A stretch of DNA of 64,000 nucleotides from contig CAYNLP010000003.1 in assembly GCA_964398115.1 (NCBI GenBank), positions 1-64,000 of the forward strand, in the 5' to 3' direction. The notes under the pieces were generated by a model, which was not told where the DNA came from, did no database searches, and was given only the letters and a program-made list of their open reading frames with translations. Positions within the stretch are counted from its first letter, which is position 1, and the number at the start of each line of letters is the position of its first letter. Made by a program: the position numbers and the translations under genes. The stretch comes from an uncultured Methanosarcinales archaeon (lineage in GTDB: Archaea; Nanobdellota; Nanobdellia; Woesearchaeales; CAYNLP01). This document shows positions 1 to 64,000 of this stretch, one piece after another.

Positions 1-117
1 GAAAAACGCGGACCCGTCTGCTTTGTCAATGACTCCGGCTTTGGCTTCAACGGGGCGTGTTTCATCCCAGTCTCTGCCGTCAAACCTTTCTTCGTATTCA
101 GAATAATCTTCTAACAT
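1..117 (-). CDS. rrp41: Exosome exonuclease Rrp41, N-terminal part (runs off the window)
   Basis: Hand translation MLEDYSEYEERFDGRDWDETRPVEAKAGVIDKADGSAFF has the RxDGR...RP...G...ADGSA RNase PH start; follows rrp4. Confidence 0.92.
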   Translation of the reverse strand, partial: MLEDYSEYEERFDGRDWDETRPVEAKAGVIDKADGSAFF

Positions 118-124
118 TGTTGAA

Positions 125-838
125 TCACTCCTGTAATTCCTTAGTTCTTTCTTCTAAGTAATCTTCAATTTGTTCTGTGAGTCCAGAGACGTGTGATTCC
201 CTGGCTATTTTCTTGATAGTGTCAATCGCGACTACTTCGTTCTTGGGTTCTCCTTTAACCCATACAAGCCCGTTTTGTCCGACGATTATCTCGCAATCGG
301 TGTATTTCTTCACCATTGAGACCATGCTACCTCTTCTGCCGATAATCCTCGGTACTTTCTTACAGTTGACTTTCAAGATTCGGCCGCCTTTTAACTTCTT
401 CAAATTAGGGCCTTTCAGGCTGACGTCAACCTTGTTTTGGCTTGTGACTTGTGTGATTTTGCAAAATACGTAGTCGTCTAGGGCGAAGTAATTGCTTAAG
501 TCTTCACCTCGTTCGATGTATTTGTCGCTTGCATCTTTCAATCCAAGCATTGCAGTGTATGGACTGTTGATTTCAAGCCTCCAACCGCTCATCAAAATAT
601 CTGATACTTTTGCAATAATTTCATCATCTTCTTGTGGCAAGTACCTGCCAGCAAGTTGAATCGTTTTCAAAACTTTACCGTCGATGGTCAAAAGACCAAC
701 TCTTTCTGCTATGACTTTGTCATCTTTCCTGTAAGTGCCGTCTCCAGGGAGGTAATCCATTCCTTCAGCTAGGATTTCTCCAGGGACGACAACGTCCTTG
801 TTTTCAACCATTAATTTACTTTCGCTCATGATTTTCAC
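125..838 (-). CDS. rrp4: Exosome RNA-binding protein Rrp4
   Basis: VVVPGE N-terminus, S1 domain, KH motif KVPRIIGRRGSM, IIVGQNG; exosome operon context. Confidence 0.95.
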   Translation of the reverse strand: MKIMSESKLMVENKDVVVPGEILAEGMDYLPGDGTYRKDDKVIAERVGLLTIDGKVLKTIQLAGRYLPQEDDEIIAKVSDILMSGWRLEINSPYTAMLGLKDASDKYIERGEDLSNYFALDDYVFCKITQVTSQNKVDVSLKGPNLKKLKGGRILKVNCKKVPRIIGRRGSMVSMVKKYTDCEIIVGQNGLVWVKGEPKNEVVAIDTIKKIARESHVSGLTEQIEDYLEERTKELQE

Positions 839-844
839 CTTCCG

Positions 845-1564
845 TTATTTAGTTTTTATAACACTTGTTTGTACTTCGCCGTGTGTAGCGTCGTTTAACT
901 TATCGTATAATTCGTTTTCTAAACCTCCGGGGATTTCAACTATTCCTTTCCAACTTCCATCATCTAACCAGTCTTCTTCCACTATCTCCCCGTATTGTTT
1001 GACTGTACCGTAAAGTTTAGCGGCGTGTTCCCCGCTTAAAAGTATTTGTACTTGTTTAATTTCAAACTTTATAGGCAGTACAGGTCTTAACTGTTCTACC
1101 ACATCATTAACTTGATCTTCTACACTTTCTTCAATGGAGATTTTAACATTGGCTTCTTCCAACGCGTTTTCAATCCTTTTTCTTGGATGTGGCGTGTCAT
1201 TTTGTGGGTTTACACTGTATCTGTGAATTAAATCAACGAGTTTTTTCCTCTTTTGTTCTTGAACTTTCCTTCTGTACTCGCTTGTGACCTGAACTTCACC
1301 CTCTTTAATTATTTGTGAAGCGATTTCCAAACTGTCTTTCGTGCCAAAAACTTCCTCTAATAGGTTTTCAGAAGCAGATTCTCCTTTCTTCGCGTCATGG
1401 AAAACTTGTTCGCTTTTTAAAACTTCTCTAACGTCGTCAATACTTCCTTTCCTGTATTTCATGGCCAATTTGGGTTCGACCACTACTTGGAATTCGTGGC
1501 CGTGAGTTTTCAACCTGCCAAGATTGATTTTTTCTTTTTCCTTGTCGTAAGTTTGACCTTTCAT
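845..1564 (-). CDS. Ribosome assembly factor SBDS/Sdo1
   Basis: VFHDAKKGE and NPQNDTPHPRKRIENALEEA motifs; lies between psmA and rrp4. Confidence 0.95.
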   Translation of the reverse strand: MKGQTYDKEKEKINLGRLKTHGHEFQVVVEPKLAMKYRKGSIDDVREVLKSEQVFHDAKKGESASENLLEEVFGTKDSLEIASQIIKEGEVQVTSEYRRKVQEQKRKKLVDLIHRYSVNPQNDTPHPRKRIENALEEANVKISIEESVEDQVNDVVEQLRPVLPIKFEIKQVQILLSGEHAAKLYGTVKQYGEIVEEDWLDDGSWKGIVEIPGGLENELYDKLNDATHGEVQTSVIKTK

Positions 1565-2286
1565 TATGCTTTCTTCAACACTTTTTCAATTTTGTCTTCG
1601 CTGAATTTCTTCATTTCTTCATCTTCTTTTGTAACGTATGCTGTGTCAATCCTTTTCGGGTCGAGGTTTGCGTTGACAACTTCTTTTAATGCCTTGATTG
1701 CGAGTTCTAATCCTTCTTCAATGCTCATGTCTTCACTGTATTCCTCTCGCAAAATTTCTCGGACTTCTTCTTCTCCTTCACCGATTGCTGTGGCTCGGTA
1801 TTGGTTGTAAATACCGGTTGGGTCAGTTAGGAAAAGGTTAGCTCCGGTTTCATCCACTCCAGCAATTAAGAGTGCGACTCCAAATGGTCGGAGACCTCCA
1901 CTTTGTGTAGTTACTTGTTTTAAGTCTGCAATGTCTTTAACCACTGAAAGTACGTCGATTGGACTGTCATACGTAACGCGGTATTGTTGTGCGTTGACTT
2001 GTCCTCTTTCAACGAGTGCTCTTCCGTCGCTGATTATACCAGCGGCTGTTGATATTATGTGATCGTCAATTTGGAATATTTTTTCTACGGCGTCGGCAAC
2101 GATTAATTCATCACCGATTCGCTTGTCCGTTACTAGAAGAACTCCGTCGTCACAAACCATTCCAATGGCTGTGTTTCCAAGCTTTACTGTTTTCTTAGCG
2201 TACTCTACTTGGAGTAGTCTTCCGTCTGGACTGAACATTGTAATAGCTCGATCGTAACCCATCATTTGATGTTGCTGTTGTGGCAT
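1564..2286 (-). CDS. psmA: Proteasome alpha subunit
   Basis: GYDRAITMFSPDGRLLQVEYA and RPFGVALL signatures. Confidence 0.98.
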   Translation of the reverse strand: MPQQQHQMMGYDRAITMFSPDGRLLQVEYAKKTVKLGNTAIGMVCDDGVLLVTDKRIGDELIVADAVEKIFQIDDHIISTAAGIISDGRALVERGQVNAQQYRVTYDSPIDVLSVVKDIADLKQVTTQSGGLRPFGVALLIAGVDETGANLFLTDPTGIYNQYRATAIGEGEEEVREILREEYSEDMSIEEGLELAIKALKEVVNANLDPKRIDTAYVTKEDEEMKKFSEDKIEKVLKKA

Positions 2287-2290
2287 TTTT

Positions 2291-2635
2291 TTACCTCCCT
2301 ATGTATTTCTCTCTTGCTTTTTTGAGATTCCCGCTCAAGCCTTTCACGCGAGGCACTACTTGTTTTCCTTTAACGCCTCGTGTCAAGGCCATTGCAGTTC
2401 TGACTTTGTCTACCATATCGTGTGAAACTCTTAATATACCTTCTTGATTTTCTGGATGGTATTCTATGTCGAGGATTCCTGCTTGTGCGGTGTCGAAAAC
2501 ACCTAGTTTGTCTTTAACTTCATCTACTAAGATTTGTGATACTCCTTTTCCAAGAGAATCCTCACTAATTATTTCGTATGCTACAAACCTTTTGCGCTCC
2601 CTTAAACTGGGCGCCAACGGTTTCAACTTATTCAT
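2291..2635 (-). CDS. RNase P protein Pop5/Rpp14
   Basis: LAPSLRERKRFVAYEI start and GLSGNLKKA end; operon context. Confidence 0.9.
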   Translation of the reverse strand: MNKLKPLAPSLRERKRFVAYEIISEDSLGKGVSQILVDEVKDKLGVFDTAQAGILDIEYHPENQEGILRVSHDMVDKVRTAMALTRGVKGKQVVPRVKGLSGNLKKAREKYIGR

Positions 2636-2698
2636 TTTTTAAACCTTTTACGAGAAATATCCTCTCGCGTCTTTTTTCACTCAAGAATCAGGAATTAA

Positions 2699-3235
2699 AT
2701 AGACATTTATAAAGGTTATTGTTTTTACCTGGCTTTTCCTAAAAAGGATGTTATAAGTTTTGATGAACCTGGTAGTTGGGATTTTACTTCTACTATTTCA
2801 CCTAAAGACCCTGATAGCGACGCTGATGATGGCACTGTACAACATACCGTAAATGTTTGCATCGCAGCAGGAGAAACGTGCACGCACAGCGACTGCTGTA
2901 GCGGGATGTGTGAATACAAGGATGATACGGGGGATAGTGTTTGTATAAACAGTTGTCCGTCCGATCCAAATTTCAACTGGGATTCAGATGGTCATCCTAG
3001 CCAGTCTGATATAGGAGATTGTGACCCTGGTTTTGAAGTCTGTTATAGTAGTGATGATGTGTATGGTCCTTGTGATAGTTGGCCGCCTCATGATCTTGAT
3101 GGTCCTTGGTGGTTGGAGGAGGCTGGGCCTAGTGGTGATTGTGTGAATTTTGATGTTGAGGCTTGTGTTTATAATACGGAGTATGATGGTATAGTTTATG
3201 GTGAATATCTACCTATAACTTCTTATTCGTCTTAA
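2699..3235 (+). pseudogene. Probably 5'-truncated Cys-rich surface-protein fragment (Ig/PKD-like tail plus cystine-knot-like motif)
   Basis: Frame of ORF 2906..3235 stays open back to a TAA at 2696-2698 with no ATG, reading ...ISFDEPGSWDFTSTISPKDPDSDADDGTVQHTVNVCIAAGETCTHSDCCSGMC... Confidence 0.5.
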
Positions 3236-3245
3236 TTGTTGGGTT

Positions 3246-4793
3246 TTAGTTGTTGGTGTATTCGTCCATTCTGTGGTTGGATCCGAATGTTCTTTTTAGT
3301 ATTACTGAGCTGGTGAAGTTGTTTAGTTCTAGATTGGTTGGTTTTCCTGGTGGACATGCTGGTCCTGGTTGGGAGCAGTATATATCTTGTTCCGTCCTGT
3401 CTTCAGCTTCGTTCAGGTAGGTGTGTGTTAGTTCGTGATTCGTAAGATCATTGAGGTTTTCTCCTGTCCAGCGATGGTTTATTTTTATTGTTCCTTCTTT
3501 TGTGTTGGTTTCGGCTCCTATGCTGTCGGTTAGTATGATTATGTAGTCTCTTTTTGTGGAGTCTTGTACTATTTTTGCGTAGTTGTATTCGTTGTTGGGT
3601 CCGTTCCATTTTTTTATTGCGTCTTGCATTGTTTGTATTTGTTCTTGGGTTGCGCTGTCTGGGTGTATCCAGAAGTTTAGTGGTAGGCTTCCGTCTTTTG
3701 GTTCTCTTTCCAATATGTTTCCTAAATTGCGTGTTATTTTGTCAAACCAGTCTAGGTTGTTTTGGTATGCTGTGTCTTCTGGGTGTAGTGGTATGTGGGC
3801 GTAGAGTCCTACGGTGTGGTTGGTGTCTTCGTTTATTTGTATTGTGTGTGGGTTGTTTGGGTTTGCTATGTCGTACCAGGTTCCGATTGTGTCGGGATTT
3901 GTTTCGTCCCGCACTATTAGGGTGTATTCTCCGTTTTCTAGGTTGGGTATTGTTGCTTGTCCGTTCGTGTTGGTTCTTGTACTGTCGGCTTCGCCGTTTT
4001 TCTGGGCGATAACTAAGGCGTTTACTATGTCTACTAGGCCTACATCTGGTTGGGGGCTTGCTCCTTTTACGTTTACGGTTAGTTCTGGAGTGTCGGTTAT
4101 TTGTAGTGTTTGTGTGGTGGGGGGTGTTGATTTTCCTTGGTTGTCTTGTGCTTTCGCTGCTGTTTGTATATCTCCTGGTTCTTCGTATGTTAGGGTGGTG
4201 TCTATTGTGTTTCCTTTTATTCGTATGTTGTAGTTTCCGTTTCCGTTTGTGTCGAGGAATATGCTGTCTATTTTTGTGTTGTCTGTTGCGTTTACTTTGT
4301 GAGTGGCGGTGTCGCCTTCTGCTATGCTGTCGGGGGTTAATGTATAGGTTATTGCTTTTGTTGGTTGTATTAGTTTTGTTTCTGTGTTGCTGTTTTTTTC
4401 TTGGTTGTCTTTGGTTTGTGCTTTTAGTTTGGTTGTGTCTTGGAATGTTAGGGTGGTGTCGATTGGGTTTGTGGTGGTTATTTCGTAGTCGTTGGTGTTT
4501 TGGTCTGTGCTTAGCCGGTATTCTGTGATGTTGCCGTCTGGGTCGCTGCCGTCTACGCTCACATTTACGTCTAGTGGTCTCACGCCTTGGGTTGGATCAG
4601 CTTGTAGAGATACAGTCGGTTTTTGATTTTGTGGTGGTTCTTCTGGTGGTGTGGGCATGTTACCGTTTCCGCCTCCGCAGGCCATGCCAAGATATGTTAG
4701 GAGGGCGGTTCCTGCAGTTAGAGCCGTATTTTTCCAAGACTTGTATTTGGGTATTTCTTCCTTAACAGCTTCTTCTAGCTTTTCGCGACTCAT
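3246..4793 (-). CDS. Putative lipoprotein with PKD/Ig-like repeats and a C-terminal zincin metalloprotease domain
   Basis: Lipobox-like LGMA-C, Pro-rich linker, PKD-like DGSDPDGNITEY, prealbumin-like TNTNGQATIPNLENGEYTL, HELTH (HExxH). Confidence 0.75.
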   Translation of the reverse strand: MSREKLEEAVKEEIPKYKSWKNTALTAGTALLTYLGMACGGGNGNMPTPPEEPPQNQKPTVSLQADPTQGVRPLDVNVSVDGSDPDGNITEYRLSTDQNTNDYEITTTNPIDTTLTFQDTTKLKAQTKDNQEKNSNTETKLIQPTKAITYTLTPDSIAEGDTATHKVNATDNTKIDSIFLDTNGNGNYNIRIKGNTIDTTLTYEEPGDIQTAAKAQDNQGKSTPPTTQTLQITDTPELTVNVKGASPQPDVGLVDIVNALVIAQKNGEADSTRTNTNGQATIPNLENGEYTLIVRDETNPDTIGTWYDIANPNNPHTIQINEDTNHTVGLYAHIPLHPEDTAYQNNLDWFDKITRNLGNILEREPKDGSLPLNFWIHPDSATQEQIQTMQDAIKKWNGPNNEYNYAKIVQDSTKRDYIIILTDSIGAETNTKEGTIKINHRWTGENLNDLTNHELTHTYLNEAEDRTEQDIYCSQPGPACPPGKPTNLELNNFTSSVILKRTFGSNHRMDEYTNN

Positions 4794-4957
4794 TACTCTT
4801 TTTATAATTAATACTCTTTATAAAAATTTACTTTTTACTACCGTAAAGTTAAAATTATAGCTTTGTCGTGTTTTTCCGACTTAATACCTAACCAACCATG
4901 TTTTTTCCGGAATAAACTTGCAAGAAGATATATTAAAAGAATCAATAGAAAAACCCT

Positions 4958-5737
4958 ATGCTCAAATACGTCTACAATAAATTCAAACAATTCACCAAAG
5001 TACTCGCATTCACGAGCTTAATGGGATTTCAACAAGCACCAAGTGATTACGTCGTCAAACCCAAAGACACACTTTATGAAATAGCACAAACACAAGTTCA
5101 AACACTAAAATATGAGGAAGTTGTTGAAGAAACCAATCGTATTGCAAAAAACAATGATATGGGAACAATCCAAGAATACCCGTGGAGCGAAGGTTATGAA
5201 TGCATTGACGACCAAGACCCGAATTGTATATATCCAGGGCAAAAGCTAAAATTGGAGCGAGAGGAAGCGCCCCCAACCAACCCTCTTGCTCCAATACTAC
5301 CTCTAATACTAGGCGCAGGAGCCGTCGCCTACTCATATGGAAGAAGACAAAAAAAGGATTTAGATAACGCGTTAGAAGACCTTGTAAAATTCCGAAACAA
5401 ACACCCGCGACACTCCTTGGATCAACTCGTAAATAAAATAGAAGGAAACATCTACAAAGAAGGAAATCACTTACGACAACCTTTAAGGCAACACCTACGA
5501 CGATACAAAAAAGGAAAGACAAGAACAAAAATAGTAAGGTACGACCACCAACTCGCTAGCAAAGATATGAAAAAAGAAATGATAACGATGTACAAAAAAT
5601 CTGAAAAGAATTTAGAACAAGTAGCAGAACACCTAACCGAGAAGTACGGGATGAACATAAGCAGCAGCACAATTTCAAGAAGAGCGAGAAAAGAATTAGA
5701 AGTTAACAGCAGGGAAGAAGCCAAAAATCAGGCGTAG
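4958..5737 (+). CDS. LysM domain - transmembrane helix - C-terminal HTH-like protein
   Basis: YVVKPKDTLYEIA...DPNCIYPGQKLKL (LysM), hydrophobic PILPLILGAGAVAYSY followed by GRRQKK, and LEQVAEHLTEKYGMNISSSTISRRAR (HTH-like). Confidence 0.75.
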   Translation: MLKYVYNKFKQFTKVLAFTSLMGFQQAPSDYVVKPKDTLYEIAQTQVQTLKYEEVVEETNRIAKNNDMGTIQEYPWSEGYECIDDQDPNCIYPGQKLKLEREEAPPTNPLAPILPLILGAGAVAYSYGRRQKKDLDNALEDLVKFRNKHPRHSLDQLVNKIEGNIYKEGNHLRQPLRQHLRRYKKGKTRTKIVRYDHQLASKDMKKEMITMYKKSEKNLEQVAEHLTEKYGMNISSSTISRRARKELEVNSREEAKNQA

Positions 5738-7071
5738 CGTTCTCCTTCTCCGCTAACTCCTATAACTCTTTTAACTTCGGAAATCACGTGTTCAACTTCT
5801 TGTTCTGTTTCAGCTTCAACCGTTACGCGAAGTAAAGGCTCTGTATTACTCTTACGCACATTGAACCAATGCGTAGAAAAAGTCTTACTCACACCATCAA
5901 CGCGTAATGTTTCACCCTCAAACTCATCATCCACCTTCTGAATTTTTTCATCCTTATCCTCAACTTCAAAATTAACCTGTGTCAAAACCTTATCTTCATA
6001 TGGGTCAGCCAACTCCGCCAATGTCTTATCCGGCTTAGCCATACATGTTAAAACCTTAACCAAAGTGAGTAAAGCATTATCACAATAATGAGTTTCTTTA
6101 TGCTGATAATGCCCGCTATACTCACAACCCTGAACTCCTTCGTGCTCCATCAAAACATCCTTAACATTAGCATAACCCACCGGGCTAGGATAAGCTTCAC
6201 CACCACCCTCCTCAATATGATCAATCACACTCTTTCGATAGTTTAACACGTCCAAAGCAAAAGTCTTATTAGGTCCAGGATAATAATGATTACACCATAT
6301 TATAGCTATAGTTGAAGATTTAATCATACGACCATTTTCATCAAAGAAAACCGCTCTGTCACCATCCGCATCCACCATGAAACCAAGATCGTAATCTCCT
6401 TTTGAAAGTTCATCCTTAACTACCTCTTGACTCTCCGGCAATAAAGGATTAGGCTCGTGATTAGGAAAAGCACCATCAGGTTCAAAAAAGTATTTAGTCA
6501 CATTCAAATCTAACTCATCTATCAACTTATTCATGATAGGGCCGACACAACCGTTACTAGTATCCACCACCATCTTAACATCACCCAAGTCATCCTTCGC
6601 CGCATCCGACAAGAAATTAATATATTCATCAGAAAAATCTTCATCCACCAAACTCCCCCTTTCAGGATTTCCAAACTTTCCTTCTTCCATCAACTTCTTA
6701 ATTTCCAAACTACCCTTTTGCTTATTGATAAAGTCTGCCTTACCCCTGCACATCTTAAACCCAGTGTACTTGGGTGGATTATGACTTGCTGACACTATGA
6801 TAGCGCCGTCGAATTCGTCGTGTTTAGCACTAAGATAGTAAAGCAAAGGCGTGGTTATCAAACCTGCATCTACAGCGTCAGCTCCTTGATCAACTATTCC
6901 CTCGAGAAGTGCTTCACTAATGCTCGGACTGCTTTCTCTCGCGTCTCTACCAACAACGACTTTATCACTACTCGTGTATTGAACGAAAGCCCTACCTAGC
7001 TTATACGCGAAGTTTTCATCAATCTCTTCTTTGTAAACGCCTCGTATGTCGTAACTTTTGAAAACACTCAT
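5728..7071 (-). CDS. Phosphomannomutase/phosphoglucomutase
   Basis: FKSYDIRG, SASHNP (phospho-Ser), DADGDR, RKSNTEP. Confidence 0.95.
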   Translation of the reverse strand: MSVFKSYDIRGVYKEEIDENFAYKLGRAFVQYTSSDKVVVGRDARESSPSISEALLEGIVDQGADAVDAGLITTPLLYYLSAKHDEFDGAIIVSASHNPPKYTGFKMCRGKADFINKQKGSLEIKKLMEEGKFGNPERGSLVDEDFSDEYINFLSDAAKDDLGDVKMVVDTSNGCVGPIMNKLIDELDLNVTKYFFEPDGAFPNHEPNPLLPESQEVVKDELSKGDYDLGFMVDADGDRAVFFDENGRMIKSSTIAIIWCNHYYPGPNKTFALDVLNYRKSVIDHIEEGGGEAYPSPVGYANVKDVLMEHEGVQGCEYSGHYQHKETHYCDNALLTLVKVLTCMAKPDKTLAELADPYEDKVLTQVNFEVEDKDEKIQKVDDEFEGETLRVDGVSKTFSTHWFNVRKSNTEPLLRVTVEAETEQEVEHVISEVKRVIGVSGEGERYA

Positions 7072-7913
7072 AATTTTCTTTCCTTTCTAATACCTTTCCA
7101 ACCTTTAACGTTAATCTTATACTTTCCTTTCGCACTAGGATCAAACCATTGCCCGCTGAACGGATAGCCGAACAATTTTTCATCCTGGGCGAGTTTAGGG
7201 AACAAGTCATCTTCTAACTTGGCAAAGCCTTCCGGTACCAAATCGAGAACTTCAGGTTCCATAATGTATAACCCTGCATTAATTAAATTGGAAGGAGTGT
7301 TGCTAGGATCAGGCTTTTCCACAAAAGTAGTTATCTTATTGCCATTCATAACCGCCACTCCATAATCACTAGGATTATTCACCGTGGTTAGTGCAATCGT
7401 GGCAAAACCATCTTGTTCCTTATGGAATTCAAACATGTCCTTCAAATCAATATCTTTCAACTCATCCGCGTTCATCATAACAAAAGCTTCATCCAATTCA
7501 TCCTCAGCAAGTTTCAACGGACCCGCCGTTCCTAACGGGTTTTCTTCCTCTACATAAGAAATGTTTAACTCGAATTCGCTACCGTCTTCAAAGTACCTCT
7601 TAATATCTTTTCCGTTAGGACCTAAAGAAATTATTACATCTTCAACTCCGTGTTTTTTCAAAAGTTCAATATTATGATGCAAGATAGGCTTACCCGCTAC
7701 TTTCAACATACTCGCCGGTATTTGTTCACCATCTTTTTCTTCCGTCTCTCCACCTGCAAGGATGAAAGCTTTCTTTAACCTGTTATTACCTAACGCTTTC
7801 TTTAGCAAGAGTTCGAAAGCATGGCTTCTATTCTTAACTAGACTTCCATCTATCGTATCATCTACCTGCTCTAAAAGATCCTGATCTATTGTTAAAGTAA
7901 CCCTCTCTTTCAT
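7068..7913 (-). CDS. Ribbon-helix-helix domain fused to a sugar-phosphate nucleotidyltransferase-like domain
   Basis: KERVTLTIDQDLL...NRSHAFELLL (CopG/NikR-type RHH); ILAGG, EEENPLGTAG, FVEKP, INAGLY. Confidence 0.85.
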   Translation of the reverse strand: MKERVTLTIDQDLLEQVDDTIDGSLVKNRSHAFELLLKKALGNNRLKKAFILAGGETEEKDGEQIPASMLKVAGKPILHHNIELLKKHGVEDVIISLGPNGKDIKRYFEDGSEFELNISYVEEENPLGTAGPLKLAEDELDEAFVMMNADELKDIDLKDMFEFHKEQDGFATIALTTVNNPSDYGVAVMNGNKITTFVEKPDPSNTPSNLINAGLYIMEPEVLDLVPEGFAKLEDDLFPKLAQDEKLFGYPFSGQWFDPSAKGKYKINVKGWKGIRKERKL

Positions 7914-7972
7914 CCCAAAAACCTCAAATCCAATAACATATTTAAAATTTTCGTTTTTTGTATGAGGAAGTA

Positions 7973-8992
7973 TTACTTGTATTTTCTTAAGAGTGTTCTA
8001 ACCGCTTTCCTATCCCAACCAGCCCGCATCAAACTAACCCTTATATCCTCTATATGATGACCGTCACGCAAACACTCATCCACGTAATTCTGCATTATAC
8101 TACGATTTCTAAAACCAACCCTAAAGATTACTACACAGTCTCTGCACAAGTTTTTCAAAAATTCAAACTTTCCTCGACTTTCCAACTCAATCAAGACAAT
8201 ACCAACAACTATCAACACGCCTGCAATAACGCTAAAAAATAAGAGATTATTAGAGAAAGTCATCCCTATATTATGAATTTTTCTCTCTATAAAAGTACGA
8301 TTACCTTCGTTGTTCTCTTGAAATTGTTCTGGAGCCTTAATACCAGTTCCTTCTTTCTCTACTTCACCAGCCGCTACGATAAAGTTGCTTTCATCCCCTA
8401 CCACGATATCATGTACGAAGTAAGAAACTTTTAATTGAGTGTTAGCGGAAACATTATTCCAATTCCAAAAAAGTGAAAGAGGATTTTCACCAGCACTGTC
8501 TGGATTATCAACGAATGAAACTTCTGAAATATTACTTGCTGTTTTCTTATCTAAAAAATCCGCAATCAATAGACTTTGAAAACTTTCATCTGTTAAGACA
8601 GAAATAGTTCTTTTAGTTCTGTACGTAGTTTTCTCCACATTAGCATACACTGAGTTAATCTCATACACTTGTGATACTTTCTGATAAGTAACTCCTTCAC
8701 CTCTATTTAAAGAGTTAATAATTGAAGAAAAATCTTTACTGTAATTATTTTTTAACAAAATTAAACCACGCTGCATATCCTTTTCTAACGTCTTGTTCTC
8801 AACAGTATAAGAAGTCCCAACCCGTGAAACTATCGTATTGTTAAGTGTAACTTGTGAAATTCCTAACTCCTCTGGGTTGATAGTTTTCACAATAACTTCT
8901 TTCTCTGCCCTAGTAACATTACTTGAAATGTTCTGAGCATACGCTACAGGTATCAGAGTCAATAATAATATGATAAACGCTGTTTTTTTCAT
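7973..8992 (-). CDS. Hypothetical membrane-anchored secreted protein
   Basis: N-terminal signal peptide, C-terminal TM helix, cytoplasmic tail YVDECLRDGHHIEDIRVSLMRAGW. Confidence 0.7.
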   Translation of the reverse strand: MKKTAFIILLLTLIPVAYAQNISSNVTRAEKEVIVKTINPEELGISQVTLNNTIVSRVGTSYTVENKTLEKDMQRGLILLKNNYSKDFSSIINSLNRGEGVTYQKVSQVYEINSVYANVEKTTYRTKRTISVLTDESFQSLLIADFLDKKTASNISEVSFVDNPDSAGENPLSLFWNWNNVSANTQLKVSYFVHDIVVGDESNFIVAAGEVEKEGTGIKAPEQFQENNEGNRTFIERKIHNIGMTFSNNLLFFSVIAGVLIVVGIVLIELESRGKFEFLKNLCRDCVVIFRVGFRNRSIMQNYVDECLRDGHHIEDIRVSLMRAGWDRKAVRTLLRKYK

Positions 8993-9087
8993 CCCTCAAA
9001 CCCTCTAACCTCTTCAAAAAAATGTTTGTTCTTATATAAAGTTCTTATACAAAGTTATATAAATCCTTTTCATAGAAAAATATAGTA

Positions 9088-10101
9088 ATGTCTGAGGTTC
9101 TCAAATTCCCGGAAGAATACATTGACGAGTTTGACAGTGAAGATTTACTTTCTGATATTAAAGAGTTACCAACTCAACTCAAGGAAGGATACGACCTCGT
9201 GGAAGACATCACACTGCAAAACCCTAGTAAAGTCATAATTACAGGCATGGGTAGTAGTTTTTCAGCAGGACACCTCTTGAAAAGTTATTTGAGAGAATCA
9301 GGAGTTATGGTTATAGCTAACCAAGATTATTCTTTACCTGAAACCACAGACGGTGATAGTTTGGTGATAGCTATTAGTTATTCTGGCAATACTGAAGAAA
9401 CTGTTTCAGCGTATAGAGAGGCGGTGAGGAAAAAATGCTCCGTGATATCTTTGTCTCGAGGAGGAAAGCTTAGAGATTTGAGTGATATGAACGACACGCC
9501 TTTTGTTAAGCTGCCTAGTGGCTACAAGCCACGCGTCACTTTAGGATACCAAGTGGGTGCTTTACTTGGCGTTTTAGAAGAAGCAGGTATAATAAGGAAT
9601 GCTAAGTCACAGGTTAAGAATGCAAGCAAGGCGTTGAAACTAGACGTATTTGAAGATTATGCGAAGAAAATCTCTGAAAAATTAGAAGGGCGTATTCCTT
9701 TAATATATAGTTCTAAAACTTACTATCCGGTAGGCTATCGATGGCAAAACCAGTTTAATGAGAACAGTAAAATCATTGCACACAGTAATGTTTTTTCTGA
9801 TTTAAACCATAACGAAGTTGAAGGTTTCAGAAATGCCGACCAACAAGGTAGCTTTCAAATTGTGATGTTGCAAAGCCAGGACGACGCTCCCAAGATTAAG
9901 CAAAGGATGAAAACCACTCGTAAAATAGCTCAGGATATCGGCGTTGATGTGACACAAATTGGTATAAAAGGTAATAGTTACTTAACCAGGTTACTTTCTG
10001 GCGTCATGATTGGAGATCTTAGCAGTTATTATCTGGCCTTACGAAACGAGGTTGATCCTTCAGATATTGGAGCGATTGAGAAAGTTAAGAATCAATTATA
10101 A
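9088..10101 (+). CDS. Bifunctional phosphoglucose/phosphomannose isomerase (SIS fold)
   Basis: GMGSS, SYSGNTEET, QFNENSK, LNHNEVEG. Confidence 0.92.
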   Translation: MSEVLKFPEEYIDEFDSEDLLSDIKELPTQLKEGYDLVEDITLQNPSKVIITGMGSSFSAGHLLKSYLRESGVMVIANQDYSLPETTDGDSLVIAISYSGNTEETVSAYREAVRKKCSVISLSRGGKLRDLSDMNDTPFVKLPSGYKPRVTLGYQVGALLGVLEEAGIIRNAKSQVKNASKALKLDVFEDYAKKISEKLEGRIPLIYSSKTYYPVGYRWQNQFNENSKIIAHSNVFSDLNHNEVEGFRNADQQGSFQIVMLQSQDDAPKIKQRMKTTRKIAQDIGVDVTQIGIKGNSYLTRLLSGVMIGDLSSYYLALRNEVDPSDIGAIEKVKNQL

Positions 10102-10139
10102 AATGAAAAGAGAGAAAATAAAAAAGAGTTTTTTGGTTC

Positions 10140-10295
10140 TTATTGGTTCTTAGCTACGCCGCATAGGCCGAGTAGTGTGAATGCAGCGCTGTACCATTGT
10201 ATACCGAACATGTTCCAAGTTGTAAAGTCAGAAATGAGGTACAGCACACCTACGACCAATACTAGCCAGTTAAACCATGCTGGTGCGTCACCCAT
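10140..10295 (-). CDS. 51-aa small membrane protein (not in ORF track)
   Basis: MGDAPAWFNWLVLVVGVLYLISDFTTWNMFGIQWYSAAFTLLGLCGVAKNQ; strong SD GGGGGTGA upstream; TATA-like TTTATATA further upstream. Confidence 0.75.
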   Translation of the reverse strand: MGDAPAWFNWLVLVVGVLYLISDFTTWNMFGIQWYSAAFTLLGLCGVAKNQ

Positions 10296-10390
10296 AAATT
10301 TCACCCCCGTAATAGTATGATACTATCATATTAAATGAATTACTTATATATAAATATTATTACTACCACTGTGCTTTTTCCTATACTGAC

Positions 10391-10537
10391 AACCGAAAAG
10401 TTTAAAAACAGAAAAGCTCATAATTAGTGTTGCATTGGTCAGAATCGTTGGGGGATTCTTAACAGACTAAAAGTATAACTTACACCTATGTTAGATCCCA
10501 ATATTTCATAACGTAACACCCCGGTGAAGAGGAAAAA
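10391..10537 (+). promoter_or_regulatory. tfe promoter (BRE/TATA) and structured ~110-nt 5' leader
   Basis: CCGAAAAG-TTTAAAAA at 10393-10408; complementary segments 10427-33/10513-19, 10435-40/10465-70 and 10441-46/10454-59. Confidence 0.6.
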
Positions 10538-11077
10538 ATGACTGAAACAATAAATGTTCATAAGGAAAAAGAAAGCGCGGAAGTTACCGACGAAATGATA
10601 GACGAAGTAGTCGAAGAACTCGTCGGTGAAGATGCACTTCCAGTGGTGGAATTTCTAAAAGGAAAAGAACACATTTCAGAATTCATAGTCGCAGAAGAGC
10701 TCGATCAAGAAATCCACGAAACCCGAAAGCTTCTCTACAAGCTCCTAGAACACAACATCGTAGAATTCGAAAGAAAAAAAGACAAAGTAAAAGGATGGTA
10801 CATCTGCTACTGGGACTTAAACAAAGAAATGGTCCCATACCTCGTTGAAAAAATTAGAAAAGAAAAACTAGAAAACCTAAGAGAAAGATTAGAAAACGAA
10901 GAAAAAACCAGCTTTTACATGTGCAACAACGCATGTATAAGAATGAGCTTCGAAGAAGCAATGGAATTCGACTTCCAATGTCCAGAATGCGGACAACTAA
11001 TGGAAGAAAAAGACAATTCCAGAACCATAGAATTCTTGAAAGAAAAAATAGAAAAACTAGAAAACAGTCTAGAATAA
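10538..11077 (+). CDS. tfe: Transcription factor E alpha
   Basis: wHTH ISEFIVAEEL...RKLLYKL, KGWYICYW, Zn ribbon CNNAC...FQCPECG. Confidence 0.93.
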   Translation: MTETINVHKEKESAEVTDEMIDEVVEELVGEDALPVVEFLKGKEHISEFIVAEELDQEIHETRKLLYKLLEHNIVEFERKKDKVKGWYICYWDLNKEMVPYLVEKIRKEKLENLRERLENEEKTSFYMCNNACIRMSFEEAMEFDFQCPECGQLMEEKDNSRTIEFLKEKIEKLENSLE

Positions 11078-11115
11078 AGCTTTATAACACCCTTCTACTT
11101 TACCAAACAAACAAT

Positions 11116-11844
11116 ATGGAAATAGCAGAAAAACCTTTCAAAATTTCTGAAAACACGTATATAAAAGACCTCTGCCTATACATAGAAGATTTAAACACTC
11201 TAGTCATAGGAGACGCACACCTAGGATATGAAGAAAGTTTAAACAAGCAAGGTGTATTAATACCCAAATTTCAATTCAAAGAAATAATGGAACGATTAAA
11301 GAAAATAATAGATGACACCAATCCAGAAACTATCATCGTAGTAGGAGACTTAAAACACGAATTCGGCACGATAAGCAACGAAGAATGGAGAGACACCCTA
11401 GACTTTATCGACTTACTGCAAGAAAACGCAGAATTAATACTAATCAAAGGAAACCACGACACCATCTTAGAACCAATTGCAGAGAAGAAAGACGTGGAAA
11501 TACACGACCACTACACAATAGGAGAATACTACTTCTGCCACGGACATAAAATACCCGAAGATTTAGAATTCCAAAACGCTTCCACCATAATCATTGGACA
11601 TGAACACCCCGCCATAGGTTTGAAAGACGGTCCAAGAGTAGAAACCTACAAATGCTTCCTCAAAGGAAAAAACCAAGATAAAGAAATAATAGTACTACCA
11701 AGCCTAAGCACATTGCCAAAAGGAACAGACGTGTTAAAAGAACAAATACAAAGCCCATTCCTCAAAGACTTATCAAATTTCAAAGCATTTATTGTAGAAG
11801 ACGAAGTATACGACTTTGGCAAAATAAAAGAATTGAAAAGTTAA
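11116..11844 (+). CDS. Calcineurin-like metallophosphoesterase
   Basis: DAHLG, GDLKH, GNHD, HGH, GHEHP; real start is probably ATG 11116. Confidence 0.9.
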   Translation: MEIAEKPFKISENTYIKDLCLYIEDLNTLVIGDAHLGYEESLNKQGVLIPKFQFKEIMERLKKIIDDTNPETIIVVGDLKHEFGTISNEEWRDTLDFIDLLQENAELILIKGNHDTILEPIAEKKDVEIHDHYTIGEYYFCHGHKIPEDLEFQNASTIIIGHEHPAIGLKDGPRVETYKCFLKGKNQDKEIIVLPSLSTLPKGTDVLKEQIQSPFLKDLSNFKAFIVEDEVYDFGKIKELKS

Positions 11845-12407
11845 GAATAAGCTTCACGCACCAAATCCGCCTTAGTAACCAAACCCAAAAACTCACCCTT
11901 CTCCTTAACCAAAACTAACGGGAAATGCTTCAACAAAGGCAAGAAAGCACTCTCCGGAGTATTCTTAGAAACAGTAGGCGGAGCAGCCTCCATCACATCC
12001 TCCACCAACAAGTCTTCAACACTCTCATCAAATACATGATCCAACAAACTACTTTCAGTAACCAAACCAACCAGAGAAGAACCATCCAAAACAGGCAACT
12101 GACTAATCTCCCGAGACTTCATCTTCTTAATAACCCTTTCTATATCGTCATCAACCTGACAAAAAACAACATCCTCAACCATTAACTCCTCAGCAACCGG
12201 CTCATTCCTCACCTTAGCATCTTCCAAAACACCCCAAATACTCTCCAACTTAGAATAACTAGGATTAATCCTACCATTCTCAATCTTAGTAATCAAACTC
12301 TGACTAACACCACTAGCTTCCGCCAACTCAGCCTGAGTCAAACCCAAACGCTTCCTAACCCCCCTCACATTCTCCAAATCCAAACCAAAAAAAAAAAAAA
12401 AAAACAA
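11841..12407 (-). CDS. XRE-family HTH plus CBS-pair transcriptional regulator (start uncertain because of a poly-T tract)
   Basis: RKRLGLTQAELAEASGVSQSLITKIENG followed by two CBS motifs (SQLPV, GLVTKADL). Confidence 0.9.
   Translation of the reverse strand: MFFFFFFGLDLENVRGVRKRLGLTQAELAEASGVSQSLITKIENGRINPSYSKLESIWGVLEDAKVRNEPVAEELMVEDVVFCQVDDDIERVIKKMKSREISQLPVLDGSSLVGLVTESSLLDHVFDESVEDLLVEDVMEAAPPTVSKNTPESAFLPLLKHFPLVLVKEKGEFLGLVTKADLVREAYS
12387..12404. repeat. 18-nt A/T homopolymer at the 5' end of the HTH-CBS gene
   Basis: A18 counted on the + strand. Confidence 0.9.
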
Positions 12408-12512
12408 CCATCCCTTAAAAATATTCGTATAAGAATAAAACTGTCAGAAGCGTTTAAATAATAGTAATTAAAACCAGAGATATAGAAAGAAAAAATATAG
12501 GAGGGAATTCAC

Positions 12513-13664
12513 ATGACAAGATACCTAACAAGTGAATCAGTGACAGAAGGACATCCAGACAAAATTTGCGATCAAATAAGCGATGCAGTTCTCGACAACT
12601 TATTGGCACAAGATCCGGACAGTAGAGTAGCGGTTGAGTGCCTAGCCACTACAGGCATTATAATGGTGGCTGGAGAGGTCACAACTAAAGGTTATGCAGA
12701 TGTTCAAAACATTGCAAGAGACACTTTGGAAGAGATTGGATATACAAATCCTGAATATGGAATTGACAACGAGGATGCGGGAGTCCTTGTAAGCATTCAT
12801 GAACAAAGCCCTGACATCGCTCAAGGCGTGGATGAAGGAGAAGATAAAGAACAAGGCGCCGGCGACCAAGGCATGATGTTTGGATACGCGTGTAATGAAA
12901 CACCAGAGCTAATGCCCTTGCCAATAGTGTTGGCGCATAAGCTCACTAGAAGACTCACAGAAGTACGTAAAGAAGGAATCATGGATTACCTTGGACCAGA
13001 TGGTAAAAGCCAAGTCACGATAGAGTACGAGGATGGAGAGCCAGAAAGATTAGAAGCTGTAGTTATATCTACGCAACATGATGAAACTACCGACACTGAA
13101 AAATTAAAACGAGAAGTTAAGGAGAAAGTCATCAAACACGTTTGTGATGATTTAATAGATGATGAAACAAACTTCCATATCAACCCTACAGGTAAGTTCG
13201 TCATAGGAGGACCGGAAGGAGATACTGGACTTACAGGAAGAAAAGTAGTTGTTGACACTTACGGCGGAATCGGACGTGTAGGAGGTGGATGCTTTTCCGG
13301 GAAAGACCCGAGCAAAGTTGATAGAAGTGCAGCCTACGCCGCCCGTTACATTGCAAAGAACGTGGTAGCAGCTGGACTGGCGGAAGAGTGTGAAGTACAG
13401 TTAGATTATGCTATTGGCGTGGCAGAACCTGTCGGTTTTAATGTTGAAACGTTCGGCACAAACAAAATTGACGAGGATGAAATAGTGGATTTGATTAAAG
13501 ATAACTTCGAGTTGAAGCCGAAAGAAATCATTGAAAACCTTGATTTGAAAAGACCGATTTACAAAAAAACTGCTTGTTACGGTCACTTTGGCAGGGAAGA
13601 TTCAGACTTTACGTGGGAAAAGATTGACAAGGCAGAAACATTGAGAGAACAAGCAGGATTATAA
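12513..13664 (+). CDS. metK: S-adenosylmethionine synthetase, bacterial/eukaryal type
   Basis: [33 protein letters not shown]. Confidence 0.97.
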
Positions 13665-14201
13665 TTTTTCTTTTTCTGCTTTTTCACTAACTATCGTTGA
13701 ATTACCTGTGGGGTCTTCTATGCTTATGGTAATGCTGTCACGACCCCAAATACATCGGTTTATCTTTTTAATCTTATTTTTTAACTTATCTCTCTTTTCT
13801 TTATCATCGGAGGCTTCCTTCATATCTTCCAGTACTTCTTTAAACTTATTCAGTAAACCTTCAATATTAGTTATAAAACCGTTTGCGGCTTCTCCTGGTT
13901 CCATGTCTCCTATGTAATGAAATTTTACTTTTGCATTTGCAGACTTCACGACTCGGATGTTAAGATCGTCTTCACTGTCAACCTCGATCTTGTATTTCAC
14001 TCCATCCTTATCTTCTTCTGCTTCTACATCACTCTTTTTGTAACCGCAATTGCCACAGTTCATAGAAAGGATGTGTGTTAGGCCAAAGTAAGGTATTTCT
14101 ACTATAGTTTCTGAAAGGGTGAGTTGGTCTGCATCGCAGAACATACATTTCTCGCCAGTTATTACTTCTTTCTCTCCCTCTTCTAAATCTACTTGATCCA
14201 C
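13659..14201 (-). CDS. ZPR1-related zinc-finger protein
   Basis: CMFC...EIPYFG...[26 protein letters not shown] start at 14201 behind SD AGGTGGGG. Confidence 0.9.
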
Positions 14202-14226
14202 AATTACCCCACCTGAAAAAAGTTTT

Positions 14227-14613
14227 TTACTCCTGTTCTTCAATATCTTCTGTCTTGTCACTTCGGTCTACTTCTGCGAAGTCAGGAGTTGCAACGATGT
14301 AATCATCGCTGAAACCTGCGATGTCTCCTTCGATTGCGTCACAGGTTTTCTTCAACTTGTTGATAGCTCTTTTGAGTTCAACCATGTCTTTATCCTTTAA
14401 TGGTTGAATGTTTATTAGAGCTATTGTGAATCCTTCTCGTAGGTCGTCTAGAATTGGTTTGATATCTGAGAAGTCTTCAATTACAAAAGGTTTGACTATG
14501 ACTTTTCTTTGAGATTTACTTGACACGTCAGTATCAAGTTCCAAATATTCTTCTTCTCCCTCTGCCATGTCTTCTTCGTAATCTTTCCCTGTTAGTTTAT
14601 CCAAAAATCCCAT
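14227..14613 (-). CDS. sepF: Cell division protein SepF (archaeal type)
   Basis: MGFLDKL amphipathic start; ELKRAINKLK...GDIAG...IVATP. Confidence 0.88.
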   Translation of the reverse strand: MGFLDKLTGKDYEEDMAEGEEEYLELDTDVSSKSQRKVIVKPFVIEDFSDIKPILDDLREGFTIALINIQPLKDKDMVELKRAINKLKKTCDAIEGDIAGFSDDYIVATPDFAEVDRSDKTEDIEEQE

Positions 14614-14675
14614 AAGATTCGCCACTCAATCTTTTGTATTTAGGAATGGAACTCATCAGTATATAAAGCTTTTGG

Positions 14676-14900
14676 TTAGCTCTCTTTCTTAACATGATTT
14701 CTATATTCATCTTTCCCAAAACTGGCTAGTAGTACTAGTAGGACGAAGAGTATCATAGTAGGTGGTAAGTGGCGGATGAGAGGATGACCTGAAATTATAA
14801 ATGCATCCCAAAATGCTATATGTATTCCAATCAATATCGTAACTAGCCATGTCTTGATAAAGTCATCCCAGTATACAAAGAACCTTTCGAACGAATTCAT
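14676..14900 (-). CDS. Small two-TM hypothetical protein
   Basis: 74-aa ORF with two hydrophobic segments filling the intergenic gap. Confidence 0.6.
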   Translation of the reverse strand: MNSFERFFVYWDDFIKTWLVTILIGIHIAFWDAFIISGHPLIRHLPPTMILFVLLVLLASFGKDEYRNHVKKES

Positions 14901-14942
14901 CGTTATAATATGAGAAGAAATGGCTTAAAAACGTTTTCGAAT

Positions 14943-15629
14943 TTACTTATACTGGATATCGAATTGAGGTTTTAATTGTTCGATTAATGATTGAATTGCT
15001 TGTTGTCTCTTTTGCTGTTCCAACCTGCTCACTATCTGTGGTTTTATTTGCTCGTATGGTGGTATTGGTTGTTGTGATGTTTGATTGTATTGTTGGTAGA
15101 AGTTTCTTGCTTCTTGGTCGGTCACGTTCTTTATATCTAGCGCATCTTGCAGATAACTTTGTACTGCGAGTTGTCTTTTATAATTCGATAGTTGGTCTTC
15201 AAAACTTGTGCCTTGGCTTTGTAGTCTCTGCTTTAATTGTTGCAATGTTTGTCCTTGTTGTTGTAGGCTTTCGTTTACTCTCTGTTTCACTTCTCTGTTG
15301 GTTGGTACGAATCCCTCTTGCTTGGCTTTCTGATATAATACTTCTTGATTGATCGCGCTTTCCAGTGCTTGCTGGTCGGAAACGTTTTGTCTTGGACCCG
15401 CTCTTTGCTTGATACTGTTAACTTCTGCTTGGGTTATCTCCGCTCCTTCAACGGTTGCCAAAACCTTGTTTGGATTTACCTGCTGATTGACGTTCTGCTG
15501 GTTCGTCCCGCCAGTATTTGAAAATATTATGAACACTGCGATTGCGGCAACGGCTAAAACTCCAAGAATTATTTGGTTACGTCTGTCTTTCAAGAAATCC
15601 AAGCTTATCTCATCATCTTCATCAGCCAT
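14943..15629 (-). CDS. SurA/PrsA N-terminal-domain membrane-anchored chaperone-like protein
   Basis: TM anchor, VLATVEGAEITQAEV, AINQEVLYQKAKQEG; no parvulin domain recognised. Confidence 0.8.
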   Translation of the reverse strand: MADEDDEISLDFLKDRRNQIILGVLAVAAIAVFIIFSNTGGTNQQNVNQQVNPNKVLATVEGAEITQAEVNSIKQRAGPRQNVSDQQALESAINQEVLYQKAKQEGFVPTNREVKQRVNESLQQQGQTLQQLKQRLQSQGTSFEDQLSNYKRQLAVQSYLQDALDIKNVTDQEARNFYQQYNQTSQQPIPPYEQIKPQIVSRLEQQKRQQAIQSLIEQLKPQFDIQYK

Positions 15630-15703
15630 CGTTAATCCTAAGTGTTGTAAGGCTTGTTTTTAAGTTCTTGGATTTTCTCACATTTAAAAAAGAATTGTTA
15701 TAA

Positions 15704-16732
15704 TTAACTTTGGAATTTTCTCTTAACAGCAGCTTTCGGACCATACCACAACATTTTTGGATTAGATTCTAAACGCCTCTCCATATACGGGATAGCGTCG
15801 CCTTCTTGAATCTCAACAGGTTGATAGAACCGCGCGTCATAACCACTACTTGTAAGCTCATCCGCCAAAACCTTACCTTCCGGCACTCCCCTGATAAATT
15901 GAAATTCAAAACGATCACTTGAATAACCAGCGTTTTCAATATCTTCAACAATTTCATCAAGAACTTTTCTATCATGAGTGGCGATTTGCACGTAAAAACC
16001 CGCTTCGAACAACTCTTGAACTCTTTCCGGCATACGCTTCTTAGCAACTCTTTTAGGCATTCCATGAGGCTCAGGCTCGTTGTAAATACCCGCAACCAAC
16101 CTCACCCTAACATCTTCATGATCCAAACTTGTCTCTCTATCTATAAAGTCAGTGAGATTAAGAACGTCATCTTCAGTATCATACAGGCGTTCCTGCAAGA
16201 CAATACCAAAATTGTCAAATTCTTCAAGCCAAACGTGTTTAGCAGCATCTATTGACCTAGTCCTCCAACGCCTATCCTCCATGTCTTGAGCGACGTTCAC
16301 ACCATGCTCACCGGCATATCTAACCATATCTTCCAAACGCTCTCGATAATCAGCATCCTCTAAGAACACGGTTTCCGCCCTTTCACTAACAGGAGCTAAA
16401 CTAGTAGGCTTAACAGAAATACTCGCTACATCCTCATCTTCATAACTTTCATGAATTTCCGAAATGCCATCCACCAATCTTTTATACGCGTCAAAGTAGC
16501 GATTGCTTTCACTCCAACTAGTTGCAGCCTCTCCCAATATTGCAACGGTAGACCTCCAACCTTTATCCCGCCATTCACTTTCAACCAAGCTTAAACCTTC
16601 CTCCAAGTCGTGACCTGCAAGGTAAGGTTCAGAAAGAGCATCAAAAACTTCTCTGCCAATCCTGAAATCTCTAATGTGCGGAACAACTAAACCATTCAAA
16701 TCTCGAACTTTTTCCTGAACAAAATCTCTCAT
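15704..16732 (-). CDS. Proline dehydrogenase family flavoprotein
   Basis: YLAG, SISVKPTSL, DMED, RLVAGIY, IATHD, FEFQ, YMERRL; start probably ATG 16732. Confidence 0.85.
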   Translation of the reverse strand: MRDFVQEKVRDLNGLVVPHIRDFRIGREVFDALSEPYLAGHDLEEGLSLVESEWRDKGWRSTVAILGEAATSWSESNRYFDAYKRLVDGISEIHESYEDEDVASISVKPTSLAPVSERAETVFLEDADYRERLEDMVRYAGEHGVNVAQDMEDRRWRTRSIDAAKHVWLEEFDNFGIVLQERLYDTEDDVLNLTDFIDRETSLDHEDVRVRLVAGIYNEPEPHGMPKRVAKKRMPERVQELFEAGFYVQIATHDRKVLDEIVEDIENAGYSSDRFEFQFIRGVPEGKVLADELTSSGYDARFYQPVEIQEGDAIPYMERRLESNPKMLWYGPKAAVKRKFQS

Positions 16733-16849
16733 CGGCGAGTCTCCCAAACAACCCACCCTTCTTTTTTCAAAAAGGAATACAAAAGACATATATAAAATTT
16801 ATTGAAACTGCCCCGAACAGGACTTTATGATTTTTTCCTTTCTTAGGCA

Positions 16850-17164
16850 TTAGAGACTTTGGTATCTACCGTATAGATAAGCTAATAAGAATGTGGAAAT
16901 GGTTGTTATTGTTCCAACTCCTGCTATGTTTCCTGCGGTGCTTTGGATTAACCACTCAAAGACATTTTGGTCTTTGTTAGGTATAGCTTCTTTTATATCC
17001 TTAGCTGTTTCAAGACCTTCTTTTGTATTTTCTAGACCTTCCATAGAATTATTTATTACATTCTTGGCTTTTTTACTACCCACATCTTCACCCATCTCTT
17101 GTAGTACAATCATGAAGCTAACAACCATGATTATTGCAAGTACTATTTGAGCAGTTTTGCTCAT
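16850..17164 (-). CDS. Hypothetical membrane protein
   Basis: SD GGGGGT; hydrophobic segments at both ends. Confidence 0.6.
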   Translation of the reverse strand: MSKTAQIVLAIIMVVSFMIVLQEMGEDVGSKKAKNVINNSMEGLENTKEGLETAKDIKEAIPNKDQNVFEWLIQSTAGNIAGVGTITTISTFLLAYLYGRYQSL

Positions 17165-17366
17165 TTTTTACCCCCTGTTTATTCTTTTGTATAAAGTGTA
17201 TAAAAGCTTTATCCAAAAACTTAGTTAGATAGCGTATAGAGTTCATGGATATAACCTTTCTTTTCAACCACTTACCCTATATCCATGAAGCGCTTTGTTT
17301 TCTTTTTCTAATTTTTTAATAACAATTCTATTATAACAATGCCCTTTCAGAAGAAAAAATCCTAAA

Positions 17367-17441
17367 TGCCCCGAACGGGATTTGAACCCGTGTCTTCGCC
17401 TCGAGAGGGCGAAATGATTGGCCGGGCTACACCATCGGGGC
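17367..17441 (-). tRNA. tRNA-Glu(CTC)
   Basis: GCCCCGA acceptor; TCGCC-CT-CTC-GA-GGCGA; TTCAAAT T-loop. Confidence 0.96.
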
Positions 17442-17448
17442 ATAGAAG

Positions 17449-17520
17449 TGGGTCCTACGGGGTTCGAACCCGCGACCACTCGGTTAAGAGCCGAGTGCTC
17501 TACCGCTGAGCTAAGGACCC
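17449..17520 (-). tRNA. tRNA-Lys(CTT)
   Basis: CTCGG-CT-CTT-AA-CCGAG; TTCGAAC T-loop. Confidence 0.96.
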
Positions 17521-17603
17521 TTCTTTAGAAGAGAAATCCGGATTGTGTTTAAAAACTTTTCTCACCCCCTACAGTTTATAAGCACGTAAAACATCGTGAG
17601 AAC

Positions 17604-18020
17604 ATGCCACAAAACGACGGACTCGTACAGAGAATAATTGAAAGACTAAGAATAAAACAAAAAGACAAAATCTACCAAGGACCTTTTTCTAAAAGCCCGA
17701 TTGATTACGAAGATAAAATCAAAAATATGAAACAGGCAAGGTTTAAAGTAAACGCGACTTGTGACGGGAGGACTTTAACACCCAAATCTCCAATCGAAGA
17801 TTCAGGCCAAGAAATCTGGAGTCACGTAGTTAGAACTGCTAAAAGTTACCGACAAGACTGTAAATTTTTAGAAGATGTTCCTCTAAGAGTAAACCACTAT
17901 AGAGAAAACGGTGATGAAATAATAAAACTATCTTATCAAACCAAAGTTCAAAACAAAAAACCTTTCGGCCCAACTACTAATAAGCGAAAACTAGAAATGG
18001 TAGTAGAAGATTTAAGCTAA
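17604..18020 (+). CDS. Hypothetical protein between the two tRNA pairs
   Basis: 138-aa ORF with TATA-like TTTATAAG about 25 nt upstream; no motif recognised. Confidence 0.6.
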   Translation: MPQNDGLVQRIIERLRIKQKDKIYQGPFSKSPIDYEDKIKNMKQARFKVNATCDGRTLTPKSPIEDSGQEIWSHVVRTAKSYRQDCKFLEDVPLRVNHYRENGDEIIKLSYQTKVQNKKPFGPTTNKRKLEMVVEDLS

Positions 18021-18021
18021 G

Positions 18022-18106
18022 CGCCGGGACTGGGATTTGAACCCAGAATGGCACAAAGGCCACCGGTTTTCGAGACCGGCGCACTACCAGATTATGCGAT
18101 CCCGGC
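18022..18106 (-). tRNA. tRNA-Ser(CGA)
   Basis: CCGGT-CT-CGA-AA-ACCGG, long variable arm, G discriminator. Confidence 0.95.
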
Positions 18107-18111
18107 AAAAG

Positions 18112-18186
18112 TGGACTCTCCGGGATTTGAACCCGGGGCTTCCGCCGTGCGAAGGCGACGCTCTAGCCAGACTGAGCTAAGAGCCC
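18112..18186 (-). tRNA. tRNA-Ala(CGC)
   Basis: G3:U70 pair; TCGCC-TT-CGC-AC-GGCGG. Confidence 0.95.
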
Positions 18187-18232
18187 AATTGTAGACGAGA
18201 AAATAAAGAAAGTTTAAAAATATACCTGAAAC

Positions 18233-19474
18233 TTATCTTCGCACGATCACATAAGTCTTATCTAAAAAAGTATCAATTTTTGACTCTATATCCAACATGT
18301 CATCATAATCCATAAAAATGTCCTCACCGGGAGTATACCTCCTTTCCAACAATCTCCTCTTAACCTTAGCTTCAGAAGTTCCAAAAATGTTTAAACTATC
18401 AAGCTGCCAATACTTCACACCATCCTCCTCTCCCCTGCTAATTATTTGATAATCACCAGGCCGAACTTCTCTCAAACCACCACTAATCACAATATTATCA
18501 ACACGTACATCATCTTCTAAATCATATAACCTCCCTCTACTGCTAGAAACATCTAAATGAATTGCATACTTTCCATCTAAAGACTTAAAGAAATGAGGAG
18601 CTTCCGGTCTAGTCAGGTTCTCCAAACTACTACCAGCTTCGGAAACTTTATCTATAGAACTTTCCACACTTGCTTGAAGACTTGGCATGAAATACTCAGA
18701 AAATTGTTGCTTAAAATAATCTCCTTTCCAGAAACCAAAGAATCCAGTGAGTAAAACCAAACCGATTGTGACATGTTTTCTCTTCCAACTCTCATAGATA
18801 GGAGCGACTTTCTCAGCAGCGTCTTCCACCTCTTCATGCAATCGCGCACTCTTATTAATACCATCTTCATCATCTATACTCTTATACTTCTCAATTAAAC
18901 GATGGGACCTCTTCGCTAAATCATTCAAAACTTTCAAACTCTTCCTACCATCTAAATTTACGTTATCAAATTCATTCTTTAAATCAAAATACTCTTCATC
19001 GTACACCTCTCGAAAACTATTCTCCCTAAATCTCTCCTCTAAATCAACCTCCCACTTTTCAAAATCATCCCTTAACCGGTTCAAAGTTTCCAAACCCGTC
19101 TCGTATCCTAAAATTTCACAAGCTTTCACAGTTGATTCAAAAAACTCACCAGATAAGTCACCTCTTTCCAAATAACCCTCAACGATAAACTCTAACCTGT
19201 CATCAATACAACCTTTCAAAAAATCCTCTTTCTCCTTTAACAAACGAATAACATCTCTATATTCATCAACGACTTCACCATTCCTAAAATTAGCTACAAA
19301 ACCATACGGGCTTAACTCAGAATTAGATTGAGCAACTAATTGAGAATTATGAAAAACTTTATCACACCCACTTATAGAATTCAATTTTACCTTTAACTCT
19401 TCTAATCTGCCTTGTTCAAACTTCTCCCTTAAATCCGCCCATTGAATTTCTATCTCTTCTTCCAAATGATTCAT
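18233..19474 (-). CDS. Helical N-domain, TM helix and C-terminal degenerate YkuD/L,D-transpeptidase-like domain
   Basis: TM VTIGLVLLTGFFGFW; tail IHLDVSSSRGRLY...VISGG...PGDYQI...IFGT...TPGEDIFM...KTYVIV follows the YkuD pattern without the His/Cys. Confidence 0.5.
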   Translation of the reverse strand: MNHLEEEIEIQWADLREKFEQGRLEELKVKLNSISGCDKVFHNSQLVAQSNSELSPYGFVANFRNGEVVDEYRDVIRLLKEKEDFLKGCIDDRLEFIVEGYLERGDLSGEFFESTVKACEILGYETGLETLNRLRDDFEKWEVDLEERFRENSFREVYDEEYFDLKNEFDNVNLDGRKSLKVLNDLAKRSHRLIEKYKSIDDEDGINKSARLHEEVEDAAEKVAPIYESWKRKHVTIGLVLLTGFFGFWKGDYFKQQFSEYFMPSLQASVESSIDKVSEAGSSLENLTRPEAPHFFKSLDGKYAIHLDVSSSRGRLYDLEDDVRVDNIVISGGLREVRPGDYQIISRGEEDGVKYWQLDSLNIFGTSEAKVKRRLLERRYTPGEDIFMDYDDMLDIESKIDTFLDKTYVIVRR

Positions 19475-20538
19475 CGCGGAATACCTTCAGCTACCAAAGT
19501 ATCAAATTCACTAGACTTCCGTTCAAACAAATCATCCCTGTAGTATTCACCATCGCTATCTAAATCCACAGTTTCAGGCCGACCAGTTGACTCCACAGCA
19601 TCAAAGGCAGCTTCTAAAACTTGATGAGCTTCATCATTTAAATCTGCCACGTTCTGAACTTCATCCTCCAAATCCATAAAAGTATCCGCTGCTTCGATAA
19701 TAACACCCAAGTCTTTCGTCATCTCAGCCCTCTTCATCCTGACCAAAGCTTCCCTAAGCTTAGCCTCTTTCTTATCAATCATAGAACTCATACGCACCTT
19801 CATCTTACTGTACTTACCCTTAGCATTTTTCAAAAGAACAATCTCATTCTTCATATAACTCATCTGATTAACCAACGCACTGAAATACTCCTTACCTCTC
19901 TCCACTTGATCTTGAAACTGTCTTCTTTCCTCAACTGAAACATCCTCTTTCAATCTCTCCTCCAAATCCGAAATTTCCTCTCTTAAATTACTAGCGAAAC
20001 TGGTGAGTTTAGGATAAGTCTCCACATCTTGACGATATCTCTCCTCCAACCTCCCCAAATATTTATTCAGAGACTGCCTAGCACTCACCAACTTTACTTT
20101 ATACCTTTTCTCATCTTCACGAGCAACTCTCAAGTTCTTCAAAACTTCGTCAATCCTCTCCTCTAACGCCGCTTCTTCCTCAATAACAACTTCTTCCTTC
20201 TTATCAAACACTATACCGTCAAGACTTCCTCTAAAACCATACCACAACTTCTTCAACCAACTCTCCGTAACTTCAACCTCGACCTCTCTATACCCTTCTT
20301 TCCAAATCTTTCTTAATTCTTCAACACTAGTTCCAAAATAATCTCGCCCCTTACTTTTCAAACCATTAAAAGTATACGTGAACTTCGGAATATCCTCTAA
20401 CCTTTGCTCCAAAGATATGTTACCCTGCAAGACATCTCTCAAAAGAGCATCTCTTCTCAAATCATCTTCATCAAAACTGGTCCTAACCACCGCGGCAGCG
20501 ATGGGTATCCCTCTATAGTCATTATCTTGTCTGTACAT
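19471..20538 (-). CDS. Long coiled-coil protein, possibly PspA/IM30- or TelA-like
   Basis: Heptad-rich; amphipathic WLKKLWYGFRGSLDGI; C-terminal AKLREALVRMKRAE...DTFMDLEDEV. Confidence 0.45.
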   Translation of the reverse strand: MYRQDNDYRGIPIAAAVVRTSFDEDDLRRDALLRDVLQGNISLEQRLEDIPKFTYTFNGLKSKGRDYFGTSVEELRKIWKEGYREVEVEVTESWLKKLWYGFRGSLDGIVFDKKEEVVIEEEAALEERIDEVLKNLRVAREDEKRYKVKLVSARQSLNKYLGRLEERYRQDVETYPKLTSFASNLREEISDLEERLKEDVSVEERRQFQDQVERGKEYFSALVNQMSYMKNEIVLLKNAKGKYSKMKVRMSSMIDKKEAKLREALVRMKRAEMTKDLGVIIEAADTFMDLEDEVQNVADLNDEAHQVLEAAFDAVESTGRPETVDLDSDGEYYRDDLFERKSSEFDTLVAEGIPR

Positions 20539-20551
20539 CTTTTCAACACCT

Positions 20552-20989
20552 CTAACTTAATCTACCTATTTTATGCTCCAAATCTGCATCGTATTCTCCT
20601 TTCAACCTTTTAACTAGAGAAGTCCTCTGCTTATCCAAACGGATGAGTTCTTCCCTATCTATCAACTCCAAACCGTTATTAACGCCGTAATGTAAAGCTC
20701 TTGGAACAAAATCTCTGTTAGTAACTACCACACCTTTCTTGGAATCTATCCCAAGTAATTCCAAAACGCTGTGGAACTTGGAAACCTTCTCTAATGAAAC
20801 GTTACCATTTGTCAAATACTTACATTCAACGAAACGCTTGTTCCAAAAACGACCATACACGACATCAATCTGATACCTTGTCCTCTGTCCACCCAACTCC
20901 TTATCTAAAACAACATCTCGCTCAACGTTGGTATAACCCAAGTCGATCACTAAGTTCTCTATCCATTTCTCGAACGCCTCGTACATCAT
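20552..20989 (-). CDS. Stand-alone Mrr_cat-type PD-(D/E)xK restriction endonuclease
   Basis: FEKWIENL...LGY, QIDVV...FVECK, GVVVTNRDF, LELIDREEL. Confidence 0.85.
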   Translation of the reverse strand: MMYEAFEKWIENLVIDLGYTNVERDVVLDKELGGQRTRYQIDVVYGRFWNKRFVECKYLTNGNVSLEKVSKFHSVLELLGIDSKKGVVVTNRDFVPRALHYGVNNGLELIDREELIRLDKQRTSLVKRLKGEYDADLEHKIGRLS

Positions 20990-21137
20990 ATCCTTCAACC
21001 ACCGTATCCAAACTATATTGACCTGTCACTTCTTTCGCATCCGCACACGTACTGTCAAAACATCCTTTCACTCCAAAGTAAACTATAGGTATCCACAACG
21101 CTCTCGTTGCAAAATTCCAAAAACCTTTATTCCTCAT
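20922..21137 (-). CDS. Small membrane or lipoprotein-like hypothetical protein
   Basis: SD GAGGTGA; hydrophobic stretch ending VKGC; its 3' end overlaps the nuclease start. Confidence 0.5.
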   Translation of the reverse strand: MRNKGFWNFATRALWIPIVYFGVKGCFDSTCADAKEVTGQYSLDTVVEGYDVRGVREMDRELSDRLGLYQR

Positions 21138-21147
21138 TTATATCACC

Positions 21148-21591
21148 TCAAAATATTTTATCGAAAAACTCCTTAGCCTTGATCTTGTAATAATCAAAAG
21201 CAACTCCAACCTTATCGTTCATACTTTCCAACTTTTCATACTGAGGAAACTGCTTCAAATCATCCTGCTTTCGACGTAAATAATTATTCACCCTATCCCC
21301 TATAGATTCAGGCGTGGCATAGCCATTATCTTTTACTGGAGTCATTTGATGAAAACCACCTTCGTGTTTGTCAAAACGCAGATATGTTTCACGCTCATTA
21401 TTCTCATTAACAATAGTGACAAGATCTAAACTTCCTTGCGGAGCAAAACCATCAGCCGTTTCAGTCTGGAAAACCCAATCCCTAGCTGGAATGGTAATGT
21501 TCTGCCTGACATCAAACTTATCCCCAACGTACATACTACCGCAAGTATAAGCTGTAAGTAAACTTCCAACGAGTAAACCTTTTTTTGTCAT
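21148..21591 (-). CDS. Hypothetical secreted or lipoprotein-like protein
   Basis: MTKKGLLVGSLLTAYTC N-terminus; first gene of the 18.2-21.6 kb operon. Confidence 0.6.
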   Translation of the reverse strand: MTKKGLLVGSLLTAYTCGSMYVGDKFDVRQNITIPARDWVFQTETADGFAPQGSLDLVTIVNENNERETYLRFDKHEGGFHQMTPVKDNGYATPESIGDRVNNYLRRKQDDLKQFPQYEKLESMNDKVGVAFDYYKIKAKEFFDKIF

Positions 21592-21679
21592 GACATCCCT
21601 AGAAGAAGCTGTTTTAATATGAATTGCCTAAGAAAAGTTGGACTATTTACAAGAACATTATTTAGAAATCGGAAATTTG

Positions 21680-21853
21680 TTATTCTGCGCAGTCTCTGCA
21701 GATAAGTTCTATCTCATCTTTTTCGATTTCTGTTTCGTCATCAATGTCTCGATCTATTTTCAATCTGCCATCGATAAGATTGACTTTCTTATCGCAGTTC
21801 GAGCAGTTCATTTTCGGGTTGGCTTGAACCCAACCGCTGATTGTCTTTCCCAT
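21680..21853 (-). CDS. 57-aa zinc-finger microprotein (not in ORF track)
   Basis: MGKTISGWVQANPKMNCSNCDKKVNLIDGRLKIDRDIDDETEIEKDEIELICRDCAE, two CxxC; TTTATAAA upstream. Confidence 0.75.
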   Translation of the reverse strand: MGKTISGWVQANPKMNCSNCDKKVNLIDGRLKIDRDIDDETEIEKDEIELICRDCAE

Positions 21854-21974
21854 ATATACGAAGTAGTAAATGATGTTTTATAAAATCTCCGATAGGTTCA
21901 TTACCAAAAAACTTATATACATCTGTAAAAACTTTTTGTCATTGTAGAAACTTTATAGTTGGGGGTTAGGTAAA

Positions 21975-22439
21975 TTGGGAAGAAAAGTATCAACTGATAC
22001 ACCATTATCAGAGATAACTCTACGTAAATACGAAAGACCCGGGGATTTAGAAGCCAGAGAACTCGCGAGGAAGATCTGTCTTAGTCTCGGCCTGTTACAA
22101 CCTGGTGATTCTAGAGACGTTATAGTCGATGTTTTACAAGTAATGCTCGAGGCGGATGAAGAACTTACCAGCACAGAAGTACAGCTTCGAACTAAAGAAA
22201 ATAGAAAAGAATACGATCTTCCTATGAAAGGAGTTGCTGCTAGCAACATTAGAAGGCAACTACTACGATTAAGAGACCTGTTCATCTTAGAAAAGGTAAA
22301 AAATAATTACCGAGTTAGGGAGAATACAAACCTCAAATACATCTTCGAAAATCATATCGAGGATTACTTTCTTGACAGCATAGTAAACAGGGTTAAAGAA
22401 TATATGGAAGCAGCAGATAACGAATTTTTCTCCAAATAG
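21975..22439 (+). CDS. Putative winged-HTH DNA-binding protein
   Basis: ELTSTEV...GVAASNIRRQLLRLRDLFILEKVKNNYRV. Confidence 0.65.
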   Translation: MGRKVSTDTPLSEITLRKYERPGDLEARELARKICLSLGLLQPGDSRDVIVDVLQVMLEADEELTSTEVQLRTKENRKEYDLPMKGVAASNIRRQLLRLRDLFILEKVKNNYRVRENTNLKYIFENHIEDYFLDSIVNRVKEYMEAADNEFFSK

Positions 22440-22483
22440 AATAAAAACATTAAATAAACAAAGAAAGTTTTATCGTATTAATA

Positions 22484-23014
22484 ATGGAAGTTTACGAACC
22501 TAGAGAAGATAGCGAGTTGTTAAAGAAGTGGGTGGAGATCCACGCAGATGGTAGCGTGTTAGACATGGGAACAGGTAGTGGAATCCAAGCACTAGCAGCA
22601 GTTGACAAAGCAGACAAGGTTTTAGCCGTAGACTTGAATGAAAAAGCCGTAGAAGTAGTGGAAGAAAAAGCACAAGAACACGATAATTTAGAGGTGAAGA
22701 AAAGCGACTTGTTCAAAGAAATTTATGACAAGTTTGACACGATAATATTCAATCCGCCTTACCTGCCGAAAGATGAAGATATAGAAGACGAAAGCATCTA
22801 CGGCGGGGAGAAAGGTTACGAACTTATCGAAAGCTTTTTAGAACAAGCCAAAGGCCACCTAGCAGAAGGTGGGAAGATACTCTTGTTGTTCAGCTCCTTA
22901 AGTGGAAAGAACAAAATTGATGAAATAGCTGAGAGGGAAGGATACACTTGGCAAGTTCTCGACACTAAAAAGATGAATTTTGAAACAATTTATGTATACA
23001 AATTATGGCAATAG
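22484..23014 (+). CDS. HemK2/Mtq2-like N5-glutamine methyltransferase
   Basis: VYEPREDS, LDMGTGSG, FNPPY. Confidence 0.92.
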   Translation: MEVYEPREDSELLKKWVEIHADGSVLDMGTGSGIQALAAVDKADKVLAVDLNEKAVEVVEEKAQEHDNLEVKKSDLFKEIYDKFDTIIFNPPYLPKDEDIEDESIYGGEKGYELIESFLEQAKGHLAEGGKILLLFSSLSGKNKIDEIAEREGYTWQVLDTKKMNFETIYVYKLWQ

Positions 23015-23592
23015 ATAAAGAATTCTTGGCAAAAGGGACTAGAGGCGTCACCTACATTACAAGCCTTGATGGTGAAAGAGTTGTTGTTAAAGAAGAAAGA
23101 AGAGATAGTGAAGCCGTTGGCGCTTTAAAGAATGAATATAACTTCTTGCAAGAATTAAACAAACACGGTATAGGCCCGAAGGTGAAAAGTTTTGAAGACG
23201 GCAAGCTATACATGGAACTTGTACAAGGACAACCAATTGAAGCATTCCTTGAGAAAAGTGACAAAGAAAAAGTTAAGAAAGTTCTGAAAAAAGTTTTTGA
23301 TAAACTCAAGAAGATGGATGAGTTAGGTATTGACAAAAAAGAAATGACGCACCCGCAAAAACACATCATAGTCGGGGATGAACCTGTGATGATCGATTTC
23401 GAAAAGTGCAGGTATACTGAAAACCCGCAGAACGTGACTCAATTCGCACAATACATGACTAACATTAAGGACTTACTTGAAAAGAAAGGATTTGAAATTA
23501 ACAAAGAGGAAATTTTCAAAAAAGCACAAGAATACAAAAATACTTATTCAAAAAAATCTTACAAGGCATTGTTAGAAGAGGTGGGCTTGTGA
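23005..23592 (+). CDS. Atypical Ser/Thr kinase-like protein (RIO/Bud32-related)
   Basis: AKGTRG, VVVK, E in helix C, GIGPKV, IDFE; variant catalytic loop KEMTHPQKH. Confidence 0.8.
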   Translation: MAIDKEFLAKGTRGVTYITSLDGERVVVKEERRDSEAVGALKNEYNFLQELNKHGIGPKVKSFEDGKLYMELVQGQPIEAFLEKSDKEKVKKVLKKVFDKLKKMDELGIDKKEMTHPQKHIIVGDEPVMIDFEKCRYTENPQNVTQFAQYMTNIKDLLEKKGFEINKEEIFKKAQEYKNTYSKKSYKALLEEVGL

Positions 23593-23897
23593 AATTCGCA
23601 CAAAAAGTTTACAACTTATTAGAAAAAATCCCCGAAGGCAGGATCACGACTTACAAAGTTATTGGAAAAAAGTTGAACACGGAAGCGTATCAAGCAATTG
23701 GACAGATATTAAAGCAAAATCCGAACGCTCCTAAAACTCCTTGCCACAGGGTTGTGTCTAGTGACGGAAGCGTAGGCGGTTATAAAGGAGAAAAAACAGG
23801 TGAAGCGGTTGAAGAAAAAATTAAGCTGTTAGAAAATGAAGGAATAAAAATAGAAGATGAGAAAGTTAAAAATTTTGAAAAAGTGTTGTGGCGTTAA
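23589..23897 (+). CDS. O6-methylguanine-DNA methyltransferase family (C-terminal domain only)
   Basis: IPEGRITTY and PCHRV active-site motif. Confidence 0.9.
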
Positions 23898-24823
23898 CTC
23901 TTCTTCCTTTTCTTCTTAGCTTCTTGAAGTTCTTCTTCCAAGCCAAGTTCTTCCAAGAGTTCCTTGTACCTGTTTCGAATGGTTACTTCGGTAACGCCTG
24001 CCACGTCTGCAACTTCTCTCTGAGTCCTTTTTTCACCATTGAGCAAGGCACTTACGTAAAGAGCTGCAGCTGCTATCCCAGTAGGTCCTCGGCCACTTGT
24101 TAATTCTTTCTCCTGAGCTTGCTCGATTATTTCCACAGCTCTTGATTGACTTTCAGCACTTAAATCCAGGCTGCTTGAGAACCGTGGTACGTAATCGGCT
24201 GGGTTGCTTGGTAAAATTTTGATATCTAATTCTCTTGTGATAAACCTGTAGGTCCTGCCGATTTCTTTCTTGTCGATGTCACTAGCGTCTTCTAACTCGT
24301 CTAGTGTTCTTGGAACGCCGTGTCTTCTGCAAGCCGCGTATAAACTCCCGGCTACGACGCTTTCCATTGAACGTCCTCGAACGAGTCCTTTCTGAACTGC
24401 CATTGTGTAAATCCTTGACGCTTCTTCATCCACGCTTTTCGGCAGTTTCAAATAACTACTAACTCTTTTTAGTTCAGAAAGTGCAAGTTTTAAATTTCTT
24501 TCAATGGCGGTGCTGATCCTTTGCTGCCACTTCCTTAATCGGAAAAATTTATTCTTTGACTTGCCCTTTAATTGATAGAGGTCGGCTTTTCTTCCAACAT
24601 CTGTTCCCAGTCCTTGATCGAATTGGGTGTAAGACATTGGAGCGCCCGTTCTTCTTTTCTCTTGGGCTTTTTCAGGATCGAATTCTCTCCACTCTTGGTC
24701 GAAATCAACTGTTTGATCCTCAAGAACTAATCCACAATCTTTGCAGACAACTTCTCCTTTATCTTGATTGATAAATAGGTTGTTGCCGCCACACTCTGGA
24801 CATTTCTTAATAACATTTGACAT
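23894..24823 (-). CDS. tfb: Transcription initiation factor IIB
   Basis: CPECG Zn ribbon, [32 protein letters not shown]. Confidence 0.98.
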
Positions 24824-24994
24824 GTAACCCCTCCCTGGTAAAACGCAAACTATATAAGTGAAAAACCGGTTTTATTTAAATAAGTTTGGGTTTGCAAAGA
24901 GGATAACCGAAGGCACAAGTTATATATAGTAAGAGTTAGAAAAAGGTTAAATGGTGGCAGGGTTTAATACATGTCTAAAAGAGGAGAGAAAAAC

Positions 24995-25393
24995 ATGAAT
25001 AAAGGACAGATGTGGTCTGTTGACGTAATCATCGGCATCGTTATCTTCGTATCGGTAATAACCTTATTCTACACAACACTTTCCGAAAGTGGAAGCGACG
25101 TCAGACAAAACCTAGCAGCTAACGCCGACACAGTAGTCACCAAATTCACACAAGATCCCAACCTAAAAGTTGTAAATGACAACACCTTAAACACTTCCAA
25201 ACTGGAAAAATTATCTAAAATGAATTATTCAGAATTAAAACGTGAATTGAACGTACAAGGAGAATTCTGCATTTACCTTCAAGGCGAAGACGGACGTCTC
25301 ATACCTATAGGTAACAAGTCAGGAATTGGAAAGAATAAAGGAACAACCATTAACATCAGCAATGGAGTTAAGTGTGGAGCAGACGTGTCATGA
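24995..25393 (+). CDS. Class III signal peptide (pilin-like) protein
   Basis: MNKG/QMWSVD followed by a hydrophobic helix. Confidence 0.75.
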   Translation: MNKGQMWSVDVIIGIVIFVSVITLFYTTLSESGSDVRQNLAANADTVVTKFTQDPNLKVVNDNTLNTSKLEKLSKMNYSELKRELNVQGEFCIYLQGEDGRLIPIGNKSGIGKNKGTTINISNGVKCGADVS

Positions 25394-25830
25394 TAAAATA
25401 CTACGTCATCCTCTTAATTTCTTGGTTAGGACTACCGATTGGTTGGTGGCTTGCAAAGAAAGCGTGGGATGAAGTCAAGGAATATAAGACAATTCTTGAA
25501 TTTTTAAGAATACTAACCCTGGTTGCAATAGCATTTTTGATAATGGCTGAGCCATTATTAGCAACGCTGATAACCTTAGCATGGGCAGTAATGTACTATC
25601 AAAAACTGTACAAGTGGATATACTCTTCTCTTCCCATTGCATTATGGATTTCTCACCCGTTCCAGTTCTCTCCTTACATCGCCTCTTTAACACTATTCTA
25701 CGGCTTGATAGAAGGATCATTGCAGACTAGAAAATTATCCATACCGAAGAAATTCGACGCCGCCCTAAAGTTAATGAGAGATAACTTTGCCTTCCTAGTC
25801 GTAGGAGCGCTATTAGGATTGATCCTGTAA
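25390..25830 (+). CDS. Multi-pass membrane hypothetical protein
   Basis: Several hydrophobic segments; ATGA overlap with the upstream gene. Confidence 0.65.
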   Translation: MIKYYVILLISWLGLPIGWWLAKKAWDEVKEYKTILEFLRILTLVAIAFLIMAEPLLATLITLAWAVMYYQKLYKWIYSSLPIALWISHPFQFSPYIASLTLFYGLIEGSLQTRKLSIPKKFDAALKLMRDNFAFLVVGALLGLIL

Positions 25831-25878
25831 AAGGACGGGAAAGTGTTAAAAACAACATCGTTTCTTCTAAACAAATAA

Positions 25879-25951
25879 GCCCCCGTAGCATAGTGAATAA
25901 TGCACTCGGTTGCGGACCGAGAGATCTCGGGTTTGAATCCCGACGGGGGCA
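25879..25951 (+). tRNA. tRNA-Arg(GCG)
   Basis: GCCCCCG/CGGGGGC acceptor; CTCGG-TT-GCG-GA-CCGAG; variant D and T loops. Confidence 0.92.
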
Positions 25952-25952
25952 G

Positions 25953-26111
25953 TTATTCTTCAGACTTAACCTTCTGTTTATCCATGACCTGAACTTTAGA
26001 AACATCCTCTTCTTCAAACTTTTTCTGACAGTTTCTACACCAATAACTTTCAAAAGAATACTTGGTTATATAATCGGGAACTCCACAGTGGGGACAAGGT
26101 GGTTTCTCCAT
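25953..26111 (-). CDS. 52-aa CPxCG-type zinc-finger microprotein (not in ORF track)
   Basis: MEKPPCPHCGVPDYITKYSFESYWCRNCQKKFEEEDVSKVQVMDKQKVKSEE. Confidence 0.75.
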   Translation of the reverse strand: MEKPPCPHCGVPDYITKYSFESYWCRNCQKKFEEEDVSKVQVMDKQKVKSEE

Positions 26112-26147
26112 ACAATATTAAAGGGATGAAAAGAATCTTATAAAGGA

Positions 26148-27431
26148 TTAGCCTAGCATTATACGATCTCCAATTTCAGGACCGTAGGCTTCAATACTGG
26201 TTTCTTTCTCAGCCCACTTCACCATGTTCTCTACACCTTCTGGCTCTCCATGCACGAAAGCAACCTTTTCCGGATCAACCTGTCTTACAAAGTCTTTAAT
26301 ATCTTCTCGACTTAGATGTGCTGAAAACTCGAATTTATCTACGTGACACTGCACGTACGTCTTCCAACCATCCATGTAAACATAGCCATCTTCCAACAAG
26401 TTCCTACCGTTTGTGTTCTTCGCCTGAAACCCTGTTATTAATACAGAGCTGGACTCGTCACCCCACATCTCTTTCAAGTAATGCATTATAGGGCCACCTT
26501 GCAACATTCCACTAGTAGTGACGAAGATGCCTTTGTTTTCAATTATCTGATCCCTTTGATCATTTGACTTAACCAAAGTCACTCGGTTAAAGAACTCGTC
26601 AGCTAACGCATCCTTGTTATTAACATAACTACTAGGATTGTTCAAAATCTTCTTCGTGATACGCTTACACATTCCATCAAAATAAATCGGGACGTCATAA
26701 TCTTCCTGACTTAACAATATCAACACTTCTTGAGCCCTTCCTAAAGCAAAGACTGGTATCAAAACCCTGCCATCTCGATCCAAAGTTTTTCTAATCGCTT
26801 GTTTAAACCTCTCTTCCTCTTCCTCCCTACTGGGTAGTTCCTTACTTCCATAAGTGCTTTCACAAATTAACAAGTCAATATCTTCTTCATAATCTTCAAA
26901 AGCGCCGTGCATCAACCTAGTCTCTCTAGTATTCAAGTCTCCCGTGTAAAGAATTGTGTGATCACCATCACTAATCTTATAACAAGCACTTCCAGGTATG
27001 TGACCTGCGTTGTAAAGCTCGTACGTTAATTCTCTATGATGATATTCGTTATTCCAATTAACAAGTTTAAAACTGTCCCATACTTTACGAATGTCTTTTC
27101 TTGAATAAGCAGGATGAATGTTTTTGATACGAGCAACTTTGTACGAGTCACGAAGTAAAATCCTAGTAATTACTTTCGTTTGAGAAGTAGTTATTATTGG
27201 ACATACCATGTCTTTGTGTTCGAAAAAAGGTAAGGCTCCAGAATGGTCAAGGTGTGCATGGGAAAGGAATAAACCATCTAGTTCTTCATGTTCGAAGACG
27301 TCTTTCGGATATCCCAAACCGTCTTCTTGGAATTTTACTCCTGCATCAAGAAGGTAACGATCTCCTTTTGTTTGGAGTTCTATACAACTCCTTCCCACCT
27401 CTTTTGCTCCGCCGTGGAATATTAATTCCAT
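26148..27431 (-). CDS. MBL-fold beta-CASP ribonuclease
   Basis: EVGRSC, HAHLDH, AGHIPG, YTGD, ESTYG, FSAH, VHGE. Confidence 0.95.
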   Translation of the reverse strand: MELIFHGGAKEVGRSCIELQTKGDRYLLDAGVKFQEDGLGYPKDVFEHEELDGLFLSHAHLDHSGALPFFEHKDMVCPIITTSQTKVITRILLRDSYKVARIKNIHPAYSRKDIRKVWDSFKLVNWNNEYHHRELTYELYNAGHIPGSACYKISDGDHTILYTGDLNTRETRLMHGAFEDYEEDIDLLICESTYGSKELPSREEEEERFKQAIRKTLDRDGRVLIPVFALGRAQEVLILLSQEDYDVPIYFDGMCKRITKKILNNPSSYVNNKDALADEFFNRVTLVKSNDQRDQIIENKGIFVTTSGMLQGGPIMHYLKEMWGDESSSVLITGFQAKNTNGRNLLEDGYVYMDGWKTYVQCHVDKFEFSAHLSREDIKDFVRQVDPEKVAFVHGEPEGVENMVKWAEKETSIEAYGPEIGDRIMLG

Positions 27432-27615
27432 ACTTTTTTCACTTTGTGTAAACTCTTTATTTAATACTATCGAAAATCTTTTTAATTAAATGTTTCCTAT
27501 CAAAGATTAAGAGAGAAGCGAAAAGTTTATATAAAAATATACTTTCCCACATAACCGAGTCAAAATATACTAACGAAAACATTCATCACAGTATATAGGT
27601 TGTTGGAGGTTTCAA

Positions 27616-27885
27616 ATGGCAGATAAAGACATTTTCAACGTTATGTTCAGAGAAAAACCAAGCATGATGCTAGTAGAACTACTTAACAGCGATGAAGAAA
27701 TGTACGCCAGCGTACTAGCAAAAGCGGTGGACTGTACATATAGTCACGTAGTAAAGATACTTCAACAAATGAACGAAGCCGACCTGTTAGAATTCGAAAA
27801 AAGAGGCAGGCTAAAGATTATAAACTTAACCAAAAAAGGCGAAGAAGTAGCAGAAAACATTGACAACGTTAGAAACCTAGTCTGA
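27616..27885 (+). CDS. Small winged-HTH (MarR-like) regulator
   Basis: YASVLAKAVDCTYSHVVKIL...KRGRLKIINLTKKG; SD GGAGG. Confidence 0.85.
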   Translation: MADKDIFNVMFREKPSMMLVELLNSDEEMYASVLAKAVDCTYSHVVKILQQMNEADLLEFEKRGRLKIINLTKKGEEVAENIDNVRNLV

Positions 27886-27887
27886 AC

Positions 27888-28988
27888 TTAACCAACATTA
27901 AACTTCTCAATAACCAACTTATCATCTTCAGCAGTAATTTCATAATTATCACCATCTTCAAAACCAGTAATTTTCGTAACAATCTCAGGCAATAAAATCC
28001 TAACCCCTCTAAAATCTAAGTCAGTGATAAACTTCTGCTTTTCACCCTTATCCTGATTAATCTCACTCATAATCTCATCATGCTTCTTACGCTTCTTAAC
28101 CTCAGTCCTCTCCTTAGCCTTCTTATACAAATACTGAGCTATCTTATCAGCAACGTCAACACCCGTCACTTTAGTAATACCCTGCAATCCAGGACTATAA
28201 TTACTTTCAATAACCACAGGACCCTTCACACTTTCCAACAAGTCAATACCAGCAATATCCGTACCCATAGCTTTCGCCACCTTCACCGCAATCTTTTCAG
28301 TATAAGGATCCAAATCCACCTCTTCACCCTTACCACCACTATGAAGATTAGCTCGGAATTCATCACTATCAGCTTGTCTCCTCATAGCAGCTACGACTTC
28401 ATCACCAACCACGATAGCTCTGATATCACTACCGCCTTCATCCATATCCCTTCTCGTCTCAATAAACTCTTGAATCAAGAAAGGCTGCTTCATAGCAGAC
28501 AAAGCATCCAACATAGAACGAGCACTAGTAGGAGTTTCAGCAAACATCACACCCTTACCATGAGTGCCTTTAGGAAACTTCATAATAATCGGATAATTCA
28601 CTTTTTCCAAAATATTCTTACCCTCACTCACTGTACTAGCCAAGTAAGTCTGAGGCATAGGAATACCATGCTTTTGCAATTCCAACTGAGTTAACAACTT
28701 ATCATTAACTGTGGTGAAAGCTTCCGGCTGTATAGGGAAGTAACAACTATCTTTCATCAAACTAGTTATCGACCTGAGAAGAGGGGCATATCGGAAACTA
28801 CCCTTAGCGTATATACAATCATAATCCTTCAACGGTTCGCCCTCGTACAATATCTCTGCGTCTTCACCACTAAAGTTAAGCTCTAACTTCTTAATATAAA
28901 TCATGTCAACCTCGTCAAAATACTTTTCCATAGCTTGAGCTGTCCATTCACTGCTGGTACTACCCAAACTAATCAATCCACCTCTCAT
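27888..28988 (-). CDS. RimK-family ATP-grasp ligase with a C-terminal AbrB-like domain
   Basis: DKLLT, GTHGKGV, IQEFIE, DIRAIVVG, FRANLHSGG, ESNYSPG; extra tail RILLPEIVTKITGFEDGDNYEI. Confidence 0.9.
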   Translation of the reverse strand: MRGGLISLGSTSSEWTAQAMEKYFDEVDMIYIKKLELNFSGEDAEILYEGEPLKDYDCIYAKGSFRYAPLLRSITSLMKDSCYFPIQPEAFTTVNDKLLTQLELQKHGIPMPQTYLASTVSEGKNILEKVNYPIIMKFPKGTHGKGVMFAETPTSARSMLDALSAMKQPFLIQEFIETRRDMDEGGSDIRAIVVGDEVVAAMRRQADSDEFRANLHSGGKGEEVDLDPYTEKIAVKVAKAMGTDIAGIDLLESVKGPVVIESNYSPGLQGITKVTGVDVADKIAQYLYKKAKERTEVKKRKKHDEIMSEINQDKGEKQKFITDLDFRGVRILLPEIVTKITGFEDGDNYEITAEDDKLVIEKFNVG

Positions 28989-29362
28989 TCGTCTTCCTCC
29001 ACTTCTTCTTTACCAGGGCTAATACTTGGATCAACCAAGAAACTATCCTTCAAAATGTTTTGACCTATCAATATTTCATAACTCATATGTTCTCTATCCG
29101 CCAACGTGAATAACTCCTCAACTTCCTTTCCTTTAATCTCCAACTTCACCTTGATAATAGGTCGTAAAGTACTTCCATGAGCAGATTTAACCAGTTTTGA
29201 ATCCACCACCGGACCCAAGTTAAGTTTAGAAGCAAGAGCTAAATCCATACTGCTTTTAGTCGCTCCAGTATCTATTCTCGCTAATACATCTTCAGAATTA
29301 TCAGGCCCGTGAATAGTAACCATCTCCGTCAAACCCACCACGGTTCTATCATCTTTATTCAT
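28985..29362 (-). CDS. RimB-like retropepsin-fold protease
   Basis: ARIDTGATKSS, FTLADR, ILIGQN; overlaps the rimK-like gene. Confidence 0.85.
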   Translation of the reverse strand: MNKDDRTVVGLTEMVTIHGPDNSEDVLARIDTGATKSSMDLALASKLNLGPVVDSKLVKSAHGSTLRPIIKVKLEIKGKEVEELFTLADREHMSYEILIGQNILKDSFLVDPSISPGKEEVEEDE

Positions 29363-29415
29363 AGTAAATTTACCAACCTCGATATGTTTAAAAAATTATC
29401 GATGTAAACCTCCAA

Positions 29416-30876
29416 CTAATCATCCCTTTCCGGTCTCATAGCAGGGAATAAAATAACATCTCTGATACTAGGCTGATCTGTGAATAACATGACTAAACGA
29501 TCCACGCCAAGCCCAACACCACTCGTTGGAGGCATCCCATACTCTAAAGCCTCTATAAAGTCTTCATCATAAGGATGACTTTCCTCATCATCTTCCCTCT
29601 GCATTTCAAACATTTCCTCCTGAAGTTTTGGATCATTTAACTCACTATAAGCATTTCCAATTTCCATACCAGCCACGTAAGGCTCAAACCTTTCCACATA
29701 ATCCTCATCTCCATCTCGCAAAGGCTTACACAACGGCGTGGTTTCCTTCGGAAAGTCTGTAACAAAAGTTGGTTGAACTAATTCTTCTTCCACCATTTCT
29801 TCAAAAATTTCTGCAATTAATATTCCTCTTCTTTCATCTTCAAAATCAATATTATGCTCTCTCATGAAATCCTTTAAATCGTCAACATTCATATCTTCTA
29901 CGTTAACACCAGCGTGTTCTTCAATCGCATCATTTATTGTAATACGATTCCAAGGAGGACTAAAGTCTAACTCTTCACCCTGGTATTCAACCGTGACATC
30001 ACCTGTTACTTCTTCAGCCACGTGACTAACCAGTTGTTCAACCATGTCCATACCCGTTTCGTAATCACCATAAGCTTGATACCATTCAATCATTGTAAAC
30101 TCGGGATTGTGACTAGTATCAATACCTTCATTCCTGAAATCTTTACAAATTTCATAAACTCTTTCAAAACCCCCGACTAATAACCTTTTCAGATAAAGCT
30201 CATCACTAATTCTAAGATACATATCCATATCTAAAGTGTTATGTTTTGTTATGAAAGGCCTCGCGTTAGCCCCACCATAAATTGGTTGTAAAGCAGGAGT
30301 TTCAACCTCTATAAAATCTCTTTCATCCATAAAATCCTGAATTTCTCTAATAATCTTTGTTCTTTTCCTGAAAACCTCCCTGACTTCAGGATTCATCATC
30401 AAATCCAAATATCGCTTCCTATACCTTTTCTCCTTATCTTTCAAACCATAATACTTCTCAGGAGGAGGAAGCAAACTTTTAGTTAATAACTTGAAGTTTT
30501 CAGCATAAACTGTCACTTCACCCTTCTTAGTTTTAAACATGTAACCTTCTACGCCGATGAAATCTCCTTTATCTAACAAATCAAGAACTTCATAATCATC
30601 TAAATCGTCATCTCTAAACAATAATTGAATTTCTCCACTTTCATCTTGCAAGTCCAAAAAAGCAATCTGTCCCATGTTTCTCAAAGCTATGATACGACCA
30701 GCAACCCTGACTTGATCACTTGTTTCTTCACCCTCATCCAAACTCTCGTATTTTTCATTCAACTCAGAAGCATGATGTGTAGGATCGTAATCATAAGGAT
30801 AAGGATTTATACCTTTCTCTCGAAGTTCTTCCAACTTCTCCTTCCTCTCCTTCTTAATTTTATCAATCGGTCTCAT
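29416..30876 (-). CDS. lysS: Lysyl-tRNA synthetase, class II
   Basis: OB fold, YGGANARPF, FRNEGID, HNPEFT, EIGNAYSELNDP, GVDRL. Confidence 0.97.
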   Translation of the reverse strand: MRPIDKIKKERKEKLEELREKGINPYPYDYDPTHHASELNEKYESLDEGEETSDQVRVAGRIIALRNMGQIAFLDLQDESGEIQLLFRDDDLDDYEVLDLLDKGDFIGVEGYMFKTKKGEVTVYAENFKLLTKSLLPPPEKYYGLKDKEKRYRKRYLDLMMNPEVREVFRKRTKIIREIQDFMDERDFIEVETPALQPIYGGANARPFITKHNTLDMDMYLRISDELYLKRLLVGGFERVYEICKDFRNEGIDTSHNPEFTMIEWYQAYGDYETGMDMVEQLVSHVAEEVTGDVTVEYQGEELDFSPPWNRITINDAIEEHAGVNVEDMNVDDLKDFMREHNIDFEDERRGILIAEIFEEMVEEELVQPTFVTDFPKETTPLCKPLRDGDEDYVERFEPYVAGMEIGNAYSELNDPKLQEEMFEMQREDDEESHPYDEDFIEALEYGMPPTSGVGLGVDRLVMLFTDQPSIRDVILFPAMRPERDD

Positions 30877-31220
30877 CTTAATAGTGAGAGATTAGATATC
30901 ACTTTATCAATTTTTTCATCTGAATCTGGACCTATACCAATACAAGTAGCGGTGCCCGGACTAACAACAGTTTTACCCGCATCCTTAATTAAAGCTGTTG
31001 CCAATCCGACGTCATCAGCATGTTGCTTCACCCTCCTTAACTCATCTAAATTGTCAACTTTAACAACGATTTTGGTTCCACCATCTTCACGCCATTTTTC
31101 AACCAAATTTTCATCAGCGTTATTAGAACTTTCAACAGCGGCGTGAGCAACTTGAACAGCTAACTTGCCTTTGGGTAAATCCAAGTCTTCCCTGACCACC
31201 ATAGCCTGCTTGTACTTCAT
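30873..31220 (-). CDS. pth2: Peptidyl-tRNA hydrolase Pth2
   Basis: KGKLAVQVAHA, DAGKT, IGIGP. Confidence 0.96.
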   Translation of the reverse strand: MKYKQAMVVREDLDLPKGKLAVQVAHAAVESSNNADENLVEKWREDGGTKIVVKVDNLDELRRVKQHADDVGLATALIKDAGKTVVSPGTATCIGIGPDSDEKIDKVISNLSLLR

Positions 31221-31357
31221 GCAAGTAAAAAAGTAATTCTGAGCTTATAAACATTATGCAAAAAAGCTTTGGACGATAACCTTTAAAAACACGAGATTAT
31301 TCCCGATTTAATGCAAAGAAAAGATTCTAAACAGACTAAAATTAGGAGGGATAAAAC

Positions 31358-33019
31358 ATGCCAGAAGATCAAGGTGGACAACCAATTTTCATAATGTCAG
31401 ATGACACTGAAAGAACCAAAGGTAAAGACGCTCAAAGTATGAATATAATGGCTGCAAAACTTGTAGCCGAAACCGTACGGACCACGCTAGGTCCAAAAGG
31501 AATGGACAAGATGATCGTCGATTCTATGGGAGACGTCATAGTAACAAACGACGGTGTCACAATACTAGATGAAATGGATATACAACATCCGAGCGCGAAG
31601 ATGGTTGTAGAAATTGCACAAACACAAGAAGACGAAGTAGGAGACGGAACAACCACTGCAGTAGTACTAGCAGGAGAACTCTTGAAACAAGCAGAAGACT
31701 TGTTAGAACAAAACCTACACCCAACAGTAATCGCTAAAGGGTACAGGATGGCTACAGAGAAAAGCATGGAAGTGCTAAATGACATCGGTAAACCAATAAG
31801 TATAGATGATAAGGAAGACCTGAAAAAAGTAGCCATGACAGCCATGACTGGAAAAGGAGCAGATACCAACAAAGAAATACTAGCAGAACTAATAATTCAA
31901 GCTGTTAGAAAAGTAAGCCAAGAAACAGGCGAAGGTATCGAAACCGACATCAACGACATCAAAATAGAAACAAAAGTCGGTGAAGGAGTTGAAAACAGCG
32001 AACTAATAGAAGGTATCGTTCTAGATAAAGAAAAAACACATCCAAGAATGCCATCAAATGTGAAAAACGCAAAAGTCGCTCTTCTAGACACACCATTAGA
32101 AGTGAAAAACACGGAAACAGACAGTCAAATAAACATTTCTGACCCAGAAAAAATGCAAAGCTTCCTAGACATGGAAGAAGACATGCTAGAAAAAATGGTC
32201 GGAAAAGTATCAGACAGCGGTGCAGACGTGGTATTCTGTCAGAAAGGAATAGACGACCTAGCACAACACTTCCTAGCTAAGAAAGGAGTAATGGCAGTCA
32301 GAAGAGTCAGCAAAAGGGACATGGAAAAACTAAGTAAAGCAACCGGTGCAGAAATAGTAAGCAATGTCAAAGACCTAACCAGCAAAGACTTAGGTCAAGC
32401 TGGAAGAGTACAAGAAAAAAGTTTGGGAGACGAAAACATGATTTACGTTAAAGATTGCAAGAAAGCTCAAGCAGTCACCGTCTTAATAAGAGGCGGCACG
32501 ACACACGTAATTGATGAAATTAAAAGAGCTTTAGAAGACGCGATCGGCGACGTGACAACCGCTCTCAAACATGGTCAAGTCGTAGCAGGAGCAGGAAGTC
32601 CCGAAGTAGAGTTGTCAAGAGAACTCTCTCGATTCGCAGATAGCCTATCCGGAAGAGAACAACTCGCAGTAGAAGCTTTCAGCACTGCACTAGAAGTCAT
32701 TCCAAGAACGCTAGCGGAAAACGCTGGTTTAGACCCAATTGACGTCCTCACAGAACTAAGATCAGCACATGACGAAGATAAAGAAAGCTTCGGCGTGGAC
32801 GTTGTCAGTGGAGAAGTCATAGACAGTTGGGACGCTGGAGTTGTAGAACCATTGAAGATCAAAACACAAGCGGTTTCAAGCGCTAGCGAAGTAGCCGTGA
32901 TGATCTTGAGAATTGACGACGTGATCAAAGGCGGTAAAGACAAAGCAGGACCGGGCGGACCAGGTGGAGGACCCGCACCAGGCGGACCAGGTGGAATGCC
33001 ACCAGGCCTCATGGGTTAA
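31358..33019 (+). CDS. Thermosome (group II chaperonin) subunit
   Basis: [26 protein letters not shown], Gly/Pro/Met tail. Confidence 0.98.
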
Positions 33020-33108
33020 AAACCCTATATTTTTTCACTTTCTTATTTTGTAATACTCTCAACGAAAGATTTTTATAAATTCTCAGACTTGTAAACTCAA
33101 AAAAAGGG

Positions 33109-33855
33109 GTGGCAATGAGTTCTGAACGAGACTCTGAAAAGAGTCCAGAGGAAAAGATTAAAGAGGAATTAGAGAATTTAAAAAGGGATGTAGAGGAGAT
33201 TAAAAACCCTACAGAAGAAACTCCAGACCCTGATTCTCTAAAAGAATTTACAAACGCGATTAAAGGATTAGACAATAGTATACAAACCTTGGTTAGTATC
33301 TTCCAAAGAGCAGGAAAGATAATGGAAGAGGAAGAAAATCAAAGAGATGAAATGGTGGATGAGTTACTTTCTCAAAATAAGGAAATAGCTCAAGGAATAA
33401 TAGCAGTAGCTGACCTGATTAAAAAACAGAATAAAAGATTAGGTCAACAAGCTTCACAAGTTCAAGAAAAGGATTTCAACCCTCAATACCACTTGTCTTA
33501 TAATCAAAGAGATAAAGAAAGTCAAAAAGTGGAGAAAGGAAGAAAACAAATGCCACCTCCTCAAAAAATTGATTCAGAACCTGAAAAGCCATCACCCCCC
33601 AAACCTTCAGAAGATTCCCCTCCAACTCCTCGAAAGCCATCAAATCCTGAACCTAGTAAGCCTCAAAATTTAGATACGGCACCTACTCCTTCCGAACAAC
33701 CTCCTGAAGGACCATCTGAACCTAGTAAGCCCGAGCCTCCTAGCGAGCCGGGACAAGAAGATAATAGTAGCATGCCACCCCCTCCCGATGAGGATGAAGT
33801 TCCAGAACCACCAGAAGATGAGGATAAAGGATTCTTTTCAAGGTTTAAGAAATGA
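33109..33855 (+). CDS. Coiled-coil plus Pro-rich disordered hypothetical protein
   Basis: N-terminal heptads, PEPSKP-type repeats, amphipathic C-terminus KGFFSRFKK. Confidence 0.7.
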   Translation: MAMSSERDSEKSPEEKIKEELENLKRDVEEIKNPTEETPDPDSLKEFTNAIKGLDNSIQTLVSIFQRAGKIMEEEENQRDEMVDELLSQNKEIAQGIIAVADLIKKQNKRLGQQASQVQEKDFNPQYHLSYNQRDKESQKVEKGRKQMPPPQKIDSEPEKPSPPKPSEDSPPTPRKPSNPEPSKPQNLDTAPTPSEQPPEGPSEPSKPEPPSEPGQEDNSSMPPPPDEDEVPEPPEDEDKGFFSRFKK

Positions 33856-34085
33856 ATAAAGACAAACTTGTGAAGTACTTCAAAGCATTAGGAAAAGCAA
33901 GCCTTGAAGTGAAAAAAGAAAAGTTAGAAGTACTCTATTCTTTGCAGGAAGATATTCAAGTGGCTGAAAACGCTTTACAACAAATTATGGACGATTACAA
34001 GAAAGAAGAATACAAACCGATAAAAAAAAGATTAAAAAAAGTAAAAGAAAAGGTTGATCGTAAATTTAGAGATCTCGAGCCATAA
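33852..34085 (+). CDS. Small helical hypothetical protein
   Basis: ATGA overlap with the previous gene. Confidence 0.55.
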   Translation: MNKDKLVKYFKALGKASLEVKKEKLEVLYSLQEDIQVAENALQQIMDDYKKEEYKPIKKRLKKVKEKVDRKFRDLEP

Positions 34086-34230
34086 CAGTCTTTCGACCGT
34101 TAGCTTCAGCTCGTTCTAGAGCGTCTTCAATGAGCTCTTCGACACTATCATCTAGAGCTTGCATAAAGTCGCTAGAAACGTTGTATCCTTCAGTCAAATT
34201 CTTGACCTGTGCCTTTACTACCAATGACAT
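34066..34230 (-). CDS. 54-aa minimal histone-fold protein (DUF1931 / face-to-face type; not in ORF track)
   Basis: MSLVVKAQVKNLTEGYNVSSDFMQALDDSVEELIEDALERAEANGRKTVMARDL with the RKTVxxxD histone motif; SD GGAGGTG. Confidence 0.88.
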   Translation of the reverse strand: MSLVVKAQVKNLTEGYNVSSDFMQALDDSVEELIEDALERAEANGRKTVMARDL

Positions 34231-34310
34231 TACTATCCACCTCCAAAAGTTTTGTCTGTATTTCTGGGAATAAAACCGCGTTATAAAAAGCTTTTCCTTA
34301 AATTTTAAAT

Positions 34311-35969
34311 TTAAGAGTGGGTAAACCAGAATTTCAACTTATCTTCACTTTTTTCATCCAATCTGCAAAATCCAAACCTCTCAAACTGTATGACTTCGCC
34401 TTCATCAATGTTCTCAACGTTGCTTTCCGCAATTCCTTCCTTAACAGTCTTATCTGGCATTAAAACCTCTACATCTACCAAGTCATCACTGACTGGCAAA
34501 AAGTGCATGATATTATCTCCTTCCTCTTTGAAACTTTCATAATCCACGCTGTGAAAAGCAAAACTGTTCTTTTTCTTTTCAAAATTCAAACATTCCATGA
34601 ACCGGCATAACTCACCCTCTTCTATCTCTTCATAATCTCGCTTTTCAATGTAAAACTCGTCTCCAACCTTCATAGGCCTACCCCCTTGCTTGTCTTCAGG
34701 ATGCAAGTGAAGTTCAATTTCTCTCTCCGGCGCTTCTTCAATAACTATCTTCACAGGGTCTTCCATGAAGAAATACCTGTCTGCTTCGTCATCTAACACT
34801 CTTCGGTTGTGTTTGATAAGATCATCCCAAGTAACCACGCTTTCAGTCTTGTTCAAGCCGGTGCTTAAAACAAAGTCTTTGATGGCTTTTGGCTGGAATC
34901 CTCTCCTCTTCAAAGCTGCTAAAGTTGCTAAGCTCGGATCGTCCCAACCAAGTAATTCTCCTGAGTTTACTTTTTCTCTAATCACTCTTCCACTGGTTTC
35001 TACTCCTTTGAGCTCGAACCTTGCGAATTCATACGTATCCGTTACGGATAGTTCGAGCTGTTTCTGTATCCAATCTTGGAGTTCGGATCTCATTTCGAAT
35101 TCTTTCGTTCTGAACCTCATGGTGACGCCTTCCAAGCTATCCATGACACACGTTGCAAAGTCGTAAGTAGGCCAAACCCTATACTTGTCTCCAACCTTGC
35201 AATGTTTTTCTTTAATAACTCTGAATAATGTTGGGTCTCTCATGGCGCTGTTCTTGTGCTCTAAGTCTATCTTTGCACGCAGAACTGATTCATCGTCATT
35301 TTCAAGCATTGCCTTCCAAGCCTTCTTGTTATCCTTTTCACTTCTTTTTCTGTGTTCGCAAACTTCTCCCGTCTTCCTTCCTTCTTTCATCCTTTCACTT
35401 TCACAAGAGCAAACGTAAGCTTTTCCTTTGTCTATCAATTTTTCAGCGAGTTCGTAGAATTCTTCAATATGTTCGGAAGCAGTATCAATCTCGTCAATCT
35501 CAATCTCGAGCCATTCATAATCTCTCTGATGAATATCGTAATATTTTTCTTCAGCCAGCTCTGGATTTGTGTCTTCAAATCTCAGTATAAACTTACCATT
35601 ATTTCTCCTTGCCCATTCATGATTTACGAACAATCCTTTAGCATGTCCTATGTGTGGGTACTTACTTGGTTCGGGAGGAAAAGCTGTGATGACGTTGTCG
35701 GAAGGTTCAAACCTGCTGAAGATATCTTTTTCTTTCTCATCCTCTTCTAAAAGTTCTGGAGCTATTTCTTCTAATTCTTTTCTTTGTTCTTCCACATCTA
35801 ACTTGTTAACTTCTTGGACCACTTCAGAAACTAATTTTTTGAATTCATCCATGTTCTCCTTAACGCTGGGATCTTCCTGGATGGCAGAACCTATTACAGA
35901 ACCTACACTTGCTTCTCCATCGTAATCTATTGCATTCTCCAAAGCGTATTTTCGGACGGTTTCTCGCAT
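34311..35969 (-). CDS. gltX: Glutamyl-tRNA synthetase (archaeal type)
   Basis: FPPEPSKYPHIGH, RFEDTNP, WPTYDFA, GWDDP, QFERFGFCR. Confidence 0.96.
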   Translation of the reverse strand: MRETVRKYALENAIDYDGEASVGSVIGSAIQEDPSVKENMDEFKKLVSEVVQEVNKLDVEEQRKELEEIAPELLEEDEKEKDIFSRFEPSDNVITAFPPEPSKYPHIGHAKGLFVNHEWARRNNGKFILRFEDTNPELAEEKYYDIHQRDYEWLEIEIDEIDTASEHIEEFYELAEKLIDKGKAYVCSCESERMKEGRKTGEVCEHRKRSEKDNKKAWKAMLENDDESVLRAKIDLEHKNSAMRDPTLFRVIKEKHCKVGDKYRVWPTYDFATCVMDSLEGVTMRFRTKEFEMRSELQDWIQKQLELSVTDTYEFARFELKGVETSGRVIREKVNSGELLGWDDPSLATLAALKRRGFQPKAIKDFVLSTGLNKTESVVTWDDLIKHNRRVLDDEADRYFFMEDPVKIVIEEAPEREIELHLHPEDKQGGRPMKVGDEFYIEKRDYEEIEEGELCRFMECLNFEKKKNSFAFHSVDYESFKEEGDNIMHFLPVSDDLVDVEVLMPDKTVKEGIAESNVENIDEGEVIQFERFGFCRLDEKSEDKLKFWFTHS

Positions 35970-36064
35970 ACTTGACAGCTAAAAAATGCGGAATTATAAA
36001 GTTTCCTGTTAGACTATGAACTAGGAAAGATTTTTAAATAAATTCGTGATTTCATCTCATAGAC

Positions 36065-36138
36065 GGGCCCTTAGCTCAGTCTGGCAGAGCGTCGCATTGG
36101 CTATGCGAAGGCCCGGGGTTCAAATCCCCGAGGGTCCA
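36065..36138 (+). tRNA. tRNA-Ala(GGC)
   Basis: G3:U70 pair; TCGCA-TT-GGC-TA-TGCGA. Confidence 0.93.
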
Positions 36139-36181
36139 CTATTTCAGTAATTTTAAATAAAACAATTGCTTTCTTGTAAGC

Positions 36182-36823
36182 ATGAAAGGTATACTTTTTG
36201 ACTTCTGGGGAACGCTGGTAGATAATGGTGTTAATCCAAGTCCTGTAAAGCAAGCGAAGAAAATTTTAGGATTGAAAATGCCGTTTAAAGAGTATATAGA
36301 ACCTTTTGAAAGAGCGTATATGACAGAAGATGTTGACGACTTGTATGAAGCGTTTGAAAACGTTTGCGATGAGTTCAACTTGGAGCCTGAAGAACGCTTG
36401 TTGGATGACTTGGTGGGGATGCAGAACAAGAGCGACATCCTAGCGGAGCCTTACGACGAAACTTTTGACGTCTTGGAAGATTTGAGAGAAGATTACAAGA
36501 TAGCGTTGGTTTCTAACACACCTCCTAACATTCACCGGGTTTTGGACAAATTTGGTATGAAGAAATATTTTGACGCTATCGTTTTGAGCTGCGACACGGG
36601 GTATTTGAAGACGGATCCGGAAATGTTTGAAATAGCTTTGGACAAGCTTGGTTTGGAAGCGGATGAAGTCGTGCACGTTGGTGACAGTATGGAAACTGAT
36701 GTTAAAGGAGCTGAAAAAGCAGGTATAGAACCTATTTTGATTGATAGGTGGAGTAACCGAAGTTATAAAAATAGGATTGAAGACTTAACACAATTAAAAG
36801 ACGTGTTGGAGGGATTAAAATGA
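36182..36823 (+). CDS. HAD-family hydrolase
   Basis: FDFWGTLV, VSN, HVGDS...D. Confidence 0.9.
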   Translation: MKGILFDFWGTLVDNGVNPSPVKQAKKILGLKMPFKEYIEPFERAYMTEDVDDLYEAFENVCDEFNLEPEERLLDDLVGMQNKSDILAEPYDETFDVLEDLREDYKIALVSNTPPNIHRVLDKFGMKKYFDAIVLSCDTGYLKTDPEMFEIALDKLGLEADEVVHVGDSMETDVKGAEKAGIEPILIDRWSNRSYKNRIEDLTQLKDVLEGLK

Positions 36824-37230
36824 GTGATGATTGCTTGTTTTGCAAGATGGTAGAAGGAGAGATAGATTGTGAAAAGGTTTACGAAGACAGGAATTTCTTA
36901 GCTTTTCTTGACATCAACCCTGTGAATAAAGGACACACTTTGCTCATTCCTAAAAAGCATTGTAAAGATTTATTGAGCTTTCCCGAAGATTTGGACCACG
37001 ACTTTATCGAAACTGCTAAAAAAGTGGCCAACGCCGTCTTGGAAGGTACAGACGCGGAAGGCTTCAACTTGAGCATGAACAACGGAAGCGCGTCAGGCCA
37101 GGAAATATTCCACGCACACTTCCACATAATACCAAGATGGGAAGACGACGGTCACGAGCACTGGAGCAAGACAGAATACGAAGCTGGCGAGTTAGAAGAA
37201 TATGGTCAAAAAATAAGTGAACATTTATAA
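36820..37230 (+). CDS. HIT-family nucleotide hydrolase (intact motif)
   Basis: CLFC, GHTLLIPK, HAHFHII. Confidence 0.95.
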   Translation: MSDDCLFCKMVEGEIDCEKVYEDRNFLAFLDINPVNKGHTLLIPKKHCKDLLSFPEDLDHDFIETAKKVANAVLEGTDAEGFNLSMNNGSASGQEIFHAHFHIIPRWEDDGHEHWSKTEYEAGELEEYGQKISEHL

Positions 37231-37258
37231 ACACATACAAGATTTTCTTTCCCTGAAA

Positions 37259-37377
37259 GCCGCCCTAGCTCAGCCTGGCTAGAGCACCACGCTCATGAAC
37301 TGTGAGCTATGAGCCAAGACTGGCGATGATTATCAGGTGTACCGTGGGGGTCGAGGGTTCAAATCCCTCGGGCGGCA
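37259..37377 (+). tRNA. tRNA(CAT), probably elongator Met, with a 44-nt intron in the anticodon loop
   Basis: GCCGCCC/GGGCGGC acceptor; CCACG-CT-CAT...CGTGG interrupted by 44 nt (about 37298-37341; exact junction ambiguous by 1 nt). Confidence 0.88.
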
Positions 37378-37380
37378 TTT

Positions 37381-37710
37381 ATGGCATTAACAGACAAGAA
37401 TTGCGAGCCTTGTGAAGACGGTGTTGAACCTTTCACTAGAGAAGAAGAGGAGAATTACCTTTCTGAAATAAGTGGTTGGAGCATAAATCGTGAAGAGGTT
37501 CACAAGATTAGGAAAACTTACGAGTTTGAAGACTTTGTAGAAGCCATAGACTTTGTTAACAAGGTGGCTGAACTTGCTGAAAGTAAAGGACACCACCCAA
37601 ATATCTATATTGAATACAACAAAGTCACGTTGGAAGTTTGGACGCACGCTATTGATGGGCTTTCTGAAAACGATTTTATTCTCGCTGCTAAAGCAGACAA
37701 TTTGGAGTAA
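37381..37710 (+). CDS. Pterin-4-alpha-carbinolamine dehydratase
   Basis: CEPC, AESKGHHP, WTHAIDGLSENDFILAAK. Confidence 0.93.
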   Translation: MALTDKNCEPCEDGVEPFTREEEENYLSEISGWSINREEVHKIRKTYEFEDFVEAIDFVNKVAELAESKGHHPNIYIEYNKVTLEVWTHAIDGLSENDFILAAKADNLE

Positions 37711-37748
37711 AGTTTTTAACTAGAACCAAAATTCTTTATTCTTAACAA

Positions 37749-37831
37749 GCCCGGGTCGCATAACTCGGCATTGCACCGGCCTGGAAAGCCGGGCCCGTAT
37801 GGGCATCTGGGTTCAAATCCCAGCCCGGGCG
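37749..37831 (+). tRNA. tRNA-Ser(GGA)
   Basis: CCGGC-CT-GGA-AA-GCCGG, long variable arm, G discriminator. Confidence 0.95.
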
Positions 37832-37911
37832 CTTTTCTTTACATGTATAAACACCTTATAGACTAACGTTATAAAGTAAAAACACCATACAACCGTTTGG
37901 GGTGTTGGATA

Positions 37912-38358
37912 ATGACTACCGGAATATCAAGTTTCGACAAAACAGTGCAAAAATCACATATCTGGCTTAACGAAATAATGGAAGAGCTTGGTTGGGATGA
38001 CAAGCAGGACGCGTATCATGCACTAAGAGGAGTTCTTCAAACACTTAGAGATAGGCTTACAGTGGACGAAGCCGTTCAATTAGGAAGTCAACTACCAATG
38101 CTTATCCGAGGGATTTACTACGAAGGTTGGAACCCTACGGACGCACCGAAGAAAATGAATAAAGCCGAATTCAAATTAAATGTTTTGCATGAATTCCGTC
38201 AAAACCTCAGAAGAGGAGAGAATGTTGATGAAGAAGAAGTCATAGCCGCCGTGTTTACAGTTTTAAACCGGCACGTAGACAAAGGAGAGGTAGAAGACGT
38301 TAGGAAAATGCTGCCGAACAGTGTTAGGAAAATGCTGCCTAGAAAAGCAGCTACTTAA
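37912..38358 (+). CDS. DUF2267-family protein
   Basis: FDKTVQKSHIWL...AYHALRGVLQTLRDRL...QLPMLIRGIYYEGW. Confidence 0.85.
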   Translation: MTTGISSFDKTVQKSHIWLNEIMEELGWDDKQDAYHALRGVLQTLRDRLTVDEAVQLGSQLPMLIRGIYYEGWNPTDAPKKMNKAEFKLNVLHEFRQNLRRGENVDEEEVIAAVFTVLNRHVDKGEVEDVRKMLPNSVRKMLPRKAAT

Positions 38359-38552
38359 ACCTTTAATTTCTTTTTCACATTTTCTTTTATCAAATCTTCA
38401 AATCTAGTCATTGGATTAATTAAAACAGCTTCTTCAGCTATCTTACCAAAATCTTCTATAGAAAATTCTCTCTTACAACTACTACAATAGAATTTATCTT
38501 TTCGCAACTTTTCCACATCCGATCCGCAATACATACAATATCTTATTTTCAT
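38355..38552 (-). CDS. Small Zn-ribbon protein (paralogue 2)
   Basis: RYCMYCGS...FYCSSCKREFS. Confidence 0.75.
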   Translation of the reverse strand: MKIRYCMYCGSDVEKLRKDKFYCSSCKREFSIEDFGKIAEEAVLINPMTRFEDLIKENVKKKLKV

Positions 38553-38563
38553 CTCATATCACC

Positions 38564-38752
38564 TTATTGAAAAGCTTGGACATAATCTTCTTCATCACCA
38601 TATCTGTAAGGATTTCTAAATTGAATTTCATCCATTTCTTCTTCATACTCTTTTCTAGAAAACTCTCTTTCACACTCGTAACACTTGAACATATTCTCAG
38701 CTAGGTCTTGGATATCCGTACTTCCACAATAAATGCAGTATCTGACAATCAT
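38564..38752 (-). CDS. Small Zn-ribbon protein (paralogue 1)
   Basis: RYCIYCGS...FKCYECEREFS. Confidence 0.75.
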   Translation of the reverse strand: MIVRYCIYCGSTDIQDLAENMFKCYECEREFSRKEYEEEMDEIQFRNPYRYGDEEDYVQAFQ

Positions 38753-38820
38753 TTACACCAACCCTCTCTTTTCTGTAAGATTTGCAGAAATATATAAGTT
38801 AGCTTTAAAATGTATATACA

Positions 38821-40848
38821 TCAGTTTCTTATTTCGCTTAAAATTTCTTCTTTAAACTCATCTTCTTTCAACGTTTCTATACCTAAATCTTCTGCATCAT
38901 CTAATTTACTGCCAGGATTTTCCCCCACAATTACATAATCAGTTTCTTCACTAACACTTGATGTGACGTCCGCTCCGTGTCGTTCCATAAGTTCAGAAAC
39001 TTCATCTCGCGTGAAGCCCTCCAAACCACCCGTAAATACCAAGGTTAAATTTTTCAATTCCATCCCTCTTTCTACTTGTTCCGGTGAAACTCCTTTGTCA
39101 AGCAAATCTTCTACTAATTCATACCCTGCGCCTTCAAAGAAAGATTCGATGCTTTCTGCAACTTTATCTCCAATCTCTCTAACTTTCATAAAATCAGATT
39201 CAGACGCTTCTCTCAACTCGTCTAAAGTGAAATTTTCTGCCAGTAACCGTGCAGTTTCTTTCCCCACATGTCTAATTCCAAGAGCGTAGATGAAACTCGC
39301 TAGATCAACCTCTTTACTACCCTCAATTTCTTTTATTAATTTCTCCGCAGATTTCTCACCCCACCCCTCTAAATTTTTTAAATCCTCTACTTCAAGTTTA
39401 TACAGGTCAGGTAAAGTTTCAACCAGTTCTTCCTCTATCAATAAATTCGCAACTTTGTCCCCTAAACCTTCAATATTCATAGCTCCTTTTGAAGCGTAGT
39501 GTTGCAATCCTCTTTTGACTTGTCCAGGACAAGAAACACCTCCTGTACAGTAATGATACTTACCTTCTTTCTCCACTTCGCTACCGCAGATAGGACAATT
39601 CTGAGGCATAGCAAAACTTCCCTCGTTATCCAAGACTTCAACCACTTCAGGTATCACATCACCCGCTCGTTGAACTTTTACCTTTGAACCTTTCTTAACA
39701 CCCAACTTTGCCGCCTGACTTTCATTATGCAAAGTAGCTCTGCTAATAGTGACTCCTTTAACATCTACTGGTTCCAGAAGTGCTACAGGAGTTAACTTTC
39801 CTGTTCTCCCCACCTGCACAACGACATCTTGCACGACGGTTTCCCCTGACTTAGGAGGGAACTTATACGCAAAAGCCCATCTTGGATGACGACTAGTAGA
39901 ACCTAACTCTCGTCTCTTCTTAAAATCATTAACTTTGGCTACAACACCATCGATGTCATATTCTAGATTATCTCTTTTCTCCATCAACTCGTTCCGATAT
40001 TTTATGAAAGCTTCAACGCTTTCACACCTCTCCGTAAGGTGGTTAGTTTTCAAACCTAAATCTTTCATTAAATCGGAAGCTTCTTCTTGCGAATTTAACT
40101 TCTTGCTAGAGTCCATAACGTCATAGAAATAAATGTCTAAAGGCCTTTCAGCCACAACCTCGGGGTTTAACTGCCTTACTGTACCTGCAGCAGCGTTTCT
40201 AGGATTTGAAAAAGGTTCTAAACCTTTCTCAACTCTTTCCTTATTCAAATCTTGAAAACCTTTCTTAGGCATGTAAATCTCCCCTCTCAAGCTTAAAAAA
40301 TGAGGAGCGTTGCTTAACTCCAACGGAACAGTTCTAATAGTCCTAACATTTTTTGTAACATTCTCCCCCTCAACGCCATTACCTCTAGTTAAAGCAGATT
40401 GTAACTCACCCTTTTCATAAATTATCTCAATAGAGAAACCATCATATTTCGGCTCTAAAAAATACTCAACATCTTCAATTTTCTTTCTAACCCTCTCATC
40501 AAAACGTCGAACTTCAATTTCATCCTCACTCGCATCCAAACTCAGCATCTCAACAGAATGCTCCCTTGTCTCTAAAGAATCAACAGGTTCACCACCTACT
40601 CTTTGAGTCGGACTGTTCTCATCCAATAAACCAAATTCATCTTCTAAATCCTGCAATCTTTCAAACAACATATCATATTTTTTGTCAGAAATAATAGGAT
40701 CGTTCTCAACATAATACAAGTAATCATGATAATTAATAGCTTCCCGCAACAACTCAACTTCATGCTTAGCCTTTTCTTTACCTAACTCACTTAATTTTTC
40801 AAAATCCAACCTTCCTTTAACAAAAGGATTGTCTTCCGGCTTTTTCAT
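38821..40848 (-). CDS. ligA: NAD+-dependent DNA ligase
   Basis: EPKYDG, TRGNG, NPRNAAAG, AYKF, Zn finger, HhH, BRCT. Confidence 0.97.
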   Translation of the reverse strand: MKKPEDNPFVKGRLDFEKLSELGKEKAKHEVELLREAINYHDYLYYVENDPIISDKKYDMLFERLQDLEDEFGLLDENSPTQRVGGEPVDSLETREHSVEMLSLDASEDEIEVRRFDERVRKKIEDVEYFLEPKYDGFSIEIIYEKGELQSALTRGNGVEGENVTKNVRTIRTVPLELSNAPHFLSLRGEIYMPKKGFQDLNKERVEKGLEPFSNPRNAAAGTVRQLNPEVVAERPLDIYFYDVMDSSKKLNSQEEASDLMKDLGLKTNHLTERCESVEAFIKYRNELMEKRDNLEYDIDGVVAKVNDFKKRRELGSTSRHPRWAFAYKFPPKSGETVVQDVVVQVGRTGKLTPVALLEPVDVKGVTISRATLHNESQAAKLGVKKGSKVKVQRAGDVIPEVVEVLDNEGSFAMPQNCPICGSEVEKEGKYHYCTGGVSCPGQVKRGLQHYASKGAMNIEGLGDKVANLLIEEELVETLPDLYKLEVEDLKNLEGWGEKSAEKLIKEIEGSKEVDLASFIYALGIRHVGKETARLLAENFTLDELREASESDFMKVREIGDKVAESIESFFEGAGYELVEDLLDKGVSPEQVERGMELKNLTLVFTGGLEGFTRDEVSELMERHGADVTSSVSEETDYVIVGENPGSKLDDAEDLGIETLKEDEFKEEILSEIRN

Positions 40849-42527
40849 TTCAAACTCTCTTTCAATTTTTCAAGAGATTTAGTGTTCAAAACATCACTTT
40901 TCTCACACCAACCTTTCCTAGCTTGAGAAACACCATACTTAACATAATTCAATTCGCCAGTACTATGACTATCAGTACTAATCACATACTCAACCCTATC
41001 TTTATACTTTTTAACCAACTCCCATGGGAGATCTAAACGTTCAGGCTGAGAATTAATCTCAATAGCAACATTGTTCTCCGCTGCTTTCTCAACAACCTTA
41101 TCCATATCCAAATTTAAAGGCTGTCGCTGGTTAATCCTCCTATTCAAAGGATGTACAAAAATGTTCACAGGATATTTTTCAAACACATCAATAATTTTCT
41201 CCGTAGCGTTTTCAACACTACCATGTAAAGCGACGCATACAAGGTCAAAAACTTCTAACTCTTCAACAGTCATGTCCAAACCATTTTTTGTAATATTAGC
41301 TTCCACTCCATGTAAGATTTCAACATCAACTTTTTCCTGCGCTTCCTTAATCTCCCTCTTTTGTTCTTCAAACTCTTCTTTACTAAGACCACTCGCAATT
41401 TTCAAAGAAGGACCATGATCTGTAATCAAAATATAATCGTAACCAATCTCTTCAGCTTTTTCAGCCATCTCCAAAGCCGTATTTGAACCATCACTATAGT
41501 TGGTATGCATTTGCAAATCTCCCTTGATATCATCTTCCTCTATCAGGCGAGGAAGCTTACCTTCAACCGCTGCTTCTACTTCTCCAGTATCTTCTCTCAA
41601 CTCAGGAGGAATCCAATCCATACCTAACTTTTTGTAAATTTCTTCTTCACTCTCACCCGCAACCCTCTCTTCATCATCAAACAAACCGTATTCATTCAAC
41701 TTATAACCCTCCTCTATAGCGATATTCCTCACAGAAACGTTATGATCCTTCGAACCAGTAAAGTATTGTAAAGCCGCTCCATAAGACTCTTCTTTAACAA
41801 TTCTCAAATCAATCTGTAAATTTCCAGTTACAACAACGCTTGACTTAGTAGGGCCTTGCTGTAAAACCTCCTTAACATCATTCATATTACAGAATTCTTC
41901 CATAGCCTCACTAGGACTTTTTGAAGTTGCTAAAATATCTAAATCACCAACTGTAGGATTTTTCCGCCTATAACTACCAGCAACTTCAACCTTATTGAAA
42001 TTATGGCTATTCTCTAAATTCACCCTAATACTTTGAGCTATAGTATCTACCTCACCCAATAACATCCTCTCCTGACCTTTCCTAGCCATTTCAATATGGC
42101 TTAAAATCCTCTCCTGACTCTTCTCACCAAAACCATCTACCTCTGCAATCTCTCCTTCTTCACCGGCTTTTTCCAAACTGTCTAAATCGGTTATTTCCAA
42201 AGCATCATAAAGTTTCTTAACACTTTTAGGACCTAAACCTTCTACCGAAGTTAAAGCCTCCATATCCACCGGAACATCCTCTTTCAATTCTTCATAATAT
42301 TCTAACTTACCCGTATCTAAATATTCCCTAATCTTCTTAGCAATACCCTCGCCAACACCATCAATATCTTCCAATTCACCTCGTTCATGAATGTCTTCAA
42401 TAGCTTCTTTCAAACCACTAATACGTCTAGCCGCTTTTCGATAAGCTCTAGGCTTCCACTGAACGTCTTGCAATTCGAGCAAGTCAGCTATTTCGCTCAA
42501 CAACGCAGCCACTTCTTTATTCTTCAT
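40845..42527 (-). CDS. polX: DNA polymerase X with PHP domain
   Basis: AGSYRR...GDLDIL, QIDLR, YFTGSKDHN, HTNYSDG, TDH, TDSH; start probably ATG 42527. Confidence 0.95.
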   Translation of the reverse strand: MKNKEVAALLSEIADLLELQDVQWKPRAYRKAARRISGLKEAIEDIHERGELEDIDGVGEGIAKKIREYLDTGKLEYYEELKEDVPVDMEALTSVEGLGPKSVKKLYDALEITDLDSLEKAGEEGEIAEVDGFGEKSQERILSHIEMARKGQERMLLGEVDTIAQSIRVNLENSHNFNKVEVAGSYRRKNPTVGDLDILATSKSPSEAMEEFCNMNDVKEVLQQGPTKSSVVVTGNLQIDLRIVKEESYGAALQYFTGSKDHNVSVRNIAIEEGYKLNEYGLFDDEERVAGESEEEIYKKLGMDWIPPELREDTGEVEAAVEGKLPRLIEEDDIKGDLQMHTNYSDGSNTALEMAEKAEEIGYDYILITDHGPSLKIASGLSKEEFEEQKREIKEAQEKVDVEILHGVEANITKNGLDMTVEELEVFDLVCVALHGSVENATEKIIDVFEKYPVNIFVHPLNRRINQRQPLNLDMDKVVEKAAENNVAIEINSQPERLDLPWELVKKYKDRVEYVISTDSHSTGELNYVKYGVSQARKGWCEKSDVLNTKSLEKLKESLK

Positions 42528-42607
42528 ACTTTCAAGTAATACCTTTGCCATTAAGTAATTTCTGCATTTTCACAATTTATTTAAACATATCAAACTTCGT
42601 GTAAGAT

Positions 42608-43795
42608 ATGCAAACAGCAAATCAATTAAAGAGGGATGAGTGGGTTTCGGTGTCGAGGACAGATAAAGTTTCTAAACTAATTGGGAAAATGCGTGAAAAA
42701 AATGCTACAGAAGCACTTGTATTGGAACAAGACGAATTCCTAGGAATGGTTTTATCACCCGTTCTGAAACAATCAAGACCTGACATCTCCAGCATGGAAG
42801 TAGACAGTTTAATGAAGAAAGTTCCCAAATTAAATCCTGATACAGAAATTGATGAAATAGCAAGGCTTATGTATAATTCAAACGCTACTGCACTACCAGT
42901 CATAGAAGATGATAAAGTAATGGGAATAGTTCACGTGTTCGACGTTTTCAAAGCCGTAAAAAACATTTCCAAATCTAAAAATAGGAAAGTAAAAGACTTG
43001 AGACATCCAAAACCACACACCGTTCGGTATGACGACAGGTTAGGAAAAGCAATAGAATTAATGGAACAACACAGCATAGACAGGATTCCCGTTGTAGATG
43101 AATCCAAAGACTTAGTAGGATTCCTAAGCTATATGGACATGTTAGAAAATTACTACAGACACCTCATAGACCGGAAAGGAGGGCAAAAACCAACTGGTAA
43201 AACAAAAGGTTTTGATCCAGAAAAAGAAGACTTGATGGCCCTACCCGTTAAAGACTTTATGAACAATAACGAACCACTAACGATTAACGATAATGATACA
43301 CTCAAAGTAGCAGCTACCAAGATGAGCGAAGAAGAAGTACTAAGCTTGATAGTAGTAGAAGGAGGAAGTCCAACCAGGATACTAACTAGAAAAGATATTT
43401 TAGAAGAGGTTATGAAACCAGAATTTGAAGAGCTTCAAAACATCAAATATAAAGGCATCAACGAATTAGACGTGAGCGAAGCCACGCTAGAAAAAGCGAA
43501 AAATATTATTTCACAATACAGCGAAAAAATTGGTTACTTAGTCAAGAATGAATATGAAGTCATAGTTCATTTCAAAGAGTACGAGAAAGGAGGCACAAAG
43601 CAGAAATTCTCCGTTAACGTCCGAGTAAACTTCCCAGGCGGAACTATAGGTTCAGACCGAGGACACGGCTGGGATTTAACCAACGCGTTACACGACGCAT
43701 TCACAGCCATAGAAAACCAGTTGAGAAATAAATGGAGAGATGATAAAAAAGGACGTCCCACCCCTCGAAAAGACCCTGAAAACCAACCCTTCTAG
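42608..43795 (+). CDS. Four CBS domains plus C-terminal HPF/RaiA-like domain (candidate ribosome hibernation factor)
   Basis: Two CBS pairs, then [24 protein letters not shown]...[13 protein letters not shown]...[19 protein letters not shown]. Confidence 0.82.
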
Positions 43796-43798
43796 AAT

Positions 43799-44457
43799 AT
43801 GAGTTTAGAAAAACTGGAACAAGAAACTAAAAAAGCTGACCTGCCTTTGAAAGAATCATCTATCAACTTAGTCTTCGGCAAAGGAAATCCCAACGCAGAC
43901 ATAGTCTTCATAGGAGAAGCTCCGGGAAAGCAAGAAGATATTGAAGGACTTCCTTTCGTTGGTAGAGCAGGAGAGCAACTTGATGAATTTTTAAACACGA
44001 TAAACTTATCACTAGATGACGTTTATATAGCGAATGTGTTGAAATACAGACCTCCTGATAATCGCGATCCTAAAAAAGAAGAGATTAAAAAAGAGAATAA
44101 AGTTGATTAGACTTAAAAATTTACTTATTGAAGGTANNNNNNNNNNTTCTTGTAAAACAATTGTTGGAAATAAAGCCCGAAGTTATAGTCACACTTGGTA
44201 ATTTCTCAACAAAATTCGTGTTAGGAAATTTTGAAGTAGACAATATGAGCAAAGTCCAAGGTATCAGCCAATTACACGGCAAAGTAAAAGAAGTTAGTTT
44301 AGAAGATAACACTTTCCTAGTATTGCCAATGTACCATCCAGCAGCTATGTTATACAATCCAAACCTTGAAAAAGTAATTAAAAAAGATTTTAAGAAATTA
44401 CATAACGTTTTAAACGGAAAATTTGAAAAAAACAGTTCACTAAAAGAATTTGAGTGA
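43799..44457 (+). CDS. Family 4 uracil-DNA glycosylase, interrupted at a scaffold gap
   Basis: [22 protein letters not shown] in the 5' part; VTLGN and YHPAA in the 3' part; N-run near 44138-44147. Confidence 0.88.
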
Positions 44458-45236
44458 TGGAAATACCTCAAATAATAATTGATTTGTTAATCATAGGATT
44501 GATAACATACTTTTTCTTCGGTATCTTCCTCTATGTATCACAGAGGAAAATGCTGTATCATCCTTCAAGTCAAAACTTCGATGATTGCAAAGGTTTTGAA
44601 GACAGTGAGAAAGTAAAGTTAGAAGACACAAGGATGTATTTCAAAAACGTTTCAGACACTTTACTTGTTTATTATCATGGAAATGCAGGAAGTGCTTGTG
44701 ATCGTAGTTTCATAAAAGAGAGGTTTGAAAGTTTAGACCTTTCACACCTTTTTGTCGAATACACTGGATATAGTGATGATGACAAGAAACCTTCTAAAGA
44801 GAGGTTGTTGAAAAATGTAGAAGATGTTAAAGAATTCATTTCCGAAAAAGACTTTGATAATGTTATAGTGGTTGGTTCTAGCCTCGGCACATCCATGGCA
44901 TCATATCATGCAAAAATTTCTCGTGTAGACAAGTTATTACTGATAAGCCCGTATGTAAGCACTGTTGAAGTAGGTAAAGACCTTTACCCGTTATATCCGA
45001 TAGGTTGGCTTTTGAAAGATAATTACAAAAACTTTGAATGGTTACAAGATTATAACAATCCTTTGCTGGTAATACACCCTGGTGAAGATTCAGTCGTCGC
45101 TCCTAAGCACGGAAAGAAGTTGTATGAGAAATTAAACGTGGAAGATAAAGAATTTATTCTTTTGGAAAATGTTGGTCATAATGACGTGTTTTATCATGAA
45201 GAGGCGTGGAGTAATATTAGAGAATTTTTATCTTAA
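44457..45236 (+). CDS. Membrane-anchored alpha/beta hydrolase
   Basis: N-terminal TM, YYHGNAG, GSSLG nucleophile elbow, D and GHND. Confidence 0.9.
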
Positions 45237-45547
45237 ACATCAATCATTTCTATTTCAATGTTGAGACCTTCTGGAATTGGAACCCTCATAACCAAACGCA
45301 GAGCTCTTTCATCCACTCCTAAGTCTATTAAGCGTTTGTGAACTCTCATCTCGTATCTTTCCCAAGTAGCGGTTCCTTCACCGTCTGGGCTTTTACGAGT
45401 GGTTACCTTCAAGTTCTTTGTTGGTAGTGGAATGGGTCCTCGCATGACTACTCCCGTCTTGTCTGCGATTCCTTCTATACTGTCGCAAATCTGATTAATC
45501 TTTTCTATATCCGTACTTGCGAGTTTAATTCTTGCTTTCTGCGCCAT
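45233..45547 (-). CDS. rps10: 30S ribosomal protein uS10
   Basis: [31 protein letters not shown]; start ATG 45547. Confidence 0.97.
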
Positions 45548-45587
45548 TGTCTTAATATAAAAAATAGAGGGAAAAAATAATTGGGAT

Positions 45588-46874
45588 TTATTCAAGCGGC
45601 TTTTCGGAAAGTTTTTGACACATTCCTGCAGCCACTGTTTGTCCACTGTCTCTCACTGCAAATCTGGACATGTGCGGGTTTTCGCTTTGTGGTTCGATGA
45701 CCAGTGGTTGTACTGGTTTGACGTTAACGATTGCCGCATCCCCGTTCTTAACAAAGTCTGGGTTTTCTTCCAGTGTTTCTCCAGTTGCAGGGTCGAGTTT
45801 CTTCTCGATGCTTTCAATCCTGCAAGCAACTTGTGCAGTGTGGATGTGGAACACTGGTGTGTATCCCGCTGTAATCACGCTTGGGTGGTTTAGCACGACT
45901 ATTTGTGCTGTGAATTCATCTGCGAGTGTTGGCGGGTTGTCCGTGTGTCCAACAACATCTCCTCTTGCGATGTCTTTCTTTCCGAATCCTCGGATGTTGA
46001 CACCTACGTTGTCACCTGGACCTGCTTGGTCTACTTCTTCGTGGTGCATTTCAATGCTTTTAACCTCTCCTGTTACACCACTGCCTTCTCTTCCAGGAAC
46101 TGCTATTACGTTGTCACCGACGTTCATTTCTCCTGTTTCGATTCTTCCAACAGGTACTGTTCCGATTCCGGTGATATTGTAAACGTCCTGGATAGGCATT
46201 CTGAGTGGTAGGTCAATTGGTTTTTCAGGTTCTTCCAGGTTGTCCAATGCTTCGAGGAGTGTTTCTCCGTCGTACCAATCCATGTTGTCGGATTCTTCTA
46301 CGACGTTGTCTCCTTCTAGTGAAGCTGTTGGGACAAACTTGACGTCTGCTTTGAAGCCAACGCTTTTTAGGAGTTGTTTGACTTCGTCTTTCACGTCTTC
46401 GTAAGTGCTTTCTTTGTAGTCAACCATGTCCATTTTTGTGACGTTAACAATTAGTTCTTCAACGCCCAGTGTTTTGGACAAGAAGACGTGTTCTTTCGTC
46501 TGTGCCATTACGCCGTCGTTTGCGGCTACGCACAAGACTGCAGCGTCTGCTTGACTTGCTCCTGTGATCATGTTCTTTACAAAGTCTCTGTGTCCAGGAG
46601 CGTCGATAATTGTGAAGTTGTAACTATCGGTTTCGAACTTCTTGTGTGCGAGGTCGATTGTAACTCCTCGTTCTTGTTCTTCTTTCAAATTGTCCATTAC
46701 GAACGCGAATTCGAAACCAGATTTTCCTAGGTCATCTGCTTTTTGCTTTAGTTTCCTTAATGTTTGATCGTCAATGTTTTTCGTGTCGAACAATAGTCTT
46801 CCGACTGTCGTAGACTTTCCGTGGTCTACGTGTCCGATGAAAACAAGGTTCATGTGGGGTTTATCGTCAGCCAT
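45588..46874 (-). CDS. tuf: Elongation factor 1-alpha
   Basis: [27 protein letters not shown]. Confidence 0.98.
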
Positions 46875-46971
46875 ATTTTTTCCCTCCGTTTTTTTATCTG
46901 AATTTTGTGATTATTTCTACTGTCCTGAAATTCTGCCGTATTTATAAAGGTTTCGTATGTTAGAAAGGTTT

Positions 46972-49137
46972 TTATCTACTTTCTAATCCTTTCCTATTAC
47001 GGATTTTCTTGATGATTCTTTGTTGCATATCCATGGGTACTTCTTCGTACGTTTGGTCACTTATGTAGAAGTTTCCTCTTCCTCCGGTTGCGCTTCTTAG
47101 CTCGCTTGCTAGCCCAAACATTTCTGCTACGGGTAGTTTGCTTTTAACACTTACTTGTCCTTTGTCTTGTTCCATATCTATTAGTTGGCCTCTCTTGTTG
47201 CTGATTAAGTTGCTGATGTCTCCCATGTATTCACTTGGTGCTTCAAAGTGTACTGTTTGGATTGGTTCTAATATTAGAGGGCTTGAGTTCATTATTGCTC
47301 CTCGGATTGCGTCTCTAACTGCAGGGTTCATCTGTGCTGGTCCTCTGTGAATTGCGTCTTCGTGTAGTTTCAAATCATCTATTGTTACTTTAATTCCATA
47401 TCCTGGTTCGTGAGCTATTGGACCGCTGTCCATAACGTCTTCGAAAGTGTCCATTATCATTTCTATTACTTCTTCCATGTAGATGATTCCTCTGGTGCCG
47501 TCTACGAGGATGTTTCCGTTGTGTATGTCTTTTACTTTTCTTGCTTCGTCACTGTCCATGCCTGCTTCTTCTAAACTTGCCCAGAGGTCTTTGTCCTTCT
47601 TGGTAAATCTTCCTTCAGGGATTTCGTCTTCTTCCATAGCTTCTACTATGCTGTCTTTGAGCGGTTCTACTTTGAAGAAGACTTTGTTGTGTTTGTTCGG
47701 GCTCTTACCCATTACTGCTTGCGGGCTTTCTTTCGTTACAGCTTCTCTATAAACAACGATTGGTGGGCTTGTTTCAATATCCACGCCTTTTTCTTTTCTA
47801 ATTCTGTTTTCCATAATTTCTAAGTGTAGTTCTCCCATTCCGTGCATCAGGTGCTCTCCTGTTTCTTGGTTTATTTCAATCTTCACGCTTGGGTCTTCTT
47901 TACCTACCTGCCTTAATACTTCTACTAGTTTCGGTAGGTCTGCAGGGTTTTTCGCTTCGATTGCTTTTGTAACGACAGGGTCGAATATGTGTTGGATGCT
48001 TTCGAATGGTGTAACTTCTTTTTCACTTACTGTCTCTCCTGGATATGCGTGTTTTAAACCACCAATGCCGAAAATGTTTCCTGCTTTTACTTCGTCTACA
48101 ATTTCTCTCTTATCTCCGTTATAGATATAGATTTGTTGTGCTCTGACGTCTTGATTTGCGTTGTTTAAGTGTAAGTCCATACCTTTTTCCATTGTCCCAC
48201 TGAATAGTCTTCCTGCGCAAATCTCACCTGCTTGCGGGTCTATGGTTATCTTGGTTATTACAAACACGGCGTTTCCGTCAGAGTCACATCCAATTAGTCC
48301 TTTACCTACAGGGCTTTCCTTATCTCCTCTCCAAATTTTTGGAATCCTGTATTCTTGAGCATCAATTGGATTAGGCATATGTCTTACAACCATGTTCAGA
48401 ACTACTTCGTGCAGTGGTGCTCGATTCTTCAATTCTTTCCATTCCTCACCACTGTCATACGCGTCAATTATGTCTCCGAAGGTTATGCCGTGATCTTGCA
48501 TGAATTTCATGCTTAAAGCCCAGTTGTGGAATGCGCTTCCGAAAGCTACACTTCCGTCTTGCACGTTTACTTTCCACTTGTCTTCATATTCTTCTTCCGC
48601 GATTTGTTCGATTAATTTGTTAACGTTCTTTATAGTTTCAACGAATCTTTCTTGCATTTCTTCAGGACTTAACTTCAATTCTTTTATGAGACGATCTACT
48701 TTATTTATAAATAGTACTGGTTTTACTCTTTCTCGAAGTGCTTGTTTAAGTACTGTTTCAGTTTGTGGCATGACGCCTTCTACAGCGTCTACTAAAACCA
48801 CACACCCGTCTACTGCTCTCATAGCTCTGGTAACGTCTCCTCCAAAGTCTACGTGTCCTGGTGTGTCAAGAAGGTTTATTAGATAGTCTTCATCTTCGAC
48901 GTCGTGAACCATGCTTACAGCTGCGGTGTCAATGGTTATTCCTCTTTCTTGCTCATCTTCATGAAAGTCTAGTTCTAGGCTTTGACCGGCGAGATCTTCA
49001 CTCATCATTCCTGCACCGGCGAGTAGGTTATCTGATAATGTTGTCTTTCCGTGATCGATGTGAGCCGCGATTGCAATGTTCCTTACGTTCTCCGGCTTGT
49101 CATATAAATCCTTAACTCTTTCTGTCATCTTTGCCAT
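46972..49137 (-). CDS. fusA: Elongation factor 2
   Basis: AHIDHGKTT, DTPGHVDF, NKVD, diphthamide loop HEDAIHRG. Confidence 0.98.
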   Translation of the reverse strand: MAKMTERVKDLYDKPENVRNIAIAAHIDHGKTTLSDNLLAGAGMMSEDLAGQSLELDFHEDEQERGITIDTAAVSMVHDVEDEDYLINLLDTPGHVDFGGDVTRAMRAVDGCVVLVDAVEGVMPQTETVLKQALRERVKPVLFINKVDRLIKELKLSPEEMQERFVETIKNVNKLIEQIAEEEYEDKWKVNVQDGSVAFGSAFHNWALSMKFMQDHGITFGDIIDAYDSGEEWKELKNRAPLHEVVLNMVVRHMPNPIDAQEYRIPKIWRGDKESPVGKGLIGCDSDGNAVFVITKITIDPQAGEICAGRLFSGTMEKGMDLHLNNANQDVRAQQIYIYNGDKREIVDEVKAGNIFGIGGLKHAYPGETVSEKEVTPFESIQHIFDPVVTKAIEAKNPADLPKLVEVLRQVGKEDPSVKIEINQETGEHLMHGMGELHLEIMENRIRKEKGVDIETSPPIVVYREAVTKESPQAVMGKSPNKHNKVFFKVEPLKDSIVEAMEEDEIPEGRFTKKDKDLWASLEEAGMDSDEARKVKDIHNGNILVDGTRGIIYMEEVIEMIMDTFEDVMDSGPIAHEPGYGIKVTIDDLKLHEDAIHRGPAQMNPAVRDAIRGAIMNSSPLILEPIQTVHFEAPSEYMGDISNLISNKRGQLIDMEQDKGQVSVKSKLPVAEMFGLASELRSATGGRGNFYISDQTYEEVPMDMQQRIIKKIRNRKGLESR

Positions 49138-49195
49138 TTTTTGTTCACCTTAAAGTTTTCATAATCGAATGCGGTTTTAATTTTTTATTTAAAGT

Positions 49196-49699
49196 TTACT
49201 CCTCTCCGTAATGATCGAGTTCGTCTGCTCTTTTGTAACCGTGGATTTCATCTTCTTCAAACCAAAGGTCAACTTCTTGTTTTGCTTCTTCTGGAGTCGC
49301 GCTTGCATGGACCACGTTCCTGACTGCCATTCCACGGTCATCTGCCAGGTCATAACTGTGGTGTGCGTAGTCCCCTCTTATCGTACCAGGCGTGGCGCTT
49401 TTTGGTTCTGTTTCTCCGCACATTTTCCTTACGACTTCAACAGCTTCTACCCCTTCTAAAACAGCTGCGACGACAGGTCCTTCTTGTATGAATTCTAAGA
49501 GGTTTTGCCAGATTTCTTCACCGTGTCTCGCCGCTATGTCGTCATAACGGTAGTGTTTCTTAGCAAAGTCTTCATCGAGCCAAACCATCTTCATCCCTAC
49601 GATTTTCATCCCTACGTCTTCAAACCTGTTTAGAATTTCTCCAGTTAACCCTCTTCTTACACCATCTGGTTTGATTAGGACTAGAGTTCTTTGTATCAT
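49196..49699 (-). CDS. ndk: Nucleoside diphosphate kinase
   Basis: IKPDG, PGTIRGD, NVVHAS. Confidence 0.97.
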   Translation of the reverse strand: MIQRTLVLIKPDGVRRGLTGEILNRFEDVGMKIVGMKMVWLDEDFAKKHYRYDDIAARHGEEIWQNLLEFIQEGPVVAAVLEGVEAVEVVRKMCGETEPKSATPGTIRGDYAHHSYDLADDRGMAVRNVVHASATPEEAKQEVDLWFEEDEIHGYKRADELDHYGEE

Positions 49700-49890
49700 T
49701 ATGCTTTCTTACCTTCTTTGATCATATGGTATTCTTTAGTCCACTTTGTAGTTCGTGGTTTCCTATCTAGTTTTAGCATGTTTTTCTCACATTTGCTACT
49801 GCAGAAATCCATTATACTTCCTGATTTAGTTACTAGCTTCTTTCCTGTTCCGGGTTCAATTTCTTCTTTGCAAAAGTCGCATACAGCCAT
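49699..49890 (-). CDS. rpl24e: 50S ribosomal protein eL24
   Basis: CDFC...IEPGTG...FCSSKC. Confidence 0.96.
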   Translation of the reverse strand: MAVCDFCKEEIEPGTGKKLVTKSGSIMDFCSSKCEKNMLKLDRKPRTTKWTKEYHMIKEGKKA

Positions 49891-49893
49891 TTT

Positions 49894-50133
49894 TTATCTA
49901 CCTCTTCCTCCTCTACTTAACGGTCTTGCTTCGATGTCGGTTTCTCGAAGCATTAAGGTGTCTCCTACCCTTACAGGTCCTCGAACGTTTCTTCGGATTG
50001 TTTTGTTCTTATCTTTTCCTTCTAATATTTTGCACCTGACTTGAGTGGCTTCTCCTTTAGTTCCTGTTCTTCCTACTACTTCTTCCACTTTTGCTGGTAC
50101 TGCTTCCGAAAATGGATCTTCTTGATCTGCCAT
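49894..50133 (-). CDS. rps28e: 30S ribosomal protein eS28
   Basis: GRTG...[11 protein letters not shown]...E. Confidence 0.96.
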
Positions 50134-50137
50134 TTTT

Positions 50138-50440
50138 TTACAGTTTCTTCATAACGTCTGCAGCTTCGCCAGGTTCTGTTATCGCAACGCTTGCTGTTGC
50201 GACGTTCAAGCCTGCAGCTGCTCCCAATTCTTCTTTGCTGGAGACTGTTACGTGTTTCACATCTTTTTCTTCGCAAAGTAGTGGTAAGTGCATAACTACT
50301 TCTTCTGGTTCTACGTCATCTGCAGAGACTACTAGCTTTGCTTCTCCTCTTTCAATGGCGTTTGTAGTTTCGTTTGTTCCTTTTCTAATCTCGCCTGTTT
50401 TCCTTGCGAGTTCAACTGCTTCATATGCTTGATCACTCAT
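50138..50440 (-). CDS. rpl7ae: Ribosomal protein L7Ae (K-turn binding)
   Basis: [31 protein letters not shown]. Confidence 0.96.
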
Positions 50441-50544
50441 TTTCTGTTTAACCTCCTGGTAACGAGAATGTGTTACCTCTTTCCACCCTCTCGGGCTTCA
50501 TCATTCATCGGTATTTTGGGAGAAAAAGAACCTATTTAAAAAGG

Positions 50545-51258
50545 TTACGGTCTGTTATAGACAGAATTTTGAACTTGATCATTTATTTCCTTGTACTTTT
50601 GCAATCTAGGCAGGGCAAAGTCCTCAACATACAAATCTGCAATTTTATCCACGGTTCCTTTCATAAGTGGTTCCATAGTTTTAGATGTTACGTATCCAGT
50701 GGCTACCGCTGCTAAAGCACTCTCCACTAAATCGTTTCCAATCCAAATTCCAAGCATTCCTCCAGCAACTCCTAGGAAGCCACCTCCAAAAATTTTTCCT
50801 GCACTGTATCTCAAATCACGCCAATCTTCTCCCAGTGAATCTACAGTATCTTTACTTCTTACAGATTCAAATAATCTTTCTTCTTCATTTTCTACTAAGT
50901 TTTCAAGTCCATCAGCAAAAACGGTTTGACTTTCTACACTTCCTCGAACATTTATCTCAGGCTCGTTCAATCCTGGGATATATTTACCTAAAGCGGATTT
51001 AATCATTATCTCATCCAAGCACCATCTATAATCTTCGATAGCACTATCAGATAAACTCTCAGGATTTACGTCGTGTTCAGAAATGAATTCATCTGCGTCA
51101 ATTTCTGTTTGGATTCCAGAATCTATATACATGCGAAGCGTTTGAGTATTTACACTGGCCGAAGATTTCAAATTCTTTAATAACCCGCCGTATTCTCTAG
51201 ATAATTCTCCTCTTTCTGAATTTGGTATGTATCGCATCCTCCCCTCCACTCTCTTCAA
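50545..51258 (-). CDS. Hypothetical protein with a Gly-rich hydrophobic hairpin
   Basis: GGGFLGVAGGMLGIWIG; start uncertain. Confidence 0.6.
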   Translation of the reverse strand: MKRVEGRMRYIPNSERGELSREYGGLLKNLKSSASVNTQTLRMYIDSGIQTEIDADEFISEHDVNPESLSDSAIEDYRWCLDEIMIKSALGKYIPGLNEPEINVRGSVESQTVFADGLENLVENEEERLFESVRSKDTVDSLGEDWRDLRYSAGKIFGGGFLGVAGGMLGIWIGNDLVESALAAVATGYVTSKTMEPLMKGTVDKIADLYVEDFALPRLQKYKEINDQVQNSVYNRP

Positions 51259-51329
51259 ACAAACGCGTTTAGTTATAAAATTTTCTATATCGGTGTATTT
51301 ATATAGAAGTGTTTAAATTTTCAAATAAA

Positions 51330-52190
51330 ATGCTGTTATTTTCGAAAATAATGGGAGGATTGGCACTTTTCTTTGCTATGTTGGAAGATTTAAGGACGAG
51401 AGAAGTGCCTGATTGGATAAGCTTTGGTCTTATTTTCATATCTTTGGGTACCGCGGCTATCTTCTCAATACATCTAGAGGATTATTCTTATATTGTGAAA
51501 AGCGTTAGTGGATTAATTATTTGTGTAGGTATTGCTTACTTAATGTATTACACAGCCCAATGGGGCGGGGGTGATTCAAAACTTTTAATGGCGATGGGAG
51601 CGTTGTTCGGCATCGACATTTTCAATCTTACGAGGGTACCAAACTTGATTATCCTTCTAATTAACATTGCAATCATAGGAGCTATTTACGGAATTTCATG
51701 GAGTTTGTATGCTGCTTTGAGGAATTGGCAAAGTTTCAAGCAAAGTTTCAAAGAAAAAATTTATAGTGATCGTTTCAAGAAAATCCGCAAATACAATATT
51801 ATAATTGTCATCCTATTCTTAGTAGCGTTGTTTTTCGTTCCTTTCTCCTTCAAAGCCTTATTGGTGGCAGTTATCTTATTCTTGTATGTAACACTCTACC
51901 TTTGGGCTTTCATAAGAAGTGTTGAAGAAAGTTGTATGATAGTTGAAAGAAAAGTTGAAGATCTTGTCCCAGGAGATTGGATAGCGGAAGAAGTAAAGAT
52001 TGATGGTGAACACGTCATCGGAGTTGAAGATCTCGGTATTAGCGAAAAGCAAATTAAGAAAATCAAGGATAGTGATTTAGAAAAAGTTGTTGTTAGAGAA
52101 GGAGTTCCTTTCGTTCCAAGCTTCTTCATAGGTTACACACTCACTTTATGGATTGGAAACTGGATTGCTTTACTAGGGCAACCTCTCTAA
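51330..52190 (+). CDS. A24 prepilin/preflagellin peptidase
   Basis: EDLRTREVPD, WGGGDSK, PFVPSF; multiple TM segments. Confidence 0.9.
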   Translation: MLLFSKIMGGLALFFAMLEDLRTREVPDWISFGLIFISLGTAAIFSIHLEDYSYIVKSVSGLIICVGIAYLMYYTAQWGGGDSKLLMAMGALFGIDIFNLTRVPNLIILLINIAIIGAIYGISWSLYAALRNWQSFKQSFKEKIYSDRFKKIRKYNIIIVILFLVALFFVPFSFKALLVAVILFLYVTLYLWAFIRSVEESCMIVERKVEDLVPGDWIAEEVKIDGEHVIGVEDLGISEKQIKKIKDSDLEKVVVREGVPFVPSFFIGYTLTLWIGNWIALLGQPL

Positions 52191-52685
52191 ATGCTTAGTA
52201 AGATAGTTTTCTTCATCTCCTTCAACTTTTTCTTTCTCACTGGTCTTAACAGGTCTCTTGGGTTTTTTATCTTCACTGTGCCCTATCAAGTCTGCCTGGT
52301 CTTTAATACTCTTCTGAGCTTGTTCTAACACGCCGTCGTCAGCTCTCTCAGCATCCCATTCTAATCTTAAGTTGTCACTTTCCGATCTTGTAACCACGTC
52401 CATGTGTAAGTGACTATCAAACATGTCTCCCTCATTAACTATAATATTAGTCCCTTCTGCCCCTAATTGTTCAAACAAAATGCTAGCGACGACGTTACCC
52501 ACTTGGAACATGTGCTGTACCGCTTCATGAGTTAAATCATCAAAACTTTCTGCGTGTTCCTTACTATAAACACGAACGTGGCCTTTAGTTGCGGGCTTAG
52601 CTGGTAAAACCACATGCGCATGAGGATCGGTATATATTATCATACCCTCTCTTTCCTCAATGCTATTACAAACTTGACAATTCAT
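52173..52685 (-). CDS. HIT-like protein with variant motif HLHMD
   Basis: CQVC, PATKGHV, GTNIIVN, SHLHMDVV. Confidence 0.8.
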   Translation of the reverse strand: MNCQVCNSIEEREGMIIYTDPHAHVVLPAKPATKGHVRVYSKEHAESFDDLTHEAVQHMFQVGNVVASILFEQLGAEGTNIIVNEGDMFDSHLHMDVVTRSESDNLRLEWDAERADDGVLEQAQKSIKDQADLIGHSEDKKPKRPVKTSEKEKVEGDEENYLTKHLERLP

Positions 52686-53476
52686 TTGAACAACCTCGAG
52701 ACTTTATCTAAGTCAGCATCTTCAGAATTTTCTAATTCGTCCTCAGACTTGATATCATCATCTTCGTCAGCCATTTCTTTCTTATTTACTTCTTGTAATT
52801 GAGAGCTTAATTCATCAATATTTATATCTTGAAATACTTGTTTAAGTTGAGGATTCTCCTCTATTAATTGTTTGAACTTTTCAGGTTTTTCTGCAATTAA
52901 CTTCCTAACTTCAGGGTTCTCTTCTAAAACCATTGCAAGCTGTTCTTTAGCCTTTTCTCCACTTTCTTGGTCTGGCATTTTTCCTTCTTGTGCTAGTAAA
53001 GCTTGCATAGCCTGCCCTACTCCTTTTTGTAAGGGTTCTAACAATTGTGATTGATCTACACTTTTTTCTGCGAGCGTGAATTGATCTAAGCCATCACCAC
53101 TATCCCTAGGTATTATGTGAAACAAGAAATGGGGGGATTGTTGCCCTGCTACTGCACCGTTTGCCATGAAGACTGTCGTTCCTAAGCTAGGCAGTCCTTT
53201 TCTTATAGAAGCGCACAAATCCTTGGTTAGTTTAAACATGTGTTTAGAAGTTTCTTGTGGGATGACAGGAAGAACAGGATAATGTTCTTTCGGTAATACT
53301 AAAATGTGGCCTTTCGTTGCCGGTCTTATATCCATTATGGACAGTATTTTATCATCTTCATACACTTTTTTGCTGGGAACTTCTCCATTTACTATCTTGC
53401 AGAATATACAATTTTTCTTCTGCAATTCAGCTATTTCCTCTTCACTCATGTTAGAAAGTTCTTCTTCCGTTACCAT
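52682..53476 (-). CDS. HIT-like protein (variant HFLFH) with STI1-like helical C-terminus
   Basis: CIFCKI, PATKGHILVLPK, GAVAGQQSPHFLFHIIPR; EENPEV/EENPQL repeats. Confidence 0.85.
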   Translation of the reverse strand: MVTEEELSNMSEEEIAELQKKNCIFCKIVNGEVPSKKVYEDDKILSIMDIRPATKGHILVLPKEHYPVLPVIPQETSKHMFKLTKDLCASIRKGLPSLGTTVFMANGAVAGQQSPHFLFHIIPRDSGDGLDQFTLAEKSVDQSQLLEPLQKGVGQAMQALLAQEGKMPDQESGEKAKEQLAMVLEENPEVRKLIAEKPEKFKQLIEENPQLKQVFQDINIDELSSQLQEVNKKEMADEDDDIKSEDELENSEDADLDKVSRLFK

Positions 53477-53557
53477 GTCTTTTAAAGACACGAGTTTTTG
53501 TTTATAAAATTATCGAGAAGAAAGTTTTTAAACGAGTCCTTAATCTTTCATATTTGT

Positions 53558-56236
53558 ATGAACCTTAAGGACTTGGGGAAATGGTTGGTTGGAATAATCT
53601 TTGTTGCAGTGATTTTCTTATCTAGTTTTTCAAACCTACTTGGTAACTTTTGGTGGTTTGAAGCGCTCAATTATCAGAATGTTTTTATAAGAATTCTTTC
53701 TTACAAAGTAGGTGCTTTCTTAGTAGCATCTTTGCTTTCAGGACTGATCCTAACAGTGGGTTATAGGTGGACTATTCATAATATAAGAAAAGATAAACAG
53801 TACGTGGATAGCAAGTGGCCTTACCTAACAATTGCTTTAGCTTCCGTCGTTATAGGTTTTTCTTTCACCGGCGCGTGGGATGTCATACTTAAATTCTTAC
53901 ACACTACTCCTTTCAACGTCGCCGATCCCGTATTTGCACAAGACGTAGCATTCTACACTTTTGAACTACCTTTCTACAAAACAGTAGTTAGTTTCTTAAC
54001 CACTACTTTCATATTATCCCTGCTGACATCTCTCTTCCTATACGGAGCTTACTTTGCCAGTGAAGAATATGAAGAAATTGAACCCTTAACAGGACGGAAA
54101 ATGCAGGGTAAAAATTTCAACTTCAGCAACTTCATGGATAAAATAAGTGAATATGCTAACGTGCATTTAAGCTTATTCCTTGCTTTCATATTTTTAACAA
54201 TTGCAGCCAACGTGTTTTTCTCTAGGTTTGACTTATTATATTCAGAAATGGGTGCAGTTTTCGGTATAGGTTTTACCGAAATGAACGTTACACTATTGGT
54301 ATTGTTAATAATTTCCATAGTGGCTTTGATAGGAGCAGTTGGTTTATTCGCTAATGCTTGGTTGAAGAAGAAATGGATGATTTGGGGAACTGTATTGACC
54401 TTAGTAGTGATAGCAATTATTGGAAACATCGCTAGCTGGGGTGTGCAAAGTTTAGTAGTAGAACCGGACGAGTTTAACAAGGAAAAACCGTTTATTGAAA
54501 ACGAGATTGAGTTCACAAGGAAAGCTTACAATTTGAATAAAGTTGCGGAGGAGCAATTCCCTGTATCACCTAATTTGACAAAAGAGGAGATTAACGCCAA
54601 TCCTGAAACTATAGAAAATGTGCGTTTATGGGATTGGAGACCATTGTTAAAAACTTATAACGAATTACAAATTTTCAGAACTTACTACAATTTTAACGAT
54701 GTGGATGTAGATCGTTATCCAATTAATAATAAAGAAACTCAGGTGATGGTTAGCGCTAGAGAGATAGATCTTGATCAACTACCTCCTCAATCTCAAAGTT
54801 GGGTTAATAAACACTTGGTATACACTCACGGTTACGGTTTGACAATGAGTCCTGTGAGAGAAGTGAGCAAAGAAGGATTACCCGAGTTGATAGTGAAGGA
54901 TATTCCTCCAAAAAGCAAGCATATTAATATTGAACAGCCCAGAATTTACTATGGTGAAAACACTCACACTTACAATATTGTAAACACACAAACTCAAGAA
55001 CTTGATTATCCCAGTGGTGAAAGAAACGTTTACACCAATTACGAAGGAGAGGGGGGAGTAGAACTTTCTCTTTTCAGAAGACTAGTTTACGCAATTGCAT
55101 TTGGCGATCCTCAAATATTTTTCTCAGGGAGTATAACACCTGATAGTCAATTGCAATTCCATAGGAGTATTCAAGATAGAGTTCGAACGTTAGCTCCATT
55201 CCTAAAATACGATGCTGACCCTTATATTGCAGTAGCAGATGGAGAAATGTACTGGATTTACGACGCTTACACCACTACCGACAAGTATCCTTACAGCAAA
55301 AAGATGAATTTCAAAGATGAAAGAATAAATTACATCAGAAATAGTGTAAAGGTTGTTGTAAATGCCTACAGTGGGGAGACAAACTTCTATGTGAGTAACG
55401 AAGAAGATCCAATCATACAAACATACCGAGATATATTCCCCTCCCTGTTCAAAGATTTCTCGCAAATGAGTGAAAGTTTGAAAGAACATATCCGATATCC
55501 GGAAGATATTTTCCGAGCACAATCCAAAATGTACTTGGATTATCACATGCGAGATCCAAACGTTTTCTATAACAAAGAAGATAGTTGGAGGATTCCAAAC
55601 GAAGTATTGAGAGGTAGAAACACTGAAATGGAACCTTACTATATCATTATGAAACTTCCTCAAGAAGATGAAGCTGAATTCATGCAGATACTTCCATTCA
55701 TCCCAAGGGGTAAAGAGAACATGATTGGTTGGATGGCTGCTAGAAGCGACCCTCCTAACTATGGAGAGTTAAAATCTTACTTGTTCAGCAAGCAAGAACT
55801 CATATTTGGACCGATGCAGATAGAATCCAGAATTGATCAAGACACGGAAATAAGTCAACGAATAACCTTGTGGTCTCAAAGCGGCTCCAGTGTGTTCAGA
55901 GGAAACTTATTACCAATACCAATTGAAGACACCATATTATATGTGGAGCCATTATTCCTGCAAAGCCGGGGTGAAGGTTCATTGCCGGAGTTGAAACGTG
56001 TAATAGTAGCGCAAGGAGATAGACTCACCATGCAACCCACTTTAGATGAAGGCTTAAATGCTCTATACGGCGAAGTTAACCAAACACCTGTACAACCTCA
56101 ACCACCAGTTCAAGATAGGAATATGAGTCGTTTGAGACAATTATATAATGAAGCTTCTTCCGCTCTCCAGAGAGGAGATCTAGCAACGTATGCAGAGAAA
56201 GTACGACATATTGGTCAAGAAATAGGTGCTGAATAA
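53558..56236 (+). CDS. UPF0182-family membrane protein
   Basis: DPVFAQDVAFYTFELP, NVRLWD, DVDVDRY, YTHGYG, NYIRNSVK, LPELKRVIV. Confidence 0.93.
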   Translation: MNLKDLGKWLVGIIFVAVIFLSSFSNLLGNFWWFEALNYQNVFIRILSYKVGAFLVASLLSGLILTVGYRWTIHNIRKDKQYVDSKWPYLTIALASVVIGFSFTGAWDVILKFLHTTPFNVADPVFAQDVAFYTFELPFYKTVVSFLTTTFILSLLTSLFLYGAYFASEEYEEIEPLTGRKMQGKNFNFSNFMDKISEYANVHLSLFLAFIFLTIAANVFFSRFDLLYSEMGAVFGIGFTEMNVTLLVLLIISIVALIGAVGLFANAWLKKKWMIWGTVLTLVVIAIIGNIASWGVQSLVVEPDEFNKEKPFIENEIEFTRKAYNLNKVAEEQFPVSPNLTKEEINANPETIENVRLWDWRPLLKTYNELQIFRTYYNFNDVDVDRYPINNKETQVMVSAREIDLDQLPPQSQSWVNKHLVYTHGYGLTMSPVREVSKEGLPELIVKDIPPKSKHINIEQPRIYYGENTHTYNIVNTQTQELDYPSGERNVYTNYEGEGGVELSLFRRLVYAIAFGDPQIFFSGSITPDSQLQFHRSIQDRVRTLAPFLKYDADPYIAVADGEMYWIYDAYTTTDKYPYSKKMNFKDERINYIRNSVKVVVNAYSGETNFYVSNEEDPIIQTYRDIFPSLFKDFSQMSESLKEHIRYPEDIFRAQSKMYLDYHMRDPNVFYNKEDSWRIPNEVLRGRNTEMEPYYIIMKLPQEDEAEFMQILPFIPRGKENMIGWMAARSDPPNYGELKSYLFSKQELIFGPMQIESRIDQDTEISQRITLWSQSGSSVFRGNLLPIPIEDTILYVEPLFLQSRGEGSLPELKRVIVAQGDRLTMQPTLDEGLNALYGEVNQTPVQPQPPVQDRNMSRLRQLYNEASSALQRGDLATYAEKVRHIGQEIGAE

Positions 56237-56272
56237 CATTTATATAGTACCGGTAGTAAAAAAACCTTGTAG

Positions 56273-58894
56273 ATGGAAGCTTACAGCAAGGATAAAAAAG
56301 AGGTGTTAGACTTCTATAGCTCTTCAGAAAGTGGTCTTTCTAGCAGTGAAGCCGAACAGCATTTAGAAAAGTATGGTGAGAACGAGATTGAACAAGGTGA
56401 AGAAATAAGCCGACTGGAAATATTTCTAGAACAGTTCAAAAGTTCTATAGTGTGGGTTTTGATAGTAGCCACAGTAATATCGGCATTGCTAGGTGAATGG
56501 ATTGATGCAACCGCTATCTTGATAATACTGGTTTTGAACGCAATACTTGGATATATACAAGAGTTTAGAGCAGAGAAATCAATTGAAGAGTTGAAAAAGC
56601 TTGCCGCGCCAAAAGCCACAGTTTTGAGAGATGGTAAACCAGTTGAGGTTGAATCTAAAAATGTAGTACCAGGAGATGTTTTATTATTAGAAACTGGTGA
56701 TAAAATCCCAGCTGATGCTAGAATTCTTAACTCTGACAGTTTACAAACTCAAGAAGCTGTACTGACAGGAGAGTCAGTCCCTGTTAAAAAACATTCTGAC
56801 ACTCTCACTAATGGTTTAGAGGTTGGAGAACGTAAAAACATGATTTTCTCAGGTACTGTCGTGACTAAAGGAAAAGGTAAGGCAGTAGTTACCGAAACAG
56901 GTATGCATACTGAAATGGGGCAAATCGCTGATATGATACAAAGCAGCGGAGAATCTATGACTCCATTACAGGAGAAACTGGATGTTTTAGGTCACAAGCT
57001 GGGAATTTTAACTTTAGTTGTTTCTGCTGTTGTTTTCTTAGTAGGTGTTTTCAGCGGTAGAAGCATGTTAGAGATGTTCTTGATAGCGGTTAGCTTAGCT
57101 GTCGCAGCTATTCCTGAAGGCCTTCCGGCAGTCATTACTATATCCCTTTCGTATGGGGTTCAGAGGATGTTGGATGAAAACGCGTTGGTTAGGAGACTTC
57201 CTAGCGTGGAAACTTTGGGGAGTACTACTGTTATTTGTACGGATAAGACTGGCACTTTAACTCACAATGAAATGACTGTGACGAAGTTGTTTGTAGATGA
57301 TAGAGTTGTGGATGTGACGGGTCGAGGTTACGAACCTGACGGAGAAGTTCAAGGTAAAGTTGATCCGATGGTTTTCAAGATTGGCGCTTTGTGTAATGAT
57401 TCAAAGTTGGTAGAAGAGGAATGGACTGTCGTTGGAGATCCAACAGAGGGTTGCCTCTTAACAAGTGCTCGAAAAGCTGGTTTGAATGAGAAAAAGTTAG
57501 AGGATGAAGAACCTCGGATTGGTTCTATTCCATTTGATAGTAAAAGAAAGAGAATGACTACTATTCATAAAACTGGTGATGGCAGGTTTGCTTATATGAA
57601 AGGGGCTCCGGAAGTTGTTTTGGATAGGTGTGATAGGCGTTTGGTCAATGGTGAAGTTAAAGAACTAACTGATAGTGATAAGGAAGAGATATTGGAAGCT
57701 AATAAAGATTTTTCTCAAAACGCTCTGCGTGTTCTCGGATTTGCTTACAAAAAAATTGAGGAGAAAGAAGAGTACGGTGAAGAAGACGAACAGGGCATGG
57801 TTTTTGCTGGATTACAAGGCATGATTGATCCTCCTAGAGAAGAAGTTAGAGAAGCTATCAAGAAGTGTAAGAAAGCAGGTATTAAAGTTATCATGGTTAC
57901 GGGTGATCATAAAAACACTGCGCTTGCCATCGCGGACGAACTTGGTATCGAGGGCAAGGCTTTGGAAGGTAAGGATATGAAGAACACTAACTTGGAAGAA
58001 GAAGTTGAAGATATTGGCGTTTTTGCTCGTGTGAGTCCCGAGCATAAATTGGCTATAATCAATGCTTTGAAAGATAATGGTCATATCGTGGCTATGACTG
58101 GTGATGGTGTTAACGACGCTCCTGCTTTGAAGAAGAGTGATATCGGTGTTGCAATGAGGATAACTGGTACGGACGTGGCTAAGGAAGCAAGTGAGATGAT
58201 ATTAACTGATGATAATTTTGCTAGTATTGTCAACGCTGTTGAACAAGGAAGAGGAATTTATGACAATATCAAGAAGTTTGTTAATTACTTACTTTCTAGC
58301 AACTTCGGTGAGGTTTTAGCTTTGTTTTTAGCTATGATTATTGGATTTACTGGTTCAGATGGTAATCTTATAGTTCCTTTCCTCGCGTTACAGTTGCTAT
58401 GGATTAACTTAGTTACTGATAGTTTACCAGCTCTAGCTTTAGGGGTGGATCCTCCAGAAAAAGATATAATGAGTAGGAAACCTCGAGATCCAGAAGAGAA
58501 AATTATTAATTCTAACATGGCTTGGAACATCGGGGTTATCGGAGTGTTAATAGCTATCCCTTCATTAGTCTTGTTCGACTTATATTTGCCTTTGGAAGAA
58601 AAGGCTCGTACGATGGCAACTACTAGCTTGGTCGTGATGGAAATTGTTAGGTTACAGATGATTAGACAGAGTTATCATGTAGAATTGGGGGACAATCCTT
58701 ACTTGATATGGTCTGTGCTTGGAGTTTTGACTTTACAGTTTATTGCTGTCTACACACCATTGAACAGCATTCTTGGTTTCGTCCCACTAGAGTTAGTAGA
58801 TTGGGCATTGGTTGGTATTGGCGGTGCTCTCATGCTAATAGTTGGATTGGGAGCTAGTGGTTTGATAAAGAGATGGACTCATAAAAGAGATTGA
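56273..58894 (+). CDS. P-type IIA (Ca2+-type) cation-transporting ATPase
   Basis: TGES, PEGL, DKTGT, KGAPE, TGD, GDGVND, WINLVTD. Confidence 0.96.
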   Translation: MEAYSKDKKEVLDFYSSSESGLSSSEAEQHLEKYGENEIEQGEEISRLEIFLEQFKSSIVWVLIVATVISALLGEWIDATAILIILVLNAILGYIQEFRAEKSIEELKKLAAPKATVLRDGKPVEVESKNVVPGDVLLLETGDKIPADARILNSDSLQTQEAVLTGESVPVKKHSDTLTNGLEVGERKNMIFSGTVVTKGKGKAVVTETGMHTEMGQIADMIQSSGESMTPLQEKLDVLGHKLGILTLVVSAVVFLVGVFSGRSMLEMFLIAVSLAVAAIPEGLPAVITISLSYGVQRMLDENALVRRLPSVETLGSTTVICTDKTGTLTHNEMTVTKLFVDDRVVDVTGRGYEPDGEVQGKVDPMVFKIGALCNDSKLVEEEWTVVGDPTEGCLLTSARKAGLNEKKLEDEEPRIGSIPFDSKRKRMTTIHKTGDGRFAYMKGAPEVVLDRCDRRLVNGEVKELTDSDKEEILEANKDFSQNALRVLGFAYKKIEEKEEYGEEDEQGMVFAGLQGMIDPPREEVREAIKKCKKAGIKVIMVTGDHKNTALAIADELGIEGKALEGKDMKNTNLEEEVEDIGVFARVSPEHKLAIINALKDNGHIVAMTGDGVNDAPALKKSDIGVAMRITGTDVAKEASEMILTDDNFASIVNAVEQGRGIYDNIKKFVNYLLSSNFGEVLALFLAMIIGFTGSDGNLIVPFLALQLLWINLVTDSLPALALGVDPPEKDIMSRKPRDPEEKIINSNMAWNIGVIGVLIAIPSLVLFDLYLPLEEKARTMATTSLVVMEIVRLQMIRQSYHVELGDNPYLIWSVLGVLTLQFIAVYTPLNSILGFVPLELVDWALVGIGGALMLIVGLGASGLIKRWTHKRD

Positions 58895-58935
58895 CCGATA
58901 TTTTTATAATGAAGTAAGTTGTTCTTTTTATTAGA

Positions 58936-59787
58936 ATGAAATTTTTGATAATTGGTGACTTACACGGTAAAGTACCTGAATTTTATTATGATGATTTCGA
59001 CGCTATCATAGCACCGGGTGATTTCTGCAGTAGTGAAATGAGGGAATACGTTTTTGAGGCTATTGAAAGACAGAATGATGGTGAAGAAATCCAGTGGTAT
59101 GACATTCCTGGCAAGGGTGAAGCGAAAGAATTAATTGAGGAAAGCCTAGAAGCGGGTCGTGAAGTTTTAGAAACTTTGAATGATAAAGGCGTTCCTGTTT
59201 ACTTGGTTCCGGGCAATTGGGATTGGACGAGTCAAGTTGAAGAAGATTGGGAGTTTCTTCAAAGAGATCATTTTGAAGAAAAGTTAATCAAAGGTTTGGA
59301 TAACGTTGTTAACTTAGATATGTGGATTGCCGATACGGATGGATTTCAGATAATTGGTTATGGAAGGAGTTATGGACCTGAATATCCTCAGAGTGAGGAA
59401 GAACTTGAAGGTCTTGACTTGGATGAGTTGAAAAAGGTTAAGGATGATCATGACGAGACTTTTGACAAACTTGCCAGTTTATTTGAACAAGCTACCAAGC
59501 CTGTTATTTTCTTAACTCATAATGTTCCGTATGATACTCCTTTAGATGTTGTTGGTATGGAAGAGAGTCCGAGGCATGGAGAGCATTATGGAAGTGTTAT
59601 ATCGAAAGAGTTAGTTCGGGAATATCAGCCATTAGTTTGTATTGGGAGTCATATACATGAACATTATGGACAGTGTGAGGTTGGAAACACTACTGTTATC
59701 AACTCTGGTTTTGGAAGTGACAAAAATACTTTGCTTGAAGTTGGAAATGGGAGAATTAAGAATTTGGAGTTTCATCAGACAGAGTAA
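58936..59787 (+). CDS. Metallophosphoesterase (Icc-related)
   Basis: GDLHG, GD, GNWD, THNVP, HIHE. Confidence 0.9.
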   Translation: MKFLIIGDLHGKVPEFYYDDFDAIIAPGDFCSSEMREYVFEAIERQNDGEEIQWYDIPGKGEAKELIEESLEAGREVLETLNDKGVPVYLVPGNWDWTSQVEEDWEFLQRDHFEEKLIKGLDNVVNLDMWIADTDGFQIIGYGRSYGPEYPQSEEELEGLDLDELKKVKDDHDETFDKLASLFEQATKPVIFLTHNVPYDTPLDVVGMEESPRHGEHYGSVISKELVREYQPLVCIGSHIHEHYGQCEVGNTTVINSGFGSDKNTLLEVGNGRIKNLEFHQTE

Positions 59788-59824
59788 GGTTTAAAACTAT
59801 TATTACCTTTTAATTTTCTTTACT

Positions 59825-60799
59825 ATGAAAGATTTTTTAGAAAAGTTAGATACTATCCCTGATACTGAAGATATTGAGATTAAACCTGGTTTTGAAGATC
59901 GATATAGAAAGCTTTTGGGAAGTGATTATGGAGATTTCTTAAGGTATAGTTTGTCTTTTTTGAATAAGAGTATTCGTGTGAATACTTTGAAAGTTGACGT
60001 AGAGACTGTTAAGGAAAGATTGAGTGAGGGTTGGAGTTTGGAAAGTATTCCTTGGTGTAAGGAAGGTTTTTGGATTGAGGATAAGGAGAAGGAAAGATAT
60101 GACATTGGTAATATTCCAGAGCATCAACTTGGTTATTTTTATGTTCAGGAAGCGGCTAGTATGATACCACCTCTTGTTTTAAATCCTGGTGTTGATGATA
60201 AAGTGTTGGATATGTGTGCTGCGCCTGGTAGTAAGACAACGCAGATGGCTAGTTTAATGAATAATAAAGGGGTTTTAGTTGCGAATGATGTGAGTACTAG
60301 TCGCATGGGTGCTTTAGGTATTAATATTCAAAAGTGTGGGGTGGAGAATGCTGTCATGACTCAAATGCCTGGTCACGTGTTTAAGCATAAGGAAACACGT
60401 TTTGATAAGGTGTTGGTTGACGCACCTTGTAGTGGGACTGGCACGATAAGGACTAGTTTGAGGACTTTGAAAACTTGGAATCCTGATAGTATTAGGAAAT
60501 TGCAGGGGGTTCAAAAGCAGTTGTTGGATAGTGGTTTTGGCTCTTTGGAAAAAGGTGGTGTAGTGGTTTATAGTACTTGTACTTTAGAGCCGGAGGAGAA
60601 TGAAGAGGTTGTTACTTACTTGTTGGATAAGTATGAAGGTGCTGAGCTTGTAAGTTTTGATTTAGATATTAATGAGAGTGAAGTGGTGAGGGAGTTTAAT
60701 GGAGAGAGTTATCATAGAGATATTGATAAGTGTTTGAGGATTTATCCGCAGGATAATAACACTGAGGGTTTCTTTGTTGCTAAGATTAAGAAGAAATAG
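59825..60799 (+). CDS. RsmB/NOP2-family RNA m5C methyltransferase
   Basis: QEAASM, DMCAAPGSKT, DAPCSG, YSTC. Confidence 0.96.
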   Translation: MKDFLEKLDTIPDTEDIEIKPGFEDRYRKLLGSDYGDFLRYSLSFLNKSIRVNTLKVDVETVKERLSEGWSLESIPWCKEGFWIEDKEKERYDIGNIPEHQLGYFYVQEAASMIPPLVLNPGVDDKVLDMCAAPGSKTTQMASLMNNKGVLVANDVSTSRMGALGINIQKCGVENAVMTQMPGHVFKHKETRFDKVLVDAPCSGTGTIRTSLRTLKTWNPDSIRKLQGVQKQLLDSGFGSLEKGGVVVYSTCTLEPEENEEVVTYLLDKYEGAELVSFDLDINESEVVREFNGESYHRDIDKCLRIYPQDNNTEGFFVAKIKKK

Positions 60800-60800
60800 T

Positions 60801-61238
60801 TTACTTTCTTGCTTTTTCGATCTTGCCTTCTAGGAGGGCTTCTAGGCTTTGGTCGTTTACTTTGATAACTTCCCATCGTACTCCTGGAATGTCTCCTTTG
60901 CTTTTTCCCATGCTTCCTCCAATGCATTCGATGGTTACTTCGTCGTGTTCGTCAATTAATTTAATCGCGTCTTCTCCGGGTACGAACGCGCTTACTTGCT
61001 TTCCGTTTTTGATAAGTTGGACTCTCACACATTTTCTCATAGCGCTGTTTGGTTGTTTAGCTTCTAACTGCATTTTTTCTAAGACTATTCCGGATGCTTG
61101 GCTAGCTCCGCTAAGAGGATCGCTTTTTTCTTTCAAGCCGTAGAGCTTGCTGACGTATTCCTGGTTGGACTTTCTGTGCTTTTTCCTTCTATCGTTAAGT
61201 TTTTTTCCAGCGTTTAGTCCGTTTGCTTTTTTTCCCAT
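60801..61238 (-). CDS. rps12: 30S ribosomal protein uS12
   Basis: [23 protein letters not shown]. Confidence 0.97.
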
Positions 61239-61660
61239 TATCCTTCAACCTTTATATCTTCAAATTCGAAGTAGTGGTCGACGATTTTTTTCATCTTTTT
61301 GAGGTTTCGACCGTTTCGTCCTATGATAAGACCGTTGGTTTGTGAGTCTCCTCCGTCGATTCGGATGATTCCGTCGTCGTCTTCAATCTTTTCAAGTTCT
61401 AAGGGATTTAAAAAGTTTACTATGAATTGTATGATGTCGTTGTCGTATTCGACTATTTTCACTTTTTCGTTGATCATATCTTGTATTTTCTTAACGTTTT
61501 TCTTGTTACGTCCGAGGGCTTTTCCCATTTCGCCTTCTTGTACTATGTATGTGAGTCGGTCTCTGTAGTAAAAGGCGTCTTTGACTTTTGCCCCTGTTTG
61601 GTCTTCAAACAAGGTTATTTTTTTGATTAGTTCTGTGTCGTACTTCACTTTAGAAAGCAC
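61238..61660 (-). CDS. nusA: Archaeal NusA (two KH domains)
   Basis: [21 protein letters not shown]; position in the rpo operon. Confidence 0.92.
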
Positions 61661-61921
61661 CTATTTTTTGCGGGCTAGAACTGTGATTGGGTATGGTTCT
61701 CTGCAGAGAACGCCTACTTCTTCATTTGTCATGTCTAGTTCTTCTAGTTCTGTCCCGTTCATGTTGCAGTATCTTTTCAAATCTTTGAGAACTTTTTCGG
61801 GTGTGTTGTTAGCTGTGAATACTTTGTCTAATTCGTCTTTTTTGAGCATTTTCTTCACTTCTTCTGTTCCTTTTACTATTTGTTCTGTGTCTGCTATTTC
61901 TCTTACTTCTTTTTGTGTCAT
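61661..61921 (-). CDS. rpl30e: 50S ribosomal protein eL30
   Basis: GTEEVKK, ANNTP, EVGVLCREPY; lies between rpoA'' and nusA. Confidence 0.88.
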   Translation of the reverse strand: MTQKEVREIADTEQIVKGTEEVKKMLKKDELDKVFTANNTPEKVLKDLKRYCNMNGTELEELDMTNEEVGVLCREPYPITVLARKK

Positions 61922-61924
61922 TTT

Positions 61925-63064
61925 TTATTCACTTTGTTTTTTTGTTACTAGTCTTGGTAATCCTGTCCCGACTGGTATGGGTTGGTTTATCATAACGTTT
62001 TCGATTACGCTGTTGAGTTCGTCTATTTCTCCTATTAGGCTTGCGTTTATTATGTGTTTGAGTGGTGTTTCGAAGCTTGCTCTTGCTAGCACGCTTGGTT
62101 TTTCTTTTACAATGCCGTATCGGGTTATTCCTTGGAGTTCTCCGCTCATTGTCATTAGATCAGCTACGAGCATTATGTGTCGGATGTCGATGTTGATACC
62201 TTGGCTTTCTGTTACTTGGTTGACTTCGTTTATTATGGCTTGTCTTACGGCTTCGACTCCGAAGCATTCTTCTATTTCGTATAGGTCATTGCTTGTAGTT
62301 CTTGTTGGATCGACTTCTTTGTACTTTAACACTCTTTTCAAGTTGGTGCCTGATGTTACGATGACGTATTCGTCTCCTCTTTTTACTGGGAGTACTTGGT
62401 CTATTCCGTTTATTCCGCTGATGTATACGTCTTTAATTTTTTCTTTTAGTTTGTATATATCTCCGGCTTCTTGGCCTTCGGCTGGTTTGATTACTATTGT
62501 TGTGTCTTCTAGGGTTAGGTTGAATTTTTTGTAGGGTTTCTTTCTTTTTACTTTGCCGAATACTCTTCTTGCGCTTAGGCTGTAGTTTTCTAGTTTGTTT
62601 TTGCTTAGTTTAACTTTTAGGCTTGATTCTGCCATGTCTATGCTTATTTCTTCTATTAGGTCTTTAACTCTGGTTTCTTTGATTCTTTCGGCTATTTTTT
62701 TGACTTGTTCTTCGTCTTGTTGGTATTCTTCTTGTAGGTATATTTCCATCATTTCTGTGCTTAATGTTTTTCTTGCGTCTAGGATTTCGATTAGTCTGGG
62801 TAGGCCTGTTGTGACGTTCATTTCTGCTACTCCTGCGAAGTGGAACGTGTTCAGAGTCATCTGTGTTCCTGGTTCTCCTATGCTTTCTGCTCCGACGAGT
62901 CCTACGCTTTCCCCTGGTTCGGCGAGGCTTTTCTTGTATTCTTGGTGTACGCGGTCCATTATTTGTTCTATTTCGTTATCGGACGCGTCTGCTGGTAGGT
63001 TATCTTTGACGTCTTGGATTACTTGTTTTGGTAGTTTGTCTTCGTATTCTTCGACTACGCTCAT
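61925..63064 (-). CDS. rpoA2: RNA polymerase subunit A''
   Basis: [36 protein letters not shown]. Confidence 0.97.
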
Positions 63065-64000
63065 TCTTCTGTCACCTCATCGATTATGTCTCTGACGTTA
63101 AGCCGTCCTTCTTCGCTTTTGCTTACGTCTAAACCGTCTTCTCCGTAGTTGTATTGTACGATTCTTCCGGCGGCTTCTCTCACGGTGAAATCATATTCGA
63201 CTTTGAGGTCTTGCAATGCATTTGCGAGTCTTCTGTATAGATATCCTGATTTGGGTGTTCTTAATGCTGTGTCCATAAGGCTGTCTCTTCCAGTCATTGC
63301 CATGAAGAACATTTCGTGTGGGTCTAGTCCTTCTTTGAAGCCGTGTTGTATGAATCCTCGAGCGGCGGGTTTTAAGTCGTTTCTTTTGAACGCGCTTAAG
63401 GTTCTGTCTTTATATCCGGTTTCGATTCTTCCTCCTCGTAGGGCTTGTTGTCCTACACACGCGGCCATTTGTGCTACGTTGATGAGGTTTCCTCGAGCTC
63501 CGGATTTGACCATGCTCATCGTGTTTGAGTGTTGTTTGGCTTTTTGTGCTACGACTTTTCCGCTTTCGTTTCTTGCTTTGTTTAGTCTTTCTAAAATTTT
63601 GAGTTCTAGTGTTTCTCTCAGGTCTCTTCCTGGTATTAGGTCGAGTTCGCCTTGTTCATATTTTTTGATTAGGTCATCTACGTCTTTGTTTGCGTTTTCA
63701 ATGATTTTTTGTACTTCTTCTTCGGCTTCTGGTGTTAGGTCTACATCTGCTAAGCCGCTTGTAAAGCCGAATTTGGTTAGGACTTCTAGTCCGAGTCTGT
63801 ATATGTGTTCCATTATTTCTACGGATTTGTCTTCTCCGTATTTCTTGTGTAGTCTTCTTAGGAGGAGTCCGCTGCCGACACCGATGTTTCCATCGTTTAA
63901 TATGCCTTCTTTCATTTCTCCGTTTTCTATGAGTACGGCGTCTTCGTCGTCTTTTCTTTCTTTGTAGTTGAAGTCTTCGGGCATGATGCAGCTGAATACT
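63061..64000 (-). CDS. rpoA1: RNA polymerase subunit A', C-terminal part (runs off the window)
   Basis: [29 protein letters not shown]. Confidence 0.97.

Follow-up and report, generated by a model that had tools for sequence, protein, structure and literature searches.

A candidate membrane-tethered regulator with a LysM ectodomain and a basic helix-turn-helix-type module in a Woesearchaeales archaeon

In the window (the whole stretch of 64,000 nucleotides analyzed here), one gene encodes a protein with an N-terminal LysM domain, a single transmembrane (TM) segment and a C-terminal, two-part helix-turn-helix (HTH)-like module, with acidic residues concentrated before the membrane and basic residues after it. 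The best reading of this protein, which we advance tentatively, is a membrane-tethered one-component regulator that senses foreign wall material. It would be a bitopic membrane protein with an exported N-terminus, a single LysM domain exposed at the cell surface and, after the TM helix, the basic two-part HTH module in the cytoplasm. This would amount to the logic of ToxR or ArnR, but with the sensor N-terminal and the HTH C-terminal. The LysM domain would bind a GlcNAc-containing glycan foreign to the cell, most likely murein, or muropeptides that the SLT and M23 hydrolases of the cell itself free from bacteria; occupancy of the domain would alter how the tethered HTH module clusters or what conformation it takes and, through it, transcription. 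We infer here the ligand, the DNA binding and the regulatory output, and we regard the divergently transcribed lipoprotein gene as only one candidate target. The gene and its parts are as follows:

4958..5737, plus strand: LysM-TM-HTH-like gene, 259 aa, stop codon included; single copy in the genome
4958..5029, plus strand: signal-peptide-like residues 1-24 (basic n-region and short hydrophobic VLAFTSLMGF), of low model confidence
5030..5257, plus strand: LysM domain, residues 25-100, with an insert of ~30 residues (66-95)
5285..5341, plus strand: single predicted TM helix, residues 110-128 (LAPILPLILGAGAVAYSYG); hydropathy 1.74 (17-residue window) and 1.46 (19-residue window)
5348..5512, plus strand: first helical subdomain of the cytoplasmic module, WhiA-HTH-like, residues 131-185
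5537..5734, plus strand: second subdomain, residues 194-259, a three-helix HTH of the homeodomain/transposase type

The LysM assignment draws on several profile libraries. The Pfam model (PF01476, CBM50) scores 24.2 bits against a cut-off of 20.9 on the whole protein, with only residues 31-45 in the aligned part; the NCBIfam LysM models match the final strand at residues 86-98; and PHROG 380, the wall-binding part of an endolysin, spans residues 26-104 (E 2.5e-6). Taken together, these matches indicate a LysM domain into which about 30 residues are inserted, and the domain has the beta-alpha-alpha-beta fold. In the six-frame search of the genome the LysM score is 17.1 bits, under the cut-off, and the window protein is the only one with LysM in that genome. 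The insert carries a Cys82/Cys90 pair, which is invariant in the six closest relatives. Lys36 lies at a position of the GD(T/S)L motif that is held by Gly in at least 90% of 14 relatives.

The charge distribution follows the domain order: residues 1-24 hold 4 K+R vs 0 D+E, the LysM domain is acidic (7 K+R vs 15 D+E) and the cytoplasmic part is basic (33 K+R vs 18 D+E). The N-termini of the relatives bear clearer signal or lipobox sequences than that of the window protein. The TM helix, called by a hydropathy heuristic rather than by a dedicated topology predictor, is flanked by REEAPPTNP before and RRQKK after (5342-5356); by its hydropathy, with the acidic side before it and the basic stretch after it, it separates an extracytoplasmic from a cytoplasmic part. 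An earlier note on this DNA had read from its letters an N-terminal LysM, one TM helix with basic residues on its C-side and an HTH-like C-terminus, and the profile matches, the helix at 110-128, RRQKK and the structural model all bear out this order. Its placement of LysM outside and the HTH-type module inside also holds up for the window protein, given the signal-like N-terminus, the acidic LysM, the Cys pair and the basic post-TM stretch.

Topology across the family is less uniform. In each of the 8 short class-A forms (P0001, P0005-9, P0034, P0040) a hydrophobic stretch (KD at least 1.32) separates LysM from the module. No hydrophobic stretch is seen in 56 of the 59 members that have neither LysM nor YkuD (an L,D-transpeptidase domain), suggesting that the module is mostly cytoplasmic. 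Among the 19 LysM- or YkuD-bearing relatives, 6 show no hydrophobic stretch (second TM) before the HTH module and the 'TM2' of class B is not kept within one genus; hence the module may not always be cytoplasmic. Both domains on one side of the membrane, an arrangement which the earlier note had held to contradict its model, is therefore the prediction for these six relatives and not for the window protein. As they have a signal or anchor segment and the module is basic, in part of the family it might act outside the cell, for example in a surface receptor where extracellular DNA, or some other polymer, is kept close to the wall-binding domain, a logic with a parallel in ComEA. We consider this quite improbable, given that the window protein and all the short class-A forms have an intervening TM segment with positive residues after it, and that the 56 of 59 members lacking an exported-type domain are free of signal- or TM-like stretches.

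The single-sequence AlphaFold prediction was poor (pLDDT 44.5) and was replaced by an alignment-based model, which is confident (pLDDT 84.7) and shows the LysM fold and two HTH-like subdomains. At modest Z scores, residues 25-101 of the predicted structure resemble solved LysM domains and residues 194-259 three-helix DNA-binding domains, much as the earlier note had anticipated; the fold matches of HTH type are weak, and protein-binding SANT/Myb domains are among them. A Foldseek search of the PDB yielded no match with an E value of 0.001 or less, the profile of the family alignment against PDB sequences nothing meaningful (the top match, at E 0.035, is a designed coiled coil), and an Atlas search with residues 129-259 no usable match. 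Likewise, no Pfam HTH family matches the window protein at cut-off, those falling short of their gathering scores including HTH_32, HTH_Tnp_Tc3_2 and Clr5. In the 58 relatives scanned, Clr5 matched 9, of which 3 were above cut-off (P0005, P0028, P0042), whilst the Tc3-type model matched 3 and HTH_32 matched 1, all under cut-off. The second subdomain has the family signature YGMxISxSTIS..R..L.V..R.EA, and the recognition-helix-like S-x-S-T-I-S-R/K is near-invariant across 67 sequences.

The HTH domains of the Tc3/IS630/ISCth4 transposases and of the Clr5 type offer the best sequence- and fold-level likeness to residues 194-259 and share the two-part HTH arrangement; unlike these transposases, the window protein has no transposase catalytic domain and all its matches are sub-cut-off. 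The protein's weak matches, which are to HTH families of transposases and to an endolysin PHROG, and the location of the gene in a 3.1-kb block missing from a same-genus genome could be taken to mean that it is a mobile-element or viral relic, in which a transposase HTH, domesticated or in decay, came by chance to be joined to a LysM of the endolysin type. We deem this very improbable. Besides lacking the catalytic domain, the gene is single-copy; its full length is conserved at 36-47% identity over several families of the order; some relatives adjoin housekeeping genes such as those for TFE, TruB and RtcA; viral contigs yielded no relatives with the search patterns used; PADLOC gave no match; and the ends of the block have no flanking repeats.

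The protein is a member of an undescribed family defined by its C-terminal module. While a word-indexed homolog search returned only the query, an exhaustive search of representative proteins recovered 67 others, with names only from Woesearchaeota or Nanoarchaeota, and 31 of the 401 genomes of the same order have a match. With the search patterns used, no related loci were confirmed in genome, metagenome or viral contigs. The module, of ~125 residues and without a Pfam family, is net positive in 71 of 78 members (median +7). In G362, G092 and G110 it is fused to YkuD, above the Pfam cut-off, in place of LysM, and in G107 and G252 a YkuD gene lies directly upstream of class B members, which have an N-domain of roughly 340 residues and share operons with genes for an AAA ATPase and a pair of YkuD-like proteins. 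The earlier note had proposed a transcription factor sensing wall glycans; this recurrent pairing of the module with YkuD, in three fusions and two neighborhoods, lends the proposal some weight, and we hold it with a confidence just short of even.

The gene content of the genome is also relevant. No murein or pseudomurein ligase (no Mur_ligase_M) was seen in it, in line with the earlier note's statement that such archaea lack murein, and YkuD is absent, while the wall hydrolases SLT and Peptidase_M23 are encoded. LysM is also able to bind chitin or other glycans, so several ligands are possible for the window LysM. The recognition of partner cells by DPANN archaea is poorly understood, and few recognizable signaling proteins are known there. 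The present family joins a cytoplasmic HTH-type module to LysM or to YkuD, both of them murein-directed ectodomains, and the organisms that carry it have murein hydrolases but no murein ligases; this provides a cloneable candidate for the sensing of bacterial wall material. Archaeal murein hydrolases and murein transglycosylases of Woesearchaeota are reported (PMC12352652). The family also defines a DNA-binding-type module, present in no fewer than 67 representative proteins; should this module prove not to bind DNA, the family would still mark a lineage-specific coupling between wall contact and the cytoplasm.

The architecture has some precedent: it is a variant of known transmembrane regulators. 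ToxR, CadC and TcpP of bacteria and ArnR and ArnR1 of Sulfolobus are transmembrane one-component regulators. Like them, the window protein has, in one polypeptide, an extracytoplasmic domain and a DNA-binding-type domain that a TM segment tethers to the membrane. Unlike them, it has the reverse order, with the HTH last, a LysM ectodomain and only putative DNA binding; moreover, its HTH is a two-part homeodomain/transposase-like module without a Pfam family. Archaea are reported to have many transmembrane transcription regulators (1,384, spread over 367 of 404 species; PMC10269533), and the supplement of that study has 25 LysM-bearing entries among 50,302 catalogued regulators. These too combine LysM, TM and a DNA-binding-type domain in one protein; however, the LysM rows examined are of the types HTH_25,LysM (1 TM) and LysM,Trans_reg_C,BTAD (3-5 TM), with other DNA-binding families, larger sizes and bacterial-type domain sets, and none of these rows resembles the family described here. 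The earlier note's remark that no such architecture is described in archaea stands for this family, of which we found no description in the literature on LysM with DPANN, Woesearchaeota, membrane-bound or transmembrane transcription, or on YkuD in DPANN archaea; it does not extend to the wider class, in view of the archaeal transmembrane regulators and the LysM-bearing entries in that catalog (PMC10269533). In the plant LysM receptors CERK1, CEBiP and LYK3 the output is a kinase or co-receptor and there are three LysM units, in contrast to the HTH and single LysM of the window protein; no common descent is implied beyond the LysM fold.

Other parallels lie outside transcription. RodZ is a membrane-tethered HTH protein that binds MreB, FimV/HubP has a periplasmic LysM, a TM segment and a cytoplasmic interaction domain, and both act on the cell's own murein. 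The window protein shares the tethered HTH with the former and LysM plus TM with the latter, without detected sequence similarity, and unlike either it belongs to a genome that shows no means of making murein. One may thus ask if the protein is instead an anchor or scaffold, in which LysM (YkuD in relatives) fixes it to the wall or glycan of a partner cell or to its own envelope, while the C-terminal module recruits a cytoplasmic protein partner. The SANT/Myb domains among the fold matches, the class B operons, which are not near obvious targets, and the want of a conserved divergent target gene at 10 loci are in keeping with this. We judge it unlikely, albeit worth serious consideration, because the module is strongly basic in those 71 of 78 members and carries a transposase- or paired-type recognition-helix signature, most members are soluble (56 of 59) with nothing to anchor, and Pfam scans find no match to the RodZ-type HTH_25 or FimV.

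As to the output of the proposed membrane-tethered regulator, attention falls on the divergent neighbor:

4794..4957, no strand: divergent intergenic region, 164 nt, with AT-rich TATA-like boxes on both sides
4832..4841, minus strand: GTAGTAAAAA, candidate cis-element, 48 nt upstream of the lipoprotein ATG
3246..4793, minus strand: lipobox-like protein, 515 aa, putative surface zincin, with PKD-like repeat, CarboxypepD_reg-like domain and HELTH
2849..3235, plus strand: 3' remnant of a Cys-rich secreted-protein gene, with ORF 2906-3235

Both reading frames and the 164-nt gap are as the earlier note gave them. It had called the neighbor a lipobox/PKD/HExxH protein: the lipobox-like LGMAC-GGG (Cys39, position -3 not canonical) and HELTH (residues 453-457, bases 3423-3437) are present, whereas the PKD-like motif is seen by eye only and has no Pfam PKD match. 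The two paralogs on contig C1 have the lipoboxes IAC-GGG and LGAC-GGG and the motifs HEFSH (467) and HEAGH (418); one of the paralogs, P0003, has a weak PKD_4 match (E 4.4e-4). Since the genome encodes Lgt (E 8.7e-70) and LspA (111.6 bits), lipobox processing is plausible, and the protein combines a lipobox Cys with the maturation pathway of bacterial-type lipoproteins. CarboxypepD_reg scores 28.8 bits, below cut-off, and no Pfam or NCBIfam peptidase family matches; an Atlas feature search with residues 320-515 found Peptidase_M10 clusters (0.90, 157 shared features), as a lead only.

The earlier note went on to have the wall-glycan sensor directly control this gene, a model that would extend to the two C1 paralogs via GTAGTAAAAA. 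This 10-nt block is the sole one conserved in all three promoters, 48-50 nt upstream of the ATG and just upstream of the paralogs' TATA boxes, the remaining upstream sequence having diverged, which makes it a candidate cis-element; of its 8 copies in the genome, 6 are found a short distance upstream of genes with matching orientation. Together with the shared divergent region, this is what speaks for direct control. We nevertheless think such control improbable and its specific target not upheld. Homologs of the lipoprotein are confined to its own genome (3 matches among 8000 scored candidates), none being found beside family members (10 loci in 9 genomes) or in the five whole genomes of relatives searched; its gene, a recombinant mosaic of the two C1 paralogs, is on sequence grounds a young duplicate adjoining a gene remnant; the count of 8 is near the ~5.7 copies expected by a base-composition estimate; GTAGTAAAAA may be inherited promoter sequence; and no link connects it with the LysM-TM-HTH protein. 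The boldest form, in which a surface LysM wired to a tethered HTH would detect bacterial wall and turn on a small regulon in which GTAGTAAAAA marks rapidly evolving surface lipoprotein proteases, with sister lineages using a YkuD detector in a Woesearchaeales-specific family for sensing host or prey walls, is similarly a long shot.

An operator built from the inverted repeat TTTTTATAA/TTATAAAAA and a 14-nt direct repeat (4794-4826) was set aside as AT-rich and TATA-like, and sigma-70-type promoter and terminator scans, whose models do not apply to archaea, stayed at chance level. ORF 2906-3235 has 67% identity to the last 102 residues of a 527-aa protein at C1:17024-18604. At the corresponding site of the same-genus genome the whole 3.1-kb segment is lacking, and the LysM-TM-HTH gene was not found anywhere in that 83%-complete genome, which indicates that it is dispensable. 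This dispensability, the lack of a Pfam HTH at cut-off, the 6 of 19 relatives without a second TM and the Lys for Gly in GD(T/S)L are points to be set against a regulator. PADLOC matches neither this protein nor the lipoprotein, no RNA runs are listed as covering 2600-6000, and no single DNA piece spans position 4958 with 31 letters on each side. The junctions at 2635/2636 (X1, X2) and 5728-5737 (X1) are spanned by DNA contigs of low depth, all from a single sediment study.

The product of ORF 4958-5737 (+), 259 residues long, joins an N-terminal LysM domain to a C-terminal module of about 125 residues that resembles a helix-turn-helix (HTH) domain. The genome, G000, has 1.0 Mb in 67 contigs (91% complete), the window being its contig C3; the locus is flanked by proteasome, exosome and RNase P genes, and a divergent gap of 164 nt separates the LysM-HTH gene from ORF 3246-4793 (-), which encodes a 515-aa putative lipoprotein. 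Both ORFs and the gap were found as the earlier note described them, as were the LysM domain and the single transmembrane (TM) helix with its basic C-side:

Residues 1-24: basic N-terminus with a short hydrophobic run
Residues 25-100: LysM domain
Residues 110-128: hydrophobic stretch, REEAPPTNP before it and RRQKK after it
C-terminal part: basic (33 K+R versus 18 D+E)

Profile matches and fold search agree on the LysM domain. Pfam scores it at 24.2 bits (cut-off 20.9) over the N-terminal third only, the NCBIfam LysM models match its last strand (residues 86-98), and PHROG 380, an endolysin family, spans residues 26-104; about 30 residues are inserted in it, among them a Cys82/Cys90 pair that all six of the closest relatives share. 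AlphaFold gave a pLDDT of 44.5 from the single sequence versus 84.7 with the 67-sequence family alignment A2; in the latter model the block means are 84-96 at residues 31-100 and 82-98 at residues 131-259, with low confidence only at residues 1-25 and 107-121. Foldseek returned no match at E 0.001 or better, the best rows being AraC-type two-part HTH domains over about 125 aligned columns and LysM domains, whose probability reached 0.99, and in the VIA search, which is independent of Foldseek, every Z was below 8. On these models the LysM fold proposed in the earlier note is confirmed; the HTH fold is plausible, short of proof, since helical domains in general can give Z values of this size.

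A word-indexed homologue search recovered this protein alone, and an exhaustive one recovered 68 proteins at E 0.001 or better including the query, 15 of them at 1e-10 or better; the public names on the relatives are Nanoarchaeota or Candidatus Woesearchaeota. Their architectures are as follows:

Class A: eight members of 259-370 aa, the window's among them; signal or anchor, then LysM, TM and module
Class B: six members of 650-798 aa; N-domain of ~340 residues, hydrophobic segment, LysM, linker, module
Remaining members: module (~125 residues) at the C-terminus; rest unrecognised, mostly non-hydrophobic

The module bears the signature RYD...Y..S...L......YGMxISxSTIS..R..L.V..R.EA, and R252 is invariant across all 67 sequences. 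A Pfam scan of 58 of the 67 relatives (the nine shortest left out) matched Clr5 in nine, three of them above the cut-off, HTH_Tnp_Tc3_2 in three, HTH_32 and Transposase_mut in one each and LysM in four, with no YkuD match. The terminal HTH-like unit is duplicated in tandem at L026 (G319:C15, 322-1983) and at L032 (G092:C3, 679-2145). The profile of family alignment A1 matches 31 of 401 same-order genomes at E 1e-5 or better; LysM and module occur together in G000, G007, G107 and G252, and also in G002, where two contig ends interrupt the gene. In a phylum-wide sample 16 of 401 genomes match at 1e-8; as 15 of these belong to the same order and the one from another order matches in the LysM part only, the family looks order-specific.

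The strongest new evidence lies in what stands before the module. In ORFs taken from relatives' genomes it is fused to a YkuD L,D-transpeptidase domain in G362 (47.2 bits), G110 (51.2 bits) and G092 (73.3 bits), all above the Pfam cut-off of 23.4 bits, and the class B gene of G107 and of G252 immediately follows a YkuD gene (53.1 and 52.4 bits), with a second protein of YkuD-like similarity further upstream. Together, the fusions and adjoining genes indicate at the sequence level that two unrelated murein-directed domains, LysM and YkuD, alternate before one cytoplasmic module. The class B genes of these two genomes belong to a conserved same-strand row (L040, G107:C13:4000-21000, at 7669-15237; L041, G252:C31, at 64-4398):

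First: YkuD-like protein (536 or 439 aa)
Second: YkuD protein (353 or 360 aa)
Third: class B LysM-module protein

Upstream of the G107 row lie an AAA ATPase (IetA/TRIP13-like in PADLOC), a 345-aa unknown and an Mrr_cat nuclease. The window encodes an Mrr_cat (restriction-endonuclease-fold) protein at 20555-20989 (-), with 45% identity to one beside the G107 class B operon and 37% to one near the G362 YkuD-module gene.

By a topology heuristic (Kyte-Doolittle, 19-residue window, HMM-defined domain borders), a hydrophobic stretch of 1.32 or more lies between LysM or YkuD and the module in 13 of the 19 members bearing either domain, including all eight of class A; the six without one are P0011-P0015 and the G110 YkuD form. 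Among members with neither domain, 56 of 59 stay below 1.3 throughout. In 71 of 78 members the module carries a net positive charge, four of the 78 being loci that repeat representatives. The class B 'TM2' is Gly/Ala-rich in G107 and missing in G252, and since these share a genus it may not be real. The earlier reading of LysM outside and HTH inside fits the window protein as predicted, but the six members lacking an intervening stretch lower confidence in the module as always a cytoplasmic DNA binder.

ArnR/ArnR1 of Sulfolobus are reportedly membrane-bound archaeal regulators. A catalogue of 50,302 transmembrane transcription regulators places 1,384 in 367 of 404 archaeal species (Demey et al., 2023; PMC10269533); by its supplement files 2 and 5, LysM is carried by 25 of the 50,302, in domain rows reading HTH_25,LysM or LysM,Trans_reg_C,BTAD, and its main text does not mention LysM. 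As the earlier note had held, the literature searched yielded no description of a LysM-TM-HTH architecture in archaea. The window protein would be a variant of such regulators, based on an HTH-type module not described before; signalling in its lineage is poorly understood. The proposed role of membrane sensor-regulator, which gains support from the LysM/YkuD swap, is the best-supported mechanism, though we hold it tentatively, at slightly under an even chance; a scaffold role, the main rival, appears unlikely.

The part of that proposal left unsupported is its target, the divergent surface protease. At ten loci in nine genomes no lipoprotein homologue stands beside family members, nor any HExxH neighbour except a metallophosphoesterase, and five whole genomes of relatives gave no lipoprotein match. 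In G001, a genome of the same genus, 63 nt separate Rpp14 from the phosphomannomutase gene that comes next, by which comparison window 2636-5727 (remnant, lipoprotein and LysM-HTH genes) is an indel. The relatives in G007 and G362 adjoin TFE and a metallophosphoesterase, both about 5 kb downstream in the window, which makes the LysM-HTH gene probably a long-standing part of this neighbourhood and the lipoprotein cassette a late addition. A 10-nt block, GTAGTAAAAA, closely precedes the TATA box, 48-50 nt upstream of the ATG, in all three paralogous lipobox/HExxH genes, whose promoters have diverged apart from it:

Window 4832-4841 (-): GTAGTAAAAA
G000:C1:15382-15391 (+): GTAGTAAAAA
C1:19339-19348 (+): GTAGTAAAAA

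With 8 copies in the genome versus about 5.7 expected by a base-composition estimate, it is not enriched genome-wide, and no finding connects it with the LysM-HTH protein. Conservation gives no support to control of the protease by the LysM-HTH protein, which has this one candidate promoter motif as its basis and strikes us as quite improbable.

Between the LysM-HTH gene and TFE, window 5728-10101 holds sugar-activation genes, encoding a phosphogluco/phosphomannomutase, an NTP-transferase, a 339-aa membrane protein and a two-SIS phosphoglucose isomerase. The N-terminus of the NTP-transferase weakly resembles a ribbon-helix-helix domain (RHH_1, E 0.11, under the cut-off), and 4958-5737 and 5728-7071 share 10 nt at their 3' ends.

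The 515-aa neighbour has a lipobox-like LGMAC (Cys39), a sub-threshold CarboxypepD_reg match and HELTH at 453-457, and its genome encodes the bacterial-type lipoprotein maturation proteins Lgt (PF01790, E 8.7e-70; G000:C1:6447-7190) and signal peptidase II, LspA (PF01252, 111.6 bits; G000:C46:113-487). No peptidase family matched it, the single peptidase lead being its resemblance to Peptidase_M10 clusters by Atlas features (score 0.90). Among 8000 scored candidates from 5.8 billion proteins it has no homologues except two paralogues, P0003 and P0004, both encoded on contig C1 of G000, and at the DNA level its gene is a mosaic of the two paralogue regions:

Window 2849-4351: 72% identity to C1:17389-15919, which holds P0003 and a Cys-rich gene tail
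Window 4347-4628: 81% identity to the N-terminal part of P0004
Window 4818-4856: matches the promoter of P0004

ORF 2906-3235, with 67% identity to the last 102 residues of the Cys-rich protein and a likeness extending upstream of its ATG, is by this similarity a remnant of the Cys-rich gene. Since the 3' remnant in window 2849-3235 (+) is all that is left of such a gene, the cassette has been copied and truncated. The C1 paralogues are flanked by large Cys-rich secreted proteins of 934 and 527 aa (C1:12479-15280 and C1:17024-18604).

Archaeal murein hydrolases that kill bacteria are reported in PMC12352652, which also cites murein transglycosylases in Woesearchaeota. YkuD, Mur_ligase_M and a second LysM were not found in G000, a wording we prefer to 'absent' given its 91% completeness. 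Its contig C9 does have a row of pilin-like genes (G000:C9:6508-19301), with at least 12 same-strand ORFs whose N-termini are pilin-like (MxKKGQ plus a hydrophobic stretch), and two products of this row bear domains of wall hydrolases: Peptidase_M23 (89.6 bits) in a 1230-aa protein and SLT lytic transglycosylase (35.9 bits) in one of 264 aa. In this genome, where no murein ligase was found, the row resembles a type-IV-pilus-like locus equipped with murein hydrolases.

Follow-up and report, generated by a model that had tools for sequence, protein, structure and literature searches.

A promoter-proximal hairpin and orphan Shine-Dalgarno-like G-run in the predicted leader of an archaeal tfe gene

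The tfe gene in the 64,000-nt stretch of archaeal DNA analysed here (the window) lies behind a strong promoter-like site, which is followed by a short hairpin and a Shine-Dalgarno (SD)-like G-run with no start codon behind it. A G-run recurs at the same promoter-proximal position upstream of tfe in many relatives, and hairpins that enclose it are enriched there over control sites. We tentatively read these elements as a conserved 5′ leader module, hairpin plus orphan SD, that may act on mRNA stability or ribosome loading. This function is argued from analogy with known leader elements, and we would place it a little below an even call.

TFE is a general initiation factor, and its level can tune transcription genome-wide. 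To our knowledge, little is known in archaea, and nothing in DPANN, about how the synthesis of TFE itself is controlled. A search of the open-access literature and bioRxiv found no paper on a tfe leader or on DPANN leader features, and the passages of PMC2699501 that deal with TFE and 5′ UTRs make no mention of a tfe leader.

The tfe locus and its predicted leader

The window has a G+C content of ~39%, and its genes resemble genes from DPANN archaea that go under the names Woesearchaeota or Nanoarchaeota. Judged by its sequence, the tfe product is TFE, the TFIIE alpha homologue, with a TFIIE_alpha winged-helix domain followed by a putative Zn-ribbon. Homologues of this protein (n = 274) reach a top non-self identity of 67%, from MAGs likewise filed as Woesearchaeota/Nanoarchaeota, and residues C129, C133, C148 and C151 are invariant across 47 aligned sequences. 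Positions 10305-10537 form a divergent intergenic region, since they are flanked by a 54-aa ORF on the minus strand and by tfe on the plus strand (Table 1). Comparable divergent small ORFs are found upstream of tfe in relatives L011, L015 and L016.

Promoters were scored with a 14-nt BRE/TATA PWM, trained on this window only, from the upstream regions of 62 of its 63 ORFs of at least 100 aa. The transcription start sites (TSSs) given here are predicted from this PWM. For 22 leaderless-type genes, the median start of the 14-mer is -37 relative to the ATG (range -50 to -29). The site upstream of tfe is one of four in the window, both strands included, that score at least 12, and it is the sole plus-strand site of at least 5 in 10290-10545. 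Adding the median spacing of 37 to position 10397 places the predicted TSS of tfe at ~10434, which therefore gives a leader of ~104 nt. The tfe mRNA thus probably carries an unusually long untranslated leader in a genome with many leaderless genes. The original prediction for this DNA had singled out tfe on this ground, and the 22-gene spacing bears it out, as many genes of the window are leaderless or nearly so.

Table 1. Features in and around the predicted tfe leader, with the thermosome promoter region for comparison (positions in the window)
Feature	Position	Strand	Details
PGI/SIS gene, upstream of tfe	9088-10101	+	
Divergent small membrane-protein ORF, 54 aa	10140-10304	-	weaker promoter-like site of its own at 10358-10345 (-)
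Predicted BRE/TATA promoter of tfe, AAAGTTTAAAAACA	10397-10410	+	PWM score 12.2
5′ arm of proposed closing helix (partner 10513-10519)	10427-10433	+	upstream of predicted TSS
Predicted transcription start of tfe	10432-10436	+	inferred from PWM spacing
5′-proximal hairpin: TTGGTC/GACTAA + AGAATC/GATTCT, loop GTTGGGG, bulge TAACA	10435-10470	+	shuffle and flank tests
Orphan SD-like G-run, GTTGGGGGA, ~+14 to +22 of predicted TSS	10447-10455	+	no start codon 3-12 nt downstream
19-nt motif, GATTCTWAACAGACTAAAA, in 3′ half of hairpin	10454-10472	+	blastn-short E = 0.007
Alternative long-range helix, TAACA/TGTTA + GTTGGGG/TCCCAAT	10460-10502	+	pair probability 0.53-0.87
Working SD region of tfe, GGTGAAGAGGA	10523-10533	+	kept in closest relative, L001
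tfe CDS, 179 aa	10538-11077	+	Pfam PF02002 TFIIE_alpha, 5.9e-14, residues 19-122
Thermosome promoter (31278-31291, score 12.1) and ~44-nt predicted leader, with 19-nt motif at 31323-31341	31278-31357	+	

An orphan G-run in a 5′-proximal hairpin

With a predicted TSS at ~10434 and a hairpin that starts at 10435, the hairpin would lie at the extreme 5′ end of the leader. This inner hairpin was part of the original prediction and is real, being modestly more stable than chance. Segment 10434-10471 has an MFE of -9.7 kcal/mol, compared to -4.9 ± 2.0 kcal/mol for dinucleotide shuffles (z = -2.45), and 3 of 200 shuffles were as good. Complementarity of the sequences flanking the G-run, tested as described below for the relatives, also exceeded that of shuffles (p = 0.022).

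The hairpin loop holds the G-run, GUUGGGGGA, 88 nt before the tfe ATG and at ~+16 of the predicted TSS. There is no ATG, GTG or TTG 3-12 nt downstream of it. The nested-fold ensemble gives the hairpin a probability of 0.02-0.13 and has the G-run mostly paired (unpaired 0.09-0.25). Because the hairpin is minor in the equilibrium ensemble, display of the G-run in the loop would depend on co-transcriptional folding. The G-run could instead act at the DNA level. A second G-run in the window, behind a promoter-like site at 21908, is the ordinary SD of a TTG-started 154-aa ORF.

The G-run keeps its position near the tfe promoters of relatives

The 47-sequence TFE alignment led to 80 related loci, one per GTDB species and exclusive of the window's own genome. 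These loci are phylogenetically related, so the locus counts below are not counts of independent events. By blastn, only the closest relative, L001, shares leader sequence with the window, a stretch of 23 nt at 95.7% identity that includes the SD. The shared 23 nt lie directly before the upstream in-frame ATG of L001 at 54, just as the window's own ATG follows the match, and the L001 contig begins 53 nt before this ATG. The leaders of the other relatives cannot be aligned. An nhmmer profile of 17 non-coding leaders missed the window's leader among its 10 matches at E ≤ 50, and homology of the leaders therefore rests on position and a short motif.

Position proved informative. Among the 79 sources with at least 200 nt upstream of the TFE match, a promoter-like site scoring at least 8 was found in 51 (50 loci and the window). 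Of the 47 sources that could be scored at this threshold, 26 have GGGG at +5 to +25 of the predicted TSS; the later 21-nt bins have it in 7/47, 3/47 and 2/41, and the interval from -30 to -10 in 1/51. When the threshold is raised to a PWM score of at least 10, a G-run stands at +5 to +25 behind 23/40 tfe promoters, compared to 8/157 other promoters in the same DNA (Fisher p = 5.2e-13). A further tfe-specific element is seen at ~-16 in the relatives, at 16/40 tfe promoters versus 1/157 others.

Most of these G-runs are orphans. No ORF follows the run at 18 of the 23 tfe promoters scoring at least 10, and in 19 of the 26 cases scoring at least 8 no ORF of at least 40 codons begins 2-12 nt after it. 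A short uORF behind the G-run was also considered and rejected, as an ATG, GTG or TTG lies 3-12 nt after the run in just 3 of the 19 orphans, compared to ~7 expected by our own estimate from base composition. Over the 60 nt after the G-run, the median pairwise identity is 0.55 (171 pairs), compared to 0.54 for shuffles. The leader around it is thus saturated, and the G-run stands out as selected.

The sequence T[TG]GGGG is the usual SD in these genomes, where 50 other sites precede a start codon and an ORF of at least 60 aa; no 16S rRNA was found in the window or in the 20 related loci scanned. In 11 loci (L003, L006, L008, L011, L013, L015, L016, L021, L023, L040 and L043), the G-run is itself the working SD of a TFE that is extended by ~43 aa at its N-terminus. 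The ATG then follows 5-9 nt after the run, and the extension starts with MIETDVRK. In these loci a hairpin lies before the run and starts from the predicted TSS; its CGAT/ATCG core is conserved, and the loop spans ~3 to 20 nt. Other lineages have a lysine-rich TFE extension, and L038, L068 and L074 have a separate small cysteine-rich ORF between the 5′ module and tfe.

Hairpins enclosing the G-run are recurrent

The flanks of the G-run, 16 nt upstream of the run and 16 nt downstream of its fourth G, were tested for complementarity against shuffles. Seven of the 49 G-run loci were dropped for doubtful assignment (L002, L027, L035, L036, L042, L069 and L080), which left 42. Among the 31 non-extended loci, seven reached p < 0.05 (the window at 0.022, L007, L012, L020, L048, L049 and L070) and three more had p values of 0.058 to 0.076. 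The median z over these 31 loci was -0.16 and Fisher's combined p was 0.0075. The extended loci reached p < 0.05 in 1 of 11 cases, and control G-runs did so at 3/50 real SDs and 9/191 other sites. Enclosing hairpins are thus enriched at the G-run of non-extended tfe leaders (7/31 versus 12/241 controls, Fisher exact p = 0.0024). A hairpin at the G-run is recurrent, not universal.

The stems differ from one locus to another and include AGAAUC/GAUUCU, CGUUU/AAACG, AAGAC/GUCUU, CUUAC/GUAAG and AUCAGG/CCUGA. Such unrelated stems favour an RNA hairpin over a protein-binding DNA palindrome. MAFFT aligned 10 of the hairpins on the G-run and left their stems out of register, and permutation tests were used in place of a covariance model.

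A possible stabilising or ribosome-loading module

We propose that transcription from the strong promoter at 10397-10410 would yield a leader of ~104 nt, and that the hairpin at its 5′ end would show the SD-like G-run in its loop without a start codon. A G-run close to the predicted TSS, often in or near a short hairpin, is common to tfe leaders across the clade. The module is positionally homologous to a real translation-initiation region, as the G-run is the SD of a longer TFE in one subgroup. Orphan SD and stem-loop may then bind the 30S subunit, or protect the 5′ end in some other way, and the outcome would be either stabilisation of the long untranslated leader or a stand-by site for the ribosome.

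Bacterial mRNAs are guarded from 5′ exonucleases by SD-bound ribosomes and by 5′ stem-loops. A hairpin a few nt from the 5′ end, as predicted for the tfe leader, is found in the E. coli ompA-type 5′-terminal stem-loop stabilisers, reportedly the work of Emory, Bouvet and Belasco in 1992, which is cited in PMC7509114. The STAB-SD of Bacillus thuringiensis cryIIIA and related SD-dependent 5′ stabilisers (B. subtilis hbs and aprE) are reportedly SD-like sequences too, placed in a long 5′ UTR at a distance from the start codon and not followed by a translation start. The cryIIIA element is said to go back to Agaisse and Lereclus in 1996, also cited in PMC7509114.

The window's G-run is also an SD-like sequence, in a predicted 5′ UTR, that is unused for initiation. 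It differs from STAB-SD in that the host is an archaeon and not a Firmicute, and in that the run is placed inside or beside a hairpin at the predicted extreme 5′ end. According to PMC5737220, an SD-bound ribosome blocks a 5′ exonuclease on B. subtilis hbs mRNA, and PMC7144898 describes a 5′-3′ exoribonuclease, aRNase J, in archaea. If the module does affect how stable the mRNA is or how ribosomes load on it, archaea would have 5′ stabilisers of the bacterial style and there would be a handle on TFE regulation.

The module may instead be an evolutionary leftover from a downstream shift of the start codon or from the loss of an N-terminal extension or uORF, so that the leader, with its old SD and a chance hairpin, is functionless here. 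What lies between module and TFE core does vary by lineage, being a ~43-aa extension (11 loci), a lysine-rich extension, a small ORF or non-coding sequence, and the window's AATCGTTGGGGGAT resembles the hairpin arm plus SD of the extended group. A relic would not be expected, however, to hold its position in 19 orphan cases while the neighbouring sequence is saturated, nor does the leader contain a significant coding remnant. An nhmmer profile of the 11 extended loci gave three matches (E = 2.6-5.1), none of them at the leader, and the best local peptide score was 28, compared to 22.5 ± 3.8 for shuffles (p = 0.10). We regard a relic, which would leave tfe with an ordinary long leader, as unlikely.

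A 19-nt motif common to the tfe and thermosome leaders

The 3′ half of the window's hairpin overlaps a 19-nt motif that is also found in the predicted leader of a second gene, which encodes a thermosome (Cpn60_TCP1, 7.7e-189). The motif occurs exactly twice in the 64-kb window, in one orientation, compared to 0.13 occurrences expected; 1 of 100 shuffles reaches two. This pattern was derived from its own two sites, and the blastn-short E value of 0.007 is independent. The promoters of the two genes also have TTTAAAAACA in common and are matched in score (12.2 and 12.1). Since the thermosome leader lacks structure (z = -0.13), the two leaders do not have an RNA hairpin in common through this motif. 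No more copies were found in the window at up to 3 mismatches, and the core 12-mer at up to 2 mismatches is at chance (16 found versus 15.1 expected). The 80 related loci hold no exact 12-mer of the motif, and no thermosome gene falls within these loci as fetched.

A broader form of our proposal would take in this motif. A clade-wide, undescribed module would use its hairpin-shown orphan SD to recruit a ribosomal subunit or a dedicated protein, would thereby set the stability or translation of TFE mRNA, and would be coupled to the thermosome through the 19-nt motif in this genome. We consider this combination speculative and, taken whole, unlikely. Coupling to the thermosome, if true, would tie the overall capacity for transcription to stress, and no STAB-SD or stand-by-like element would have been described in archaea before this one.

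The inverted repeat at 10435-10470, the motif at 10454-72, or both, might alternatively be a DNA operator that binds a regulator shared with the thermosome, in a stress or heat-shock-type regulon. Two copies in the same orientation at +10 to +40 of two of the strongest promoters, where 0.13 are expected, would suit an operator, as would the nature of the second gene, a chaperonin with an unstructured leader, and the tfe-specific element at ~-16 in relatives. There are only two sites, however, and the pattern was taken from them; the core 12-mer stays at its chance frequency and the related loci lack any exact copy. A palindromic operator would be expected to keep its half-site at orthologous promoters. 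The stems differ between species instead, as would be more natural for an RNA than for a protein site under conservation, and we see an operator as quite unlikely.

Operators of archaeal repressors can overlap or follow the TSS, as for Phr of Pyrococcus. The tfe leader is like these in having an inverted repeat and a motif just after the predicted TSS, with the motif also present at a chaperone gene. It differs from Phr in that the window motif is not known to resemble the Phr consensus, has two sites only, and has half-sites that are unconserved in relatives.

A possible start site closer to the tfe ATG

Both the leader and its proposed module depend on a TSS that is predicted only. The true TSS might lie near the ATG, at a promoter missed by the PWM, in which case 10397-10410 would have another role or none and the presumed leader would be intergenic DNA. 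A/T-rich stretches could act as weak TATA boxes; AAAGTATAAC (10470-79), for instance, would give an SD-led leader of ~35 nt, as in several other genes. Between 10411 and 10525, however, PWM scores peak at 0.0, and on this count a second promoter nearer the ATG was rejected. The relatives are alike in having a strong promoter 50-175 nt before the ATG, and the interval between the promoter and tfe contains no ORF and no known RNA. We therefore hold a start near the ATG to be very unlikely.

Little sign of a switch or pseudoknot in the leader

According to the original prediction, the leader is a riboregulator of TFE translation built as a switch or a pseudoknot, be it a thermometer, a riboswitch or a protein-binding RNA. 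All of its complementary segments are present. They comprise the closing helix of GTGTTGC (10427-33) and GTAACAC (10513-19); the hairpin of TTGGTC (10435-40) with GACTAA (10465-70) and AGAATC (10441-46) with GATTCT (10454-59), including loop GTTGGGG (10447-53) and bulge TAACA (10460-64); the downstream partners TGTTA (10489-93) and TCCCAAT (10496-502); and, on the SD side, CACC (10483-86), GGTGA (10523-27) and GAGG (10529-32). The architecture built from these segments is nevertheless highly improbable.

The closing helix would be lost with its 5′ arm, which precedes the predicted TSS at ~10434 and is thus probably not in the RNA. With this arm included, the whole leader (10427-10537, 111 nt) has an MFE of -22.1 kcal/mol, compared to -20.4 ± 3.05 kcal/mol for dinucleotide shuffles (z = -0.55), a stability matched by 53 of 200 shuffles. 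The hairpin and the alternative helix are indeed mutually exclusive, as a switch would have them, and the bare helices are near in energy (-9.7 versus -8.0 kcal/mol), with the alternative helix prevailing in the nested-fold ensemble. Its region, 10447-10502, is however not unusual against shuffles (z = -0.83; 38 of 200 as good).

A thermometer is unlikely, since the tfe SD (10523-33) is predicted to be mostly unpaired rather than sequestered; whichever of three 5′ ends is assumed, its unpaired probability at 37 °C is 0.63-0.75. The window has no Rfam 15 match that reaches the gathering score. Relaxing the cut-off to E ≤ 10 brings in just two matches, both at chance level, which overlap the 3′ end of the leader, the SD and the CDS start and leave the leader proper without any, and nothing was found in the leaders of the 20 of 80 related loci scanned. 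The leader matches no Rfam family. A riboswitch is also unlikely, because the length of the relatives' leaders from G-run to ATG varies (~50 to 175 nt) and beyond the G-run their sequences resemble one another no more than shuffles do; there is, moreover, no aptamer match and no terminator-like site in the tfe leader. RNA thermometers (ROSE, fourU) and riboswitches are likewise structured 5′ leaders before an SD-led gene. The tfe leader differs from them in its unsequestered SD, in matching no aptamer family and in having no structure conserved beyond the first ~40 nt. A tRNA or split tRNA at 10427-10520, where the 7-bp helix looks acceptor-like, was rejected, as neither ARAGORN nor Rfam found one and no T-arm was seen by eye.

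What survives of the prediction is an undescribed cis-acting leader element. This is plausible, because many relatives have something that corresponds to the 5′ part of the leader in front of their own tfe. The proposed arrangement of closing helix with double pseudoknot or switch is not supported. The double pseudoknot in particular would need the loop to pair with the downstream leader, and in the window the best duplex of the G-run segment is at chance (p = 0.27), with its partner at 10517-27 and not at TCCCAAT. The same pairing, scored without pseudoknot energies, was examined in 29 loci, 20 of the 49 having been skipped for a distance of <25 or >200 nt between G-run and ATG. It is not general (median z -0.02, combined p = 0.15), with p < 0.05 in 2 of the 29. 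Pairing is strong in these two, L007 (p = 0.007) and L064 (p = 0.013), and L061 comes near (p = 0.056). The closest relative, L001, also keeps a C-run, GACCCCTC, at the site of the window's GATCCCAAT.

Promoter and leader sequences of tfe

A 19-mer is found in both the leader of the thermosome (Cpn60/TCP-1) gene and that of tfe, which encodes the basal transcription factor TFE, and the two copies are exact save at one differing position (W). Strong and near-identical promoters precede both of these leaders, an arrangement that might reflect co-regulation of the two genes.

Some tfe loci of relatives (L-numbers, one per GTDB species) carry a tfe-specific element, either TTCCAGGAA-like or TCAAGAA, that follows the TATA box and precedes the predicted transcription start site; it begins 21-22 nt past the start of the BRE/TATA promoter-like 14-mer. 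With the pattern defined post hoc, 16 of 40 tfe promoters had it, and among 157 non-tfe promoter-like sites it was seen once. The tfe promoter of the window lacks the element (10411-10430). In three loci the tfe leaders are GC-rich and have blocks in common, for example GGTTCTGCACCCG and AAAGGGTGC, and Rfam returned no family for these three leaders, which seem to be of another type with more structure.

Genomic context and N-terminal extensions

In the window, tfe is followed by a metallophosphoesterase gene with its own TATA-like sequence, AAAGCTTTATAACA, 40 nt before the ATG (assigned by reading the sequence rather than by PWM score), and tfe therefore looks monocistronic. In three related loci the stretch between tfe and the conserved promoter with its G-run, an SD-like GGGG motif, contains a small ORF of ~70 aa that is rich in cysteine and may encode a zinc ribbon, which makes tfe the second cistron in these loci. 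The Rfam scan, which covered 20 of the 80 related loci, found five in which tfe is preceded by a 23S rRNA gene in the same orientation, with no 5S or 16S gene detected beside it.

A conserved N-terminal TFE extension of ~43 aa, starting MIETDVRK, occurs in 11 loci and is missing from the TFE of the window and from the Pfam domain model. Long lysine-rich TFE extensions are found in other lineages.

Two further features of the window were recorded. Rfam matched a tRNA on the plus strand (119 nt, 52.3 bits), which was not reported by ARAGORN and is probably intron-containing. An assembly gap consists of 10 consecutive N.

Positions of features in the window and, in locus-own coordinates, in related tfe loci
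Feature	Sequence	Position
Thermosome gene	Window	31358-33019
Thermosome promoter and leader region	Window	31278-31357
19-mer, tfe-leader copy	Window	10454-10472
TATA-like sequence and start codon of the metallophosphoesterase gene, 3' of tfe	Window	11076-11118 (ATG at 11116)
tRNA match	Window	37259-37377
Assembly gap	Window	44137-44146
TTCCAGGAA-like/TCAAGAA element, examples	L013	~2822
	L011; L051; L058	
GC-rich leader blocks	L002; L009; L014	~100-200 nt before TFE match
Cysteine-rich small ORF	L038	~2760-2990
	L068	~2790-2990
	L074	~2790-2990
23S rRNA gene	L064	1-2537
	L048	1-2219
	L022	1-500
	L039	1-491
	L061	1-313
MIETDVRK-type extension	L003; L006; L008; L011; L013; L015; L016; L021; L023; L040; L043	~130 nt before TFE match start
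Lysine-rich extension	L010; L050; L056; L058; L059; L062
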